Source: Candidatus Latescibacterota bacterium (lineage in GTDB: Bacteria > Latescibacterota > UBA2968). From it: a DNA stretch of 64,000 bases. Below, piece by piece: positions 1-64,000 of the stretch. Position 1 is the first letter of the stretch. Every line of letters starts with the position of its first letter. The stretch is from contig CBDDPH010000002.1 in the NCBI GenBank assembly GCA_965232265.1, positions 2,008,290-2,072,289 on the forward strand. Reading direction: 5' to 3'. Made by a program: the position numbers and the translations under genes. Below the pieces are notes generated by a model. That model worked only from the letters and a program-made list of their open reading frames with translations. It had not been told where the DNA came from and ran no database searches.

Positions 1-470
1 TACGCACGCCGGTTTCTTCAAAAACTTCGCGCTGGACGCAGTCGGCAATGTGTTCGCCCGGGTGCAGAGCGCCTCCGGGTAGTTTGTAGTAGGGCCTTGT
101 GGAGCTTCGATGCAATTCGCTGACGACCAGGAGTTCTTCGCGCTCGTTGATGACGACCCCGCCCGCACCTATGTAATGCGTGGCGTATTCGGGGATGAAG
201 GCATTGGATTCGAGGGGTTTGGTGAGCAAAAGGTAGTCTGTTCCCGAGTGATGGAATGTAAATCCCGATTGTGTTGCCACTGGAATGAGTGCTGCCCGTT
301 CAATGGGGATGTTGATCCAGACGAGCTTAAATCCCTCGCGTTTCCACTCCTGGAGGGATGCTGAAAGGCGCGTGCGAAATTCTTCGGGATCAGGCGGCAG
401 TGCTGTTGGATCCAGTTCAATGCCCTGAAAGCGGTTTGGCGTGGCTTCGAGTATTTGCATGGATTACCTC
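1..470 (-). CDS. NUDIX hydrolase, 5' partial at window edge
   Basis: Minus-strand frame from the ATG at 470 is open to position 1 (not in the ORF track because it has no stop in the window). Translation MQILEATPNRF... contains the Nudix box GGALHPGEHIADCVQREVFEETGV (GX5EX7REUXEEXGU). Confidence 0.75.
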
Positions 471-869
471 GTTCAAAACTATCCGCAGGCATGTCCCCTT
501 GATTAAACCCTCAAGGGCAGGCTCTGCGGGTGTAAGCAGGGATGGACGCAGATGGAAAATCAAAAGTATTGGGATAGGATGGATGTGAGTCGGCACATGG
601 TAAGGAACATCACAAAATCGGGCAAGGGGTTTGCGGTGGGCAGTTCTACTTGACAGGGGTTATAGAGACAATCATATTTTATGAAGTATGAAGGGCACGA
701 AGAACACGGAACGGGGTATGAAGGCGAGTTCATTTGAGCATGACTGCGACGCCTCATTAGCTGTTCACGGATCGTAGGGGCGAAAAATCTTTCGCCCAAT
801 GGATTGGAAAATTTGCGATGGGTTGAAACAGTTGATGGATTGGAGGCGTTAAATTGAGGGAGGGATAAC

Positions 870-2057
870 ATGGTGTCTATTTTTGAACAGTTGGGTGTAC
901 GTACGATTATCAATGCTGCCGGGCCAGTTACGCGTTTGAGCGGGGCACGCATGGATGAGGATGTGATTGATGCGATGCGCGAGGCGGCGCAGGTGTGTGT
1001 GGATATTGCAGAGCTACAGGCAGGGGCCGGGCAGGTGATTGCCGAGGTGACAGGTGCCGAAGCCGGGTATGTGACATCGGGGGCTGCGGCGGGTCTGGTG
1101 CTCGCGACGGCGGCGTGTGTTACGGGTATGGATCCGGGCAAGATGAACCGATTGCCCGATACGTCGGGGATGAAAAATGAGGTGATTATGCCCCGGTCGC
1201 ATCGCAATTTTTACGATCACGCGGTGCGTTCGGTGGGTGTGACGCTCATTGAGGTGGGCATTCCAGACCGGTTTAGCGGCGCGGGAGTGCGCGATACAGA
1301 GGCATGGGAAATTGCGGATGCAATCACCGATCAGACCGCGGCGATTGTCTATGTGGCGCAGTCTTTCGCGCAGCCGCCACTGCCAGAGGTGACGGCTGTG
1401 GCGCACAAACGCGGGGTGCCCGTCGTTGTCGATGCTGCAGGACAGTTGCCTCCTGCGGCAAATTTGAAGCAGTTTGTCAGCGAAGGCGCCGATGCGGTTT
1501 GTTTTAGCGGCGGGAAAACCATTGGCGGGCCTCAAGGTGCAGGTATTTTGTGCGGGCGCCGGGATCTGATTTCCTCGGCGGCATTGCAGCATCTGGATCT
1601 GGATGTGTATTATGATTTGTGGGATCCGCCGCCTGAATTGATCGATAAATCCGCGTTGCCGGGTGCGCCACAGCACGGGATTGGGCGACCGTGTAAGGTG
1701 GGGAAAGAGCAGATTGCGGGGCTGATGGTTGCGTTGCAAAAGTTCGTGGCAGAAAGCGACGAGGCGCGGCAGGCCCGCTGGTCGCGGTGCCTTCAGAGTT
1801 TGGCAGATGAGATAAGTGATTTGCCGGGGTGCGATATGAGTATGGATGCCTACCGCACAATACCCATTTTGCGGCTCGCGCTTTCTCCGGCGGAAAGAGG
1901 CGTGGCGGTGGCGCGGCAGTTAATGGAAGGTGACCCGAGTATTCATGTGAGTACATCGGGTGTTTACGATGGAATATTGATTTTTAATCCCATGTGTTTG
2001 TCAGAAGATATGATCAAACCGATAGCTGATCGATTAAAAGTGTTGATCGCCCGGTAG
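870..2057 (+). CDS. SelA-like PLP-dependent enzyme (DgaE/L-seryl-tRNA selenium transferase family)
   Basis: 395 aa ORF with RBS GAGGGAGG upstream. The FSGGKTIGGPQGAGIL motif with the PLP lysine is typical of the SelA/DgaE family. Confidence 0.55.
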   Translation: MVSIFEQLGVRTIINAAGPVTRLSGARMDEDVIDAMREAAQVCVDIAELQAGAGQVIAEVTGAEAGYVTSGAAAGLVLATAACVTGMDPGKMNRLPDTSGMKNEVIMPRSHRNFYDHAVRSVGVTLIEVGIPDRFSGAGVRDTEAWEIADAITDQTAAIVYVAQSFAQPPLPEVTAVAHKRGVPVVVDAAGQLPPAANLKQFVSEGADAVCFSGGKTIGGPQGAGILCGRRDLISSAALQHLDLDVYYDLWDPPPELIDKSALPGAPQHGIGRPCKVGKEQIAGLMVALQKFVAESDEARQARWSRCLQSLADEISDLPGCDMSMDAYRTIPILRLALSPAERGVAVARQLMEGDPSIHVSTSGVYDGILIFNPMCLSEDMIKPIADRLKVLIAR

Positions 2058-2111
2058 GCGCGGATTTTAAACCCGCGCTTACACGTTGTACTTTTTTTAA
2101 GGAGGCGTGCC

Positions 2112-2792
2112 ATGGGTGTTATCACTATTTCGAGGGAATACGGCAGTGATGGTCGCACTGTTGCCCGAAAGGTTGCCGAGGCATTGTCTTATCACAATAT
2201 AGACAAAGATTTGCTCGTGGAGGTGGCACAAAAAGCCCAGGTTCCCGTGTCAGAAGTCGAACGCTATGACGAACTGCCCGAACATCCCGCACTGAGAATT
2301 TTGAGAAAATTTCTCACGCCCGGATACGCAGATACCTTGACGGGGTTGTCGGAATACGAGTGGTGGGCTGCGGCGACCGTGCCCGAGTTGTCGGAGCACA
2401 AAGAGCAGGCGCTGACGACAATGGATGAAGAGGTGTATGCGAATCTGACCGCGGAGGTGGAGATGCAGTTGGCCGATCAGGGCGATGTGGTTATACTGGG
2501 GAGGGGTGGGCAGGCTGTGTTGAAAGGCCGCGAAGATACGTTGCATGTGCGCGTGGTGGCGACGCAAAATTTTAAGCTGGATGTGGTGAAAGACCGCGAT
2601 CAATTGACCAACGATGAGGATGCAATAAGGCGAATGAGAGAAGTGGATGATCGCCGCAAGACGTATATCAAACGCCATTATAAGGTGAATTGGGATAATC
2701 CACATCTATACTCTGTCATAGTGAATACCGGCTTTTTGGGCGTTGATGGGGCCGTGGATGCGATTGTTTGCGCGGCGCAGAAGGTGTTATAA
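2112..2792 (+). CDS. cytidylate kinase-like family protein
   Basis: N-terminus MGVITISREYGSDGRTVARKVAE matches the cytidylate-kinase-like (Cytidylate_kin2) ITISRxxGSGG motif. RBS AAGGAGG. Confidence 0.55.
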   Translation: MGVITISREYGSDGRTVARKVAEALSYHNIDKDLLVEVAQKAQVPVSEVERYDELPEHPALRILRKFLTPGYADTLTGLSEYEWWAAATVPELSEHKEQALTTMDEEVYANLTAEVEMQLADQGDVVILGRGGQAVLKGREDTLHVRVVATQNFKLDVVKDRDQLTNDEDAIRRMREVDDRRKTYIKRHYKVNWDNPHLYSVIVNTGFLGVDGAVDAIVCAAQKVL

Positions 2793-2914
2793 AAGTAAGA
2801 AGTGAGAAAACCCCACCCCGTCACCCAAAGGTTGTTGCCTCATCCGACTTCCTACTTCACAGTGAACGGGTCTGAACTGCGACCAGTTGTACACCGTTCC
2901 CTACTTCATCCTTC

Positions 2915-4327
2915 TCAAAGTCCCATTTCGATGTACGCCCGCGCGATTTTTTCTATGGCGATGACAAAAGCAGCGGTGCGTAAATCTGGCACATTGTCGC
3001 GCGAGTTGCGGATTTCACTCATGGTTTGATAGGCGATGCTCATGGTGTCTTCGAGGCCAGAACGCACGAGGTCGAGTTCATCCGAGCCGTAAGAGAGTCT
3101 TGCTTTGAGATGGTCGGGGACGGGTTTGCCGACCATTTCTTCCAGGGCGTTGATGATTTGCGCGCCGCGATGTGCTTCGAGGCGTCTGTCGAGGCGTCCG
3201 AAGCGGATGTGCGAGAGGTTCTTGATCCATTCAAAATAAGAGACTGTGACGCCGCCCGCGTTGAGGTAGGCGTCGGGTATGATGGTTTTGCCTGCTTTCC
3301 GCAATATGTCGTCTGCCGTGTAAGTGACGGGCCCGTTGGCCGCTTCTGCAATGACGGGTGCTTTGATGCGTTTGGCATTTTCCTGTGTGATCTGGCCTTC
3401 AAGGGCGGCTGGTATGAGCACGTCGCATTCTGCTTCGAGCAGGCTTTTGCCATTTGCGATATAGGTGGCTCCCGGAAAGTGTTTTAGTGAACCGCGTTCC
3501 GCGCGGTAAGCAGCGGCTTCTTCAACGGAAAATCCCTTCTCTGACATTATTGCCCCTTCGCGTTCAATAATGCCGATAATGCGCGCGCCACCTTCTTCTT
3601 CGAGATATTTGGTGGCGTGAGAGCCTACATTGCCCAATCCCTGCACGATGATGCGTTTGCCTTCCAAATTGCCTTCCAGACCCGCGTTTTTGACGTCTTC
3701 CGAGTTGTTAAAAAATTCTTTGATGCCGTAAAATACACCGCGTCCGGTTGCTTCCACGCGCCCCTGAATGCCGCCTTGGGAAAAGGGTTTGCCCGTTGTG
3801 CAGGCAATGGCGTTGATGTCTTCCGGGTGCAGGCTGCGATACGTGTCTGCGATCCAGGCCATTTCTCGTTCTCCAGTTCCCATGTCGGGTGCGGGAACGT
3901 TGAGAGCCGGATTGATATATCCCTTTTTGATCAATTCCTGTGCAAAACGCCGGGTGATGAGCTCGAGTTCGTGTTCGTTGTATTCTCGGGGATCAATGCA
4001 CAGGCCCCCTTTGGCGCCGCCAAAGGGCACATCCACGATCGCGCATTTGTACGTCATGAGTGCGGCGAGTGCTTCCACGTCATCCTGACTGACAGTGGGG
4101 GCGTAACGAATGCCGCCTTTGACGGGCAGGCGATGTTCGCTGTGAACCGAGCGCCATCCCGTGAAGATGCGATAGCTGTCGCGGAGTTTGACAAAGAAGC
4201 GCACGAGGTAAATGTTGTTGTTGATTTTGATCTGGTCAGCCAGTCCCGGGGGCAAATCGAGCGTTGCTACTGCGCGGTCAAACATGAGGTCAACGCTTTC
4301 TTTAAAGCTGGGTTCCTGTGCGGCCAT
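2915..4327 (-). CDS. gdhA: NAD(P)-specific glutamate dehydrogenase
   Basis: Carries Glu/Leu/Phe/Val dehydrogenase motifs (KGGIRYAP, GGAKGG) and a Rossmann GLGNVG. The likely start is the ATG at 4327 after GGAGA, not the ORF-track start at 4375. Confidence 0.85.
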   Translation of the reverse strand: MAAQEPSFKESVDLMFDRAVATLDLPPGLADQIKINNNIYLVRFFVKLRDSYRIFTGWRSVHSEHRLPVKGGIRYAPTVSQDDVEALAALMTYKCAIVDVPFGGAKGGLCIDPREYNEHELELITRRFAQELIKKGYINPALNVPAPDMGTGEREMAWIADTYRSLHPEDINAIACTTGKPFSQGGIQGRVEATGRGVFYGIKEFFNNSEDVKNAGLEGNLEGKRIIVQGLGNVGSHATKYLEEEGGARIIGIIEREGAIMSEKGFSVEEAAAYRAERGSLKHFPGATYIANGKSLLEAECDVLIPAALEGQITQENAKRIKAPVIAEAANGPVTYTADDILRKAGKTIIPDAYLNAGGVTVSYFEWIKNLSHIRFGRLDRRLEAHRGAQIINALEEMVGKPVPDHLKARLSYGSDELDLVRSGLEDTMSIAYQTMSEIRNSRDNVPDLRTAAFVIAIEKIARAYIEMGL

Positions 4328-4463
4328 AAGTATTTCTCCGGAAATGGTTGGGAAATGTGTAGATTGCCGTTTCAAACGGCAATGGGTAGGTGAAGTGAGA
4401 TGTAGGGGCGAAAAATTTTTCGCCCACCGCCAATGCCATGTAGGTGCGAGGCCGTCTCACCTC

Positions 4464-5365
4464 TTAACCGCTTTTAAGCAGATGACGCAAGGCTGGCTCG
4501 AGGTGGGGATGGGCAAAGGAGAAGTCGGTGTTTTCGAGGCGTGAGGAGATAACGCGGGTGCTTGCGAGCAGGAGGGCGTCGGCCATTTCGCCCAGTGCGA
4601 GTTTGGCGGCAAATGCGGGTAGCGGGAAAATTGTTGGGCGCGATAAGACGCGACCGAGGGTTTTGGTAAATTCGCGGTTGGTGACAGGTGTTGGCGATAT
4701 GGCGTTGATGGCGCCGCTGATGGATTCGTTGTCTATTGCAAAGAGGAATAGGGAGATCAGGTCGTCGAGGGTGATCCAGCTCATGTACTGATTGCCCGAT
4801 CCGATGATGCCGCCCAAGCCCAATTTGAAGGGTAAGCGCATTTTGCCGAGTGCTCCGCCTGTGGGGGACAGGACAATGCCGATGCGCGGATGAACGGTTC
4901 GTATGCCGGCTTCTGTGGCGGGTTTGGCGGCGTTTTCCCAGGCGATGGATACGTCCGGGAGAAAGCCTGCTCCCGGCTGGCTGTCTTCGGTGAGAATTTC
5001 GTCGCTGCGGTTGCCGTAATAACCGATGGCAGAAGCGGAAATGAAGACTTTTGGCGGCGGAGATATAGACGCGAGTGTTTGGGCGAGCAATGCGGTGCCC
5101 TGTACGCGGCTGTCGCGGATGCGCGCCTTTTGCGCTGCTGACCAGCGTCGGGAAGCGATGTTTTCTCCGGCGAGGTGTATGACCCCATCTATGTTGGTGA
5201 GGCGCGAGGGATCGAGGGTATCAGCAGATGGATCCCAGGTGATTTCATCTGTCGTTGCGGGCAGTGCGCCGGGTGAGAGATACGACGCGGTCGCCGCGTG
5301 CGTTCAGTGCGGTTTTGAGTGCTGAGCCAATGAGGCCAGAAGCACCGGATATCAGGATTTTCATG
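4464..5365 (-). pseudogene. YfcH-like (TIGR01777/DUF1731) NAD-dependent epimerase family, frameshifted near 5255-5285
   Basis: N-terminus MKILISGASGLIGSALK... starts at 5365 and hits a stop after RRTARNDR. The family continues in the other frame (ALPATTDEITWD...GVIHLAGENIASRRW...) to 4464. This is a single-nucleotide indel or a sequencing error. Confidence 0.45.
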
Positions 5366-5425
5366 ATTGGTACGGGCGGATTTGGAATCCGTTCCTGCCT
5401 CCTATTTTTTGAAGTTCGCCCCTGC

Positions 5426-5839
5426 CTACTGTTGATAGAGCATCAGGTAGATGATGACGCCGGTAATTGAGACGAATATCCAACTGGGCCAAACCCACCG
5501 GGCCAGGCGGCGGTGGCGATCAAAGTCGCGTTTGTAGGCTCGCCAGACAAGCGCGATGATAAAGGGTACGTTGACAGCGGCGAGGATGATGTGCGGGATG
5601 AGTATGGCAAAGTAGATCGGGCGCGTCCAATCGCGGTGTGGGTAGGGCACAGAGCCGACCTGACTGTGATAGATGAGGTATGAGGTCAGAAAGAGCGCCG
5701 ATAAGATCAACGCTGTGACCATGCATTTCTGGTGCGTTTTGATGTCGCCGCGTTTGATATAGATGAATCCCAACAGCAGAAAGATGGTGCAAAGTCCGTT
5801 GAGAAAGGCGTTTGCCGCGGGCAAGTCTGTGATGGACAT
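5426..5839 (-). CDS. DUF420 family membrane protein
   Basis: 137 aa with four predicted TM helices. Pattern IKRGDIKTHQKCM...ALILSALFLTSYLIYH is typical of DUF420 (YozB-like). Confidence 0.5.
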   Translation of the reverse strand: MSITDLPAANAFLNGLCTIFLLLGFIYIKRGDIKTHQKCMVTALILSALFLTSYLIYHSQVGSVPYPHRDWTRPIYFAILIPHIILAAVNVPFIIALVWRAYKRDFDRHRRLARWVWPSWIFVSITGVIIYLMLYQQ

Positions 5840-5842
5840 AGT

Positions 5843-8419
5843 CTAACGTTTATCCAGTGCCTGTTCAATCATGTGGAGGATATAGCCGGTGTGCGCTTCG
5901 GTGCTCGCATCGGTTGTTTTTTTGTTTTTGAGTATGTTTTGAATGGCTTTGAGGTTGTGCAGGGCAATGGCGCGAGATGCATGGATCCGCTTGCTTTCGG
6001 GGTCGATGATGTTGACGAGTCGATTGACGTATTCCGCCTGCAAGTTCTGGCGGAAAGAATTGACTGTGCCTTCGGCGTCTGCAGCAAAAACGGCATCGGT
6101 CAAGTCGGTCATCATGTCGGACAATGCGTATTCGTTGCCATAGAGCGCGGTGTCGAGCAGGCGGGCCTGTACTGTGGGGTGCAAGAGATGGCTGAAGACG
6201 CGCTGTTGAATGCCGATTACGCGGTCGTGAATTTTGGGGTCTTCTGGCGTGCGGGAGAAGCCGAATCCGCGTCTTTGTTCCTGCAAATGGTTATAGAGCC
6301 CGGGCGGCATATCAAACGCATGGGGTGATAGGACGTATTTGGCGAGTGCGTCCATCGCGCGTTTTTGGTCGGCGAGCGCGACTGGCGTGAATGGCCGGGT
6401 TGCGCCGGGTTGGCCGATGACTGCGCGGTCCACGTAAATGCCGCCGATATAGCGGGAGAGGACGGTTGTGGCATTGCGATGCTGCGCCGTGAGAAGGAGG
6501 TAGGCCGTTTTCAGTTCGTGATAGGTGTTGCCCGGGGTGTTGTATTTTGCGAGGATTTTGTTTTTGACGTCGTGTACCAGTTCAATCCGACCCGTGGCAT
6601 GGGCAACGGCATCGCTGCTGAGGTCGTAGATCATCACGCGCGGGTCAATGCCGCTATTTGACGAGCGCATGTCGTCGGCGTCATTGCCAAACATGAGTTC
6701 GGGTTCTGTGGAGCGCGCGAGAATTTTTTCGAGGCGTTTTTGTTCGTCTTTGACATTGTCCCGCCCGGGAGAATAGCCGAATTCAATGGCCCAAATATCG
6801 TAGGGACCTGGGCGCGTGGTGTAGTAATGTCCCTGTTTTTGATCGGGCAATGCGAGGTTGACACCTGGATAGTCCATGACCGAACCCGTAAGCCCCATTT
6901 TGCCGGTTCGGCTTTTGTCGTGGAGTTGTGCTGGGGTGTGTAGTTGACTGGATTTCATGTTGTGGTTGAGACCGAGCGTGTGGCCGATTTCGTGCAGGAT
7001 GAGAAAGTAGATGCTCTCTTTGAGCAGGGCGTCAACTTCCAGTTTGGAGGTGCCAGAAACGCGCAGGGCCTGGGTGCCAAAGAGGTTGGATACGTGTAGC
7101 TCGTGGCCCAGGGAACAGTAGTGCGGCAGGTCTGAATCGGCAGGCATCGCGTTGTCAAAGAGCTTGTCATAGCGCAGGCTGCTTCTGAGAAATGCAAATT
7201 CGAGCATGATGTCGGCACCCAATATTTGCCCGGTTCGCGGGTTGACAAAGCTCGGTCCATATCCGCCGAATGGCGGATTGGGCGACGAGGTCCAGCGCAG
7301 GACATTGTATCGGATATCGCCGGCTTCCCAATCGGCATCATCGGGCTGTTCTTTGATCGCCACGGCATTTTTGAAGCCAGCGACTTCAAAGGCGATATTC
7401 CAGGCGAGAGCCGCTTTTTTGATGGTTGGACGCAGTTCTTTCGGGGTGGTGTTTTCTATCCAATAGGTGATTGGCACGGCTGGTTCAGAGCGTTTGGCTT
7501 TGGGATCCCTTTTTTTGAGGTGCCAGCGGTGAATTAAATCGCGATAAGGCGTTGCGCTTTTGGAGGTCAGGTCGGTCACTTGTGTGCTGAAGTAGCCGAC
7601 GCGCGGGTCGTCAAATCGCGGTTGGTAATCGTTTTTGGGCATTTCGATCAGGGTGTGTTGCAGGGTAATCGTCACATTGCGGGCATCGGTTATGCCGTCT
7701 CCACCGCCTTTGGGGTTGGGATTTTCATAGGTGTAGGCGATGATGAGGTCCGTGTTTTTGGGGTAATTTTTGATGGATAGACATTTGGTTTTGATTTTGC
7801 TGAGTTTGCCCAGAGAGAAATTGTTGCGGTTCTGCGTTCGGTTGACGCGATGGAGGGCTTCTGTGAGGAAGATACCGTCGGCTTTGATGAGGATGTTGCG
7901 CGTGGAATCATCGCGTGCCGCGATTTTTTCCGATACGAGGATAGAAGGGCTGATGTTGGCTTTGGCTGCGCGACTCAGGGCGTTTTTGGGATCGAAATAG
8001 TACGCGGTGTTTTCAGATATGATTTCGATTTTGTCAAAGTGCTTCTGAATGGAAAGCACGCGGCTGCCGCGATAGTTGCCCCTGTATGTTCCCGCTGATA
8101 CGGGTGCATTAACGGTGTGGGTGAAGTAGATGTATTCTTTGCCGATTTGCGATTCGCGGATTTGCAGTTGCAACGCGCCTGTGGTCGTGTCTTCATAAAC
8201 GGTGAAGAGACCGAGATACTTGCGGCTGGATTTGGTGAGGTCGGCAATGGTTTTCTTGGGTGTGTCCTTTTTGGGCGTTTCTTTTTTTAGGGCTTTTGCG
8301 GGGGCTCGTTTGGCGACCTTTGTCGAATCCGCAGGTTGTTTTTCCTGCGCCTGAACAGAGCAGGCGATTCCAAAGACAAGGGCGACTGCGATTAATAGGC
8401 GTTGAATATTCACGGTCAT
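5843..8419 (-). CDS. secreted zinc metalloprotease (DUF4953/DUF5117 family)
   Basis: Signal peptide MTVNIQRLLIAVALVFGIACSVQA follows RBS AAGGAGA. Has the HEXXH-type motif LHEIGHTLGLNHN. About 860 aa. Confidence 0.55.
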   Translation of the reverse strand: MTVNIQRLLIAVALVFGIACSVQAQEKQPADSTKVAKRAPAKALKKETPKKDTPKKTIADLTKSSRKYLGLFTVYEDTTTGALQLQIRESQIGKEYIYFTHTVNAPVSAGTYRGNYRGSRVLSIQKHFDKIEIISENTAYYFDPKNALSRAAKANISPSILVSEKIAARDDSTRNILIKADGIFLTEALHRVNRTQNRNNFSLGKLSKIKTKCLSIKNYPKNTDLIIAYTYENPNPKGGGDGITDARNVTITLQHTLIEMPKNDYQPRFDDPRVGYFSTQVTDLTSKSATPYRDLIHRWHLKKRDPKAKRSEPAVPITYWIENTTPKELRPTIKKAALAWNIAFEVAGFKNAVAIKEQPDDADWEAGDIRYNVLRWTSSPNPPFGGYGPSFVNPRTGQILGADIMLEFAFLRSSLRYDKLFDNAMPADSDLPHYCSLGHELHVSNLFGTQALRVSGTSKLEVDALLKESIYFLILHEIGHTLGLNHNMKSSQLHTPAQLHDKSRTGKMGLTGSVMDYPGVNLALPDQKQGHYYTTRPGPYDIWAIEFGYSPGRDNVKDEQKRLEKILARSTEPELMFGNDADDMRSSNSGIDPRVMIYDLSSDAVAHATGRIELVHDVKNKILAKYNTPGNTYHELKTAYLLLTAQHRNATTVLSRYIGGIYVDRAVIGQPGATRPFTPVALADQKRAMDALAKYVLSPHAFDMPPGLYNHLQEQRRGFGFSRTPEDPKIHDRVIGIQQRVFSHLLHPTVQARLLDTALYGNEYALSDMMTDLTDAVFAADAEGTVNSFRQNLQAEYVNRLVNIIDPESKRIHASRAIALHNLKAIQNILKNKKTTDASTEAHTGYILHMIEQALDKR

Positions 8420-8547
8420 ATCTCCTTTCTGTTTATTATAGATATCTTTGCTACGCAAAATTACCTAATTGTTTTAAAATTTTCAAGTGTGTATTGTATA
8501 TCGACTATAGAGCTATCAATTGACTTTGTGTTTTTTTTCTGTATCTT

Positions 8548-8790
8548 TTGCGTTCAATTTTTGGAAGGATGAGATCACTAACGCGAGGTATGACAATGGC
8601 AGAGGCGGGAAGTGCGTGGTTGACGCCTAAGGAGATCGCGGATCGGCTGAGCAGTCGAAAGGCGAGAGAAGTGCAAGAAGATTTGCTCTATGGACGCCGA
8701 ACACGGCGCGAAATATTGGATATGGTGATGGAAGCTGTGGGCTGCAATGAATATTCGGCAGAAGATTTTTTGCGTGAAATTGTGAAATAA
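8548..8790 (+). CDS. hypothetical small protein
   Basis: 80 aa ORF with an internal start at MTMAEAG after GAGGTA. I recognise no family. Confidence 0.2.
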   Translation: MRSIFGRMRSLTRGMTMAEAGSAWLTPKEIADRLSSRKAREVQEDLLYGRRTRREILDMVMEAVGCNEYSAEDFLREIVK

Positions 8791-8899
8791 ATTAAAAATT
8801 AAGGGTTGGGTGCTAACTGACCACGAATTGCTATTTATGTTTGCCGCGTATGGGTTTTTCAATACGCGGCTCGATATTTTTTGGCCTTTAGGGTACGCC

Positions 8900-10570
8900 A
8901 TGTCTGAGGTTTCTAAGTCTGATTATCTGGTCATTGGCAGTGGTATTGCGGGCCTCTCGTTCGCGCTTAAAGCGGCAGAGACTGGGTCTGTCACCCTGAT
9001 TACGAAAAAAGAGTTTCAGGAATCCAATACCAATTACGCACAGGGCGGTATTGCTTCTGTTTTGCATCCCGACGACTCGTTTGCGCTCCATAGGGAAGAT
9101 ACGATTCAGGCTGGCGCGGGTTTGTGCCGCGAAGATGTGGTGGATTTGGTGGTACAGGCAGGTCCCGATATGGTTAAGGCGCTCATTGCATGGGGGGCTG
9201 AGTTTACGCGAGCGAGTGAGGGAGGTGTGAAAGCGAATGAACGGCGTACAACTCAAGATCTCGCGCTCGGACGCGAGGGCGGGCATTCAAAGAATCGCAT
9301 TGTGTATGCCGCCGATCTGACCGGGCGAGAGATTGAGCGGGCGTTGACCGAAGCGGCGTCAGCACATCCCAATATCGCGTTGTACGAGCATCACATGGCG
9401 ATTGATTTGATCACGGAACACCATGTGTATGGTTCGAAAATTTCGACGCCGGGGAAGATTCAGTGTTGGGGTGTTTACGCACTGGATGCCGTGCATGGAG
9501 AGGTGAAGACTTTTTTGGCAAAGTTTACACTGTTGTGTAGTGGGGGGAGTGGTCAGATTTATTTGCATTCGACCAATCCGGCCATTGCAACGGGCGATGG
9601 TATTGCCATGGCGTATCGCGCGGGCGCGAGTGTGGGCAATTTGGAGTTTATGCAGTTTCATCCCACGACGCTTTATCACCGGGATGCAGATTCCTTTTTG
9701 ATTTCTGAAGCGGTGCGCGGGCATGGCGGTATTCTGGTAGATCGGGCGGGGCGGGCGTTTATGGACGATTACCACGAGATGGGGCCGCTTGCACCTCGGG
9801 ATGTGGTCGCGCGGGCAATTGACAGCGCGTTAAAAAAGAGCGGTGATCCCTGTGTGTTTCTCGATATTACGCATTGTCCGAGTGCAGAGCTTCAGGAGAG
9901 GTTTCCCACGATTTATGAACGGTGTTTGCAATTTGGCATTGATATAACGCAGCAGCCCATTCCGGTTGTGCCCGCGGCGCACTATATGTGCGGTGGGGTG
10001 TTCACAGATACGCATGGACGCACGGATATCGAAAGGCTTTACGCTTCGGGTGAGGTCGCCTGTACGGGATTACACGGGGCGAATCGCCTGGCGAGCAATT
10101 CGCTACTGGAAGCTCTGGTTTTTTCCGATCGTGCGTTTTCCGATATCCGACGGCACATAGATGCGCGGCTCGATTTTCCCGATGTGCCAGCATGGCAAGA
10201 CGATGATGTGTTTAATACAGAAGAATGGGTGTTGCTATCACACGACCGGCAAGAGGTACAGCGTTTGATGTGGGATTATGTGGGGATTGTGCGGTCGGAT
10301 TTTCGATTGAAGCGTGCAGCCCGTCGCATTGGCGTGATTGTGCAGGAGGTCGAAGAATTTTATAAGCGCACACAAGTTACCGAGGCATTGCTGGAGCTGC
10401 GTAATATGACGACTGTTGCCGCACTGACTGTGCGTTGTGCATTGTCTCGCCGCGAAAGCCGGGGGTTGCATTATACGCTCGATTGTCCTGCGCCATTTAA
10501 GTCTGCAAAAGATACAGTGGTGTCTGCCTGGGAGACGTGGGGTGCGGGGTTGCCGGTGATTGACGTGTGA
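8900..10570 (+). CDS. nadB: L-aspartate oxidase
   Basis: FAD dinucleotide fold DYLVIGSGIAGLSFA, FAD-dependent succinate dehydrogenase/aspartate oxidase motifs, and a C-terminal helical domain. Start at ATG 8900. Confidence 0.85.
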   Translation: MSEVSKSDYLVIGSGIAGLSFALKAAETGSVTLITKKEFQESNTNYAQGGIASVLHPDDSFALHREDTIQAGAGLCREDVVDLVVQAGPDMVKALIAWGAEFTRASEGGVKANERRTTQDLALGREGGHSKNRIVYAADLTGREIERALTEAASAHPNIALYEHHMAIDLITEHHVYGSKISTPGKIQCWGVYALDAVHGEVKTFLAKFTLLCSGGSGQIYLHSTNPAIATGDGIAMAYRAGASVGNLEFMQFHPTTLYHRDADSFLISEAVRGHGGILVDRAGRAFMDDYHEMGPLAPRDVVARAIDSALKKSGDPCVFLDITHCPSAELQERFPTIYERCLQFGIDITQQPIPVVPAAHYMCGGVFTDTHGRTDIERLYASGEVACTGLHGANRLASNSLLEALVFSDRAFSDIRRHIDARLDFPDVPAWQDDDVFNTEEWVLLSHDRQEVQRLMWDYVGIVRSDFRLKRAARRIGVIVQEVEEFYKRTQVTEALLELRNMTTVAALTVRCALSRRESRGLHYTLDCPAPFKSAKDTVVSAWETWGAGLPVIDV

Positions 10571-10602
10571 AGTATGAATTGTGAAGTATGAAGGGAGTTT
10601 TT

Positions 10603-18284: not shown

Positions 18285-18460
18285 TGAAGTGTGAAGTGTG
18301 AAGGTATCCACGAAGGGCACGAAGTTACACGAAGAGATCGTAGGGGCGCCCCCTCGCGGTCGCCTTTCATCTGCGTTCATCTGCGTTCATCTGCGGATAC
18401 CTCTCAAGCACTTGACATCCTGGATTCAAAACCGTATTTTCCGCATCAAAGGAGAACACT

Positions 18461-19210
18461 GTGTTTGAACCCAAGATGAAAACATTTTACGACACCCACG
18501 GCTATCTCGTCGTAAAAAACCTTTTCGCAAAAAAAGAACTCACCGACGTTATTCAGCGCACCGACGAGATGATAGCCGATCCAGATCGAGCACCGAAAGG
18601 CGTCTCAGTCGGCCTTGAAGGCAATACCGTAAAAGACACATCAAACCCAGAAGCGGAAAATCACAGTGTGCGCGTTCTCGCATTTGTCGTGCGCTTTGAC
18701 CCCACCTATCGTCCCATTGCCAGACATCCCAAATTACTCGCACTCGTACGCGGCCTGATCGGACCGCGCATTCGCGTTTTTCGAGACCAGATGCTGCTCA
18801 AACCACCGGGCGGCCAGGCGAAACCACCGCATCAGGACCAGAGCTATTTTCGCGTACAACCCATCAACGGTCTCGTCACCGCCTGGATTGCCTTAGACGA
18901 GGCCACAAATACCAATGGCTGTATGCGTTATGTACCCGGCTCACACAGACACGGCATCTTCGACATCACCCATGACCCGGACCGCCCCGTGCATCACGTA
19001 CCCGATACAAACAATATCGAACTCCCCGAATCCGTCGCCTGTCCCGTGCCCGCAGGATCTGTCATATTTCACCATGGCTGCACCCTGCACCACAGCGAAA
19101 TCAATCACACAAACACATGGCGCAAAGCACTCATCCTCCACTACGCCACAACCGATTCTCGCTCTAAACGCGAACAACTCAACAGCGAAATCTCCCTTGA
19201 AATCGACTAA
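18461..19210 (+). CDS. phytanoyl-CoA dioxygenase (PhyH) family Fe(II)/2OG oxygenase
   Basis: HQDQSYF...WIALDEATNTNGCMRYVPGSH...H is the PhyH facial triad pattern. Confidence 0.7.
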   Translation: MFEPKMKTFYDTHGYLVVKNLFAKKELTDVIQRTDEMIADPDRAPKGVSVGLEGNTVKDTSNPEAENHSVRVLAFVVRFDPTYRPIARHPKLLALVRGLIGPRIRVFRDQMLLKPPGGQAKPPHQDQSYFRVQPINGLVTAWIALDEATNTNGCMRYVPGSHRHGIFDITHDPDRPVHHVPDTNNIELPESVACPVPAGSVIFHHGCTLHHSEINHTNTWRKALILHYATTDSRSKREQLNSEISLEID

Positions 19211-19299
19211 ATAAAGTCGCGTGTCGCCTTTTTCAATTTGCAACGCATTGTATCTTTGTAAGCAAAACATCAATCCCACATCCTCACCAGGAGACCACC

Positions 19300-20613
19300 A
19301 TGCGCCCGATTTGTCTCATCCTTCTGCTCCTCTTCACAGCCCCGGTTTATGCAAACGAGCATTACCGCGCTGCCGTAGATTCCCTACCCTCCAAAATCCC
19401 CGACCGCATAGTACTCAATTGGTCGGGAGATCCCACAACCACAGCATCGATCACCTGGCGCACCGACACGAGCATCACACAGGCCGAAGGTCAGATCGCA
19501 GAAGCCAAAGCCTCGGCCAATTTTGTCACATGGGCCAAGAGCGAAACAGCACGCACTGAAAAATGGGAACACAATGGCAATACTGCCCATTTCCATTCGG
19601 TCACATTCAAGGGTCTCAAACCCAACACCCTCTATGCCTATCGCGTGGGCAGTGGCGACATCTGGAGTTCCTGGTATCAATTTCGCACGGCCTCAACCGA
19701 ACCCGATGACTTCACCTTCATCTACTTTGGCGATGCACAAAATAATTTGCTCGCCCTGTGGGCACGCACCATTCGCACCGCTGTGCTCGACGCGCCCCAC
19801 GCCGACTTTATCCTCCACGCAGGCGACCTCGTCAACCGCGCCAACAGAGACAGCGAATGGGAGGAATGGTTTGAGTCTGGCGACTGGATCCATGCAAAAA
19901 TCCCCAGCATTCCTACGCCGGGGAATCACGAATACTATAAAAATGGGGTCACACGCCATCTATCTGTCCTATGGCGTCCGCATTTCACCCTGCCCGAAAA
20001 TGGCCCCAAAGGCTTTGAGGAAACCATCTATTACATAGACTATCAGGGGGCGCGCATCATCTCACTCAATTCCAATGAGCGCCACAAAGAACAGGTCCCA
20101 TGGCTGGAACAAGTGCTCAAAAACAACCCCCATAAATGGACCTTTGTCACATTCCATCACCCCGTCTATTCCGCGTCTGATGGCCGCGACAACAAAGACC
20201 TGCGCGAAGCCTGGAAACCCGTCTTTGACAAATACGCCGTCGATCTGGTGCTCCAGGGCCACGACCATACGTATGCCAGAGGGAACAACATCGGCAACGG
20301 CGTAACCATGCGCGACTCAACCAAAGGCACAGTTTATGTCGTATCGGTCAGCGGTCCCAAACAATACAAACTCAGAAAAGACCGCTGGATGACGCGCGGT
20401 GCGGAAAACACACAGCTTTATCAGGTCATTACTGTCTCTGGCGACACCCTGCACTACCGCGCAATGACCGCGGTGGGCGAACTCTACGATGCTTTTGATC
20501 TGGTCAAACAGATGGGCAAACCCAACAAACTCATCGATCGCGCCCCCCAAGCTCCCGAACGCCGATGGGAAAATACCCTTGAAAAGAAAGACAAAGACGA
20601 CAAAGTTTATTAG
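19300..20613 (+). CDS. secreted metallophosphoesterase (purple acid phosphatase-like)
   Basis: Signal peptide MRPICLILLLLFTAPVYA plus calcineurin-like motifs GDAQNN, GDLVNRAN, GNHEY and GHDHTY. Confidence 0.7.
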   Translation: MRPICLILLLLFTAPVYANEHYRAAVDSLPSKIPDRIVLNWSGDPTTTASITWRTDTSITQAEGQIAEAKASANFVTWAKSETARTEKWEHNGNTAHFHSVTFKGLKPNTLYAYRVGSGDIWSSWYQFRTASTEPDDFTFIYFGDAQNNLLALWARTIRTAVLDAPHADFILHAGDLVNRANRDSEWEEWFESGDWIHAKIPSIPTPGNHEYYKNGVTRHLSVLWRPHFTLPENGPKGFEETIYYIDYQGARIISLNSNERHKEQVPWLEQVLKNNPHKWTFVTFHHPVYSASDGRDNKDLREAWKPVFDKYAVDLVLQGHDHTYARGNNIGNGVTMRDSTKGTVYVVSVSGPKQYKLRKDRWMTRGAENTQLYQVITVSGDTLHYRAMTAVGELYDAFDLVKQMGKPNKLIDRAPQAPERRWENTLEKKDKDDKVY

Positions 20614-20963
20614 AAGCTGTTTGCGCTGGGAGCGCAGGCGTCTCGCCTGCATACCATCTATGGAGCGAGAGGTACATATCTTTCACCATACCGCCCATTC
20701 ATCGCTCAAAATTTACACTTTTTCGCCCTTCATCACTGGATAGCATCATCCCAGGGCAGGCTCTGCCCACCTGCGGATTTAAATTCACGTTGTGAACAGT
20801 GCCGCAATACTGCATATTTCAGACAAAATGAGGTGCTTGGGCTTCTTTTTTTGTAATATGTGGCTCAATTTTTGGATAATGGCGTTTTCTGGCCTGATAT
20901 TTGCTTGTGGTCTGTGTGTTCCGTGTTCTAAAACAGACCACCCTCAGACTCAGGGCAACCCGC

Positions 20964-21884
20964 ATGGGAAAATACGATACCATCTCCAAACGTCTCATCC
21001 AGACCTATCCACATGATTTTATACGCTTTACGCTCCAACGGGACGATGTCGAGTTTCTCGCGCTCCTCGACACAGAACAACCCACCATTGACGCACACCG
21101 CACAGATAGCTTTATCCATGCTCGAATCGGCGATGAAGAAGTATTGCTTCACTATGAGTTTCAAACCACCGACAGTACCGATCCCCCCATGCCGCGTCGC
21201 ATGGCGGGTTATATTGGTCGCGCGATTGAGCAGTATGAGGAGCCCATCCATTCCACAGTCATTTATTTGCGTCCCGATACCGGGCACAACGATCCGGGGC
21301 ACCACATCCAGTCGCGTTATGGCTACGAGATTGTGATTCAATATCAGGTGATCAGACTAATAGAGGTAGAAGGACAGCGCGCCCTCAATGCGGGTCATTC
21401 GGGCTTGATCCCATTTGCATCCTTGATGAAGCCGCCCGAAGGGATGGGTTCTGATGCGTGGTTTGGTGCGTGTGTTGACCGCGTACGAGACCTGCCGCTG
21501 GATGAATCAGCCAAGCGCGATTTTCTTGCTGGTCTGTCGGTTTTGGGTGGGTTGGTGCATGATCGTGACCTGATTTCTAATCTTCTTTCAAAGGAGGGGT
21601 TGATGGATCTCATTCGGGAATCATCTTTTGCCCAGTACCTGCTTGAGCAAGAGATAGAGGAAAACAAAGAACAATGGCTCAAGCAGGGCATTGAACAAGG
21701 GGAAAGAAAAAGCACGCTTGCAGGTCTTCTGGATGTGTTGGCGATTCGATTTGATCTGCCTGAAGCAGATCTCCTATCTGATCGCCTTGCAACCATTGAT
21801 GATTTGCAACACCTCAAGCAGTTGCACCGTGCGGCGGTCCAGGTGTCCAGCCTTGAGGCATTTGAACAGCTGTTAGATGCCTGA
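20964..21884 (+). CDS. Rpn family recombination-promoting nuclease / putative transposase (PD-(D/E)XK, YhgA-like) with C-terminal DUF4351
   Basis: N-terminus MGKYDTISKRLIQTYPHDFIRF... and C-terminal ...LAIRFDLPEADLLSDRLATIDDLQHLKQL... are typical of this family. Start at ATG 20964. Confidence 0.55.
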   Translation: MGKYDTISKRLIQTYPHDFIRFTLQRDDVEFLALLDTEQPTIDAHRTDSFIHARIGDEEVLLHYEFQTTDSTDPPMPRRMAGYIGRAIEQYEEPIHSTVIYLRPDTGHNDPGHHIQSRYGYEIVIQYQVIRLIEVEGQRALNAGHSGLIPFASLMKPPEGMGSDAWFGACVDRVRDLPLDESAKRDFLAGLSVLGGLVHDRDLISNLLSKEGLMDLIRESSFAQYLLEQEIEENKEQWLKQGIEQGERKSTLAGLLDVLAIRFDLPEADLLSDRLATIDDLQHLKQLHRAAVQVSSLEAFEQLLDA

Positions 21885-22093
21885 CGCGATTTCCCACCAT
21901 CAAATAGCCACAGAAAATGTAGGGGCGAAAAATTTTTCGCCCCGCCATGCGAACAAATAAAAAAATCCGCTCACAAAAAACCACTCGCCATACCTTCAGT
22001 GAGCGGTTTTTTAGGTTATGATACAGGGTCAAATAGGTATTAATTCAGGATTCGAATTAGCCAAAAGCACCTTCAGCCTATAAATCAGTCTGT

Positions 22094-22783
22094 TCATCTT
22101 TCAGGCACATAAGACAGGTCCTTCAAGAGGGCGTATTTTTCAATCAAAATTTTGAATTCGGCTCCTGTTTCATGTGATCTATGAAAAGAAAGAACGCCTA
22201 ATTCAGCAGTTGACATTTGGGCGCGGATGAGGTCGACGTAGAAACTCTTTTTTATTATGTCATCACTTTGTTGGTCAACAAATTTGATGATATTGTAAAA
22301 GTGGGAAAAATAACGGCCAACATGCGATTGGTGCTCATCAAAGAACGCATTACGGTCTGCTCCGTCATTAAGTTGCCTGAGTGCATAAATAAAGTAATCT
22401 CTCCCTGAATATGTTATCGGCTGATTATCAACAGTACTGCTAAACTTTATAGAATTGACAATCTCGTTATGCAGGCCAAAAAGCTGAAAAAAAGAACTCT
22501 CAAAATTTTGTTTCTGTAGAATTTCCTTTTGATCCTTCAATTCCGTCCGTTGATGCTCAAGTTCCTCTCTTTGCAATAGTATTGCCCAAATAACACCTGC
22601 AAAAGCCAATCCAGCAAACAGCGTATTAAGGGCCCCAAATGAGTCTCCAAATTTCCCTCTATTATTTTCTAAAGTCCATTCTGTGCCCCAAATAATATAT
22701 CCATACCCTATACAAACGACGAATATCGTTAAAAATACGAACAATGGCCAATACCGCCTGAAAAAATATAATCGTTGATTCAT
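22094..22783 (-). CDS. membrane-anchored Abi-like (putative abortive-infection) protein in a low-GC island
   Basis: Two N-terminal TM helices, a coiled segment and a cytoplasmic domain. The gene is about 39% GC against about 55% flanking. Strong RBS GAGGAGG. Confidence 0.35.
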   Translation of the reverse strand: MNQRLYFFRRYWPLFVFLTIFVVCIGYGYIIWGTEWTLENNRGKFGDSFGALNTLFAGLAFAGVIWAILLQREELEHQRTELKDQKEILQKQNFESSFFQLFGLHNEIVNSIKFSSTVDNQPITYSGRDYFIYALRQLNDGADRNAFFDEHQSHVGRYFSHFYNIIKFVDQQSDDIIKKSFYVDLIRAQMSTAELGVLSFHRSHETGAEFKILIEKYALLKDLSYVPER

Positions 22784-22956
22784 CTACCCCTCCTCAATAA
22801 AGTATAATCGGCACGAACACCTACCATCACCCTCTTATCACTGGATAGAACCGTTCCAGTGCCGGCTCTGCTCATCCTTACATCATGACCCGCTTGCCGG
22901 CTGCTGCCCGCAAAGGCAGGGTTGCGGGCAAGCAGGTCCCAATTTAGACGATATTC

Positions 22957-25053
<2,097 letters not shown>

Positions 25054-25370
25054 AGTGGGTTCCTTTCTCGAAGATGGTGTGACGGGTCTCACTGTGCTAG
25101 TCTTCATTGTGCGACCTCCTCCTTGCTGTTGTGGTGATAACAGGTTATATTTGGGTTCAGAGTGGGGTGCGGTTGCCCAACCGTTCCTATCTCTGTATTC
25201 TCGGCGGAGGGCTTTTATGGCTTCCCAACCGATAGCCCTCCGCTCTGCCTGTGCTGAATACAGCAGACAGGCATCCCCGCAGCCATCATCTATGCCTGCG
25301 AGATTTTTTTGTTTATGCCATCTCTATCCCTCCAATCGTAGTTGCGTGGATTTCACATTGCCGTTTGAAA

Positions 25371-25433
25371 CGGGCGAAAGATTTTTCACCCCTACCTGGC
25401 ATTGGCGGTGGGCGAAAGATTTTTCACCCCTAC
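25371..25433. repeat. tandem pair of degenerate GCGAAA(G/A)ATTTTTC(G/A)CCCCTAC palindromic REP-like elements
   Basis: Two copies separated by CTGGCATTGGCGGTG. The same pair architecture recurs at 25948-26012. Confidence 0.7.
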
Positions 25434-25681
25434 AATTCGTGAACTGCTGGTGCGTGGGGTACAACGAGCCGTTTATCAGGCTCGTTCACCGTCGCAGTCA
25501 TGCTCGATTGAACTGGCCCCACATTACCCACTTGTGGGGCAGGCTCTGAAAGACGGCCAGTCCTGCTCGGAGCGGTTTACAACTGCGTCAGCAGTTCATT
25601 ACTCGCCTTCATACCCCGTTCCGTGGATCAGCCCGCCGTTTTACTGTTTTGTCGTGTACTTTGCAAAACGGGCAAAAAAAT

Positions 25682-25724
25682 ACCGAGTGTCACAAAGCCT
25701 ATGACACTCGGTTCATTTTTCATT
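25682..25724. terminator. bidirectional terminator-like hairpin (A-tract / hairpin / T-tract)
   Basis: CAAAAAAAT ACCGAGTGTCAcaaagcctaTGACACTCGGT TCATTTTTCATT. Confidence 0.4.
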
Positions 25725-25947
25725 GGCCGGCCAAATGCCATAGGCTGCGTACTTAGACCCAAGTAGAGATCAAGCTCGGTCCTTTCGGAGACCGAAACCA
25801 TAGCATTCAGCCGGCAGGAAGTTATACAGACTTTACCGCGGCTGCTTCCTGCCGGTCACTTAGGTTTAAATACGCGCCATTAGAATAAGACATTGACAAG
25901 CCTTGTCAACTCAAAAATTTCCCATAAGCTCCTTTTTTAATGGTTGC

Positions 25948-26012
25948 GAGGGGCGAAAGATTTTTCGCCCCTACATCGCATTGGTGGTGGGCGAAAGATC
26001 TTGCGGCCCTAC
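25948..26012. repeat. tandem pair of GTAGG..CCTAC palindromic REP-like elements
   Basis: GAGGGGCGAAAGATTTTTCGCCCCTAC ... GGGCGAAAGATCTTGCGGCCCTAC. Confidence 0.7.
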
Positions 26013-26032
26013 GTGGTTGTGATCTGTGTTTA

Positions 26033-27118
26033 TCAGTGTTCATCGGTGGTTGCATCCCGCGCGATATCCACTTCGCGCCCTTCCTCCTCACTGCGATAAA
26101 TCCCATCCAGAATCGCCATTACTTGCAGCGACTGCTCCGCCGGTACGGGCGACGGTCTGCCCTCTGCAATCGCCTCGGCAAACGTCATGCATTCCAGCGC
26201 GTGCGCCTTGGCGAGATCGCCCGTATCTCGCAATGCGTATTTGTTATGTTGCTGCGTTTTGGAATCCGAATAATAAATCTCACAACTCGGCAAGTGTGCC
26301 CCACCCTTCGTCCCGTAAAGCCATATCTGCCGTTCTGACGGGGGACCTTGATGCAACATCCAGCTCGTCTCTATAATAAGCGAAGCCCCATTTTCAAACC
26401 GCACAAAAGCCGCCGCAAAATCCTCCACATCAAATTCTTTGGGAATCGCACCACCGCTGCGCCCCATTGTACTGAATGCGCCCTCCTGATGTGCCAACTC
26501 CGCCTTCGCCACACCCGTTACAGCTACGGGATGGGGATTGCCCATCAACCACAGGGTCAAATCCAGAACGTGAACACCAATGTCGATACACGGCCCACCC
26601 CCACTGTGCTTTTTCATAATAAAACCCGGCCGCGCAGGCACGCCCGACCGCCGCAACATCCAGCACCGTGCGTGATACACATTGCCCAAAACCCCAGTAT
26701 CCACTTCCCGCTTCATCGCCAGAGATGATCCCGCAAACCGCGACGACTGCGCGCACATCAACAACTTGCCCGACCGGTCGCGTGCAGCAATCATGTCTTT
26801 CACCAACTGCGGACTGGGTGCCAGTGGCTTTTCACAAATCACGTGTTTGCCCGCATCCAGCGCACCGATGGATAGCGGCGCGTGATAATTATTTGGGGTA
26901 CACACATCCACAATATCGATCTCGGGATCGGCAAACAAATCTTCCGGATTCACATACAGCTTTTTCACACCGTATTCTTCACCCCAATCCTTCAGTACTT
27001 CTTCGCTAATATCGCTTCCAGCCACCAATTCGGCGTGTTCCGAAGCTTGCCAACCCGGAACATGCGTCCGCGCAATACCTCCCACCCCGACAATACCCAC
27101 CTTCAATTTATCTGCCAT
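26033..27118 (-). CDS. Gfo/Idh/MocA family oxidoreductase
   Basis: N-terminal Rossmann VGIVGVGGIARTH plus EKP motif (VICEKPLA). Confidence 0.8.
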   Translation of the reverse strand: MADKLKVGIVGVGGIARTHVPGWQASEHAELVAGSDISEEVLKDWGEEYGVKKLYVNPEDLFADPEIDIVDVCTPNNYHAPLSIGALDAGKHVICEKPLAPSPQLVKDMIAARDRSGKLLMCAQSSRFAGSSLAMKREVDTGVLGNVYHARCWMLRRSGVPARPGFIMKKHSGGGPCIDIGVHVLDLTLWLMGNPHPVAVTGVAKAELAHQEGAFSTMGRSGGAIPKEFDVEDFAAAFVRFENGASLIIETSWMLHQGPPSERQIWLYGTKGGAHLPSCEIYYSDSKTQQHNKYALRDTGDLAKAHALECMTFAEAIAEGRPSPVPAEQSLQVMAILDGIYRSEEEGREVDIARDATTDEH

Positions 27119-27343
27119 TTTGCCTCCTCAGTTAAATTAACGACCAACCCAACATCACAACGACGGGCGAAAAATTTTTAGCCCTACATCAAATAACAAA
27201 ACAACCTGCACATTGTCAACGCAGACCCCTTTCGCTATCGGCGAATTAACCTATTTACAACCGCTTGACGCCCCTCCCTGACCAACGTACATTGCCTATT
27301 CTCGCACAACACCATCTTTCACCTTTTAATAACAGATATTGCC

Positions 27344-28390
27344 ATGACCATACATGACCTCGACACGCCCGCGCTCACCATCGACCTCGATATCCTCGAA
27401 AAAAATATTCGAGAAACGCAAGAGGCATGCGACAAATGGGACATTCCCCTGCGCGTACACACCAAAACGCACAAAATCCCCGAAATTGCCAGAATGCAAC
27501 TCGCTGCGGGAGCCATTGGCATAGTCTGCCAAAAAGTGGGCGAAGCCGAAGCCATGGTTGAAGCGGGCATTCACGACATCCTCATTCCCTACAATATCGT
27601 CGGCCCCATCAAAGTCAAACGCCTCGCCGAACTGTGTAAACGCGCCACCATGACCGTCGCTGTCGATTCGGAAATCACCGCACAGGGGCTATCCGATGGC
27701 GCAACAGCAAACGATGCCACCGTCAACATCCTCATCGAATGCGACACCGGTGGCAATCGCTGCGGCGTACAATCGCCCAAAGCCGCGCTTGAACTCGCGC
27801 AAAAAGTGACAACCATGCCCGGCCTTCAGTTCCAGGGCATCATGACCTATCCCAGTCACGAACGCGCCAAAGACTTCATCGACCAAACGCGCGACCTGCT
27901 TCAAAGCGCGGGCATCGCGCTCAACACCATCAGCGGAGGTGGCACGGGCTCTGCCGAAGTCTCCAAAGCCATTGGCTGCACCGAAACCCGCATTGGATCC
28001 TACGTCTTTGAAGGCCTGCGCCGCATCAACCGCGAACACAATCCGCCCAACCCCATCACCTGTGCCGAACGCATGATTGTCACCATCGTCAGCACACCCA
28101 CACCCGACCGCGTCATCATCGACGGTGGGCAAAAAACATTCACCAGTTATGCCCCCACCCCTTATGGACACATCGTTGAACACCCCAATGCCAAAATCTA
28201 CGGCATGTCCGTAGAACACGGTCACGTCGATGTCTCAGAATGCAACCACACCTTCACCGTAGGCGACCGCCTCTCTGTCATTCCCCTGCACCAGGGCATG
28301 ACCACCAACCTCCACGACGAAGTCTATGCCGTGCGAAATGGCAAGGTAGAACACCTATGGAAAGTTGCTGGACGCGGTAAAGTGCAATAA
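27344..28390 (+). CDS. alanine-racemase-fold PLP enzyme, D-serine dehydratase-like (DSD1) family
   Basis: PLP-lysine context RVHTKTHK and an N-terminal TIM barrel. The family includes D-threo-3-hydroxyaspartate dehydratase and D-threonine aldolase. Confidence 0.65.
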   Translation: MTIHDLDTPALTIDLDILEKNIRETQEACDKWDIPLRVHTKTHKIPEIARMQLAAGAIGIVCQKVGEAEAMVEAGIHDILIPYNIVGPIKVKRLAELCKRATMTVAVDSEITAQGLSDGATANDATVNILIECDTGGNRCGVQSPKAALELAQKVTTMPGLQFQGIMTYPSHERAKDFIDQTRDLLQSAGIALNTISGGGTGSAEVSKAIGCTETRIGSYVFEGLRRINREHNPPNPITCAERMIVTIVSTPTPDRVIIDGGQKTFTSYAPTPYGHIVEHPNAKIYGMSVEHGHVDVSECNHTFTVGDRLSVIPLHQGMTTNLHDEVYAVRNGKVEHLWKVAGRGKVQ

Positions 28391-28410
28391 AAAACATATA
28401 GGGAAAAGCC

Positions 28411-30774
28411 ATGTCCGAACAACCAAATAAATTATCCAGACGCAAAGCTATCGCTGGCATTGGTATCAGTGGCATTGTCCTCACACAGCACGCATTGTCT
28501 CAGGAGACCACCGTGAACACAACAAATAGTGCAACCATAACGCGCTACCCCACTGTGCAAGCTATGAAATCCTCTTCCGAAATCCGCGAAGGCGACTGGG
28601 CGGAAACCGCGGGTTTTTACACGCCCGGAGACGGCGGCGCAGCCCTGTATCACATAGCAAAAACAGAGGCTAATAGCCAGCCAAACGATGCCGACGTCAT
28701 CGCGCTGGACAATGGATTCGTCGCTCTCTTGCACGAAAACAAAGCCGTGAACTACAAAATGTTTGGCGCGATTGGCGACGGTAAAAACGACGACGGCGTT
28801 CAAATCACCCTGGCGCATAAATACGCCAACACACGCAAAGTCCCAGTTGTGAATTTAAGCGGCGAATATTGGATCTTGCAAACCAATGACATCCCCATCA
28901 AAACCAATGTCTCCTGGGGACAAACAATTTTTCACATCGATGAACAGTACAACAGCCAAAGAGAGCCGCGCTTTGAAATTCTCAACGATCACCCGTCAAA
29001 AAAACTCACGCGAGACAAAACCATCAAAGCGGCTCTATTGGAGAAATTAAAACCCGGCGTACAACTCATTCCCGAACTGGCATCTTATGCGGGTCATCTC
29101 ATCATCGCCGAAGATGACGATGATCGCATTGGCATTCGGGCAGGCAATTATTCAAAGGCGGGATGGGGGCGCGAAGAACTGTTCTATGTCGAAGAAGAGG
29201 GCCGCATCATTGGCGATATAGCCTGGGCATTCAAAAACTTTACCGACATCACCGCCATACCCTGCAACGACAATTACCTCGTCGTCGAAGGCGGCGGATT
29301 TTACTTTTCTGGCGACAGTGGCAGCGGTAGAGCCTGGCGGTATCACCACCACGGCATCTCCATAAAACGCAGCCGCACCATCATCCGCGAACAATGGATG
29401 GGCTTGGAAAAAGGAAAACGCGATATCTCCATGCACCCCCGTCGCGGCTTTTACGTATTCAGCGGTGTCTATGACGTTACACTGGAAAATATCCGCGCAA
29501 TGCCCTGGGAGAAAAATCGCGAAGAAAAAGACCGCGTGCTCGGTGCGGGCACCTATGGCATTGGCGGTGCGCGGATGCTCAACTGCACCTTTCGCAACAT
29601 CACCGCAGAAGGCGGCTGGGTTGCCTGGGGTGTTTTTGGTACCAACCTCAACAAAAACTTCCGCTTTGAAAACTGCCGTCTCAACCGCATCGATGTGCAT
29701 TTTCACTGCTGGAACCTCTACATCAGCAACTGCACCATTGGCTTCAAAGGCATCGCGCTTACAGGTGGCGGTGAATTGGTCATCGAAAACACCACGCGCC
29801 ACGGCAACCAATTTGTCAATTTCAGACGCGACTATGGCGCCAAATGGGACGGACAGATATGCATCCGCGGCTGCCGGTTAATGCCCAGTGGCAATGGCCG
29901 CGTTTCTGTCCTGTCCTATCGCCCATCCGATTTCGATTACCAGTATCCCATCGGCTTTGCGCGCACCGTCACAATCGAAGACCTGCTCATCGATTACAGC
30001 GCTGCACCTGCATCAACGGCGCCGTGCTGGCTCATGGACACCGTTTCCTTTTCCAAAACCAAAAACAATGCCCGCCTCTTCTTTCCCCATCGCATTGAAT
30101 TTCGCAACATCGCTGTCGAAGGCAGAAAACAGGGCGTTCGCCTCATCCGCATACCCAACCCTCACCACTACGACCTGCGCCGCAATGGCAGCTACGATGG
30201 CACACAACTCCACGCCAACAGCACCATTATCTGCGACAATGTCCAACTTGAAAAATTCACTCGGGAAATTGCCGACGATGACGAACAGGTACACATCCTG
30301 ATCGGTGGAGAATCGGCGACCGACTATGCCGATGCACGCGCCCTCTATCCCAAAATGCGATTTACCGACTGTGAAAATATCAGCGCATACCTGGGCAACT
30401 GCATTGCCAGTGCGACTTTTGAACGGTGCAGCCTAAACACCATAACCGCACCCAATTTGCGGGGCGAACTCGTATTTACCGAGTGCCGTCTCCAGCCCGA
30501 CGTCAAAAAAGTACCCGAGCAATTTTACATTTTGCAAAACACGCTGGGCACGCGCTTCACCAACTGCACCCTCCACGCGCCCATCGTCAACGGCGCAATA
30601 AACCCGGACCTGATGAACCGCTTGGGCTTCATCCAAATCAACCAATCTGTACAGCACTACCATCTCAACACAGCACTTGGCAACGATGTCATAGACCATC
30701 TCAAAAACTCCGGAACTGCACTCAAACCGGAATTTATCGCCCAACTAAAACTGCACCACGATTTGGAATCGTAG
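28411..30774 (+). CDS. TAT-secreted right-handed beta-helix protein (pectate lyase superfamily / Pectate_lyase_3-like)
   Basis: Twin-arginine signal SRRKAIAGIGISG. N-terminal motif MFGAIGDGKNDDGVQI is typical of Pectate_lyase_3. Has repeated N/C/G-rich beta-helix turns. Confidence 0.55.
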   Translation: MSEQPNKLSRRKAIAGIGISGIVLTQHALSQETTVNTTNSATITRYPTVQAMKSSSEIREGDWAETAGFYTPGDGGAALYHIAKTEANSQPNDADVIALDNGFVALLHENKAVNYKMFGAIGDGKNDDGVQITLAHKYANTRKVPVVNLSGEYWILQTNDIPIKTNVSWGQTIFHIDEQYNSQREPRFEILNDHPSKKLTRDKTIKAALLEKLKPGVQLIPELASYAGHLIIAEDDDDRIGIRAGNYSKAGWGREELFYVEEEGRIIGDIAWAFKNFTDITAIPCNDNYLVVEGGGFYFSGDSGSGRAWRYHHHGISIKRSRTIIREQWMGLEKGKRDISMHPRRGFYVFSGVYDVTLENIRAMPWEKNREEKDRVLGAGTYGIGGARMLNCTFRNITAEGGWVAWGVFGTNLNKNFRFENCRLNRIDVHFHCWNLYISNCTIGFKGIALTGGGELVIENTTRHGNQFVNFRRDYGAKWDGQICIRGCRLMPSGNGRVSVLSYRPSDFDYQYPIGFARTVTIEDLLIDYSAAPASTAPCWLMDTVSFSKTKNNARLFFPHRIEFRNIAVEGRKQGVRLIRIPNPHHYDLRRNGSYDGTQLHANSTIICDNVQLEKFTREIADDDEQVHILIGGESATDYADARALYPKMRFTDCENISAYLGNCIASATFERCSLNTITAPNLRGELVFTECRLQPDVKKVPEQFYILQNTLGTRFTNCTLHAPIVNGAINPDLMNRLGFIQINQSVQHYHLNTALGNDVIDHLKNSGTALKPEFIAQLKLHHDLES

Positions 30775-30816
30775 CTTCTTTGTCACAAACCAATTTTTCA
30801 AAAGGAGTACGCCGCC

Positions 30817-31047
30817 GTGAGAGACGTACGCTGGGAGCGCATGTTCCCCGATGAACTCGAAGCCGCATTCAAAGCCTGTCCAGTCGTCTATTTTTCCTAT
30901 GACCAGGTCGAACACGTCTGGGAAACCGTTATCCGTCCCGAACTGCCCAACTTCCGCACCCTGCAAACAGCCTGGGCCGACGGCGCCACGCTTCCAGAAG
31001 ACTCTGTCTGGTACGCCAACTGGAAAATACCAGACCGCGAATTTTAA
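30817..31047 (+). CDS. hypothetical small protein
   Basis: 76 aa ORF with GTG start after AAGGAG. No family recognised. Confidence 0.2.
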   Translation: MRDVRWERMFPDELEAAFKACPVVYFSYDQVEHVWETVIRPELPNFRTLQTAWADGATLPEDSVWYANWKIPDREF

Positions 31048-31114
31048 TTTTTATTTATATTAGAACCACATCGTCCAATACGCCACATTGTCCCATTTTT
31101 TTAGGAGGTACAGT

Positions 31115-33784
31115 ATGAAGCAAGTGATTGTGTTTTTAGCTCTGTTCTTTCTCACCCACGCAACCCTCTCTGCTGCCGAATTAACAGGCAAAGTGCGCGA
31201 TGCCGAAACCGGAGAAGCCCTGCCGGGCGCAAACCTGTATTTAGAAGGTGCCGAGCGAGGAACTGCTACCGATCTCGATGGACAATTTGAGATCACCCGA
31301 ATCGACGAAGGCAGCTATACACTCGTCATAAGTTTTGTAGGATACAAAGAACATCGCAGCACCGTCGTTGTCAAAGCGGATGCTGCCGAGTTAATTGTAG
31401 AACTCATGCCCGAAGCATTTCGAGGCAAAGAAGTCACCGTCGTTGCCGACCGCGCCAAACTGCGCGAAACACCCGTAGCCTTCTCAGACGTTCCAAAAGC
31501 CGATATGGAGCGCAAACTCGGCTCGCGCGACCTCCCGATGATTTTGAATGATACACCGGGCGTTTATGCAACCGAGCAGGGCGGCGGCCCTGGCGATTCT
31601 CGCATCAATGTGCGAGGATTTGACCAGCGCAACGTCGCCGTCATGATCAACGGCGTGCCGGTCAACGATATGGAAAACGGCTGGGTCTATTGGTCCAACT
31701 GGGATGGCCTGAGCGACGTCACATCGTCAATTCAGGTACAGCGCGGACTCGGCGCCTCAAATCTGGCAATAGCCTCAGTGGGCGGCACCTTGAACATTGT
31801 CACCGACATCGCCCGTCAACAGCGCGGGTTCAAAATCAAACAGGAGGCGGGAAACAACGCCTTTTACAAAACCACCGTCAATTTTTCATCGGGATTGATG
31901 AACGGCAAAACCGCTTTCACCGTGGGCCTCACGCGCAAAACTGGCGATGGCCTGCCCGATCAAGCATGGACATCGGCGTGGTCCTACTTTGGCGCCCTGA
32001 GCTTTTTGGCATCTGAGACACACAAAATAGACCTGTTTGTCGTCGGTGCGCCACAACGCCACGGACATCGCCTCTACAAGCAATCCATCGCAACCTTTGA
32101 TGCCGATTACGCCCGCGCCCTGGGCATTGATGTTTCGGAGGCTATAACCCACGGCATCGATTACAACCCCAACTGGGGACGCTCGCCATTTTCATCCTAT
32201 CAGGAGTACTACAACGGCCAGGTACACGACGCACGCGACAGCGGAATTATCATGGAACGCGAGAATTTTTACCACAAACCCCAGGCCAATTTGAACTGGT
32301 ACTGGACACCCAACGAGCAGTTCATCCTGTCCAATGTATTTTATTTTTCGCGCGGTAAAGGCGGCGGCACAGGGCGTTTGGGTACCAACCCGCGCTCGCG
32401 GTCCGATGGCAGCATCAACTGGCAACGCGTTGCCGATGAATTGAACACCCGAACAGCGTCAGAAGCCCATCCCGACCTCGTGGATGCAGGCGAAGTAAGC
32501 ACCAATGAAATTGCGGGGAGAACCGTCATCCGAAACTCGGTCAACCAGCACTTCTGGTACGGGTATTTGGGCACAGGCGAACACCGTTTGAGCGACATCT
32601 ACACGCTGGCCTTTGGCATAGATTTGCGCTATTACAGAGGGCAACACTGGCGCGAAGTACGCAATCTGCTCGGCGCCGATTATTACGTCTTCCCATGGGA
32701 TAACAATGCCACGACCTCTGTCAAGCGACTGGGTGACAAAGTCTCCTACCACAACGACGGTCTCACGCGCTGGGGCGGCGGATTTGCACAACTCGAAGGC
32801 CGGTTTAACAACTTCACGGCATTTTTGAGCACCTCTGCGTCCATAACAGGTTATAAACGCATCGACTATTTCCGCGCAAAGGTCAACGGCGACTGGGACC
32901 AGACAGACTGGGAGAACTTCACAGGCTACACCGCAAAAGTGGGCGGCAACTACAACGCAACCCCCTCAATCAATGTGTATGCCAACATCGGCTGGCTTTC
33001 AACAGCCCCCAAATTCGACTCCGTTTATCACTACGACAACAGCCTCTACGATCCCACGTTCAACGAAAAAGTCGCCTCATTCGAGCTGGGCACCGGGTAT
33101 TTCAAACGCGGCGTGGTGACAGCAAACACGAATTTCTATTACACCAGATGGATAGACCGCTCGTGGCCCAAGAGCATTTACAGCGAAAAACTCGATCAGC
33201 GCTTCCGGTTTTTGCTAAACGGCATTGACGCGCGGCACACAGGCATAGAGTTCGACCTGAAAGCGCGTCCCCATGCCATGCTGGAAGTGCGCGGCATGTT
33301 ATCCCTGGGCAACTGGGAATGGCTCAACGATGCCAATGTCACATTCTCACCTGAAGAAGACCCATCGGTTATCGGCAACTTTCAGGTCTATGCCAAAGGG
33401 CTAAAAGTGGGCGACTCGGCGCAAAAGACGCTTGCGCTGAGCGGCACGGTATTTCCCACACGCGGCCTCTACGCCTCGCTGAATCTGCGGCGATTTATGG
33501 ATCACTACGCCAAATTTGATCCCGCCAACCGAACAGACGCCAACGACCGGAAACAGTCCTGGCAACTTCCGAGTTACAATCTGGTAAATCTGCACGCGGG
33601 CTACACCTTGCCCGGCAATACATTTGGCAATGGGAAAGTGAAATTGCAACTGCACGTCTTCAATTTGCTCGACGAACGCTACGTGTCCGATGCAGACGAC
33701 GGCAATGATCACGACGCAGCAAGTGCCCGCGTATTCCTCGGCCTATCCCGCCGCTGGAATATTTCGCTATCGTACGATTATTAG
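31115..33784 (+). CDS. TonB-dependent receptor with N-terminal carboxypeptidase-regulatory-like domain
   Basis: RBS AGGAGG plus a signal peptide. CarbopepD_reg-like segment GKVRDAETGEALPGANL, plug-domain motifs, and a C-terminal beta-barrel ending in an aromatic residue. Confidence 0.8.
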   Translation: MKQVIVFLALFFLTHATLSAAELTGKVRDAETGEALPGANLYLEGAERGTATDLDGQFEITRIDEGSYTLVISFVGYKEHRSTVVVKADAAELIVELMPEAFRGKEVTVVADRAKLRETPVAFSDVPKADMERKLGSRDLPMILNDTPGVYATEQGGGPGDSRINVRGFDQRNVAVMINGVPVNDMENGWVYWSNWDGLSDVTSSIQVQRGLGASNLAIASVGGTLNIVTDIARQQRGFKIKQEAGNNAFYKTTVNFSSGLMNGKTAFTVGLTRKTGDGLPDQAWTSAWSYFGALSFLASETHKIDLFVVGAPQRHGHRLYKQSIATFDADYARALGIDVSEAITHGIDYNPNWGRSPFSSYQEYYNGQVHDARDSGIIMERENFYHKPQANLNWYWTPNEQFILSNVFYFSRGKGGGTGRLGTNPRSRSDGSINWQRVADELNTRTASEAHPDLVDAGEVSTNEIAGRTVIRNSVNQHFWYGYLGTGEHRLSDIYTLAFGIDLRYYRGQHWREVRNLLGADYYVFPWDNNATTSVKRLGDKVSYHNDGLTRWGGGFAQLEGRFNNFTAFLSTSASITGYKRIDYFRAKVNGDWDQTDWENFTGYTAKVGGNYNATPSINVYANIGWLSTAPKFDSVYHYDNSLYDPTFNEKVASFELGTGYFKRGVVTANTNFYYTRWIDRSWPKSIYSEKLDQRFRFLLNGIDARHTGIEFDLKARPHAMLEVRGMLSLGNWEWLNDANVTFSPEEDPSVIGNFQVYAKGLKVGDSAQKTLALSGTVFPTRGLYASLNLRRFMDHYAKFDPANRTDANDRKQSWQLPSYNLVNLHAGYTLPGNTFGNGKVKLQLHVFNLLDERYVSDADDGNDHDAASARVFLGLSRRWNISLSYDY

Positions 33785-33934
33785 TGTCAATTAAGAATTA
33801 AAAAAATCGGATTGTGTACTGATGCCCCCGTGTCAATACATAATCCGATTCATTTGTGCGATATTCGTTTTGGTAAGAATAACCAAAATTATAGCACCGC
33901 CAGCCAAGCGCGTATTTTAATATAGGAGGTCATC

Positions 33935-34834
33935 TTGAGCGACCCCATCCGCGGCATCTTGCCCGTATTACAAACGCCCGTTGCCGAATCCGGTGACTTC
34001 GACATCGAAAGCATGGAGCGGCAAATCGACTTCTGCATCGCCGCAGGTGCAGGTGGCCTGGTCTTTCCCGTACTCGGAGGTGAATTTCAATATCTCTCTG
34101 ACCGCGAGCGGCAAACCCTGGTCGAAATAGTCGTTAAAAAAACCGACAAACGCACCCCCGTCATCGTCGGTGTGGCCGGCACCAATATCTCCACAGCCGC
34201 CGAACACGCCGCCCATGCCGGGCGCACAGATGCCGATGCTGTCATCGCCATGCCACCCTATATGGGCAGCGGAGGACCCGACGAAAATCTCCGCTACTTC
34301 GAGGCCATTTCCAGCGCGGGACAAGTGCCCATTTTCATCCAGAACGCAGGCGCTGGCATGCAACCTCCCGCACTTGTTCGCCTGCTCACCGAAGTCGAGC
34401 ACCTCATCTACGTAAAAGAAGAAGCCAACCCCAGTGCCCATCACATCAGCGCCATTGTCGCCGAAGCAGGAGATCACTGTCAGGGCGTTTTTGGCGGGGC
34501 GTGGTGCCGCTGGATGATCTCAGAAATGCGACGAGGCGCCAGTGGCTTTATGCCCGGCGCCCCGGTTGTCGATATTCACGTCGATATCTGGGATGCTTTC
34601 CAAGCAGGCGATGAAGACAGAGCACGCGATCTCTTCGATCAACTCCTGCCCCTCACCAACCTGATCCAAATTCTCGGTCTTCGCCTGGTCAAAGAAGTAC
34701 TCATTCGCCGAGGTATCTTCAAAACGAGCGGCATGCGTGCGCCCGGCAGCACAAAAATGGACGCAGACGACCACCGCGAACTCGACGCCATCCTCGCAAA
34801 ACTTCGCCCCCTATTCCGCACAGAGGCGTCATAA
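33935..34834 (+). CDS. dihydrodipicolinate synthase/N-acetylneuraminate lyase (DapA) family lyase
   Basis: Class I aldolase DapA-family pattern. TTG start after AGGAGG. Confidence 0.65.
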   Translation: MSDPIRGILPVLQTPVAESGDFDIESMERQIDFCIAAGAGGLVFPVLGGEFQYLSDRERQTLVEIVVKKTDKRTPVIVGVAGTNISTAAEHAAHAGRTDADAVIAMPPYMGSGGPDENLRYFEAISSAGQVPIFIQNAGAGMQPPALVRLLTEVEHLIYVKEEANPSAHHISAIVAEAGDHCQGVFGGAWCRWMISEMRRGASGFMPGAPVVDIHVDIWDAFQAGDEDRARDLFDQLLPLTNLIQILGLRLVKEVLIRRGIFKTSGMRAPGSTKMDADDHRELDAILAKLRPLFRTEAS

Positions 34835-34850
34835 GCAGAAACGCATCCGC

Positions 34851-34889
34851 AAAAAAAACCCCGATAGTTCAAAGCTATCGGGGTTTTTT
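34851..34889. terminator. bidirectional intrinsic terminator between convergent genes
   Basis: AAAAAAAA CCCCGATAGttcaaagCTATCGGGG TTTTTT. Confidence 0.7.
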
Positions 34890-35056
34890 CGTCGTTGCAA
34901 AGCGTTGTACCATTTCCTCGCGGAGGCGGAGAATGGCGTTGTCTTCGTCCAATTCGACATCGGATTGGTGTATGGGTTGTCCCGCGGCGATTTTGTGTTT
35001 TAGCTTGAGATCGTGAGCCAGGCCGATAGGCAAGGTGTTGGATATGCGAGGCTCGA

Positions 35057-35815
35057 TCAGGCATCTTCAAAGCAATCTGCCATGTCGTTGAGAAAATGAT
35101 CCAGATCTACTTTGCGATACTGTTCGACATAACGATGATCGGTCTGTGGGGTTTCGAGAACAGGTCGCGGACGAGAGTGTTGTATTGATAGGCCATCTAT
35201 GTCGGACAGTCTATTGAGGCTCATCTGAAGGAGATCTTGCACGTTTTGAGCGGTATGGATTTCGATATTGGGTTCGGAGGTGTTGTAATAATAGACAGCC
35301 TTCAGGTGGGTACGGAGCATTTTGACCGCATAAGCAGGCAAAAATTTTTCTTCGCGGTTTGGGCGGAAGTCTTCGGGCCAGAATAGGCGGTTGATCTGAA
35401 GATCAAACGCTTTCTTAAGCATGCCGGAAACGCTGCCGTGGGCGGGAATCCATTTTGAGTTGGGCCAGACGTCTAAGTTGCTCCAGGGACCGCCCAGCGT
35501 ATTTTTCTCAAGTGGCAGGCGTCCGCATCCTGTGTTGACGCCTTCTCGGGTGATGTCCAAGATGGCAAAATGCTGGGGATAGATAAAAAAATCATCCGTG
35601 CGTGTGCGCCAGATATCGTAAAAGGCGGTGGTCAGTGCCAGAAGTGCATACCCGGCGTGCAGTATGCCGTCTTCGAGATGGGGAGAGATGACACCCGTGC
35701 GGTCCAATTCGTGGTAGTCCGGACAGAAGGTCTCAAAATCGACGCAAGTGAGACCGTTTTCGCCAGATTGCCAGTATTCAAAGTCCTGAGAGACTAAGAG
35801 GGTGCTGGTGTGCAT
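35057..35815 (-). CDS. hypothetical protein
   Basis: 252 aa ORF inside the catabolic cluster. No family recognised. Confidence 0.35.
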   Translation of the reverse strand: MHTSTLLVSQDFEYWQSGENGLTCVDFETFCPDYHELDRTGVISPHLEDGILHAGYALLALTTAFYDIWRTRTDDFFIYPQHFAILDITREGVNTGCGRLPLEKNTLGGPWSNLDVWPNSKWIPAHGSVSGMLKKAFDLQINRLFWPEDFRPNREEKFLPAYAVKMLRTHLKAVYYYNTSEPNIEIHTAQNVQDLLQMSLNRLSDIDGLSIQHSRPRPVLETPQTDHRYVEQYRKVDLDHFLNDMADCFEDA

Positions 35816-35827
35816 AAAAGAGACCTA

Positions 35828-37042
35828 CTATTTTTCCATAAACGGACCCTGCTGATCGATGCGTTGCAGAGTTTGCTTGAACTCGTCGGAATCGTCGTCT
35901 TCCCAGACATCCAAGCGAATGCCCCGGATGTTGCCTTCGGGGAAACCAGTGAGGCGAGCAACGTTTGGGAATCCTCTGGTATAGAGCTTGTGACCGTCGG
36001 GTAGATGCAGGATGCCAATAGTGGAGGGAATAACAGTGGGTTTGTTGGCGGCGCATCTGGCCAGCGCGTCTTCGTCAACTTCTACGCCGAGGCCGGGGCC
36101 TTTGGGTACCGGAGAGGAACCGCCTGCGACTTCGATGCGCTGTTTGACAACGTCTTCACCGTACTGGTCGTCCAGATTGGTAGAATGAGCCACGTTGGGA
36201 ATCACGGCGCCCAGATGCAGAGCCATGGCTTTGGTGAGGGTACCGCCTGTGAGTTGGATGACAGAGGAAACATTGGCCAGGGCAGCAGAAAATCCACGCA
36301 CGAGGGTAGTGCCAATGCCGCCTTCGCCGATCATGTAGGCATCGGCGCAACCGCAAATAATCTCCTGACCTCCGCCGAGTTGAGGGACATGCATGAGCAG
36401 CGGCAAACTGGTTTTCTCCCTCAGAATGCGCCAGCCTTCGACATCGGATAAGACCAGGGGATCTTCGATCATACCTACGACTGGGGACTTCTCCAGTTCC
36501 TGCAAGATGCGCAGGACAGCGGCAAGCGGCCGATTGTGATTGAAATCGTAATGCATTTTGAAACCGGGCGGAGCAACCTCCTCAACGGCTCTGGTTTGTT
36601 CGTACACGTCGTAATAGGCGCAGGTGTGGATTTTAAAGATCATATACCCTTCTTCCACGGCTCGCAGAACCTCTGCGGCCAGGTCTTCTGGGGAGGCAGG
36701 GCGGGTCCAGGCAGCTACGGGTACGCGGTCGCGTATCTTCTGACCCATGAGTTTGTACGCGGGAATTTCAAGGTATTTGCCCATGGCATCGTAGAGTGCG
36801 CCCATCAGGCCGCTGTTGAGATCGGCGTTGATAAAGTCAAAAGGATCGCGGTCAATCAGGTGTTTCACAGTGGATTTAGAAGGGGCCTCGCAGCGTGCAT
36901 CACCATAGCCGACAATGCCATTGTCAGTCGTAATTTTGAAAATGGTACGATGGTTTATGTTGAAAAACCGAGCTTTCTGATCGGCATTCCGGTCGGCGAT
37001 TTTGGGGTAGATGGGGATGATGTCGATGTCGATGATTTTCAT
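35828..37042 (-). CDS. enolase superfamily enzyme (mandelate racemase/muconate lactonizing enzyme family)
   Basis: MR/MLE pattern (KIHT.., HYDFNH, IEDP). Start at MKIIDID after GGAGGA. Confidence 0.65.
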   Translation of the reverse strand: MKIIDIDIIPIYPKIADRNADQKARFFNINHRTIFKITTDNGIVGYGDARCEAPSKSTVKHLIDRDPFDFINADLNSGLMGALYDAMGKYLEIPAYKLMGQKIRDRVPVAAWTRPASPEDLAAEVLRAVEEGYMIFKIHTCAYYDVYEQTRAVEEVAPPGFKMHYDFNHNRPLAAVLRILQELEKSPVVGMIEDPLVLSDVEGWRILREKTSLPLLMHVPQLGGGQEIICGCADAYMIGEGGIGTTLVRGFSAALANVSSVIQLTGGTLTKAMALHLGAVIPNVAHSTNLDDQYGEDVVKQRIEVAGGSSPVPKGPGLGVEVDEDALARCAANKPTVIPSTIGILHLPDGHKLYTRGFPNVARLTGFPEGNIRGIRLDVWEDDDSDEFKQTLQRIDQQGPFMEK

Positions 37043-37250
37043 GATCGAATCCTCCAAGCTATCATTCATGTCAGGGCGGGTATGGCTGCCTCGCGTTTTG
37101 CCAGCGTGGCATAGGCTCTTTTAAAAGTCGCGCTATCGTCGTCTTCGATAACTTCCAGGGTAACACCGCGTTCAAATCCGGGGATGCTACCTGCGTAGAA
37201 GGTCTTCTGGTAGATGGCTTCATCGGTGGGCGCGTTTGCATGAGCTACTC

Positions 37251-38099
37251 CTAATTCAACGGCACACCTTCAATCGTGATGCGGTGCATGAGGCGTCGCT
37301 GTCCCTGATAATCATTGAGAGCGCAATGCCATGTGGCGCGGTTATCCCAGATAGCGAGCGTATCTTTTTCCCAGCGGATGCGGCATGTAAAATCCGGATG
37401 GGAAGCGTGCTGGTACAAATACTGAAGCAGAGGTCGAGATTCTTCTTTTGTCCACCCCTCAATTTGAACCGTGAATGTAGAATTTACGTAAAGTGCTTTG
37501 CGACCTGAGATGGGATGCGCTATGATTATGGGATGAATGGCATCTTGCGTGGCGAGTTCGGGATTGCCAATCCGACCGCTTTGATCGGGCTTTCTGCCGT
37601 TCATCGCCCCAAAAACATGTCGGCTGGAGTGCAGGGCATTTAAGTTTTCGAGCGTTTCCTGCAACCCCGGCGAGAGAGTTTCGTAAGCCCTGTACATACT
37701 GGCAAACATCGTATCGCCACCAACCTCGGGAACTTCGCGTGCGTAGAGAATCGAGCCGAGAGCGGGAATGGTATCGTAAGAATGATCGGTATGCCAGTTG
37801 CGACCGATATTAGTTCCCTGATCGGGTTCTTTTCGCACTTCGGCGATAATGGGATTTTCCGCTACGCCCGTAAAAAATCGGTTGACATTGATATCTCCCC
37901 AGCGTCGGGCAAATGCGATGTGCTGTTCCTGCGTGAGGGACTGATTGCGAAAGAGAATCACGCTGAAATTCGCAAAAGCCCGATAGATTTCAGCGAATTG
38001 TTCCCCACTGATCCCCGATGCAATATCAACACCTTCAATTTCAGCGCCGAGTGCCCCAGATAGTGGTTTCACGTCAATGGTGCGATATGGTGTGTCCAT
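37251..38099 (-). CDS. TauD/TfdA family Fe(II)/2-oxoglutarate dioxygenase
   Basis: WHTDHSY and C-terminal HRITI motifs of taurine-dioxygenase-like enzymes. Confidence 0.75.
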   Translation of the reverse strand: MDTPYRTIDVKPLSGALGAEIEGVDIASGISGEQFAEIYRAFANFSVILFRNQSLTQEQHIAFARRWGDINVNRFFTGVAENPIIAEVRKEPDQGTNIGRNWHTDHSYDTIPALGSILYAREVPEVGGDTMFASMYRAYETLSPGLQETLENLNALHSSRHVFGAMNGRKPDQSGRIGNPELATQDAIHPIIIAHPISGRKALYVNSTFTVQIEGWTKEESRPLLQYLYQHASHPDFTCRIRWEKDTLAIWDNRATWHCALNDYQGQRRLMHRITIEGVPLN

Positions 38100-38236
38100 G
38101 TAAGTCCTTTCTCATCTCAATTATCCCACGCAAAGGGAACCGCTCGTTCTGACCGGGCAAGTTTCATGGTGCATCCTTTTGACGAGTCAATAGACACAAT
38201 TATTGACGATAGGCATTGGTTCCCACTGCCCATTGT

Positions 38237-38515
38237 TCATCTGTCAGTTCGCTCTACCAATCTTCCTGTTAAGTATTTATGAATGATGCTCGATAGTAGG
38301 GTCTGGTAGGGCAGACCTTCTTCAAGTGCCCTGACATGTGCCTGTTCGAAATCGTATTCGGTCAAGCGCAAATTCACACGTCGGGTTTTGTTAAACGTGT
38401 TGCGTGCCGCTTCCTGTGCGGTGTGGATTTCTGCTTGTGCATCGGGTCGTGAACGGAGTTCTCCTCTTTCAAAGGCACTCAAGATTTCGCGTTCTTCAGA
38501 ATCCAGTTTTTCCAT
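38237..38515 (-). CDS. brnA: BrnA-family antitoxin
   Basis: 92 aa. The C-terminal ribbon-helix/HTH pattern is typical of BrnA. It overlaps the upstream brnT by about 20 nt. Confidence 0.6.
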   Translation of the reverse strand: MEKLDSEEREILSAFERGELRSRPDAQAEIHTAQEAARNTFNKTRRVNLRLTEYDFEQAHVRALEEGLPYQTLLSSIIHKYLTGRLVERTDR

Positions 38516-38795
38516 CTTTTTTTCTCCTCAAATAATCCCGGGTTGCTTTGCGGCTGGGGATAATGGTTTTTAGAAAACGTGTGCCATCAGCCTGCGTTAC
38601 AAAAGGAACTAGATAGATATAATCCCCAATGTTGACCACATAAATGGATTGATTGGGATATCTGTCTGAGTTGGGATGATCAATCACGTCAATCAGATTG
38701 CCCTGTTGCATCGCATAGATAATTCGCTCAAATGAAACCCCGCGTTCTCGTTTGAGCTTTAAATTTTTTTCCTGATTCCATTCAAATTGTTTCAT
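38496..38795 (-). CDS. brnT: BrnT-family ribonuclease toxin
   Basis: MKQFEWNQEKNLKLKRERGVSFERI matches the BrnT signature (FEWDxxKNxxNxxKHGVSFEEA). Toxin-first operon order. Confidence 0.65.
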   Translation of the reverse strand: MKQFEWNQEKNLKLKRERGVSFERIIYAMQQGNLIDVIDHPNSDRYPNQSIYVVNIGDYIYLVPFVTQADGTRFLKTIIPSRKATRDYLRRKKDGKTGF

Positions 38796-38866
38796 ACGCC
38801 GATAATAGCACAATGTGTGCATTTTGTCAACTCACCTGCCATTGATTTTCTATTCGGCCGGTTGCG

Positions 38867-39910
38867 TTACCATCGGACTTTTCCCATAAATACAACGCCT
38901 TCCTCGCCCTTGACAATGCGCCCGATTGGATACGCATGGCATCCCGCGCTTTGCAGATGTGCGTTAATCCTCGCCACAGCATCTTGGGCGCATACAAGCG
39001 TCATCCCCACACCCATATTAAAAGTTCTCAGCATATCGTCTTCTGGCACCAGACCCTCGGCGCGAATCGTTTTGAAAATGGGGAAAACCTGGATTAGTCC
39101 GAGATCAATCACAGCCCGACAGGTCTCGGGAAGAACGCGAGATAAATTGTCCTGGATACCGCCACCAGTAATATGTGCCATCCCCTTCAGCCCCTCGTCC
39201 TTAAACAGCTCCTTCAGAGGCTGATAATAACACTGGTGTGGGCGCAAAATCATATCGAGAAAAGACACCCCTTGAATATCTCGATCTTTCAACTCTGGCT
39301 TCTTCTTCAACAATGCCCTGACAAGTGTATAGCCATTGGTATGAAGTCCATTGGATGCAAGCGCGAGAACCGCGTCTCCATCCTCAATCGCAGAGCCATC
39401 AATAATACTGTCCCTATCGACAACCCCAATAGCCGAAGCACTGAGAATATACACCCCATCTTCGACAACCCCTGGCTGAACAGATGTTTCCCCCCCCGTC
39501 AAAGTACATCCCTGTGCCTCACAAGCATCGGCAATCCCCCCAACGAGTGCTTTGACAACAGGGGGATCGAGTTTGCCGCAAACAATACAATCTTGCACAT
39601 AAAAAGGATCAGCCCCCATAACGATAATATCGTTGATCAAATGATTGACCAGATCATAGGCAATAGACGTGACACTTCCGTGTTCAAACGCCAACTTTTG
39701 CTTTGAACCAGGCTCCTCGGTTTTCAGCACGAGAATCGGGTGCTCATACCCCTCAAAACGGCCATCAACCAGACTGCCGAAGGCCCCCAATTTATTGAGC
39801 ACTCTCGAATCCCCGCGCCCGATATCTGAAGCCATATCTTTCTTTATAGCATCTGTTTCATCGATATTGACGCCACTCTTCGAATAAGACAAAGACTCGT
39901 TATCCGGCAC
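38867..39910 (-). CDS. purM: phosphoribosylformylglycinamidine cyclo-ligase (AIR synthetase)
   Basis: Alignable throughout to PurM (SYSKSGVNID..., GGETS..PG, HITGGG). Confidence 0.85.
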   Translation of the reverse strand: MPDNESLSYSKSGVNIDETDAIKKDMASDIGRGDSRVLNKLGAFGSLVDGRFEGYEHPILVLKTEEPGSKQKLAFEHGSVTSIAYDLVNHLINDIIVMGADPFYVQDCIVCGKLDPPVVKALVGGIADACEAQGCTLTGGETSVQPGVVEDGVYILSASAIGVVDRDSIIDGSAIEDGDAVLALASNGLHTNGYTLVRALLKKKPELKDRDIQGVSFLDMILRPHQCYYQPLKELFKDEGLKGMAHITGGGIQDNLSRVLPETCRAVIDLGLIQVFPIFKTIRAEGLVPEDDMLRTFNMGVGMTLVCAQDAVARINAHLQSAGCHAYPIGRIVKGEEGVVFMGKVRW

Positions 39911-39934
39911 TGCGTTCCTCCTATTTATTCAAAC

Positions 39935-41119
39935 TCAATCTGCTGGCGAAGCCAACTTGCCCAACACCGCTCGGCGCACCAGATCCAAACCCTGAATCAC
40001 CAGCCATCGGCGGATGTGATCTGAATCCTGAAAGCGGCGACTTGCAACACACGTTCGCGCTCGCGGATCAGAGCCATAGACAGCCATAAACGTCGCGCCG
40101 CCTTCATAAGGACCAACCATCGCCAGCCCCACGCCATCTTCGGGCGCAGCCATCTGAGCCATCGCTTCGGTCAATGCGCGGGGATCTTCTTGTCCGCCGA
40201 TGTCGGTCTCCCCTTGCGCGATCACCACATCACCTGCGCCATTTTCCTCGAACTCCCGCACGACCTGGCCATCTGTCAGCGTATCCACCACCCCAATCTT
40301 CATCCCTTTTTCCCGTAACAAACCGCCCACAACCTCGGCCACGGTCTCTTTCCCGGTACCGTAAATCGCAATCCCCAACCGCTTCCTGAGTTCCGCTTCC
40401 ATCGGCGCGATCAACGCATCGGCTTCTTCCTCTGTATCCGCTTTCGCCGCCACGCGCACATCCGTCTGCCCAGCATGCGCCGCCAACCCCACCGTTGGAT
40501 TGCTTCCTGTCATCAAATCCCCAATGACGCGATCAATACTGCTCTCGCCCACAGCACAAGTTCGCAACACGCGCACCTTTGTCACTTTTCGCCCGCCCAT
40601 GCGGTCAATCAAAATTGGAATCACGACCTTGTGCAACATATAATCCAATTCCCTCGGCACACCCGGAAGCGAAATCACACAGCCGCGCCCTTGGGCATCT
40701 TCACTCAAAAAACAGGGTGCCGTGCCCATGGGATTTTCCAGTGGCATAGCGCCTTCGGGAATATACGCCTGTCGCTTGTTATTATCTGCCATCTCGCGAC
40801 CAAAATTGCGAAACCGCGACGCAATCTGATTTTCCAACGCCTTGCTATAAACGAGCTTGCGTCCCGTTGCACGCGCCACACATTGCCGCGTCATATCATC
40901 CACCGTAGGACCAATACCTCCCGATGTCAGAATTACATCTGACCGATCCAGCGCGATATCCAAAACGTCAGCAATCCGGTCTTCATTGTCCCCCACAGTC
41001 GTTTTATACAACAAATCCATTCCAATGTCGCGCAACGCTTTGGCAAACATCGTGGCATTGGTATCTACAATTTCGCCCAACAACAACTCCGTCCCAATCA
41101 TCACAATCTCAGCTTGCAT
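39935..41119 (-). CDS. cinA: CinA family competence/damage-inducible protein (NMN amidohydrolase PncC-type C-domain)
   Basis: N-terminal MoCF-biosynthesis domain (IVMIGTELLLGEIVDTN) plus a CinA C-terminal domain. Start at MQAEI after GGAGGA. Confidence 0.75.
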   Translation of the reverse strand: MQAEIVMIGTELLLGEIVDTNATMFAKALRDIGMDLLYKTTVGDNEDRIADVLDIALDRSDVILTSGGIGPTVDDMTRQCVARATGRKLVYSKALENQIASRFRNFGREMADNNKRQAYIPEGAMPLENPMGTAPCFLSEDAQGRGCVISLPGVPRELDYMLHKVVIPILIDRMGGRKVTKVRVLRTCAVGESSIDRVIGDLMTGSNPTVGLAAHAGQTDVRVAAKADTEEEADALIAPMEAELRKRLGIAIYGTGKETVAEVVGGLLREKGMKIGVVDTLTDGQVVREFEENGAGDVVIAQGETDIGGQEDPRALTEAMAQMAAPEDGVGLAMVGPYEGGATFMAVYGSDPRARTCVASRRFQDSDHIRRWLVIQGLDLVRRAVLGKLASPAD

Positions 41120-41275
41120 GGCTCCTCCACTCATTTTTTGCACATAATGGAACACTATGTTATGTTTTGAGGTCTCACAAAGGTAAGAATTAGAACCAGA
41201 GACGCAAGTATGAAGTGTGAAGTGAGTACACTATCCAGCCCTCAAATATCCACTAACCATTAACCACCAACATCT

Positions 41276-41965
41276 ATGAGCCATCCAAACGCAGCACTCG
41301 CAGTACAAAACCTCACCCGCACCTACACGAGCGGAGGGCATCCACTCACCGTTTTAGACAACGTCACATTCACCATTCCCAAAGGCCAAACCTGTGCGAT
41401 AGTAGGCCCCTCGGGCAGCGGAAAAACCACGCTACTCGGATTATGCGCTGGCCTTGATCGCCCAACATCGGGCACGGTTACCCTTCACAGCATGGCCATC
41501 GACAGCCTCGATGAAGACCAACGCGCAGCCGTGCGAAATGAATACGTGGGCTTTGTCTTTCAGAGCTTTCAACTCATCCCCACCCTCACCGCCATTGAAA
41601 ATGTCGCGGTCCCCCTCGAACTACGCGGTCAAAACGGTGTGTTTGGCGAAGCGCGAGAATTGCTCGACCGCGTGGGATTGGGCGACCGCTTGACGCATTA
41701 TCCCACCCAGCTATCGGGTGGCGAACAACAGCGCGTGGGCATTGCACGCGCCTTTATCAATCAACCGCGCATCTTATTTGCCGACGAGCCTACGGGCAAT
41801 CTCGACGCCGACACCAGCCATACCGTTGCCAATCTGCTCTTTGATCTCAACCGCGAAGCGGGCACAACCCTCATCCTCGTCACGCACGATCACGACCTCG
41901 CCACACGCACGCAGCGCATCATCCATCTGCAAGGAGGCAAAGTGGATCGGGATGTGCAGGATTAA
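41276..41965 (+). CDS. ABC transporter ATP-binding protein (LolD/YbbA-like)
   Basis: Walker A GPSGSGKTT, signature LSGGEQQR, Walker B ILFADEPT. Confidence 0.85.
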   Translation: MSHPNAALAVQNLTRTYTSGGHPLTVLDNVTFTIPKGQTCAIVGPSGSGKTTLLGLCAGLDRPTSGTVTLHSMAIDSLDEDQRAAVRNEYVGFVFQSFQLIPTLTAIENVAVPLELRGQNGVFGEARELLDRVGLGDRLTHYPTQLSGGEQQRVGIARAFINQPRILFADEPTGNLDADTSHTVANLLFDLNREAGTTLILVTHDHDLATRTQRIIHLQGGKVDRDVQD

Positions 41966-41979
41966 TCTGATTTATAACC

Positions 41980-42009
41980 GTAGGTGCGGGTTTTAAACCC
42001 GCACCTACG
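41980..42009. repeat. type-II palindromic REP-like element GTAGGTGCGGGTTTTAAACCCGCACCTAC
   Basis: Perfect 29-nt palindrome between the ABC ATPase and permease genes. Related copies at 2054-2082, 49421-49438 (half) and 60270-60296. Confidence 0.8.
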
Positions 42010-42050
42010 GATCACCTATATATACCAGGCCTTAATTTTTAATTTGTCTC

Positions 42051-44633
42051 ATGGATCGAATCGCCAGCATTAAAAATCAGTACGGGCGAAAGATTTTTCG
42101 CCCCTCCAGCCCACTTTTCAACGCATGGACCTGGCGCATGGCCTGGCGCGATAGCCGCACGTATCGCCGCCGATTGCTGCTCTTTATATCCTGCATATTG
42201 CTCGGCGTGGGTGGCCTCGTAGCCGTTCGCGCTTTGGGCGATAACCTGCAACGCGTTGTCGAAAATGAAGCACGCACACTTTTAGGCGCTGATCTGCGCG
42301 TCAGCAGCCAACGCGCTTTCGCGCCTGCAATTGACTCCCTATTTAACTCATGGGGTGGGGAACAATCCCGAGAAGTGCGCTTTGCCTCGATGGTCTTCTT
42401 TCCCAAAAACGGCGGAACCCGCCTGGTACAGGTGCGCGCGCTACAAGGCGACTTTCCCTATTACGGCACATTTGAAACCAATCCATCAGAAGCCGCAAGC
42501 ACCTTTCAGCATACCCATCACGCGCTGCTCGACGACGGCTTGCTCGTCCAATTTGGCGTTCAGGTCGGCGATTCTGTGCGAATTGGCAATCACACCTTTG
42601 TCATAGGCGGACGCATCACAAAAATATCGGGCGAGGCCATGGCCTTTGCCACAGTGGCGCCGCGCGTTTACATCCCCTTATCGCATCTCGATAAAACGGG
42701 CCTCATAAAATTTGGCAGTCTGGCATCTTATGTCGCCTATTTTAAGTTTGATAGCGGCACGAGAATCGGATCCATTCAGCGCGAACTTCGCCCCTATCGC
42801 GGGGATCAGAATTTGCGTACCGAAACCGTTATGAGCAGGCAACAACGCCTCAACCGCATATTGGATAATCTCTATATCTTCCTCAGTCTTGTCGCCTTTG
42901 CCGCACTCTTGCTCGGATGTATCGGCGTTGCCAGTGCCATTCACGTCTATACGCGCCAAAAAATAACAACCGTCGCCATCTTGCGCTGCATGGGCGTGCA
43001 ATCGAATCAGGTCCTCTGCATTTACGCCATCCAGGCCATCGCGCTGGGTCTTATTGGCACGGGATGCGGTTCTCTCCTCGGTGTGGGCATCCAGTATCTC
43101 CTGCCCGGTGTTCTCGCACAACTCCTCCCCATTGAACTCGATATTCAATTTTCCTATTGGGCGATCATTCAGGGCACTGGCATTGGCCTGAGCCTATCGC
43201 TGCTCTTCGCCCTGCTGCCCCTATTGCCGATACGCCGCACATCGCCCCTGCACACCTTGCGGGCATCTTTTGAAAATGTGCGATCCAAAACAGATCCCCT
43301 GCAACTAATGACCATCGGCGGGATTTGTCTCATTGTTGCGGGATTGGGCATTTTGCAAACCCGCAGTATCCTCATGGGCATTGGCATTGCCATCGGGTTT
43401 GGCATTGCCTTTGGCCTGCTTATAGGCGCATCGTGGCTCATCGTCAAAACCGTTCGCCGCTTCTTTCCCACAACCTGGCAATACGTGTGGCGACAGGGCC
43501 TGGCCAATCTCTACCGCCCGTATAACCAAACCGTAATTCTCATGCTCGCACTGGGCCTCGGCACCTTTCTCATCACCACGCTCTATATTGTACAACACGC
43601 CCTGCTCGCTCAAATTGCCATCGCGGGGAGCGATGACCGCCCCAACTTTGTGCTCGTGGATGTGCAAACCGATCAAATTGAAGGCGTGAGCGCGTTGCTC
43701 CGCAAACAGAATCTGCCCGTCATTCACCATGCCCCCATCGTCACCATGCGCCTGAAGAGCATCAAAGGTCAAGATGCGCGTTCCTACGGAAGAACACACG
43801 ACGTGCGACGTTGGGCAATACAACGCGAATACCGCTCCACCTACCGAAATCATCTCTTTGATTCAGAACGCCTTGTACGCGGCACATGGATCGATGCAAC
43901 ATGGACAGAAGAACCCATTCCCATTTCTTTTGAGCGCGATATTGCCCGCTCGCTTCGCGTCTCACTCGGCGATATCCTGACCTTCGACATCCAGGGCGTG
44001 CCCGTTCAGACCACAGTACAAAGCCTGCGAGAAGTCGATTGGCAGCGCATCCAACCGAACTTTTTTATCGTCTTTCCCAAAGGCGTCCTCGAAACCGCTC
44101 CGCAGTTTCACGTCCTGACCACGCGCATCAACACAACGGAACAATCCGCTGTGCTGCAACGCACGTTGGTTCAACAATACCCCAATGTCTCGGCTGTTGA
44201 CCTCGGCCTCATTCTCAAAACCGTTGACGATGTACTCTCCCAAATCGCCTTTGTCGTGCGCTTCATGGCACTCTTTAGTGTGATTACCGGACTCATCGTG
44301 CTAACTGCCGCAGTCACCACCAGCCGCTATCAACGCATTCGCGAAGCCGTTTTGCTGCGTACTTTGGGGGCATCTCAAAAACAGATTCGCCGCATACTCT
44401 TGCTGGAATACACCTTTCTGGGCGCACTTGCTACCCTGACTGGACTCATACTCTCTATTGGCGGCGCCTGGGCTGTCACCGTCTTTATTTTCGACATCCA
44501 CTTTGCCCTGCCCACTGCAGCCATTGCCGGCGTCTTTGCTCTCGTCACCGCGCTCACCATCTTTGTCGGCATGCTCAACAGCCGCGGCATAGCCGACCGA
44601 CCGCCACTCGAAATTTTGCGAAGCGAAGTGTGA
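42051..44633 (+). CDS. ABC transporter permease with two FtsX domains (YbbP-like)
   Basis: 860 aa with eight or more TM segments. N-terminal AWTWRMAWRDS resembles YbbP RWFWREWRS. If the ATG at 42051 is used, a type-I REP palindrome (42080-42105) lies inside the 5' coding region. Confidence 0.75.
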   Translation: MDRIASIKNQYGRKIFRPSSPLFNAWTWRMAWRDSRTYRRRLLLFISCILLGVGGLVAVRALGDNLQRVVENEARTLLGADLRVSSQRAFAPAIDSLFNSWGGEQSREVRFASMVFFPKNGGTRLVQVRALQGDFPYYGTFETNPSEAASTFQHTHHALLDDGLLVQFGVQVGDSVRIGNHTFVIGGRITKISGEAMAFATVAPRVYIPLSHLDKTGLIKFGSLASYVAYFKFDSGTRIGSIQRELRPYRGDQNLRTETVMSRQQRLNRILDNLYIFLSLVAFAALLLGCIGVASAIHVYTRQKITTVAILRCMGVQSNQVLCIYAIQAIALGLIGTGCGSLLGVGIQYLLPGVLAQLLPIELDIQFSYWAIIQGTGIGLSLSLLFALLPLLPIRRTSPLHTLRASFENVRSKTDPLQLMTIGGICLIVAGLGILQTRSILMGIGIAIGFGIAFGLLIGASWLIVKTVRRFFPTTWQYVWRQGLANLYRPYNQTVILMLALGLGTFLITTLYIVQHALLAQIAIAGSDDRPNFVLVDVQTDQIEGVSALLRKQNLPVIHHAPIVTMRLKSIKGQDARSYGRTHDVRRWAIQREYRSTYRNHLFDSERLVRGTWIDATWTEEPIPISFERDIARSLRVSLGDILTFDIQGVPVQTTVQSLREVDWQRIQPNFFIVFPKGVLETAPQFHVLTTRINTTEQSAVLQRTLVQQYPNVSAVDLGLILKTVDDVLSQIAFVVRFMALFSVITGLIVLTAAVTTSRYQRIREAVLLRTLGASQKQIRRILLLEYTFLGALATLTGLILSIGGAWAVTVFIFDIHFALPTAAIAGVFALVTALTIFVGMLNSRGIADRPPLEILRSEV

Positions 44634-44787
44634 TCCGCAGGCATGTCCCTGCGGGTGTAAGCAGGGATGAATGCAGATGAATGCAGATGAATGTAGATAA
44701 AAAAGAGGGGCTGTGAAGTGCGACGTGTGATGAGATTCGGGCGAAAAATTTTTCGCCCCTACGATCCCTTCATGTCCTTCGTGGATT

Positions 44788-45408
44788 TTACCGCTTTTCC
44801 AGAATCGGTTTAAGCACGCGCCACACGGTTTCTGCGATAATCCGATGCCCTGCAGCATTGGGATGAATGCGGTCTGGCAGATTCAGCTCTGGAACCCCGC
44901 CAACCCCTTCCAATAAAAAGGGTATCAAAAGCACGCGATTCTTTTCAGATAGCGCAGGGAACACTGCGCGGAAAGCCGTCGTATATATATCTCCCAAATT
45001 TGGCGGTGCTTCAATACCCATAAGTATGATCTGAATATCTGGATACTTCTCTTTTGCGCGATCTATAATCCCCTGCAAATTTTGCTGCATTTCAGATACG
45101 GGAATCCCCCGCAAACCATCGTTGCCGCCCAATGCCAGCACCAGCACATCGATTTTTCGCCGCAGCAACCAGTTGACCCGCCGCAACCCGCCCGCCGATG
45201 TTTCGCCACTCAGTCCGCCATTGATCACATCAAACGCCCACCCGAGCGAATCGATCTTTGCCTGAATCAGCGCGGGAAAAGCCTGCGTTTTATCCAGACC
45301 ATAACCCGCAGTCAGGCTATCCCCTAAAAACAAAACCGTCTTGCGATCTTCTTCAGCATGAGCCGTCCATGTCAATCCGAGCAAAACAACTATGAGAAAC
45401 CGCTTCAT
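44788..45408 (-). CDS. SGNH/GDSL arylesterase/thioesterase (TesA-like), secreted
   Basis: Signal peptide plus GDSLTAGYG block I and DGIHP block V. The tesA/ybbA/ybbP neighbourhood is conserved. Confidence 0.8.
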   Translation of the reverse strand: MKRFLIVVLLGLTWTAHAEEDRKTVLFLGDSLTAGYGLDKTQAFPALIQAKIDSLGWAFDVINGGLSGETSAGGLRRVNWLLRRKIDVLVLALGGNDGLRGIPVSEMQQNLQGIIDRAKEKYPDIQIILMGIEAPPNLGDIYTTAFRAVFPALSEKNRVLLIPFLLEGVGGVPELNLPDRIHPNAAGHRIIAETVWRVLKPILEKR

Positions 45409-45862
45409 TTCATCTCTCCCATATTTTTTTCGTATTTGACCTTGACCTCAAATATAAGATTGGCTATATTTTTCGCCGACTGGCCTGTGAAAAAAACAAT
45501 ATCTTCGAAACGCACAGCGTTTCAGCAGTGTTGCCATACCAGTCCACGAGGCACCTGCTTGTTCCTTACGTCAAATTTGGCGATTTGGTGGAGGGACGGG
45601 TAGGTGCTTTTTGTTTTTTCTCAAAGTTGTGTTGTGACGCGGTTGGCCCAAGGGCAACCATTTCGTGTACCAAAAAAGAAAGGCCCTCGCGCGAGTTCTT
45701 GGCGGGACGGCGCGAGGACCCCAGATCACACCCACAGGTACAGGCGGTGTGTCATCAATAGCTTTTGGGCCAACCTCTTTTCCGTTGTGACGTAGCCGTT
45801 AAATGTTGTGTTTCAATAATATACAAGTTTTATATTTTTTGCTACTGCAAATTTGATACAAC

Positions 45863-45891
45863 TTGAAAAACCGCGGCAAGTGTCGTATAAT
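45863..45891 (+). promoter_or_regulatory. sigma70-type promoter TTGAAA-17nt-TATAAT upstream of recD2
   Basis: Near-consensus -35 and perfect -10 with a 17-nt spacer, about 50 nt upstream of ATG 45944. Confidence 0.5.
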
Positions 45892-45943
45892 TCTTCTACC
45901 AATCCGATTGAGTTGATGGGGGATCTGTTCGTCGAGGTTTTAT

Positions 45944-48118
45944 ATGGCTCAGCTTCGCGGTATTGTGGATCGCATTACATTTCAAAACGAAGAGAATGGA
46001 TACACGGTTGCCCGTTTGCAGGCAGAGGGATCCACCGCCTACAACAACCCTCTGGCGACCATTGTGGGCGAAATGCTGTCGATCAACCCGGGCGAAACTG
46101 TGATTCTGGAAGGCGAATGGACAACCCATAAGCAATATGGCTCACAGTTCAAAATTGAATCCTACCAGACCGTGCATCCATCTACAGTAGAGGGCATGCG
46201 GCGGTATTTGGGTTCGGGATTGATCAAAGGCATCGGACCCGTCACGGCAAAACGGATTGTGGATCACTTTGGCAAAGAAGCGCTCGACGTCATCGAAAGA
46301 GATCCCGAGCGATTGGTCGAAGTCGAGGGATTGGGGACAAAACGCGCAAAGTGGATTATCAAAGCCTGGGAAGACCAGCGCGAGATCCACAATGTCATGC
46401 TATTCTTGCAATCGCACGAAGTGGGCACGGGGTACGCCGTAAAAATATGGAAAAAGTACGGGCAGAAAGCCGTTGAATTGATTCGAGAAAATCCCTATCG
46501 CCTCTCGGTAGATGTTTGGGGCATTGGCTTTTTGACGGCAGACCGCATCGCGCAAAAAATGGGCATACCCGCGCATTCAGACCGGCGCATCCAGGCCGGT
46601 ATTTTGCATGTCCTCAATGAAGCCGCAGACAAAGAAGGACATGTATTTTTGCCTGAAGACGCGCTCATTGAATCGTGTGCCGAAGCACTCGATGTCCCCA
46701 TCGATGCAATCGCACCGTGCGTGGCGCAATTGCTCTCCGAAGAATCAATTATCGTAGATGACGAACGGGTGTATTTGCCGCATTTGTACTATGCCGAACA
46801 GGGCGCGGCAACGCGATGCTATCAATTATCCCAGGTACAACGCATTGAACTGGGCAATATCCCGGCGGAGATCAGGGCCATAGAACAGCGCGACGGGGTG
46901 ACATTCGCGCCCCGTCAAAAACTGGCATTGGAAAAGGCATTGTCGCACAATTTGCTGGTATTGACAGGTGGGCCCGGAACGGGCAAAACAACGACCATTA
47001 AAGGGCTGATCGCACTTTTAGAGGCGCGAAACAAAAAAATCGCACTGGCAGCGCCAACAGGACGCGCGGCCAAGCGGATGTCTGAGGCGACCGGGCATGA
47101 GGCCAAAACCATCCACAGATTGCTAAAATTTAGCCCATCTGAAATGGCGTTTGAGAAAAACTTTGATAATCCTCTGGAAATCGATGCCCTGATTGTCGAT
47201 GAAATATCCATGGTCGATACGGTTCTGATGAACAGCCTATTGCGCGCTGTACCAATCAGCACTTCGGTGGTCCTGGTAGGCGATGTCGATCAGTTGCCCT
47301 CGGTCGGCGCGGGAAATGTGTTGAAGGATGTCATTGCATCTGGCATTGTAGAAGTTGTGGAACTCAACGAGATCTTTCGGCAGGCACAAACGAGCCGCAT
47401 CATTACCAATGCCCACGCGATCAACCGCGGCGAAATGCCCGATGTACAAAATGATCGCGATGCGGATTTCTTTTTTCTCCGAGTCGCTGAACCCGATCAG
47501 GTCGTTGAGACGGTTTGTGGATTGTGTGCTGCACGTTTGCCGCGCACATATCGTCTGAACAGTATTGACGATATTCAAGTACTCGTGCCGATGTATCGCG
47601 GAGAGACCGGCGCAAACAATCTCAACCAGGTCTTGCAGGACGAGTTAAATCCCAAAGGACAGGAGATGACGCGGGGCGGTATCCGCTTTCGGGTGGGCGA
47701 TAAAGTGATGCAGGTGCGAAATAACTACGACCGCGATGTTTTTAATGGGGATATTGGGCGCGTTTTCGGAATAGAAGACGATATATTGCGCGTGCGGTTT
47801 CAGGACCGCGTCATAGAATACGAGTTTTCGGAATTGGACGAGTTGGTGCTGGCCTATGCCATGAGCGTACACAAAAGCCAGGGGGCAGAATTTCGCGCCG
47901 TAGTCATGCCATTGACCACGCAACACTATATGATGTTACAGCGCAACTTGTTGTACACAGCCATTACGCGGGCGCGAGAACTGGTCGTAATCGTAGGCAC
48001 AAAACGGGCACTTGGGATGGCAGTTCGCAACAATCGGGTTGCCGAGCGACACACGACCCTATCGCCGCGCATTCGGGGTGGACTTGTCGAAGAACCTGTT
48101 CAGGGAAATTTATTGTGA
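45944..48118 (+). CDS. recD2: RecD2-like SF1B ATP-dependent DNA helicase
   Basis: N-terminal OB/HhH region, Walker A GGPGTGKTT, motif II DEISMVD, and a C-terminal SH3-like domain. 724 aa. Confidence 0.8.
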   Translation: MAQLRGIVDRITFQNEENGYTVARLQAEGSTAYNNPLATIVGEMLSINPGETVILEGEWTTHKQYGSQFKIESYQTVHPSTVEGMRRYLGSGLIKGIGPVTAKRIVDHFGKEALDVIERDPERLVEVEGLGTKRAKWIIKAWEDQREIHNVMLFLQSHEVGTGYAVKIWKKYGQKAVELIRENPYRLSVDVWGIGFLTADRIAQKMGIPAHSDRRIQAGILHVLNEAADKEGHVFLPEDALIESCAEALDVPIDAIAPCVAQLLSEESIIVDDERVYLPHLYYAEQGAATRCYQLSQVQRIELGNIPAEIRAIEQRDGVTFAPRQKLALEKALSHNLLVLTGGPGTGKTTTIKGLIALLEARNKKIALAAPTGRAAKRMSEATGHEAKTIHRLLKFSPSEMAFEKNFDNPLEIDALIVDEISMVDTVLMNSLLRAVPISTSVVLVGDVDQLPSVGAGNVLKDVIASGIVEVVELNEIFRQAQTSRIITNAHAINRGEMPDVQNDRDADFFFLRVAEPDQVVETVCGLCAARLPRTYRLNSIDDIQVLVPMYRGETGANNLNQVLQDELNPKGQEMTRGGIRFRVGDKVMQVRNNYDRDVFNGDIGRVFGIEDDILRVRFQDRVIEYEFSELDELVLAYAMSVHKSQGAEFRAVVMPLTTQHYMMLQRNLLYTAITRARELVVIVGTKRALGMAVRNNRVAERHTTLSPRIRGGLVEEPVQGNLL

Positions 48119-48216
48119 TAGATGGGTTGTTTTTTGATAGCTTATATTGTCTAAATTTCATAATATATTATACTTAATGTGATCTCTAATTAAAAGAATG
48201 CCCACAGGAGGCTGGT

Positions 48217-49416
48217 ATGCTGTCGAAATGGTTGGTTGGTATAGCGATAACTGTCATTATAGCAAGTGGTATTGAAGCCACAGATATCGAGTTTGGGGGG
48301 CAAGTTCGGCCTCGCATGGAATTTCGAGATCCCGTTGGCAATGGGCACGACGTATTCACATCCATGCGTACCCGACTGAATATCACAGCGAACTTAGGTC
48401 GAGAAGTGAATGTATTTATCCAATTGCAAGATGTGCGGTTGTGGGGCGAAGAAACCAACACCCTCACCGATTATAATGCCGATAATTTCGACTTCCATCA
48501 GGCGTATATGGACATCATAGATATGGGTGACTCGGCCATATCCCTTCGCATTGGACGGCAGGCAATAGGACTGGGCGGGCAGCGCATAATCGGCGCAGTC
48601 GAATGGGCGCAACAAGGGCGTGCATTCGATGGCGTTCTCGCAACCGCCAAAACCCAATGGGGCAAAGTTCAAGGGGTTGGCGTTCGCCTATCCGATACCA
48701 CAGCCGAAGGTATAGATGGCAATGCCTATCTGGCCGCTTTGTATGCGACCGCATCGGGAACGAACACATCCGCAGATTTTTACGGCATCTACCATCACGT
48801 ATCCCCCAAAGGGTTCAACAGAAGTGATAACACGCGGCTATGGACACTCGGCGCACGCATTTACGGCGAAAAGTCGAACTGGATCTACCGCGCAGAAGGC
48901 TCTTTCCAAACAGGCGAACGGCGCGGGCCGAATGGCTCGGCATTTATGTTTGGCGGCAGACTGGGCACAACACTGGGCAAAAGCAACCTGACCCTGTGGT
49001 ACGATTATTTGTCTGGCGATGGCAATTTCAAAGACAGCAAATGGAAATCGTTTGATACGCTGTTTGCAACCAATCACAAATACTACGGATTTGCCGATTT
49101 ATTTCTCAACATCCCCGTCCACACGCAAAATCGCGGCCTTCAGGACTTTGCGCTAAAAGTATCCGTACCGCTGGATGACGAAGAACAGTGGCGTTTGGCA
49201 GCGGATGCACATGTGTTCTTTCTCGCCCAAAGAATCGATTTGGACTCGGGGCACCTGGCAGATGAACTCGATTTAACGCTTTCCTATCAATACAGCGATC
49301 ATGTGACATTTGCCACGGGTTATACCATTGCCGTACCGCGAGATGCCATCAAAGCATTGGGTCGATTGAACGAGAACATGCACTGGGCTTATGTGATGAG
49401 CAATGTTTCATTTTAA
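48217..49416 (+). CDS. alginate-export-family outer-membrane beta-barrel porin
   Basis: Signal peptide, alternating amphipathic beta-strands, C-terminal aromatic residue. Resembles the AlgE/Alginate_exp family. Confidence 0.5.
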   Translation: MLSKWLVGIAITVIIASGIEATDIEFGGQVRPRMEFRDPVGNGHDVFTSMRTRLNITANLGREVNVFIQLQDVRLWGEETNTLTDYNADNFDFHQAYMDIIDMGDSAISLRIGRQAIGLGGQRIIGAVEWAQQGRAFDGVLATAKTQWGKVQGVGVRLSDTTAEGIDGNAYLAALYATASGTNTSADFYGIYHHVSPKGFNRSDNTRLWTLGARIYGEKSNWIYRAEGSFQTGERRGPNGSAFMFGGRLGTTLGKSNLTLWYDYLSGDGNFKDSKWKSFDTLFATNHKYYGFADLFLNIPVHTQNRGLQDFALKVSVPLDDEEQWRLAADAHVFFLAQRIDLDSGHLADELDLTLSYQYSDHVTFATGYTIAVPRDAIKALGRLNENMHWAYVMSNVSF

Positions 49417-49473
49417 TTCAAACCCGCACCTACAGGAAATAGGCGAGGAGATTTTTCCCTCGCCTATTATTTT

Positions 49474-50088
49474 TTAAATGTAAATATGCGCCCTGAGTTC
49501 TTGGGCAGGAATAGCACCTTCGCGCAGGAGAATTGCGCGGTCGGTAGAAACATCGACAAGTGTAGAAGGGCGCGCACTGTCAGAAGGCCCACCGTCGAGA
49601 ATGAGATCGAGATGCTCGCCGAGTGCGTTTTCCACCTCACATGCCGAACGCGCCGGAGGCTCTGTAGAGCGATTGGCACTCGTACTCGTGAGAGGTCCGC
49701 CGAGTGCCATGAGCAATCGGGTGGCAATGGGCGAACTCGAATGGCGGAGAGCCACCGTATCGCGTCCGCCGAGCAAGGCGGGTGAAAGATCGGGATTGGC
49801 GCGAAAAACAAGGGTAAGCGGCCCCGGCCAAAAAGCATCAATGAGTATTTGAGCAGTCGGAGAGACAGCGCGAACAAGCCTTGAAAGATCATCTACACCG
49901 CGAATCAAGAGAATGATCCCCTTGTCCTCCGCGCGCCCTTTGGCAATAAAAATTTTCTGAATAGCCTCAGCGTTGTGGGGATCTGCCCCCAGGCCATACA
50001 CAGTCTCGGTCGGATAGGCAATCAGGCCGCCGTTTTTAATCATATCGGCAGCCTGATTGATGTTTTGAGGCGTTGGCAGTGCGATCAT
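49474..50088 (-). CDS. tsaC: L-threonylcarbamoyladenylate synthase (YrdC/TsaC)
   Basis: YRDC-domain motifs: GGLIAYPTETVYGLG and the KGR loop. Confidence 0.8.
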   Translation of the reverse strand: MIALPTPQNINQAADMIKNGGLIAYPTETVYGLGADPHNAEAIQKIFIAKGRAEDKGIILLIRGVDDLSRLVRAVSPTAQILIDAFWPGPLTLVFRANPDLSPALLGGRDTVALRHSSSPIATRLLMALGGPLTSTSANRSTEPPARSACEVENALGEHLDLILDGGPSDSARPSTLVDVSTDRAILLREGAIPAQELRAHIYI

Positions 50089-50265
50089 AGTTAAAGATTT
50101 TTTTTACGGATCAAAACCTTCTGGATTGCGGCTAAAATCCTGCCGCAATGACGACGACTACGCCTATCGTCACGCCTGCAGGCTCTAAGCAGGCGTCCAG
50201 TAAATTCAGGCAAGAAACTTATTTGAAAGATGAATAATTATCTACCTGCTGTTGCATTCCACCTC

Positions 50266-53200
50266 TCACTTCATCCTTCTCACCTCATAAACTTTGACAA
50301 AACGCAAAAAATCGCCAAATCCAACCCGACCATCGGCATCGAGATCAAAGCGCGAGTCGGCAGAGCCAAACGCATTGACAAAAATCAAAAAGTCGCTGAA
50401 CTCGAGCCGACCATCGGCATTGAAATCGCAGGATTTTGTAAGCGGCGCAGCAAGGGATTGTTCGGTGATGTGGATAACGCGATTGACCGACAAATCGTCG
50501 GTCTCATGCTGGACAATGCCACTGGGCCAGCGCAGAGTGAGCATCTCGACCTGTTCGGCTCTGCCCACACCAAATATGGGCACGAGCGCGTCTTGCGACA
50601 AAAAGGACGCGCCGCCTGTGATTTCTCGAATGGCGCGGCGGTTATTGCCATCTCTGTCTTTGAACGCAATTTCGAGGCGCGTACCAATCGCATCGGGGCT
50701 GCTTTCTGTGCCGCGAAGCCGGATAGCGAGCCAGTTGCCATTGGCCTCGCGGTTGCGAAAAAGGGCGTCCGGGCCATTTTGCACGGCGACATAAAAATCG
50801 AGTCTCCCATCGCCATCGTAATCGGCAAGGGCAACGCCGCGGCTGTCCGAATTCAGGGCAACGCCCAAAGAATCGGATATGTCGGTGAAATGCCCATCCT
50901 CATTTTTGTAATACAAATTGGGCTGGCCTCTGTTGGTGACATAGAGATCGAGATCGCCATCGTTGTCAAAATCACCCCATACCGCGCCTCGGCTTTGTCC
51001 ATCGTGGGCGAGGCCCAACTCCGTCGCGCGATCTCTGAACGCGCCATTGCCTTCGTTTGTATAGAACCTGTTATTCGCGCCAAAATAGGGGATAAACAGA
51101 TCGAGATCGCCATCGTTGTCAAAATCACCCCACGCCGCGCCAAAACTCGGTCCTTCATCGATGGGATTAAAAATATCTTCTATGGACGCGAAGCGCGCGC
51201 CATCATTGCGAAAGAGACGGTTGGGTCCGCTATTTGCCAAAAACAGATCGAGATCGCCATCGTTGTCAAAATCACCCCAGGCGGGTTGAATCCCACTTTC
51301 CGTATCCCTCAGCCCCAGGCTATCGGCCAGTTCGGAAAAACGGTTGCCATTATTCTGGTAAAAGCGATTCGCGCCAAAATTGGCAACGTAGAGATCGAGA
51401 TCGCCATCGCGGTCGTAATCGCCCCACGCCGCGCCATACCCATCGCCGGAATCGTCAACACCCATCGCCGGTGCCACATCTGTAAAGCCAGCCCCGTCAT
51501 TGCGATATAACCGGTTCGGCTCGCCAAAATTGGTGACGTAGAGATCGAGATCGCCATCGCGGTCGTAATCGCCCCAGACGCCCGCGCTACCATCGCCGGA
51601 ATCGTCAACACCCATCGCCGGTGCCACATCTGTAAAGCCAGCCCCGTCATTGCGATATAACCGGTTCGGCTCTCTGCTACGCACGAGGTAGAGATCGGGA
51701 TCATTGTCATTGTCAAAATCTGCCCACGCTGCGCCAAATCCCGCGCCCGTATCGCCCAAACCCGCGTTGAGGGCCTCATCGACAAACCCGCCGGGTTGGG
51801 CACTTTCCCCAATACCCTGCAAGATGAGTGTGGACGTGGGGTTTGCCAACGCGTTGCTGTAAATGGTGAGCGTGGCTTCGTGCTGCCCCTCGGCTTGCGG
51901 GCGAAATGCGATGGAAAGCTGCTGGCTTTGTCCCGCGTCAATCCGCAAGGTATCGGTTTGCTCCACCACAAATTGCGAGTCGTTCGTCGTGGCATTGGAA
52001 ACGATCAGCACACCCTCGCCGAGGTTGTCAATGCGAACCGACAATATTTGAGACCGCCCGGTGAGTGTGGGATCGAAAATTAAGACATCGGTCGGAAAAA
52101 GTCCGATATCCGGCTCAGCCCCCAGACCTTGCACAGCGACAGCGACGGAAGGCGTGCGCGGATCGTCGGTGGTGAGGGTGATACGCCCCCCGACAGCCCC
52201 CCGTTGCGCGGGATCAAACACAATTTCAATGTCGGCGATTTGGGCAATGCCGATTTCGAGGGGCAATGCCGATAAAATGCGAAACGCGGAGGTATCGGAA
52301 ATCGCTGTCTCAACGCGAACGGGCACATTGCCCCGATTTTCAACGCGCAAACGCCGCACAGCGGGATCGCCAAAGCTGACCTCGCCAAAGTCGATATTCT
52401 TGGAGAGAACGTTGAACAAGGGCATGCGGAACGCGGGATCGCGCAATTTGCGGATGCGATTGTTGGCGGCGTCGATAAAAATGAGATCCCCATTGCCATC
52501 AACCAGCAAATGTGTGGGCTGCGCCAGGTCAGACAGAAGACCGAGTGTATCTTCAGGACCCGCGCCCGCAATACCCGTTCCCGCGATAGTCAATACATTG
52601 CCCGTTTCCGCTTCGACCACGCGAATGCGATTATTGCCCGTATCGCCAATATAGACATTGCCGGATTCATCGACCGCAACGCCCAAAGGATTAAAAAATA
52701 GAGCACTTATCGCTGCACCACCATCGCCCTTGTAGAGATCTTCTGACTGATCTTCCGCAGAAGTCGCCGCCCGTCCAGCTACGGTATTGATCACGACAAC
52801 AACAGTCGCATCTTGCGTTGCCCTGCTAATCCGGCGAATGCGCCCATTTTTAAAATCCGCAATCAAAAGATCGCCATTACCCGTCACAGCCAATTGCCCA
52901 GGCGTCAAACCCGCCCGAGTCGCCAGCCCGCCATCCTGAATACTCGACGCCTGAGCACTGCCATTGCCCGCGATTGTACCAATGGTATTATTCGCCAGAT
53001 TAAATTGCCGCACGCGGTTGTTGCCCTGTCCATTCTCGCCATCGGAAATTAAAAGAGCGACATCGCCCAACATCGTCAGCGCGACAATCTCGTGGAACGT
53101 AGCTTGTAGCGCGGGTACCAGATCATTGAAACCACCTTCGCCCGTACCCGCAACCGTCGTAATAATACCGGAAGGATCGATACGCCGAATGCGCCGATTG

Positions 53201-53592
53201 AGAACCTCACTTTCACTTGCGCCACCGCTGCTGATATAAATATTGCCCGCGCCATCGACCGCAATGGCATTGGGCGTATTGAGCAAGGCACTCGTCGCCG
53301 GCCCGCCATCGCCCGAGAATCCCGGTTCCCCAGTACCCGCGACCGTCGTGATAATACCCGTTATCGCATCCACCCGCCGAATGCGGTGATTATCCGTATC
53401 CGCGATATAGAGATTACCCCGTGTATCGAGCGCGATTCCGAGCGGACGATTGAGCGCGACATCTGTCGCCAACACATTATCGCCATCTTCCGACCCACCA
53501 CCGGCAATCGTGACAATCGCACCGCGTGACTGAGCAAAAACACCTGCTCCCGAGATCAGGAGACTAGACAAAAATATAAAAATATATCGCAT
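50266..53592 (-). CDS. secreted FG-GAP/ASPIC-UnbV (CRTAC1-like) repeat protein with C-terminal dockerin-like module
   Basis: Signal peptide MRYIFIFLSSLLISGAGVFA (start at 53592, not the ORF-track 53862). NHL/SBBP-like N-terminal repeats, then eight or more FG-GAP repeats (WGDFDNDGDLDL), then C-terminal DFNADGRLEFSDFLIFVNAFG...DLDADGRVGFGDFLRFV. Confidence 0.7.
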   Translation of the reverse strand: MRYIFIFLSSLLISGAGVFAQSRGAIVTIAGGGSEDGDNVLATDVALNRPLGIALDTRGNLYIADTDNHRIRRVDAITGIITTVAGTGEPGFSGDGGPATSALLNTPNAIAVDGAGNIYISSGGASESEVLNRRIRRIDPSGIITTVAGTGEGGFNDLVPALQATFHEIVALTMLGDVALLISDGENGQGNNRVRQFNLANNTIGTIAGNGSAQASSIQDGGLATRAGLTPGQLAVTGNGDLLIADFKNGRIRRISRATQDATVVVVINTVAGRAATSAEDQSEDLYKGDGGAAISALFFNPLGVAVDESGNVYIGDTGNNRIRVVEAETGNVLTIAGTGIAGAGPEDTLGLLSDLAQPTHLLVDGNGDLIFIDAANNRIRKLRDPAFRMPLFNVLSKNIDFGEVSFGDPAVRRLRVENRGNVPVRVETAISDTSAFRILSALPLEIGIAQIADIEIVFDPAQRGAVGGRITLTTDDPRTPSVAVAVQGLGAEPDIGLFPTDVLIFDPTLTGRSQILSVRIDNLGEGVLIVSNATTNDSQFVVEQTDTLRIDAGQSQQLSIAFRPQAEGQHEATLTIYSNALANPTSTLILQGIGESAQPGGFVDEALNAGLGDTGAGFGAAWADFDNDNDPDLYLVRSREPNRLYRNDGAGFTDVAPAMGVDDSGDGSAGVWGDYDRDGDLDLYVTNFGEPNRLYRNDGAGFTDVAPAMGVDDSGDGYGAAWGDYDRDGDLDLYVANFGANRFYQNNGNRFSELADSLGLRDTESGIQPAWGDFDNDGDLDLFLANSGPNRLFRNDGARFASIEDIFNPIDEGPSFGAAWGDFDNDGDLDLFIPYFGANNRFYTNEGNGAFRDRATELGLAHDGQSRGAVWGDFDNDGDLDLYVTNRGQPNLYYKNEDGHFTDISDSLGVALNSDSRGVALADYDGDGRLDFYVAVQNGPDALFRNREANGNWLAIRLRGTESSPDAIGTRLEIAFKDRDGNNRRAIREITGGASFLSQDALVPIFGVGRAEQVEMLTLRWPSGIVQHETDDLSVNRVIHITEQSLAAPLTKSCDFNADGRLEFSDFLIFVNAFGSADSRFDLDADGRVGFGDFLRFVKVYEVRRMK
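51442..51741. repeat. 150-bp intragenic tandem duplication (2 units) within the FG-GAP gene
   Basis: An 81-nt block ATCGCCGGAATCGTCAACACCCATCGCCGGTGCCACATCTGTAAAGCCAGCCCCGTCATTGCGATATAACCGGTTCGGCTC is identical at 51442 and 51592. Confidence 0.8.
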
Positions 53593-53629
53593 GGTAAAAT
53601 TATAGGACGGAATACTACTACCGATCTTC

Positions 53630-54673
53630 TCACTTCTCACTTCCCAAATAGAGATCTCTCCCTTGTGCGAGGGCTGCGATTTTGCGGTCTGCCACCGAGC
53701 GTTTGAGCATCCAGAACCCGCAATCGGGATGAATAAACGCGATGCGTCCCGAGCCGAGTTCTTTTTCAGCCCGGTCGAGGCGTCGGGCAATCTGTTCGGC
53801 AGTTTCAACATGGTTAATTTTGATGTCAACCACGCCGATGCCCAGTTTGATGCGCGGATCAATTTCTTTCAGAGCAACCAGATCATCATCCGGGCGATGG
53901 GCCAGTTCGAGAACGAGATGATCGGTGTGCAAGTTGTTGAGAAAATCGATAAGCACGCGCCATGTGCCGCGTTGGATGGTTTGCCCACCGTAATTTCCAA
54001 AACAAAAGTGAACCGCTCTTTCGGTATCGGAATCAACCGCGTCGAGCACCCTATTGATCGCCTTCGCTGCGATAGGCCCGTCCTCGGGATTACCCGGAAT
54101 ATTGGCTTCATCGACCTGCACACAGGCGCATGGCAGGCCGCGCACCTGATCGGCCAACACATCGGCCACCCCCATGAGCAGGGCTTCAAAATCTCCGTAG
54201 TAATTGTCGAGTAAGGTGCGGGCGAGCATATAGGGGCTGGTAAGCGTAAATTTAAAATCCCCCCCTGCAACGCTTGCCGCGCGCAAACAGTCGGATAACA
54301 GGTCGAGTGACCCCTCTGAAAGCGCGTCATCGACAACAGCGGCGGGTTTGGCGCGAAAGTCCATAGATTGCTGCTGGCGAAATGTCTCGACCTCAGTACG
54401 CCCAAAATCGGCGCGTGTACCGCCCATTGGGCGCACAAAATATTCGATCATGCCATTGGTCTCGGGATGATTGATATCAAATCGGTAGAGTTCGCCATCG
54501 GTAGGCAGATCAATCCCAGCTTGACGCTGCGTATCAAAAATAACCCGCGTAGCATCGACAACGGCGGTTTCACTCGGTGCTGCTACGAGCCAGTCGGGCA
54601 GCGGATAAGACCCCACTGTGGTGGTGAGAATTGTATTCGGGTGTTCAGGCATGGAAATACCTCGCTTACTCAC
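53630..54673 (-). CDS. cobalamin-independent methionine synthase (MetE) C-terminal-domain-like protein
   Basis: UROD/MetE-like fold; conserved IHPDCG and Zn-binding pattern. Confidence 0.55.
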   Translation of the reverse strand: MSKRGISMPEHPNTILTTTVGSYPLPDWLVAAPSETAVVDATRVIFDTQRQAGIDLPTDGELYRFDINHPETNGMIEYFVRPMGGTRADFGRTEVETFRQQQSMDFRAKPAAVVDDALSEGSLDLLSDCLRAASVAGGDFKFTLTSPYMLARTLLDNYYGDFEALLMGVADVLADQVRGLPCACVQVDEANIPGNPEDGPIAAKAINRVLDAVDSDTERAVHFCFGNYGGQTIQRGTWRVLIDFLNNLHTDHLVLELAHRPDDDLVALKEIDPRIKLGIGVVDIKINHVETAEQIARRLDRAEKELGSGRIAFIHPDCGFWMLKRSVADRKIAALAQGRDLYLGSEK

Positions 54674-55860
54674 AATTCATCTGATATGGCATCGAGTTTG
54701 GCTCGATTCTCCGGGGTGAGACGCCCCAGAGCTTCAAACACAAAGGCAAACAAGCAACTCAATATCAGGCTAAGTCCCCCCGCAATGGCGACCATCAAGC
54801 TGCGGCGCGGATAGCTGCGCGTGTCAGGTGGTCGCGCATCATCCAGGACCGTGACAGTGTGCGTGCCTTTTTCATCTTCAAACCGCGTTTTCTCGTACTC
54901 TTGTTTGACAAACTGATAGATGGCATTCTGTATTTGAATATCGCGGATGAGGGGTAGCGCGGCCAGGCCCAATTCGGGCAATTGTCGAAAGGGCTTGAAA
55001 ATCTCTGGCAATTGTCCACCCGAATCGCTACGACTGTGCAGGCTATCGGGAAATTCGCCCATAAGCAAATCGTCGAGCACCTCGCGCGTCTTTTGGATTT
55101 CGAGATCGAGTTTTTTGCGTTCGGGATTGTCTGCGGTCATCTGTAGCGACAGCACATCGCGTTTGACAATGAGTTCCGCCAGCGAGCCGATGGGACCGGA
55201 AGCGATTTCCAACTGCGTCTGCGCCTGCGTTTCAACATCTATGATCATGTGCTCGTTCTGGAAATCCCGATAGCGTCTCTCGGCTTCGAGCACATCCTGT
55301 TCGGCTTCTTTGAGTCGCTCTGTGAGATAGGCCAGATAGGGGCGCGTTTTGTTCTGGCTGCGTTGCTCAAGCGCGTTTTTGAGTTCTTCAACAAACGCAT
55401 TGGTCACTTCTGCCGCCAGTTCTCGGGAGTCGGCTTCGTAGGAAATCGTGAGAAATTGCTCGCGAGAGAGATCAACTTGCAGGCGATTGGCGATCATGTC
55501 CAGCAATTCGCTCTGATTATTAGCACCATACCGCACAGCGAGATCAAACCGCTCTGCAACAGATAGGCGCACGCTCTCGCTTTCAACGACCGGAACAAAT
55601 TCTGTGGCAGATACGGCCTCGCCGCCCAGCCCCATCAAATTGAGGGGCAGTTCTTGCAACAGAGTCGATAGCCCTCCGAGACTGCCGCCGGCATCTTGCG
55701 GTGGATAAACTGTGGCATACGCGCGGTAGGCTTTGGGCAAGATGAGCGAAATGCCCGCCGTGACCAGCGTAACCGCAAAAAAGCATAAGAGAATCATGCG
55801 CCGCCAGCGCACGAGAACATAAATGTGATCGAGAATATTGCGTTCAGATTCCATAGTCAT
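54670..55860 (-). CDS. polysaccharide chain-length determinant (Wzz/GumC family, PCP)
   Basis: N- and C-terminal TM helices flank a coiled-coil periplasmic domain. Adjacent to the Wza-like gene. Confidence 0.65.
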   Translation of the reverse strand: MTMESERNILDHIYVLVRWRRMILLCFFAVTLVTAGISLILPKAYRAYATVYPPQDAGGSLGGLSTLLQELPLNLMGLGGEAVSATEFVPVVESESVRLSVAERFDLAVRYGANNQSELLDMIANRLQVDLSREQFLTISYEADSRELAAEVTNAFVEELKNALEQRSQNKTRPYLAYLTERLKEAEQDVLEAERRYRDFQNEHMIIDVETQAQTQLEIASGPIGSLAELIVKRDVLSLQMTADNPERKKLDLEIQKTREVLDDLLMGEFPDSLHSRSDSGGQLPEIFKPFRQLPELGLAALPLIRDIQIQNAIYQFVKQEYEKTRFEDEKGTHTVTVLDDARPPDTRSYPRRSLMVAIAGGLSLILSCLFAFVFEALGRLTPENRAKLDAISDEL

Positions 55861-57569
55861 TGCCGGAGTATCACCATAATAGTTAGAACAACCGATGCAA
55901 CAGCACCCACCATAGCAATAGTTTCTCTCAAAATGCGGTAGCTCTGCCCGGGCTCTCGTGGAGGAACAAAAATCGCATCGCCGGGGCGCACGAGCGATTC
56001 TGCGGTGGCATCTATGGCATTGCCCGTATTGCCCTCAACGATGATGATATCTTTCCGTTTTGCGCGCGTATTAAAACCGCCAGCGAGGTCAATATAATCC
56101 CCTACCTTAAGAGCTGCGTCGTAGGGGATATTCACCGGTGCAATGACGGCACCTGTCACGCGCACGGAAGGTACAAATCGGGGGATGCGAACGACATCGC
56201 CATCTTGCAGGAGGATATTGTGCCGCTCGTTGCCGGCGATGAGCGCAGCAAAATCAATGGGCAAACGCCCGGACAACTGCTCGGTCTTAAGGGTGATGAG
56301 GGCTTCTTCGGCATCTGTGCGCTGCGTGCGGGGAATGCCGAGCAATCGGTTGAGCGCGGGATCGTCTTCGATGGTCTGTTCTTCAAAATTGACTTTGCGA
56401 ATTAGAGACGCCTGAACGATAGATGCTTCGGGGGTGAGTTCGGCATGGCCCAACAAGTCTTTGAGGCGAAGCCCCTCTGTTAAGAGAAAAGGACCGGGGA
56501 ATTTTACCTCGCCTTCTACATACACCCACTTTGTCTCGCCGATAACATAGAGTTTGTCACCCGCCTGCAAAGGGAGATTCGCCTCCGGATCACCTGCAAG
56601 CGCACGGGAAAGATCGATGGTTACGGGTATCGACTCGCCATCGTCCAACAGGCGCGAAAGATGGGCGCGTTGGGGTGGGTCATGGGCACGCAGACCATTG
56701 CTCAAAACAATGAGGTCGGCAATGCGGTCTCCGGGCGCAAATTCATAACTGCCGGGGCGTTGTACTGCGCCTGTGATGTGGATGGAATCGCTGTGGGCAA
56801 TGGGCACAAAAATTTGTTCGCCATCGAGCAGGAAGGGGTTGTACTCTGCTTTGCCCGTGCGGTTCCACAACTCGAGATCAATCCTGCGCCCCGTGTTGTG
56901 CCATTGTCCATTTTCGAGGCGCATAATCTGGATATTGCGGCTGGAGCCTTTGCGGTTAAAATCATCGATAAGGCCTCCGGCCTTGATGATGAGTTGCGAT
57001 GCCTGTTCGACACCGTCAACGTCAACGGATCCAGGCATATTTACTTCGCCAACCACATTGATGGGAAATGTGCGAAGGCGCGCGAGGCTGATGGAGATAT
57101 CGAGTTGATGAAAGCGTTTTTCAATCGCCGCCTGGATGGCTTCGTTGGCGTCTGCAAGCGATAAAAACGCAACGGAAATGGGGCCGATAGACGGTAAGGG
57201 CAAGCTACCCCCCGCGCCGACGGGGACTTCAAAGGTTTTGATTTCTTCATCTCTATTGAGCACAACGGCAAAAACATCGCCCGGCCCGATAATATAGCGA
57301 CCCGACCGAATAACCGCGTCGTAGGCCGCTTTGCCAATGCTTTTGATTTCAACCGGTTGCGCGGTTTCTTGTTCTGTTTCCTGGGTATCAGATGTGGTAA
57401 AGGGCCTGGGGGATTGGCGTTCGGATTTTTCGTCGGCTTGACGTGTGGTGCGGCGAGATTGCGCGTGTACAGCAAAAGGGTAAAACGCAAAGTCAAAAAT
57501 GAGCAAACTCACGAGCACAACATAAAAAAGACGCATATAGCGTCCCGGATATGCCATAGAGATGATCAT
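55857..57569 (-). CDS. polysaccharide export protein (Wza-like, SLBB domains)
   Basis: Signal peptide MRLFYVVLVSLLIF, Poly_export domain, then repeated soluble-ligand-binding beta-grasp segments. The start overlaps the thrB stop (ATGA). Confidence 0.65.
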   Translation of the reverse strand: MIISMAYPGRYMRLFYVVLVSLLIFDFAFYPFAVHAQSRRTTRQADEKSERQSPRPFTTSDTQETEQETAQPVEIKSIGKAAYDAVIRSGRYIIGPGDVFAVVLNRDEEIKTFEVPVGAGGSLPLPSIGPISVAFLSLADANEAIQAAIEKRFHQLDISISLARLRTFPINVVGEVNMPGSVDVDGVEQASQLIIKAGGLIDDFNRKGSSRNIQIMRLENGQWHNTGRRIDLELWNRTGKAEYNPFLLDGEQIFVPIAHSDSIHITGAVQRPGSYEFAPGDRIADLIVLSNGLRAHDPPQRAHLSRLLDDGESIPVTIDLSRALAGDPEANLPLQAGDKLYVIGETKWVYVEGEVKFPGPFLLTEGLRLKDLLGHAELTPEASIVQASLIRKVNFEEQTIEDDPALNRLLGIPRTQRTDAEEALITLKTEQLSGRLPIDFAALIAGNERHNILLQDGDVVRIPRFVPSVRVTGAVIAPVNIPYDAALKVGDYIDLAGGFNTRAKRKDIIIVEGNTGNAIDATAESLVRPGDAIFVPPREPGQSYRILRETIAMVGAVASVVLTIMVILRQ

Positions 57570-58465
57570 GTGATGGTGGCTCCCAATGGATCAACTTCGA
57601 GGACCTGATAATGCGCCCTTATATTTTTTTCTTTCCAAATATCGATCATGGCCTGTCCAATCACGTCGGCATTTTGGGTAGTAAGCGCGATGAGAGTCGG
57701 CCCCGCCCCCGAAAGCGCGGCCCCCCATGCCCCTGCGTTGACCGCTGCTGCGAGTATCTCATCAAAGCCCGGAATGAGTTTTGCCCGATAGGGATGGTGC
57801 AAGCGGTCTTGCATGCCAACGGCGAGATGCTCAAAATTTCCCGTAATCAGCGCTGCCGTAACAATGCACGCTCGGCTGGTACTGAAAACAGCATCACTGT
57901 GGGAAATGGTCTTGGGCAAAACATTGCGGGCATGTTCGGTTTTGAGTTCAAATTCGGGAATAGCGACCACGGCCTGTAGTTCTTTCGGCGGCAGAGCACG
58001 CACGCACACAACGCGATTGCCATCCACAGTAGAAGTCGTAAGACCGCCGAGCAAGCAAGGCGAGACATTGTCGGGATGCCCTTCAATCGCCGTGGCAATA
58101 TCGAGCATCTCCCCCGGAGAGAAGGGTTCGCATAAGAGGTGATTGGCTGCTACAACACCGCCAACAATAGCCGTTGAACTGCTGCCCAATCCCCGGGCAA
58201 GGGGCACGTTGTTGTACTGGTGGACAGTCATTCCGGGCAGTGCTTGGCCTGCGCGTTGGGCAGTAAATTGCGCGGCGCGATAGAAGAGATTTTCCTCATC
58301 AGCGGACAAAATATCCGCACCTTCACCCCCAATGCTAAACGACACGCCGAGTTGAGAATGGGTTCTTATCCCAATATAATTGTAAATAGACAGTGCCAGA
58401 CCCAGTGCATCATAACCGGGACCGAGATTGGCGGTAGAACCGGGCAAACGGACGCGAAATTCCAT
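57566..58465 (-). CDS. thrB: homoserine kinase
   Basis: GHMP kinase motif PGSTANLGPGYDALG. Confidence 0.8.
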   Translation of the reverse strand: MEFRVRLPGSTANLGPGYDALGLALSIYNYIGIRTHSQLGVSFSIGGEGADILSADEENLFYRAAQFTAQRAGQALPGMTVHQYNNVPLARGLGSSSTAIVGGVVAANHLLCEPFSPGEMLDIATAIEGHPDNVSPCLLGGLTTSTVDGNRVVCVRALPPKELQAVVAIPEFELKTEHARNVLPKTISHSDAVFSTSRACIVTAALITGNFEHLAVGMQDRLHHPYRAKLIPGFDEILAAAVNAGAWGAALSGAGPTLIALTTQNADVIGQAMIDIWKEKNIRAHYQVLEVDPLGATIT

Positions 58466-59575
58466 TTATAATTCTCTAACGAGTTCGGTGCATACCAGAT
58501 CGGCGAACAGGAGTCCCCGTCGCGTCAGGCGGATGCGGTTGTCAATGTGTTCCAGCAAATGCTGGTTTGCCATCGCAATATACTGTTTGTGGATCTTTGG
58601 ATGGCTCAAAAAATCTGCGCGAAGCCCCCTGCGCTGGCGCAATCCAAGCATAACGCGCTCCAGCAGATGTTGCGTCGGCGTAAGCTGTTCTTCTCTTTCC
58701 ACTGCACATCCGGTTTCTTCAATCCGCTGCATATAAGTTGTGAGATCGCGCACATTCCAGAATCGACGCTTGTCGAGATACGAATGCGCTGATAAACCAA
58801 CGCCCAGATAGGGGCGATCATGCCAGTAGTTGAGATTGTGACGCGACGCAAATCCCGGTCGGGCAAAATTGGAAATTTCGTAATGTGTGTACCCCGCAGC
58901 CTCGAGTTGGTCGATAGCATACATATACATCTCGGCCTGGTCGGTTTCAGGCGGCACATCCAATTGCCCCTTTTGAAAGCGGCGCGCAAAATTGGTCTGA
59001 GGCTCAATCGTGAGTCCATACACCGAGATATGTTCGGGACACAGTTCAATAGCTCGCTGAAGGCTCTTTGCCCATTCTTCAGGCGTCTGCCCCGGCGCGC
59101 CGTACATAAGGTCGATACTTATGTTCTCAAACCCCACATCGCGGGCGGCACGAAACGCGCCTATCGCATCCGATGCCGTGTGAAATCTCCCCAGTGCTTT
59201 GAGTGCGCGATCTGTAAATGCCTGCACACCCAGACTCAAGCGATTGATGCCGTGTTCATATAATTTTTCAAAGTGCTTGCGATCATTTGGATTGGCCTCT
59301 GCCGTAATCTCTGCATCGGGAGCGATCGCGCTTTTTACACTTGCCATGATCCGATTCAATTGTCCAGGCGGTATTGCCGAAGGCGTACCGCCCCCAAAGT
59401 ACAGCGTATTGAACACGGGCGGCATTTCAAGAGATTGCAGTCGGTTTTGCATCTCGACAATCACCGCATCCGTATAGCGTTTCGCCAGGTGATTTTTGCC
59501 CACGACAAATGCAAAATCGCAATACGGACAGCGCGAGTGACAAAATGGAATGTGAATGTAAAGGCCGAGATGCAT
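58466..59575 (-). CDS. hemW: radical SAM heme chaperone / oxygen-independent coproporphyrinogen-III oxidase-like
   Basis: CxxxCxxC radical SAM motif IPFCHSRCPYCDF plus HemN C-domain. Confidence 0.8.
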   Translation of the reverse strand: MHLGLYIHIPFCHSRCPYCDFAFVVGKNHLAKRYTDAVIVEMQNRLQSLEMPPVFNTLYFGGGTPSAIPPGQLNRIMASVKSAIAPDAEITAEANPNDRKHFEKLYEHGINRLSLGVQAFTDRALKALGRFHTASDAIGAFRAARDVGFENISIDLMYGAPGQTPEEWAKSLQRAIELCPEHISVYGLTIEPQTNFARRFQKGQLDVPPETDQAEMYMYAIDQLEAAGYTHYEISNFARPGFASRHNLNYWHDRPYLGVGLSAHSYLDKRRFWNVRDLTTYMQRIEETGCAVEREEQLTPTQHLLERVMLGLRQRRGLRADFLSHPKIHKQYIAMANQHLLEHIDNRIRLTRRGLLFADLVCTELVREL

Positions 59576-59581
59576 GACGTT

Positions 59582-64000: not shown

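Follow-up and report, generated by a model that had tools for sequence, protein, structure and literature searches.

A BIME/REP-like mosaic of small, rapidly exchanged repeat families at gene boundaries in a Latescibacterota genome

The gene boundaries in a stretch of DNA from a Candidatus Latescibacterota bacterium (64,000 nucleotides; called the window below) carry short words, small palindromes and tandem arrays that recur in many combinations. Do these modules form one system, or are they separate families that meet in the same places? A sequence-only reading had described them as one mosaic of intergenic repeats, organised like the BIMEs of E. coli and possibly associated with a REP-associated tyrosine transposase (RAYT). 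The modules hold up in shuffling tests and in a scan of the intergenic DNA, although several site details had to be corrected. They are several independent families at common gene boundaries, not one element.

The recurrence of the same short modules across intergenic regions is real and far above chance. Compared with dinucleotide-preserving shuffles of the window, the double heptamer GTGTGAAGTGTGAA has 7 matches with at most two mismatches where 0.38 are expected, the word CACGAAGGGCACGAAG has 4 (0.56 expected), the double decamer 4 (0.01 expected) and the palindrome GTAGGGGCG-N10-CGCCC 13 (0.44 expected). No shuffle reached the observed counts. Independently of these counts, Tandem Repeats Finder places arrays at 10561, 18285, 18366, 41206, 44666, 53626 and 60326. 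The window is 88% coding and about 12% intergenic, and in an unbiased scan of both strands with loose patterns nearly all module matches were intergenic. This includes all 15 REP hairpins discussed below (10 REP-A and five REP-B or REP-C in 64 kb). The only one flagged as coding, at 42080, actually lies upstream of the true start of a permease gene, since orthologues of the permease have 831 amino acids and not 860.

Repeats of this kind might be chance or low-complexity words, or errors in assembling a genome from a metagenome. In favour of this, units have only 7-10 nt and not all claimed sites are strong: the heptamers reported at 44712-44735 match poorly (44713-44734), as does the site at 63318-63349. 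Nevertheless, the shuffles and the assemblies of relatives already refute this reading, which is left with practically no probability. Independently made assemblies of relatives show the same sequences at the junctions, so the differences described below are not assembly artefacts, and the modules are also present in other Latescibacterota genomes. No CRISPR-type array, with identical repeats at regular intervals and unique spacers, was found in the window.

One of the modules, the GTAG…CTAC palindrome GTAGGGGCGAAAAATTTTTCGCCC, is a REP hairpin. It has a 5' GT[AG]G foot and a stem base with three G-C pairs, it folds into a stable hairpin, and it is dispersed in many extragenic copies over the 64-kb window. 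The REP-A type, GTAG+GGGCGAAA…TTTCGCCC, has a single foot in every copy in the window. On the plus strand it is found at 774-797 (GTAGGGGCGAAAAATCTTTCGCCC, with the 5' GTAG foot), 4402-4425, 21919-21946 and, with a GTAC foot, 42080-42107. On the minus strand it occurs between 25372 and 26012, in degenerate form at 27162-27187, and at 44736-44762, where the CTAC foot is 3' on the plus strand and a CACGAAGGACATGAAG arm follows (44763-44786). The REP-B type is represented by GTAGGCGCGGATTTTAAACCCGCGCTTAC at 2054-2082 (+), whose TAG serves the upstream gene as its stop codon, and by the perfect palindrome GTAGGTGCGGGTTTTAAACCCGCACCTAC at 41980-42008 (+). There are also a degenerate REP-B-like palindrome at 5370-5398 (+), a REP-B-like palindrome at 60270-60296 (-) near a decamer arm, and half a REP-B at 49417-49433 (+), directly 3' of a stop codon. 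REP-C, at 18340-18364 (+), is a degenerate, GTAGGGGCG-footed hairpin that folds poorly. Intact relatives of its type are found in the related genomes L126, L120 and L121.

In three places REPs form dimers with a common 14-nt linker. The first, at 4402-4449 (+), consists of REP-A, the linker ACCGCCAATGCCAT and a second GTAG-footed sequence, and is preceded by GGTGAAGTGAGAT words from 4385 on. The other two, at 25372-25433 (-) and 25948-26012 (-), are dimers of REP-A. A BIME organisation had been proposed, and the dimers with their conserved linker agree with it, but all three are head-to-tail and none alternates in orientation. Inverted pairs of REP-A within 200 nt, as in REPINs, do not occur in the window. 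At the few sites present, REP orientation follows no consistent trend with GC skew.

A literature search gave no match to the palindrome sequence. REP-A is widespread in genomes. A scan for GTAGGGGCGAAARATYTTTCGCCC in one genome per species gave exact matches in at least 118 stretches of many phyla; among the matches listed are Bacteroidota, Chloroflexota, Binatia, Desulfobacterota, Cyanobacteria, Chlorobi, Planctomycetota, Latescibacterota, Pasteurellaceae and others. Several of these loci have the palindrome within a gene, where it encodes VGAKNFSPL. The product is an HUH/Y1 transposase (MPNHIHGII … VGAKNFSPL … GTSKTIGSIVRGFKIGVTKW … WQRNY … YIxxNP) with 2338 homologues, annotated at the source as 'REP element-mobilizing transposase RayT'. 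The translated palindrome, GAK[NDI][FL]SP, is present in 61 of the best 120 of the 2338. Tandem peptide repeats adjoin the REP within these RAYT genes.

According to Quentin et al. 2018 (PMC6006769), subclass 2.4 of TnpA_REP is characterised by a GT[AG]G foot, a stem base of three G-C pairs, 'double-foot' forms, in-frame insertions of REPs between HuH and Y, a variable region with short repeats and a patchy distribution among phyla. The REPs of the window resemble those of the subclass (Bertels group 4) in foot, stem base, long perfect hairpins, single or double feet and patchy distribution, and an identical 24-28-nt sequence stands in frame within RAYT genes, between HuH and Y. Because the REP is identical to that in RAYT subclass 2.4 genes, the proposed REP/RAYT connection holds for the GTAG palindromes; the remainder of that reading is weaker. 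Judged by their sequence, the REPs here belong to the subclass 2.4 family. They differ in that Latescibacterota are not among the phyla named in the available text of PMC6006769, in that the REPs are part of a mosaic with tandem arrays, and in that no RAYT gene was seen in the window or the sampled relatives.

The sequence-only reading proposed to look for an association with a RAYT gene, and there is none within the 64-kb window. No Y1 or RAYT gene was found in about 116 kb from six loci of close relatives or about 40 kb from five other Latescibacterota loci either. A tblastn search with seven RAYTs gave no match in the window or the Latescibacterota loci, and Pfam found no Y1 transposase among ten small ORFs beside repeats. 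REP-A inside or beside a tnpA_REP gene is found in other organisms only (L095, L111, L118 and L014).

The heptamers form another family. GTGTGAA/GTATGAA stands four times at 10561-10594 (+), in an array that includes an FAD-protein gene's stop codon; 8 nt separate its end from the ATG of guaA. An array immediately before guaA had indeed been reported, with the start of the gene placed at 10588; the start is at 10603. TGAAGTG is repeated 2.7 times at 18282-18304 (+), beginning where a fragment of an FtsX gene has its stop codon. Further arrays are found at 41206-41229 (+) and, as GTGAGAA on the other strand, at 53623-53645 (-), at the stop of a MetE-like gene. Heptamer-like AAGTAAGAAGTGAGAA follows directly after a stop codon in the block 2793-2904 (+), which ends in the hairpin GTGAACGG…CCGTTCCCTAC (2862-2904).

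Heptamer or CACGAAG-type words, TTATGAAGTATGAAGGGCACGAAG…GTATGAAGG, occupy 679-724 (+), and a CACGAAG arm, TATCCACGAAGGGCACGAAGTTACACGAAGAGATC, lies at 18305-18339 (+). The CACGAAGGGCACGAAG module, described at about 693 and at 18307, is located at 687-702 and 18309-18324, and there is one more copy at 44768-44783 (-).

With the units GTGTGAA, GTATGAA and GTGAGAA, the arrays are tandem heptanucleotides at many intergenic loci, as STRR-type arrays are. In each of four sequence sets, no period is commoner than 7 among short intergenic arrays. It accounts for 54 of 100 arrays from the 118 genome loci, for 23 of 50 from the IMG/VR loci selected by REP-A, for 10 of 26 from those selected by decamers, where period 10 is equally common, and for 13 of 26 from the window and its relatives. 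It dominates in every set that bears REPs. Within 120 nt of REP-A, heptamer arrays are 2.7-fold enriched in the 118 genome loci (P=0.004). Since a second set of 43 IMG/VR loci did not reproduce this enrichment (2 observed, 2.7 expected), no local adjacency of heptamers and REP-A is claimed.

Decamer arrays are found at 18365-18400 (-; (CGCAGATGAA)x3, ending in ATCCGCAG), at 44666-44704 (+; GATGAATGCA x3.3) and at 60323-60355 (-), where the arm abuts the TGA stop of lepA. About 1.5 units, GATGGACGCAGATGGAAAA, remain at 541-559 (+). The fixed end of the decamer arm lands 3' of T(G/A)TGA, which is the core of the heptamer. A CCGCAGG/CCTGCGG hairpin was said to adjoin the decamers. It does so at 44633-44666 and, split by a 27-nt insert, at 481-541, but not at 18365-18400 or 60323-60355, where the arrays end in CTGCGGAT and no hairpin is present.

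This hairpin belongs to the F4 module, ATCCGCAGGCATGTCCC…CTGCGGGTGTAAGCAGGG. In the copy at 481-541 (+) the insert is an F3-type hairpin at 498-524 (CCCTTGA…TCAAGGG + GCAGGCTC), and the nested structure folds with z = -2.1. The insert is missing from the intact F4 at 44633-44666 (+), which abuts the TGA stop of the permease gene. Other F3-type hairpins are those at 20734-20778 (+), with GGCAGGCTCTG and CCTGCGGAT; at 22839-22871 (+), CACTGGA…TCCAGTG + CCGGCTCTGC, with a near-identical module in the Latescibacteria locus L026; and at 25518-25548 (+), CCCACA…TGTGGG + GCAGGCTCTG. The last is nested in a segment related to 705-773 (+), a piece of spacer that recurs, reverse-complemented and with extra inserts, at 25409-25625. 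Small hairpins of the F3 and F4 types nest inside one another. A module of CTGGAT, a hairpin and ATGACG, with a GCAGGCTCT hairpin, lies at 50121-50198 (+) in a spacer of 177 nt; in relatives this spacer has 1-35 nt.

Do these families travel together elsewhere? Three-unit decamer arrays occur in seven unrelated IMG/VR stretches, where they always start with (T)TAACCGCAGATG and are often the two inverted arms of a palindromic element of about 100 nt around a small G+C hairpin. GTAGGGGCG is absent from 63 kb of decamer-selected loci, and 1.18 Mb of REP-A-selected loci contain 1 decamer array. Going by these scans, the REP-A and decamer families are unlinked outside this lineage, with decamers present without REPs and REPs without decamers, which contradicts the description of the modules as one system. 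The F4 module is rare and restricted to the lineage, because a metagenome scan gave only four loci for it. In one of them a full copy follows a stop codon, and in two the module lies within the N-terminus of a PAS-protein ORF.

Among named organisms, the proteins of the window match Candidatus Latescibacterota best. How quickly the modules come and go can be seen in relatives from public assemblies, whose amino acid identities are 97% (L126), 94% (L127), 93% (L119 and L130), 84% (L120) and 82% (L121). The spacer at 464-869 of the window is only 204 nt long in L119. Two extra blocks are present in the window. One, at 476-574, has about 99 nt, comprises F4, F3 and decamer sequence, and has no counterpart in the orthologous L119 spacer; the other has about 106 nt, with words and the REP-A of 774-797. 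Both flank a conserved promoter-like core, TTGACA-17-CATATT at 650-678 (+), which is not a repeat, is conserved in L119, L120 and L121, and lies just upstream of the words at 679-724.

A comparison with L126, L127 and L130 took in eight junctions near the permease operon. At the seven whose sequences were compared, which are all but the spacer between the GDSL and RecD2 genes, modules are present, absent or exchanged. At J1 the window has the heptamers of 41206-41229, L126 has a longer array and two hairpins, and L127 and L130 have nothing. At J2 the REP-B of 41980-42008 is present only in the window, and the REP-A site at 42080 is empty in L127 and L130, without target duplication. J3 is 154 nt long in the window and 5 nt in L126, while L127 and L130 have an F4 with a different F3-type hairpin and decamers, no REP and no CACGAAG arm; the copy number of the decamers at 44666-44704 also differs in these two genomes. 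At J6 the half REP-B of 49417 is full length in L126, split by a nested insert, and missing in L127. J7 is the 177-nt spacer described above.

At a given junction, one array type can stand in place of another. The heptamers of 53623-53645 at J8 correspond to two decamer arrays in L126 and to none in L127 and L130. Between the FAD-protein gene and guaA, the window has heptamers and L119 a decamer array. Orthologous arrays also differ in their number of copies.

Two of the relatives' inserts are of the MITE type. The one at J5 of L126 is 118 nt long, has terminal inverted repeats of 9 nt and a putative target duplication of 8 nt, and contains CACGAAGGGATTGTAGGGGCG. This insert and one at J6 of L130 share with MITEs their terminal inverted repeats and target duplications (8-9 nt), and have heptamers or a REP inside. 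The window's own modules differ from MITEs in having no clear target duplications, and there is none at the REP-A of J2. The signature at J5 and J6 is that of a DDE-type MITE, and a Y1 enzyme would not leave it. At least two mobilising activities must therefore be involved.

As a rival reading, the mosaic may be a single composite MITE- or BIME-like element of about 90-150 nt that moves whole, with single modules as its decay products. Its layout would be an ATCC-CACGAAG arm, a central GTAG hairpin and a decamer arm ending in GGAT. The sequence-only reading had seen all modules together at 18283-18400 and, reverse-complemented, at 44633-44767, and the order of modules is indeed the same in 18305-18400 and the reverse complement of 44633-44786. 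At the ends there are imperfect inverted repeats of 7-9 nt, GGTATCC(A/G)C…GGATACC; the L126 insert at J5 also speaks for this reading; and in other contigs decamer arms are inverted pairs around a small hairpin. However, the two composites cannot be aligned as copies (a three-way alignment of composites has a mean column identity of 48%), their central hairpins differ, and they lack a target duplication. Alignment thus gives no support to the composites as copies of one element. In relatives, J3 has F4 and decamers without a REP or CACGAAG arm, and REP-A and decamers are unlinked outside the lineage. Even the co-occurrence of modules in the window is marginal: when both are restricted to intergenic DNA, 6 of 11 array clusters lie near GTAG hairpins and 3.1 are expected (P=0.06). 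A whole-moving composite is therefore quite unlikely. Pairing of the array arms into a long hairpin in the window composites, a structure also considered, was ruled out by folding (z > 0).

Alternatively, the modules may be punctuation selected by the host: terminators, stabilisers of mRNA 3' ends, Rho-entry sites, translation stops or, as in E. coli BIMEs, binding sites for proteins such as IHF, DNA gyrase or Pol I. Their positions speak for such a role. Modules begin at or within a stop codon at 10561, 18282, 44633, 53645 and 60355; TGA|TCCGCAG, with the array starting at or inside the stop, is found at three loci; and heptamers at gene ends supply a TGA stop. Heptamer and decamer arrays have TGA in all three frames, usually on the sense strand. 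Some modules lie between a stop codon and a canonical terminator (49417; L122) and others in 5'UTRs (679-797), which makes their transcription probable. Four Latescibacterota species have kept a REP dimer in one and the same 5'UTR, a hint that selection retains some copies. On the other hand, arrays at stops with TGA in three frames are also expected if only stop-preserving inserts survive at gene ends. Relatives with 93-97% identity have no module, or a different one, at the same junctions, and the convergent genes of L126 are merely 5 nt apart without any element; this argues against a required function. No REP hairpin was called terminator-like in the 20 kb scanned (1-20000), where the single such call near a module, at 2819-2799 (-), overlaps the heptamer-like words at 2793-2810, and canonical terminators can be seen separately by eye, for instance at about 34860 and 49440. 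Rfam gave no match at gathering score in the window and five related loci, nor in E-value mode for 17800-18500, and no tRNA or tmRNA genes were found in the window. Blocks that contain hairpins form more stable folds than their shuffled versions (z = -2 to -3), whereas the arrays alone are unstructured (z = +0.3 to +1.0). Host-selected punctuation is for these reasons unlikely as the explanation, though some copies may have a host function.

The explanation that we consider probable is that the window contains several independent small families of non-coding, non-autonomous repeats, which are gained, nested and lost at gene boundaries, with REPs processed by a RAYT and arrays changed by slippage. 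The best-supported view of them is as small selfish or commensal elements that are gained and lost fast. The families form a mosaic because only the roughly 12% of DNA between genes tolerates inserts, and some elements insert beside or inside others. A counterpoint is that inverted REP pairs (REPINs) are absent from the window and that its dimers are head-to-tail.

For the REPs we infer a dependence on a RAYT in this genome and a single-strand mechanism. REP-A, B and C are of the type cognate to subclass 2.4 of RAYT/TnpA_REP. By analogy with REP/RAYT pairs already studied, the enzyme would be an HUH/Y1 protein from a single-copy gene in another part of the genome. It would bind the folded single-stranded hairpin during replication, take the GTAG foot as its guide, and cut and rejoin adjacent DNA. 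REP copies could in this way spread or be removed without target duplication. Cleavage by TnpA_REP is known to be guide-directed, with GTAG as the guide (PMC8266576), and the only pairs for which a RAYT is known to cleave and transfer single-stranded REPs are those of E. coli, S. maltophilia and Marinomonas (PMC8266576). Heptamer arrays, CACGAAG arms and decamer arms are unstructured tandem arrays, which slippage would expand and contract. The decamer arm is a distinct element whose fixed end, ATCCGCAG, often lands exactly at a TGA stop, and the small hairpins F3 and F4 nest in each other.

Several known systems are similar. E. coli BIMEs are likewise extragenic mosaics of a GTAG-footed palindrome and other short conserved motifs, with REP dimers joined by a conserved linker (14 nt here), and both lie at operon boundaries. 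Their REPs alternate (Y/Z) and are combined with L, S, l and r linkers, whereas the dimers here are head-to-tail and stand together with small hairpins and tandem 7- to 10-mers. The REPINs of Pseudomonas are inverted REP doublets which, like the elements here, are non-autonomous, hairpin-forming and presumed to be mobilised by RAYTs, and they are thought to be the mobile unit there (PMC3116915). The window differs in having no spacer-bearing inverted REP-A doublets and in the RAYT subclass. The perfect double-foot palindromes of 28-29 nt could be collapsed REPIN doublets.

The GTGTGAA heptamers resemble the STRR arrays of cyanobacteria, which are also tandem heptanucleotides in intergenic DNA with high variability between relatives. 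The STRR units are CCCCAGT, TTGGTCA and CAACAGT; those of the window arrays are different, as is the phylum. To our knowledge, a decamer arm with a fixed ATCCGCAG end is no part of the STRR description. Cyanobacterial small dispersed repeats are hairpin elements of about 25 nt that are nested in other repeats, as F3 and F4 are. Heptamer arrays and small dispersed repeats were reportedly described in cyanobacteria by Mazel in 1990 and Elhai in 2008. The multicopy elements of Geobacter metallireducens have four or five tandem heptamers at dozens of sites, like the arrays here, but their units are GGACCGG and MTYCTGA and some copies are intragenic (PMC2700814).

In the way it works, the system of the window resembles E. 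coli BIMEs and the cyanobacterial mosaics of STRRs and small dispersed repeats, and it departs from the strict definitions of BIME and REPIN in orientation. It is a BIME/REP-like mosaic of non-autonomous elements with rapid turnover, a known sort of genomic litter and no new system.

Heptamer and decamer arrays might also be made by, or be targets for, a single-strand HUH/Y1-type cut-and-rejoin activity, beyond mere slippage. Hints of this are the dominance of period 7 in REP-bearing sets, the fixed decamer end 3' of the heptamer core, the exchange of array types at a junction, and the tandem peptide repeats beside the REP in RAYT genes. We regard it as very unlikely. If true, RAYT-like enzymes of several phyla would be tied to STRR-type heptamer arrays, a puzzle of 35 years' standing.

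In this poorly known, uncultured phylum, for which a literature search found no reports of such repeats, tiny repeats remodel intergenic DNA quickly. They rewrite gene ends by supplying stop codons, occupy UTRs and vary among strains. Gene calling is affected through spurious ORFs and wrong starts (guaA and the permease), and so are metagenome assembly and strain typing. The lineage is also a compact setting in which to study the spread of subclass 2.4 REPs and heptamer arrays, with filled and empty sites in close relatives. Heptamers, F3-type hairpins and GTAG hairpins are likewise found in the chromosomes of other Latescibacterota (L026, L031, L054, L068 and L079).

Arrays of the 10-nt tandem repeat can also be arranged as inverted arms. 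In the unrelated IMG/VR contigs L177 and L179, such decamer arms (TTAACCGCAG…CTGCGGTTAA) flank a small hairpin, and together they build palindromic elements of about 100 nt each (827-896, 5533-5630, and 7143-7241 in L177; 2927-3036 in L179). To our knowledge, no family of ~100-nt elements with inverted decamer arms has been described. Other heptamer arrays are likewise abundant in both contigs.

Repeat modules may also be found within coding sequence. In another organism, a PAS-domain ORF runs through the small hairpin module F4, whose sequence supplies N-terminal codons (…RHVPAGVSRDGH…; metagenome loci L124, 350-420, and L125, 2070-2130). In several proteins of RAYT subclass 2.4 (P0197, P0231, P0188, and P0213), in-frame tandem peptide repeats adjoin VGAKNFSPL, the peptide encoded by the REP, in the variable linker. 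Tandem duplication next to a REP thus occurs within the transposase gene as well.

An example of a REP ahead of a gene can be found in four other Latescibacterota species (L031, L054, L068, and L079). A dimer of REP-A, the GTAG-footed hairpin of the subclass 2.4 type, and a second GTAG-REP with a variable loop lies in the same 5'UTR in all four (about 4100-4300 or 7780-7830), with AGGAGG…ATG immediately 3' of it. This dimer could be a co-opted copy.

At 17893-18284 of the window, two hairpins of about 20 nt (TTTTGGAACTTACTCCAAAA and a variant) lie upstream of an orphan gene fragment that codes for just the final 90 residues of an FtsX permease. The epimerase/DUF1731 gene (4467-5364, minus strand) is shifted in frame near 5246-5251 relative to its orthologue in the close relative L119, so the gene has either decayed into a pseudogene or been misassembled here. 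A (CCACCG)x12.8 repeat at 24257-24333 gives rise to a run of 28 glycines in a 716-aa ORF (22957-25107, minus strand).

In the region 12400-16400, the sign of the GC skew flips at about 15-16 kb, irrespective of gene strand. Adjoining the switch is a low-GC run of small ORFs for which Pfam returned no match, together with dispersed repeats of 48-134 nt and a tandem duplication of 246 bp (14944-15431). This region may mark an origin or a terminus of replication, or alternatively the boundary of a rearrangement or island.

Finally, the spacer upstream of the RecD2-like gene (45409-45943), which has no match in Rfam, could contain an unknown RNA or a regulatory region. It spans 535 nt in the window, 382 nt in the close relative L126, and 531 nt in the relatives L127 and L130, in which the length is preserved.

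Follow-up and report, generated by a model that had tools for sequence, protein, structure and literature searches.

A putative membrane-anchored abortive infection protein of the AbiC/AbiP family encoded by a low-GC gene in a Candidatus Latescibacterota bacterium

Introduction

Does a short, low-GC gene that stands alone among metabolic genes in a Candidatus Latescibacterota bacterium encode a phage defence protein, and how could such a protein act? The question arises from a 64-kb stretch of DNA, referred to below as the window, and from an original prediction made from its letters, in which the gene at nucleotides 22094-22783 was described as a low-GC single-gene island encoding a membrane-anchored Abi-like protein and proposed as a horizontally acquired anti-phage gene.

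AbiC and AbiP were first described decades ago, and the AbiP phenotype is a block of phage DNA replication and of the transcription switch. AbiC, encoded by the Lactococcus lactis plasmid pTN20 and also named Prf, is the founding member behind the Pfam family putAbiC (PF16872). Grouped as AbiC/P, the two proteins differ in their transmembrane (TM) helices, of which AbiC has two and AbiP a single one (PMC13064643). [quoted passage not shown] The toxicity of AbiP is triggered by the major tail protein and abolished by escape mutations in that protein (PMC12184496). The published AbiC and AbiP phenotypes do not alone demonstrate membrane disruption. PdpSau, an AbiP-like membrane-anchored protein, causes depolarisation and permeabilisation upon infection (PMC10127798), and a lactococcal AbiC-like protein that shares 38% identity with AbiC had no activity against the phages with which it was challenged (PMC11381338).

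Results

The gene and its surroundings

The gene is an intact open reading frame (ORF) of 229 codons that starts with ATG. The features of the locus are listed below.

22094..22783 (stop codon included), minus strand: coding sequence of a predicted 229-aa protein of the AbiC/AbiP (putAbiC) family (ORF list, PF16872, PADLOC AbiP and AbiC models)
22789..22794, minus strand: Shine-Dalgarno sequence AGGAGG, 5 nt 5' of the ATG (read straight off the sequence)
21961..22012, no strand assigned: bidirectional hairpin terminator with A- and T-tracts (inverted repeats I4/I6, RNA fold)
22887..22940, minus strand: GC-rich hairpin 3' of the 716-aa gene, GC up to 0.61, at the edge of the low-GC segment (RNA fold)
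21950..22830, no strand assigned: low-GC segment of about 880 bp with a GC content of 0.34-0.44 (100-bp composition profile)
21922..21943, no strand assigned: copy of the host's dispersed palindrome GGGGCGAAAAATTTTTCGCCCC, just outside the low-GC segment (context only)

The AGGAGG sequence agrees with the strong ribosome binding site that the gene had been predicted to possess. The terminator at 21961-22012, identified by inverted repeats and RNA fold, is common to the putAbiC gene and to the gene at 20964-21884, which is convergent with it. Transcriptionally upstream and on the same strand, nucleotides 22957-25107 encode a secreted protein of 716 aa with Ldl_recept_b/DUF5050 propeller repeats, for which no full-length homologue of more than 44% identity was found. 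Because the hairpin at 22887-22940 terminates this gene, the putAbiC gene is considered a separate transcription unit. A sigma-70-type promoter was sought upstream on the strand of the gene and was not found, a result that is uninformative for this phylum. The convergent gene shows similarity to genes on plasmids that bear the annotation Rpn family nuclease or DUF4351 (24-31% identity, lowest E value 3e-21) and matched no Pfam or NCBIfam model. The description of a solitary gene lying between an Rpn gene and a propeller gene is confirmed: there is a ribosome binding site and a terminator of its own, propeller repeats on one side, and on the other an Rpn-like resemblance that no model picks up. 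Further neighbours are an adenosine deaminase, a PhyH dioxygenase, a purple acid phosphatase, a GFO_IDH_MocA oxidoreductase and a racemase-like enzyme; the neighbourhood in the window is metabolic and not a defence island. The palindrome GGGGCGAAAAATTTTTCGCCCC is found in nine copies in the 64-kb window at up to 3 mismatches, none being expected by chance.

The GC content of the gene is 0.378 as compared to a mean of 0.530 in the other long ORFs of the window (sd 0.024, n=37; z = -6.2), and its GC3 is 0.361 versus 0.574 in the same ORFs (z = -5.0). The lowest-GC 690-bp stretch of the window is the putAbiC gene, and of all stretches of this size only 0.6% have a GC content below 0.40. The low-GC segment is sharply bounded, at about 21,950 and 22,830, and encloses the gene, the region of its ribosome binding site and the terminator. 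The low-GC single-gene island was thus correctly recognised; of the GC figures originally given, the direction was right and the values were not, as the whole window has 51.7% GC instead of about 55% and the gene 37.8% instead of 39%. Recoding the protein with host codon usage split the GC deficit of the gene into 0.079 due to amino acid composition and 0.073 due to codon choice. Direct repeats, att-like repeats and target-site duplications were not found at the edges of the segment, which bear no insertion scars, nor were tRNA, integrase, phage or plasmid genes found flanking this copy.

Membership in the putAbiC family

Comparison to Pfam revealed a match to putAbiC (PF16872; E = 7.6e-20, 71.7 bits versus a cutoff of 22) in which amino acids 150-223 correspond to model positions 1-75 of 80. 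The best PADLOC match was the AbiP model (E = 8.9e-8, amino acids 61-217 against model positions 5-174 of 223), followed over amino acids 146-198 only by the AbiC model, which has 306 positions (E = 3.6e-7). These similarities are modest for the window protein taken alone. When 38 close relatives were compared to PADLOC, the AbiP model matched all of them (best E = 7.3e-18), the AbiC model matched 24 (best E = 2.7e-10), and no other PADLOC defence family was matched by any. PHROG 8999, a group of unknown function, matches the window protein at 1.3e-26, and a search of NCBIfam with the same protein found no family model. On the basis of these similarities the window protein almost certainly belongs to the AbiC/AbiP (putAbiC) family. 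The kinship to Abi proteins that had been suspected is supported by Pfam and PADLOC, two of the resources that the original prediction had named for a check, and AbiP and AbiC are the only defence families that match.

A search of 5.8 billion proteins identified 529 homologues, with PF16872 present in all 120 listed, and the best non-self homologue was only 61% identical; no record of the identical protein was found. When a profile was run against 1.84 billion cluster representatives, 17,828 hits were obtained at E ≤ 1e-3, of which 2,767 had E ≤ 1e-30; these hits are representatives of 50%-identity clusters. Homologues found on plasmids carry the NCBI annotation "putative phage abortive infection protein". 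The putAbiC family is therefore very large and already catalogued in Pfam, PADLOC and NCBI annotation, and the window gene is one more member. A literature search for 'putAbiC' returned nothing, and an 'AbiC' mention in an integron preprint, which refers to the unrelated Abi_C/AbiJ domain, was set aside.

Architecture and conservation of the protein

The regions of the protein, all encoded on the minus strand, are the following.

aa 12-33 (22685..22750, minus strand): TM1, a hydrophobic, poorly conserved helix (Kyte-Doolittle 19-mers up to 2.3; AF2 helix 3-37)
aa 50-70 (22574..22636, minus strand): TM2 (LNTLFAGLAFAGVIWAILL), proposed effector or oligomerisation helix (hydropathy, conservation)
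aa 71-111 (22451..22573, minus strand): predicted juxtamembrane coiled-coil stalk with Leu/Gln heptads and the conserved QKQNFESSFFQL motif (AF2, heptad steps)
aa 112-229 (22097..22450, minus strand): predicted cytoplasmic globular domain, a beta-hairpin followed by six helices (AF2, block pLDDT mostly 80-96)
aa 150-223 (22115-22336, minus strand): match to Pfam putAbiC (Pfam coordinates)

Two hydrophobic 19-mers with values above 2.0 are located at amino acids 12-33 and 50-70. Net charges are +3 for the N-terminal tail and -1 for the loop that joins the two helices, and therefore, following the positive-inside rule, both termini are predicted to be cytoplasmic (N-in/C-in). The AlphaFold model obtained from the 38-sequence alignment is confident (mean pLDDT 85.4) and includes a TM1 helix of amino acids 3-37, one continuous helix of amino acids 45-111, a beta-hairpin at amino acids 113-126 and six helices within amino acids 129-216. 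As amino acids 45-111 are modelled as a single helix, TM2 is predicted to run unbroken into the cytoplasmic stalk. Hydropathy and model together agree with the layout first read from the sequence, i.e., two N-terminal TM helices, a charged segment and a cytoplasmic domain. A fold search of the model against PDB and BFVD gave nothing significant, and no nucleic-acid-binding fold; a profile search of PDB sequences with the window protein gave nothing significant either.

Conservation was computed on 143 diverse representatives with a median identity of 40% to the query. TM2 is the most conserved of all regions (3.17 bits per column, top-residue frequency 0.74), followed by the juxtamembrane stalk at amino acids 71-88 (2.88 bits), the QKQNFESSFFQL region at amino acids 89-111 (2.66 bits), the Pfam-defined domain at amino acids 150-223 (2.56 bits) and TM1 (1.96 bits, top-residue frequency 0.21). 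Near-invariant residues are G46, F49, G50, L55, F56, A60, F61, Q71, L75, Q78, R79, E81, L82, Q92, F94, F98 and F99 in the N-terminal half and G127, Y158, F159, Y163, Y182, Q189, S191, E194 and L198 in the C-terminal half, and no catalytic motif is recognisable among those found in the 143 representatives. Residues L55, F56, G58, L59 and A60 are invariant in the 38 close relatives. TM2 bears a small-residue face, FAGLAFAG, of a kind typical of helix-helix packing. Since a passive anchor would not be expected to be under the strongest constraint of all regions, TM2 is probably more than that.

The length of the stalk, taken as the distance from the TM2 motif to the QKQNFE motif, falls into classes of 29, 36, 43, 50, 57 and 64 aa. 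One mod-7 class holds 124 of the 134 relatives that have both motifs; these sequences are non-independent, yet six length classes share the phase. The a/d positions are occupied by I68, L75, L82 and L89 and by Q71, Q78, Q85 and Q92. Changes in length by whole heptads suggest a coiled coil whose register is preserved between TM2 and the cytoplasmic domain, which implies mechanical coupling between them. The soluble region, stalk and domain (amino acids 72-229), has a pI of 5.8, and in the subfamily the soluble part has a median pI of 5.74 with only 12% of the values above 8. An acidic soluble part fits poorly with the non-specific nucleic acid binding of AbiP, a local basic patch being possible, and does not fit the positively charged domain of PdpSau.

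Relatives and their genomic contexts

A scan of GTDB species-representative genomes identified 350 relatives. The closest are located in complete Candidatus Latescibacterota MAG chromosomes, one of which has four copies, and others belong to Proteobacteria, Bacteroidota, Gemmatimonadota, Nitrospira and Acidobacteriota. The GC content of the gene is lower than that of its flanks at all 78 loci with enough flanking sequence (mean difference -0.105) and tracks that of the host (r = 0.78). At 61 loci the deficit consists of 0.055 due to amino acid composition and 0.054 due to codon choice, and GC3 is below that of the host in 55 of them. As low GC is constant in the family, it cannot date the acquisition of the window copy. 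The proposal of a horizontally acquired anti-phage gene is supported, with the qualifications that low GC found family-wide argues only weakly for a recent acquisition of this copy and that the defence role is predicted from homology.

A neighbour on the same strand lies upstream of the gene at 53 of 64 loci. The conserved partner gene that this arrangement suggested was rejected after clustering of the neighbours, as no conserved partner emerged and the largest cluster among genes within four positions, HsdS, occurs at 6 of the 64 loci. Homologues sitting in core-genome contexts with native GC are therefore not what the survey found; the gene is the poorer in GC at every locus compared, and its contexts are varied.

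Two Latescibacterota genomes (L087 and L088) have the arrangement hsdM, hsdS, putAbiC, variable cargo, hsdR, i.e., a Type I restriction-modification (R-M) operon in which the cargo between putAbiC and hsdR comprises HTH/M78, HicB and a Dcm-type methylase. This place within the hsd operon is a typical defence-island slot. With the genes adjacent to the relatives, 352 PADLOC models were matched, a count raised by redundancy among the HsdS models, compared to 29 models with control genes located 7 kb or more from the relatives. The neighbours of other relatives include TIR-domain, AAA_15/AAA_21 ATPase, HTH and transposase genes, and housekeeping genes too, and the three closest homologues are found among FGE-sulfatase or propeller/LRR genes. 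Copies were found on 18 plasmids, and 3 phage records contain the gene as well. In one of the latter, that of the f237-like Vibrio inovirus vB_VipaK, it is part of the accessory region and comes after zot, the Akkermansia phage Moulinsart carries a member, and one family member adjoins a Phage_CRI replication gene. Two relatives (L028 and L061) are disrupted by IS elements; their N-terminal-only matches were considered as domain-swapped variants, an idea rejected because they are IS-truncated pseudogenes. Overall the family shows the behaviour of accessory, defence-type genes.

Divergence of the window copy

At 229 aa versus a family median of 281, the window protein is at the compact extreme of the family. 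Its stalk of 36 residues belongs to the second-shortest class, it has no central insert, and with 9 residues after the EKYALL motif versus a median of 26 it is missing the conserved C-terminal tail. A recent frameshift was considered as the origin of the short C-terminus and rejected, as no remnant of the tail was found downstream of the gene in any frame. The protein keeps 26 of the 30 columns with at least 90% conservation, with three substitutions at these columns (L to F, L to M and F to S). At columns with at least 80% conservation it matches the consensus in 75%, below the relatives' 5th percentile of 0.79. The window copy is intact but divergent and, being compact as well, could be weakened or specialised.

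Discussion

We consider it probable that the window gene is a stand-alone, single-protein anti-phage factor of the abortive infection type that belongs to the AbiC/AbiP group. An anti-phage role of this particular copy, as judged from its sequence, is likewise somewhat favoured, and the specific membrane-effector mechanism is put forward tentatively, at a lower level of confidence than the role itself. The cytoplasmic domain would sense infection, probably by binding a phage protein (AbiP is triggered by the major tail protein), and the signal would reach the highly conserved TM2 by way of the coiled coil with its locked register. The TM2 helices may then pack by their FAGLAFAG face, and the resulting oligomer would depolarise or permeabilise the inner membrane. 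Phage replication would thereby be halted and the infected cell sacrificed, as has been reported for PdpSau, which is AbiP-like. Depolarisation, or the formation of a pore, is proposed on the precedent of PdpSau, a protein likened to ours by its description.

The resemblance to known systems is partial in each case. Like AbiC, the window protein is the product of a single gene, carries two TM helices at its N-terminus with a helical extra-membrane domain after them, and belongs to a type found on mobile DNA in many hosts; unlike AbiC, whose model has 306 positions and whose host is Lactococcus, it has 229 aa and comes from a Gram-negative-type environmental host, with its closest relatives in Latescibacterota. 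It shares with AbiP the character of a membrane-anchored single-protein Abi system and the layout of stalk and helical domain, but has two TM helices where AbiP has one, and an acidic soluble part where that of AbiP binds nucleic acids. The trigger of AbiP is the major tail protein. PdpSau, a Staphylococcus aureus prophage protein, can be likened to it by published description as a membrane-anchored, AbiP-like single protein, and differs in having one TM segment and a positively charged C-terminal domain with an OB-like region, and in being prophage-borne. RexB of the lambda RexAB system is likewise a membrane protein, one that abolishes the membrane potential once an infection has been sensed; there is no kinship in sequence or fold, and in RexAB the sensor is a separate protein, whereas sensor and effector are proposed here to be in one chain.

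The protein could instead act as AbiP does, with an activated cytoplasmic domain that binds RNA or single-stranded DNA non-specifically and blocks the early-to-late switch and DNA replication, the hairpin being merely a tether. AbiP reportedly prefers RNA over ssDNA and needs both its binding domain and its TM anchor (PMC13064643), and the PADLOC AbiP model is matched by all 38 relatives. We nevertheless regard this mode as unlikely here, as the soluble part is acidic both in this protein and across the subfamily, the strongest constraint lies on TM2 and not on the soluble domain, and neither PDB nor BFVD yielded a nucleic-acid-binding fold. The constraint on TM2, the stalk of whole heptads and the acidic domain together point to a mechanism of sensor, coiled coil and membrane effector rather than to nucleic acid binding.

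The remaining alternatives concern the role of the gene. The least probable in our estimation is that it is a moron, i.e., cargo of a mobile element for superinfection exclusion that blocks the entry of competing phage DNA at the membrane, in which case the window copy would be the remnant of an element. Members do occur in phages (PHROG 8999, vB_VipaK, Moulinsart, and the one beside the Phage_CRI replication gene), and the conserved periplasmic loop (G46, F49, G50) and TM2 could face an incoming phage. However, the window copy lacks flanking integrase, phage or plasmid genes, tRNA and repeats, many copies are chromosomal and lie within R-M operons, and PdpSau leaves adsorption intact, with phage DNA present and transcribed in the cell (PMC10127798). 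It is also improbable, if slightly less so, that the copy is inactive or decaying, or that its product has a role at the membrane unrelated to phages; the low GC would then reflect AT-rich amino acids and low expression. Half of the GC deficit is indeed compositional, the copy is at the compact and divergent extreme of the family and is missing the C-terminal tail, relatives decay as seen in the copies broken by IS elements, and its neighbours in the window are metabolic. Against this, the ORF is intact, with a strong ribosome binding site and its own terminator, the absence of a tail remnant indicates that it has not been newly truncated, the protein keeps 26 of the 30 near-invariant residues, and the AT bias is also present at the codon level.

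Coming back to the abortive infection factor that we favour, a bolder and rather doubtful extension of it is that the putAbiC family as a whole may be a one-chain transmembrane immune switch, in which the membrane hairpin, above all TM2 with its small-residue face, would kill, the acidic domain would be a protein sensor and not a nucleic acid binder as in AbiP, and a coiled coil that can change in length by whole heptads only would couple the two. With its 36-residue stalk, and having neither the central insert nor the C-terminal tail, the window protein would then be near the minimal functional core of a family of about 18,000 clusters.

As low GC is universal in the family and about half of it is compositional, GC dips near such genes are no evidence of recent transfer. 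The window gene itself adds little, and the value of the analysis lies at the level of the family, in mechanism-relevant clues for AbiC and AbiP.

Genes flanking putAbiC in the window

The putAbiC gene is preceded on the same strand by a propeller gene and faces a convergent Rpn-like gene.

22957-25107, minus strand: 716-aa gene, signal-peptide-like at the N-terminus, with a C-terminal Ldl_recept_b/DUF5050 propeller
20964-21884, plus strand: Rpn-like/DUF4351-like gene

The 716-aa protein also includes dockerin/EF-hand-like repeats and a run of about 27 glycines. It shares 95% identity with another protein, P0125, over a part of each only, and propeller domains related to its own are found in many proteins of differing architecture. 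It seems to be a shuffled surface protein from a family with multiple copies. Annotated homologues of the gene at 20964-21884 are clearly recognisable on plasmids of cyanobacteria and Clostridium, with E values down to 3e-21. No Pfam or NCBIfam model matched the gene, even with the cutoff relaxed to E <= 10; it represents a divergent Rpn-like/DUF4351-like branch lying outside the current models.

Other features of the window

A 22-nt palindrome, GGGGCGAAAAATTTTTCGCCCC, is scattered through the window in nine copies at three or fewer mismatches, when none is expected by chance (positions 777, 4405, 21922, 25371, 25409, 25950, 27164, 42083 and 44738). The copies are mostly intergenic, and the palindrome is a host repeat, either REP-like or terminator-like.

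Another low-GC zone (0.43-0.47 GC) encompasses nucleotides 12,960-16,407 and includes the following features.

Within 12,960-16,407: three paralogous small genes in tandem, each with its own RBS, whose peptides begin MTERMTSMPEQ...
13884-14324: glycine-rich 146-aa ORF with a weak resemblance to microcin E492 (E = 0.22)
14352-14690, minus strand: IS4 transposase fragment
14912 to about 15460: membrane-protein gene with an internal duplication, the repeat units being about 246 nt apart
15565-16407: Rce1-like CPBP protease gene

This zone resembles a bacteriocin or peptide-toxin locus accompanied by an immunity gene. The zone, which includes the IS4 fragment, adjoins a point, at about 16,400-16,800, where the GC skew flips sign sharply, from about +0.2 across 1-16 kb to between -0.1 and -0.3 across 17-34 kb, independently of gene strand. 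Possible explanations for this switch are a replication terminus or origin and a rearrangement breakpoint.

Mobility of putAbiC and its place in Type I R-M operons

Among the putAbiC relatives in other genomes, some copies are cut short at about aa 130-150 by IS insertions (locus L028, 9605-11249; locus L061, 9899-11498), and one Latescibacteria chromosome, OX638317.1, carries four paralogous copies (L011, L030, L043 and L053). Taken together, the truncated copies and the four-copy chromosome indicate that gain, duplication and loss of putAbiC are all rapid in this phylum.

Two further relatives lie within Type I R-M operons.

L087, 5702-17298: operon with putAbiC on a Latescibacterota chromosome
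L088, 6657-18226: operon with putAbiC on a Latescibacterota chromosome

The interval between hsdS and hsdR in these operons is filled by 4-5 kb of variable cargo, consisting of putAbiC, an HTH/Peptidase_M78 pair, HicB, a Dcm-type methylase, a HATPase and small unknown ORFs. Beyond hsdR, L087 has a gene for an AAA_21 ATPase. The hsdS-hsdR slot could be a source of new defence genes in Latescibacterota.
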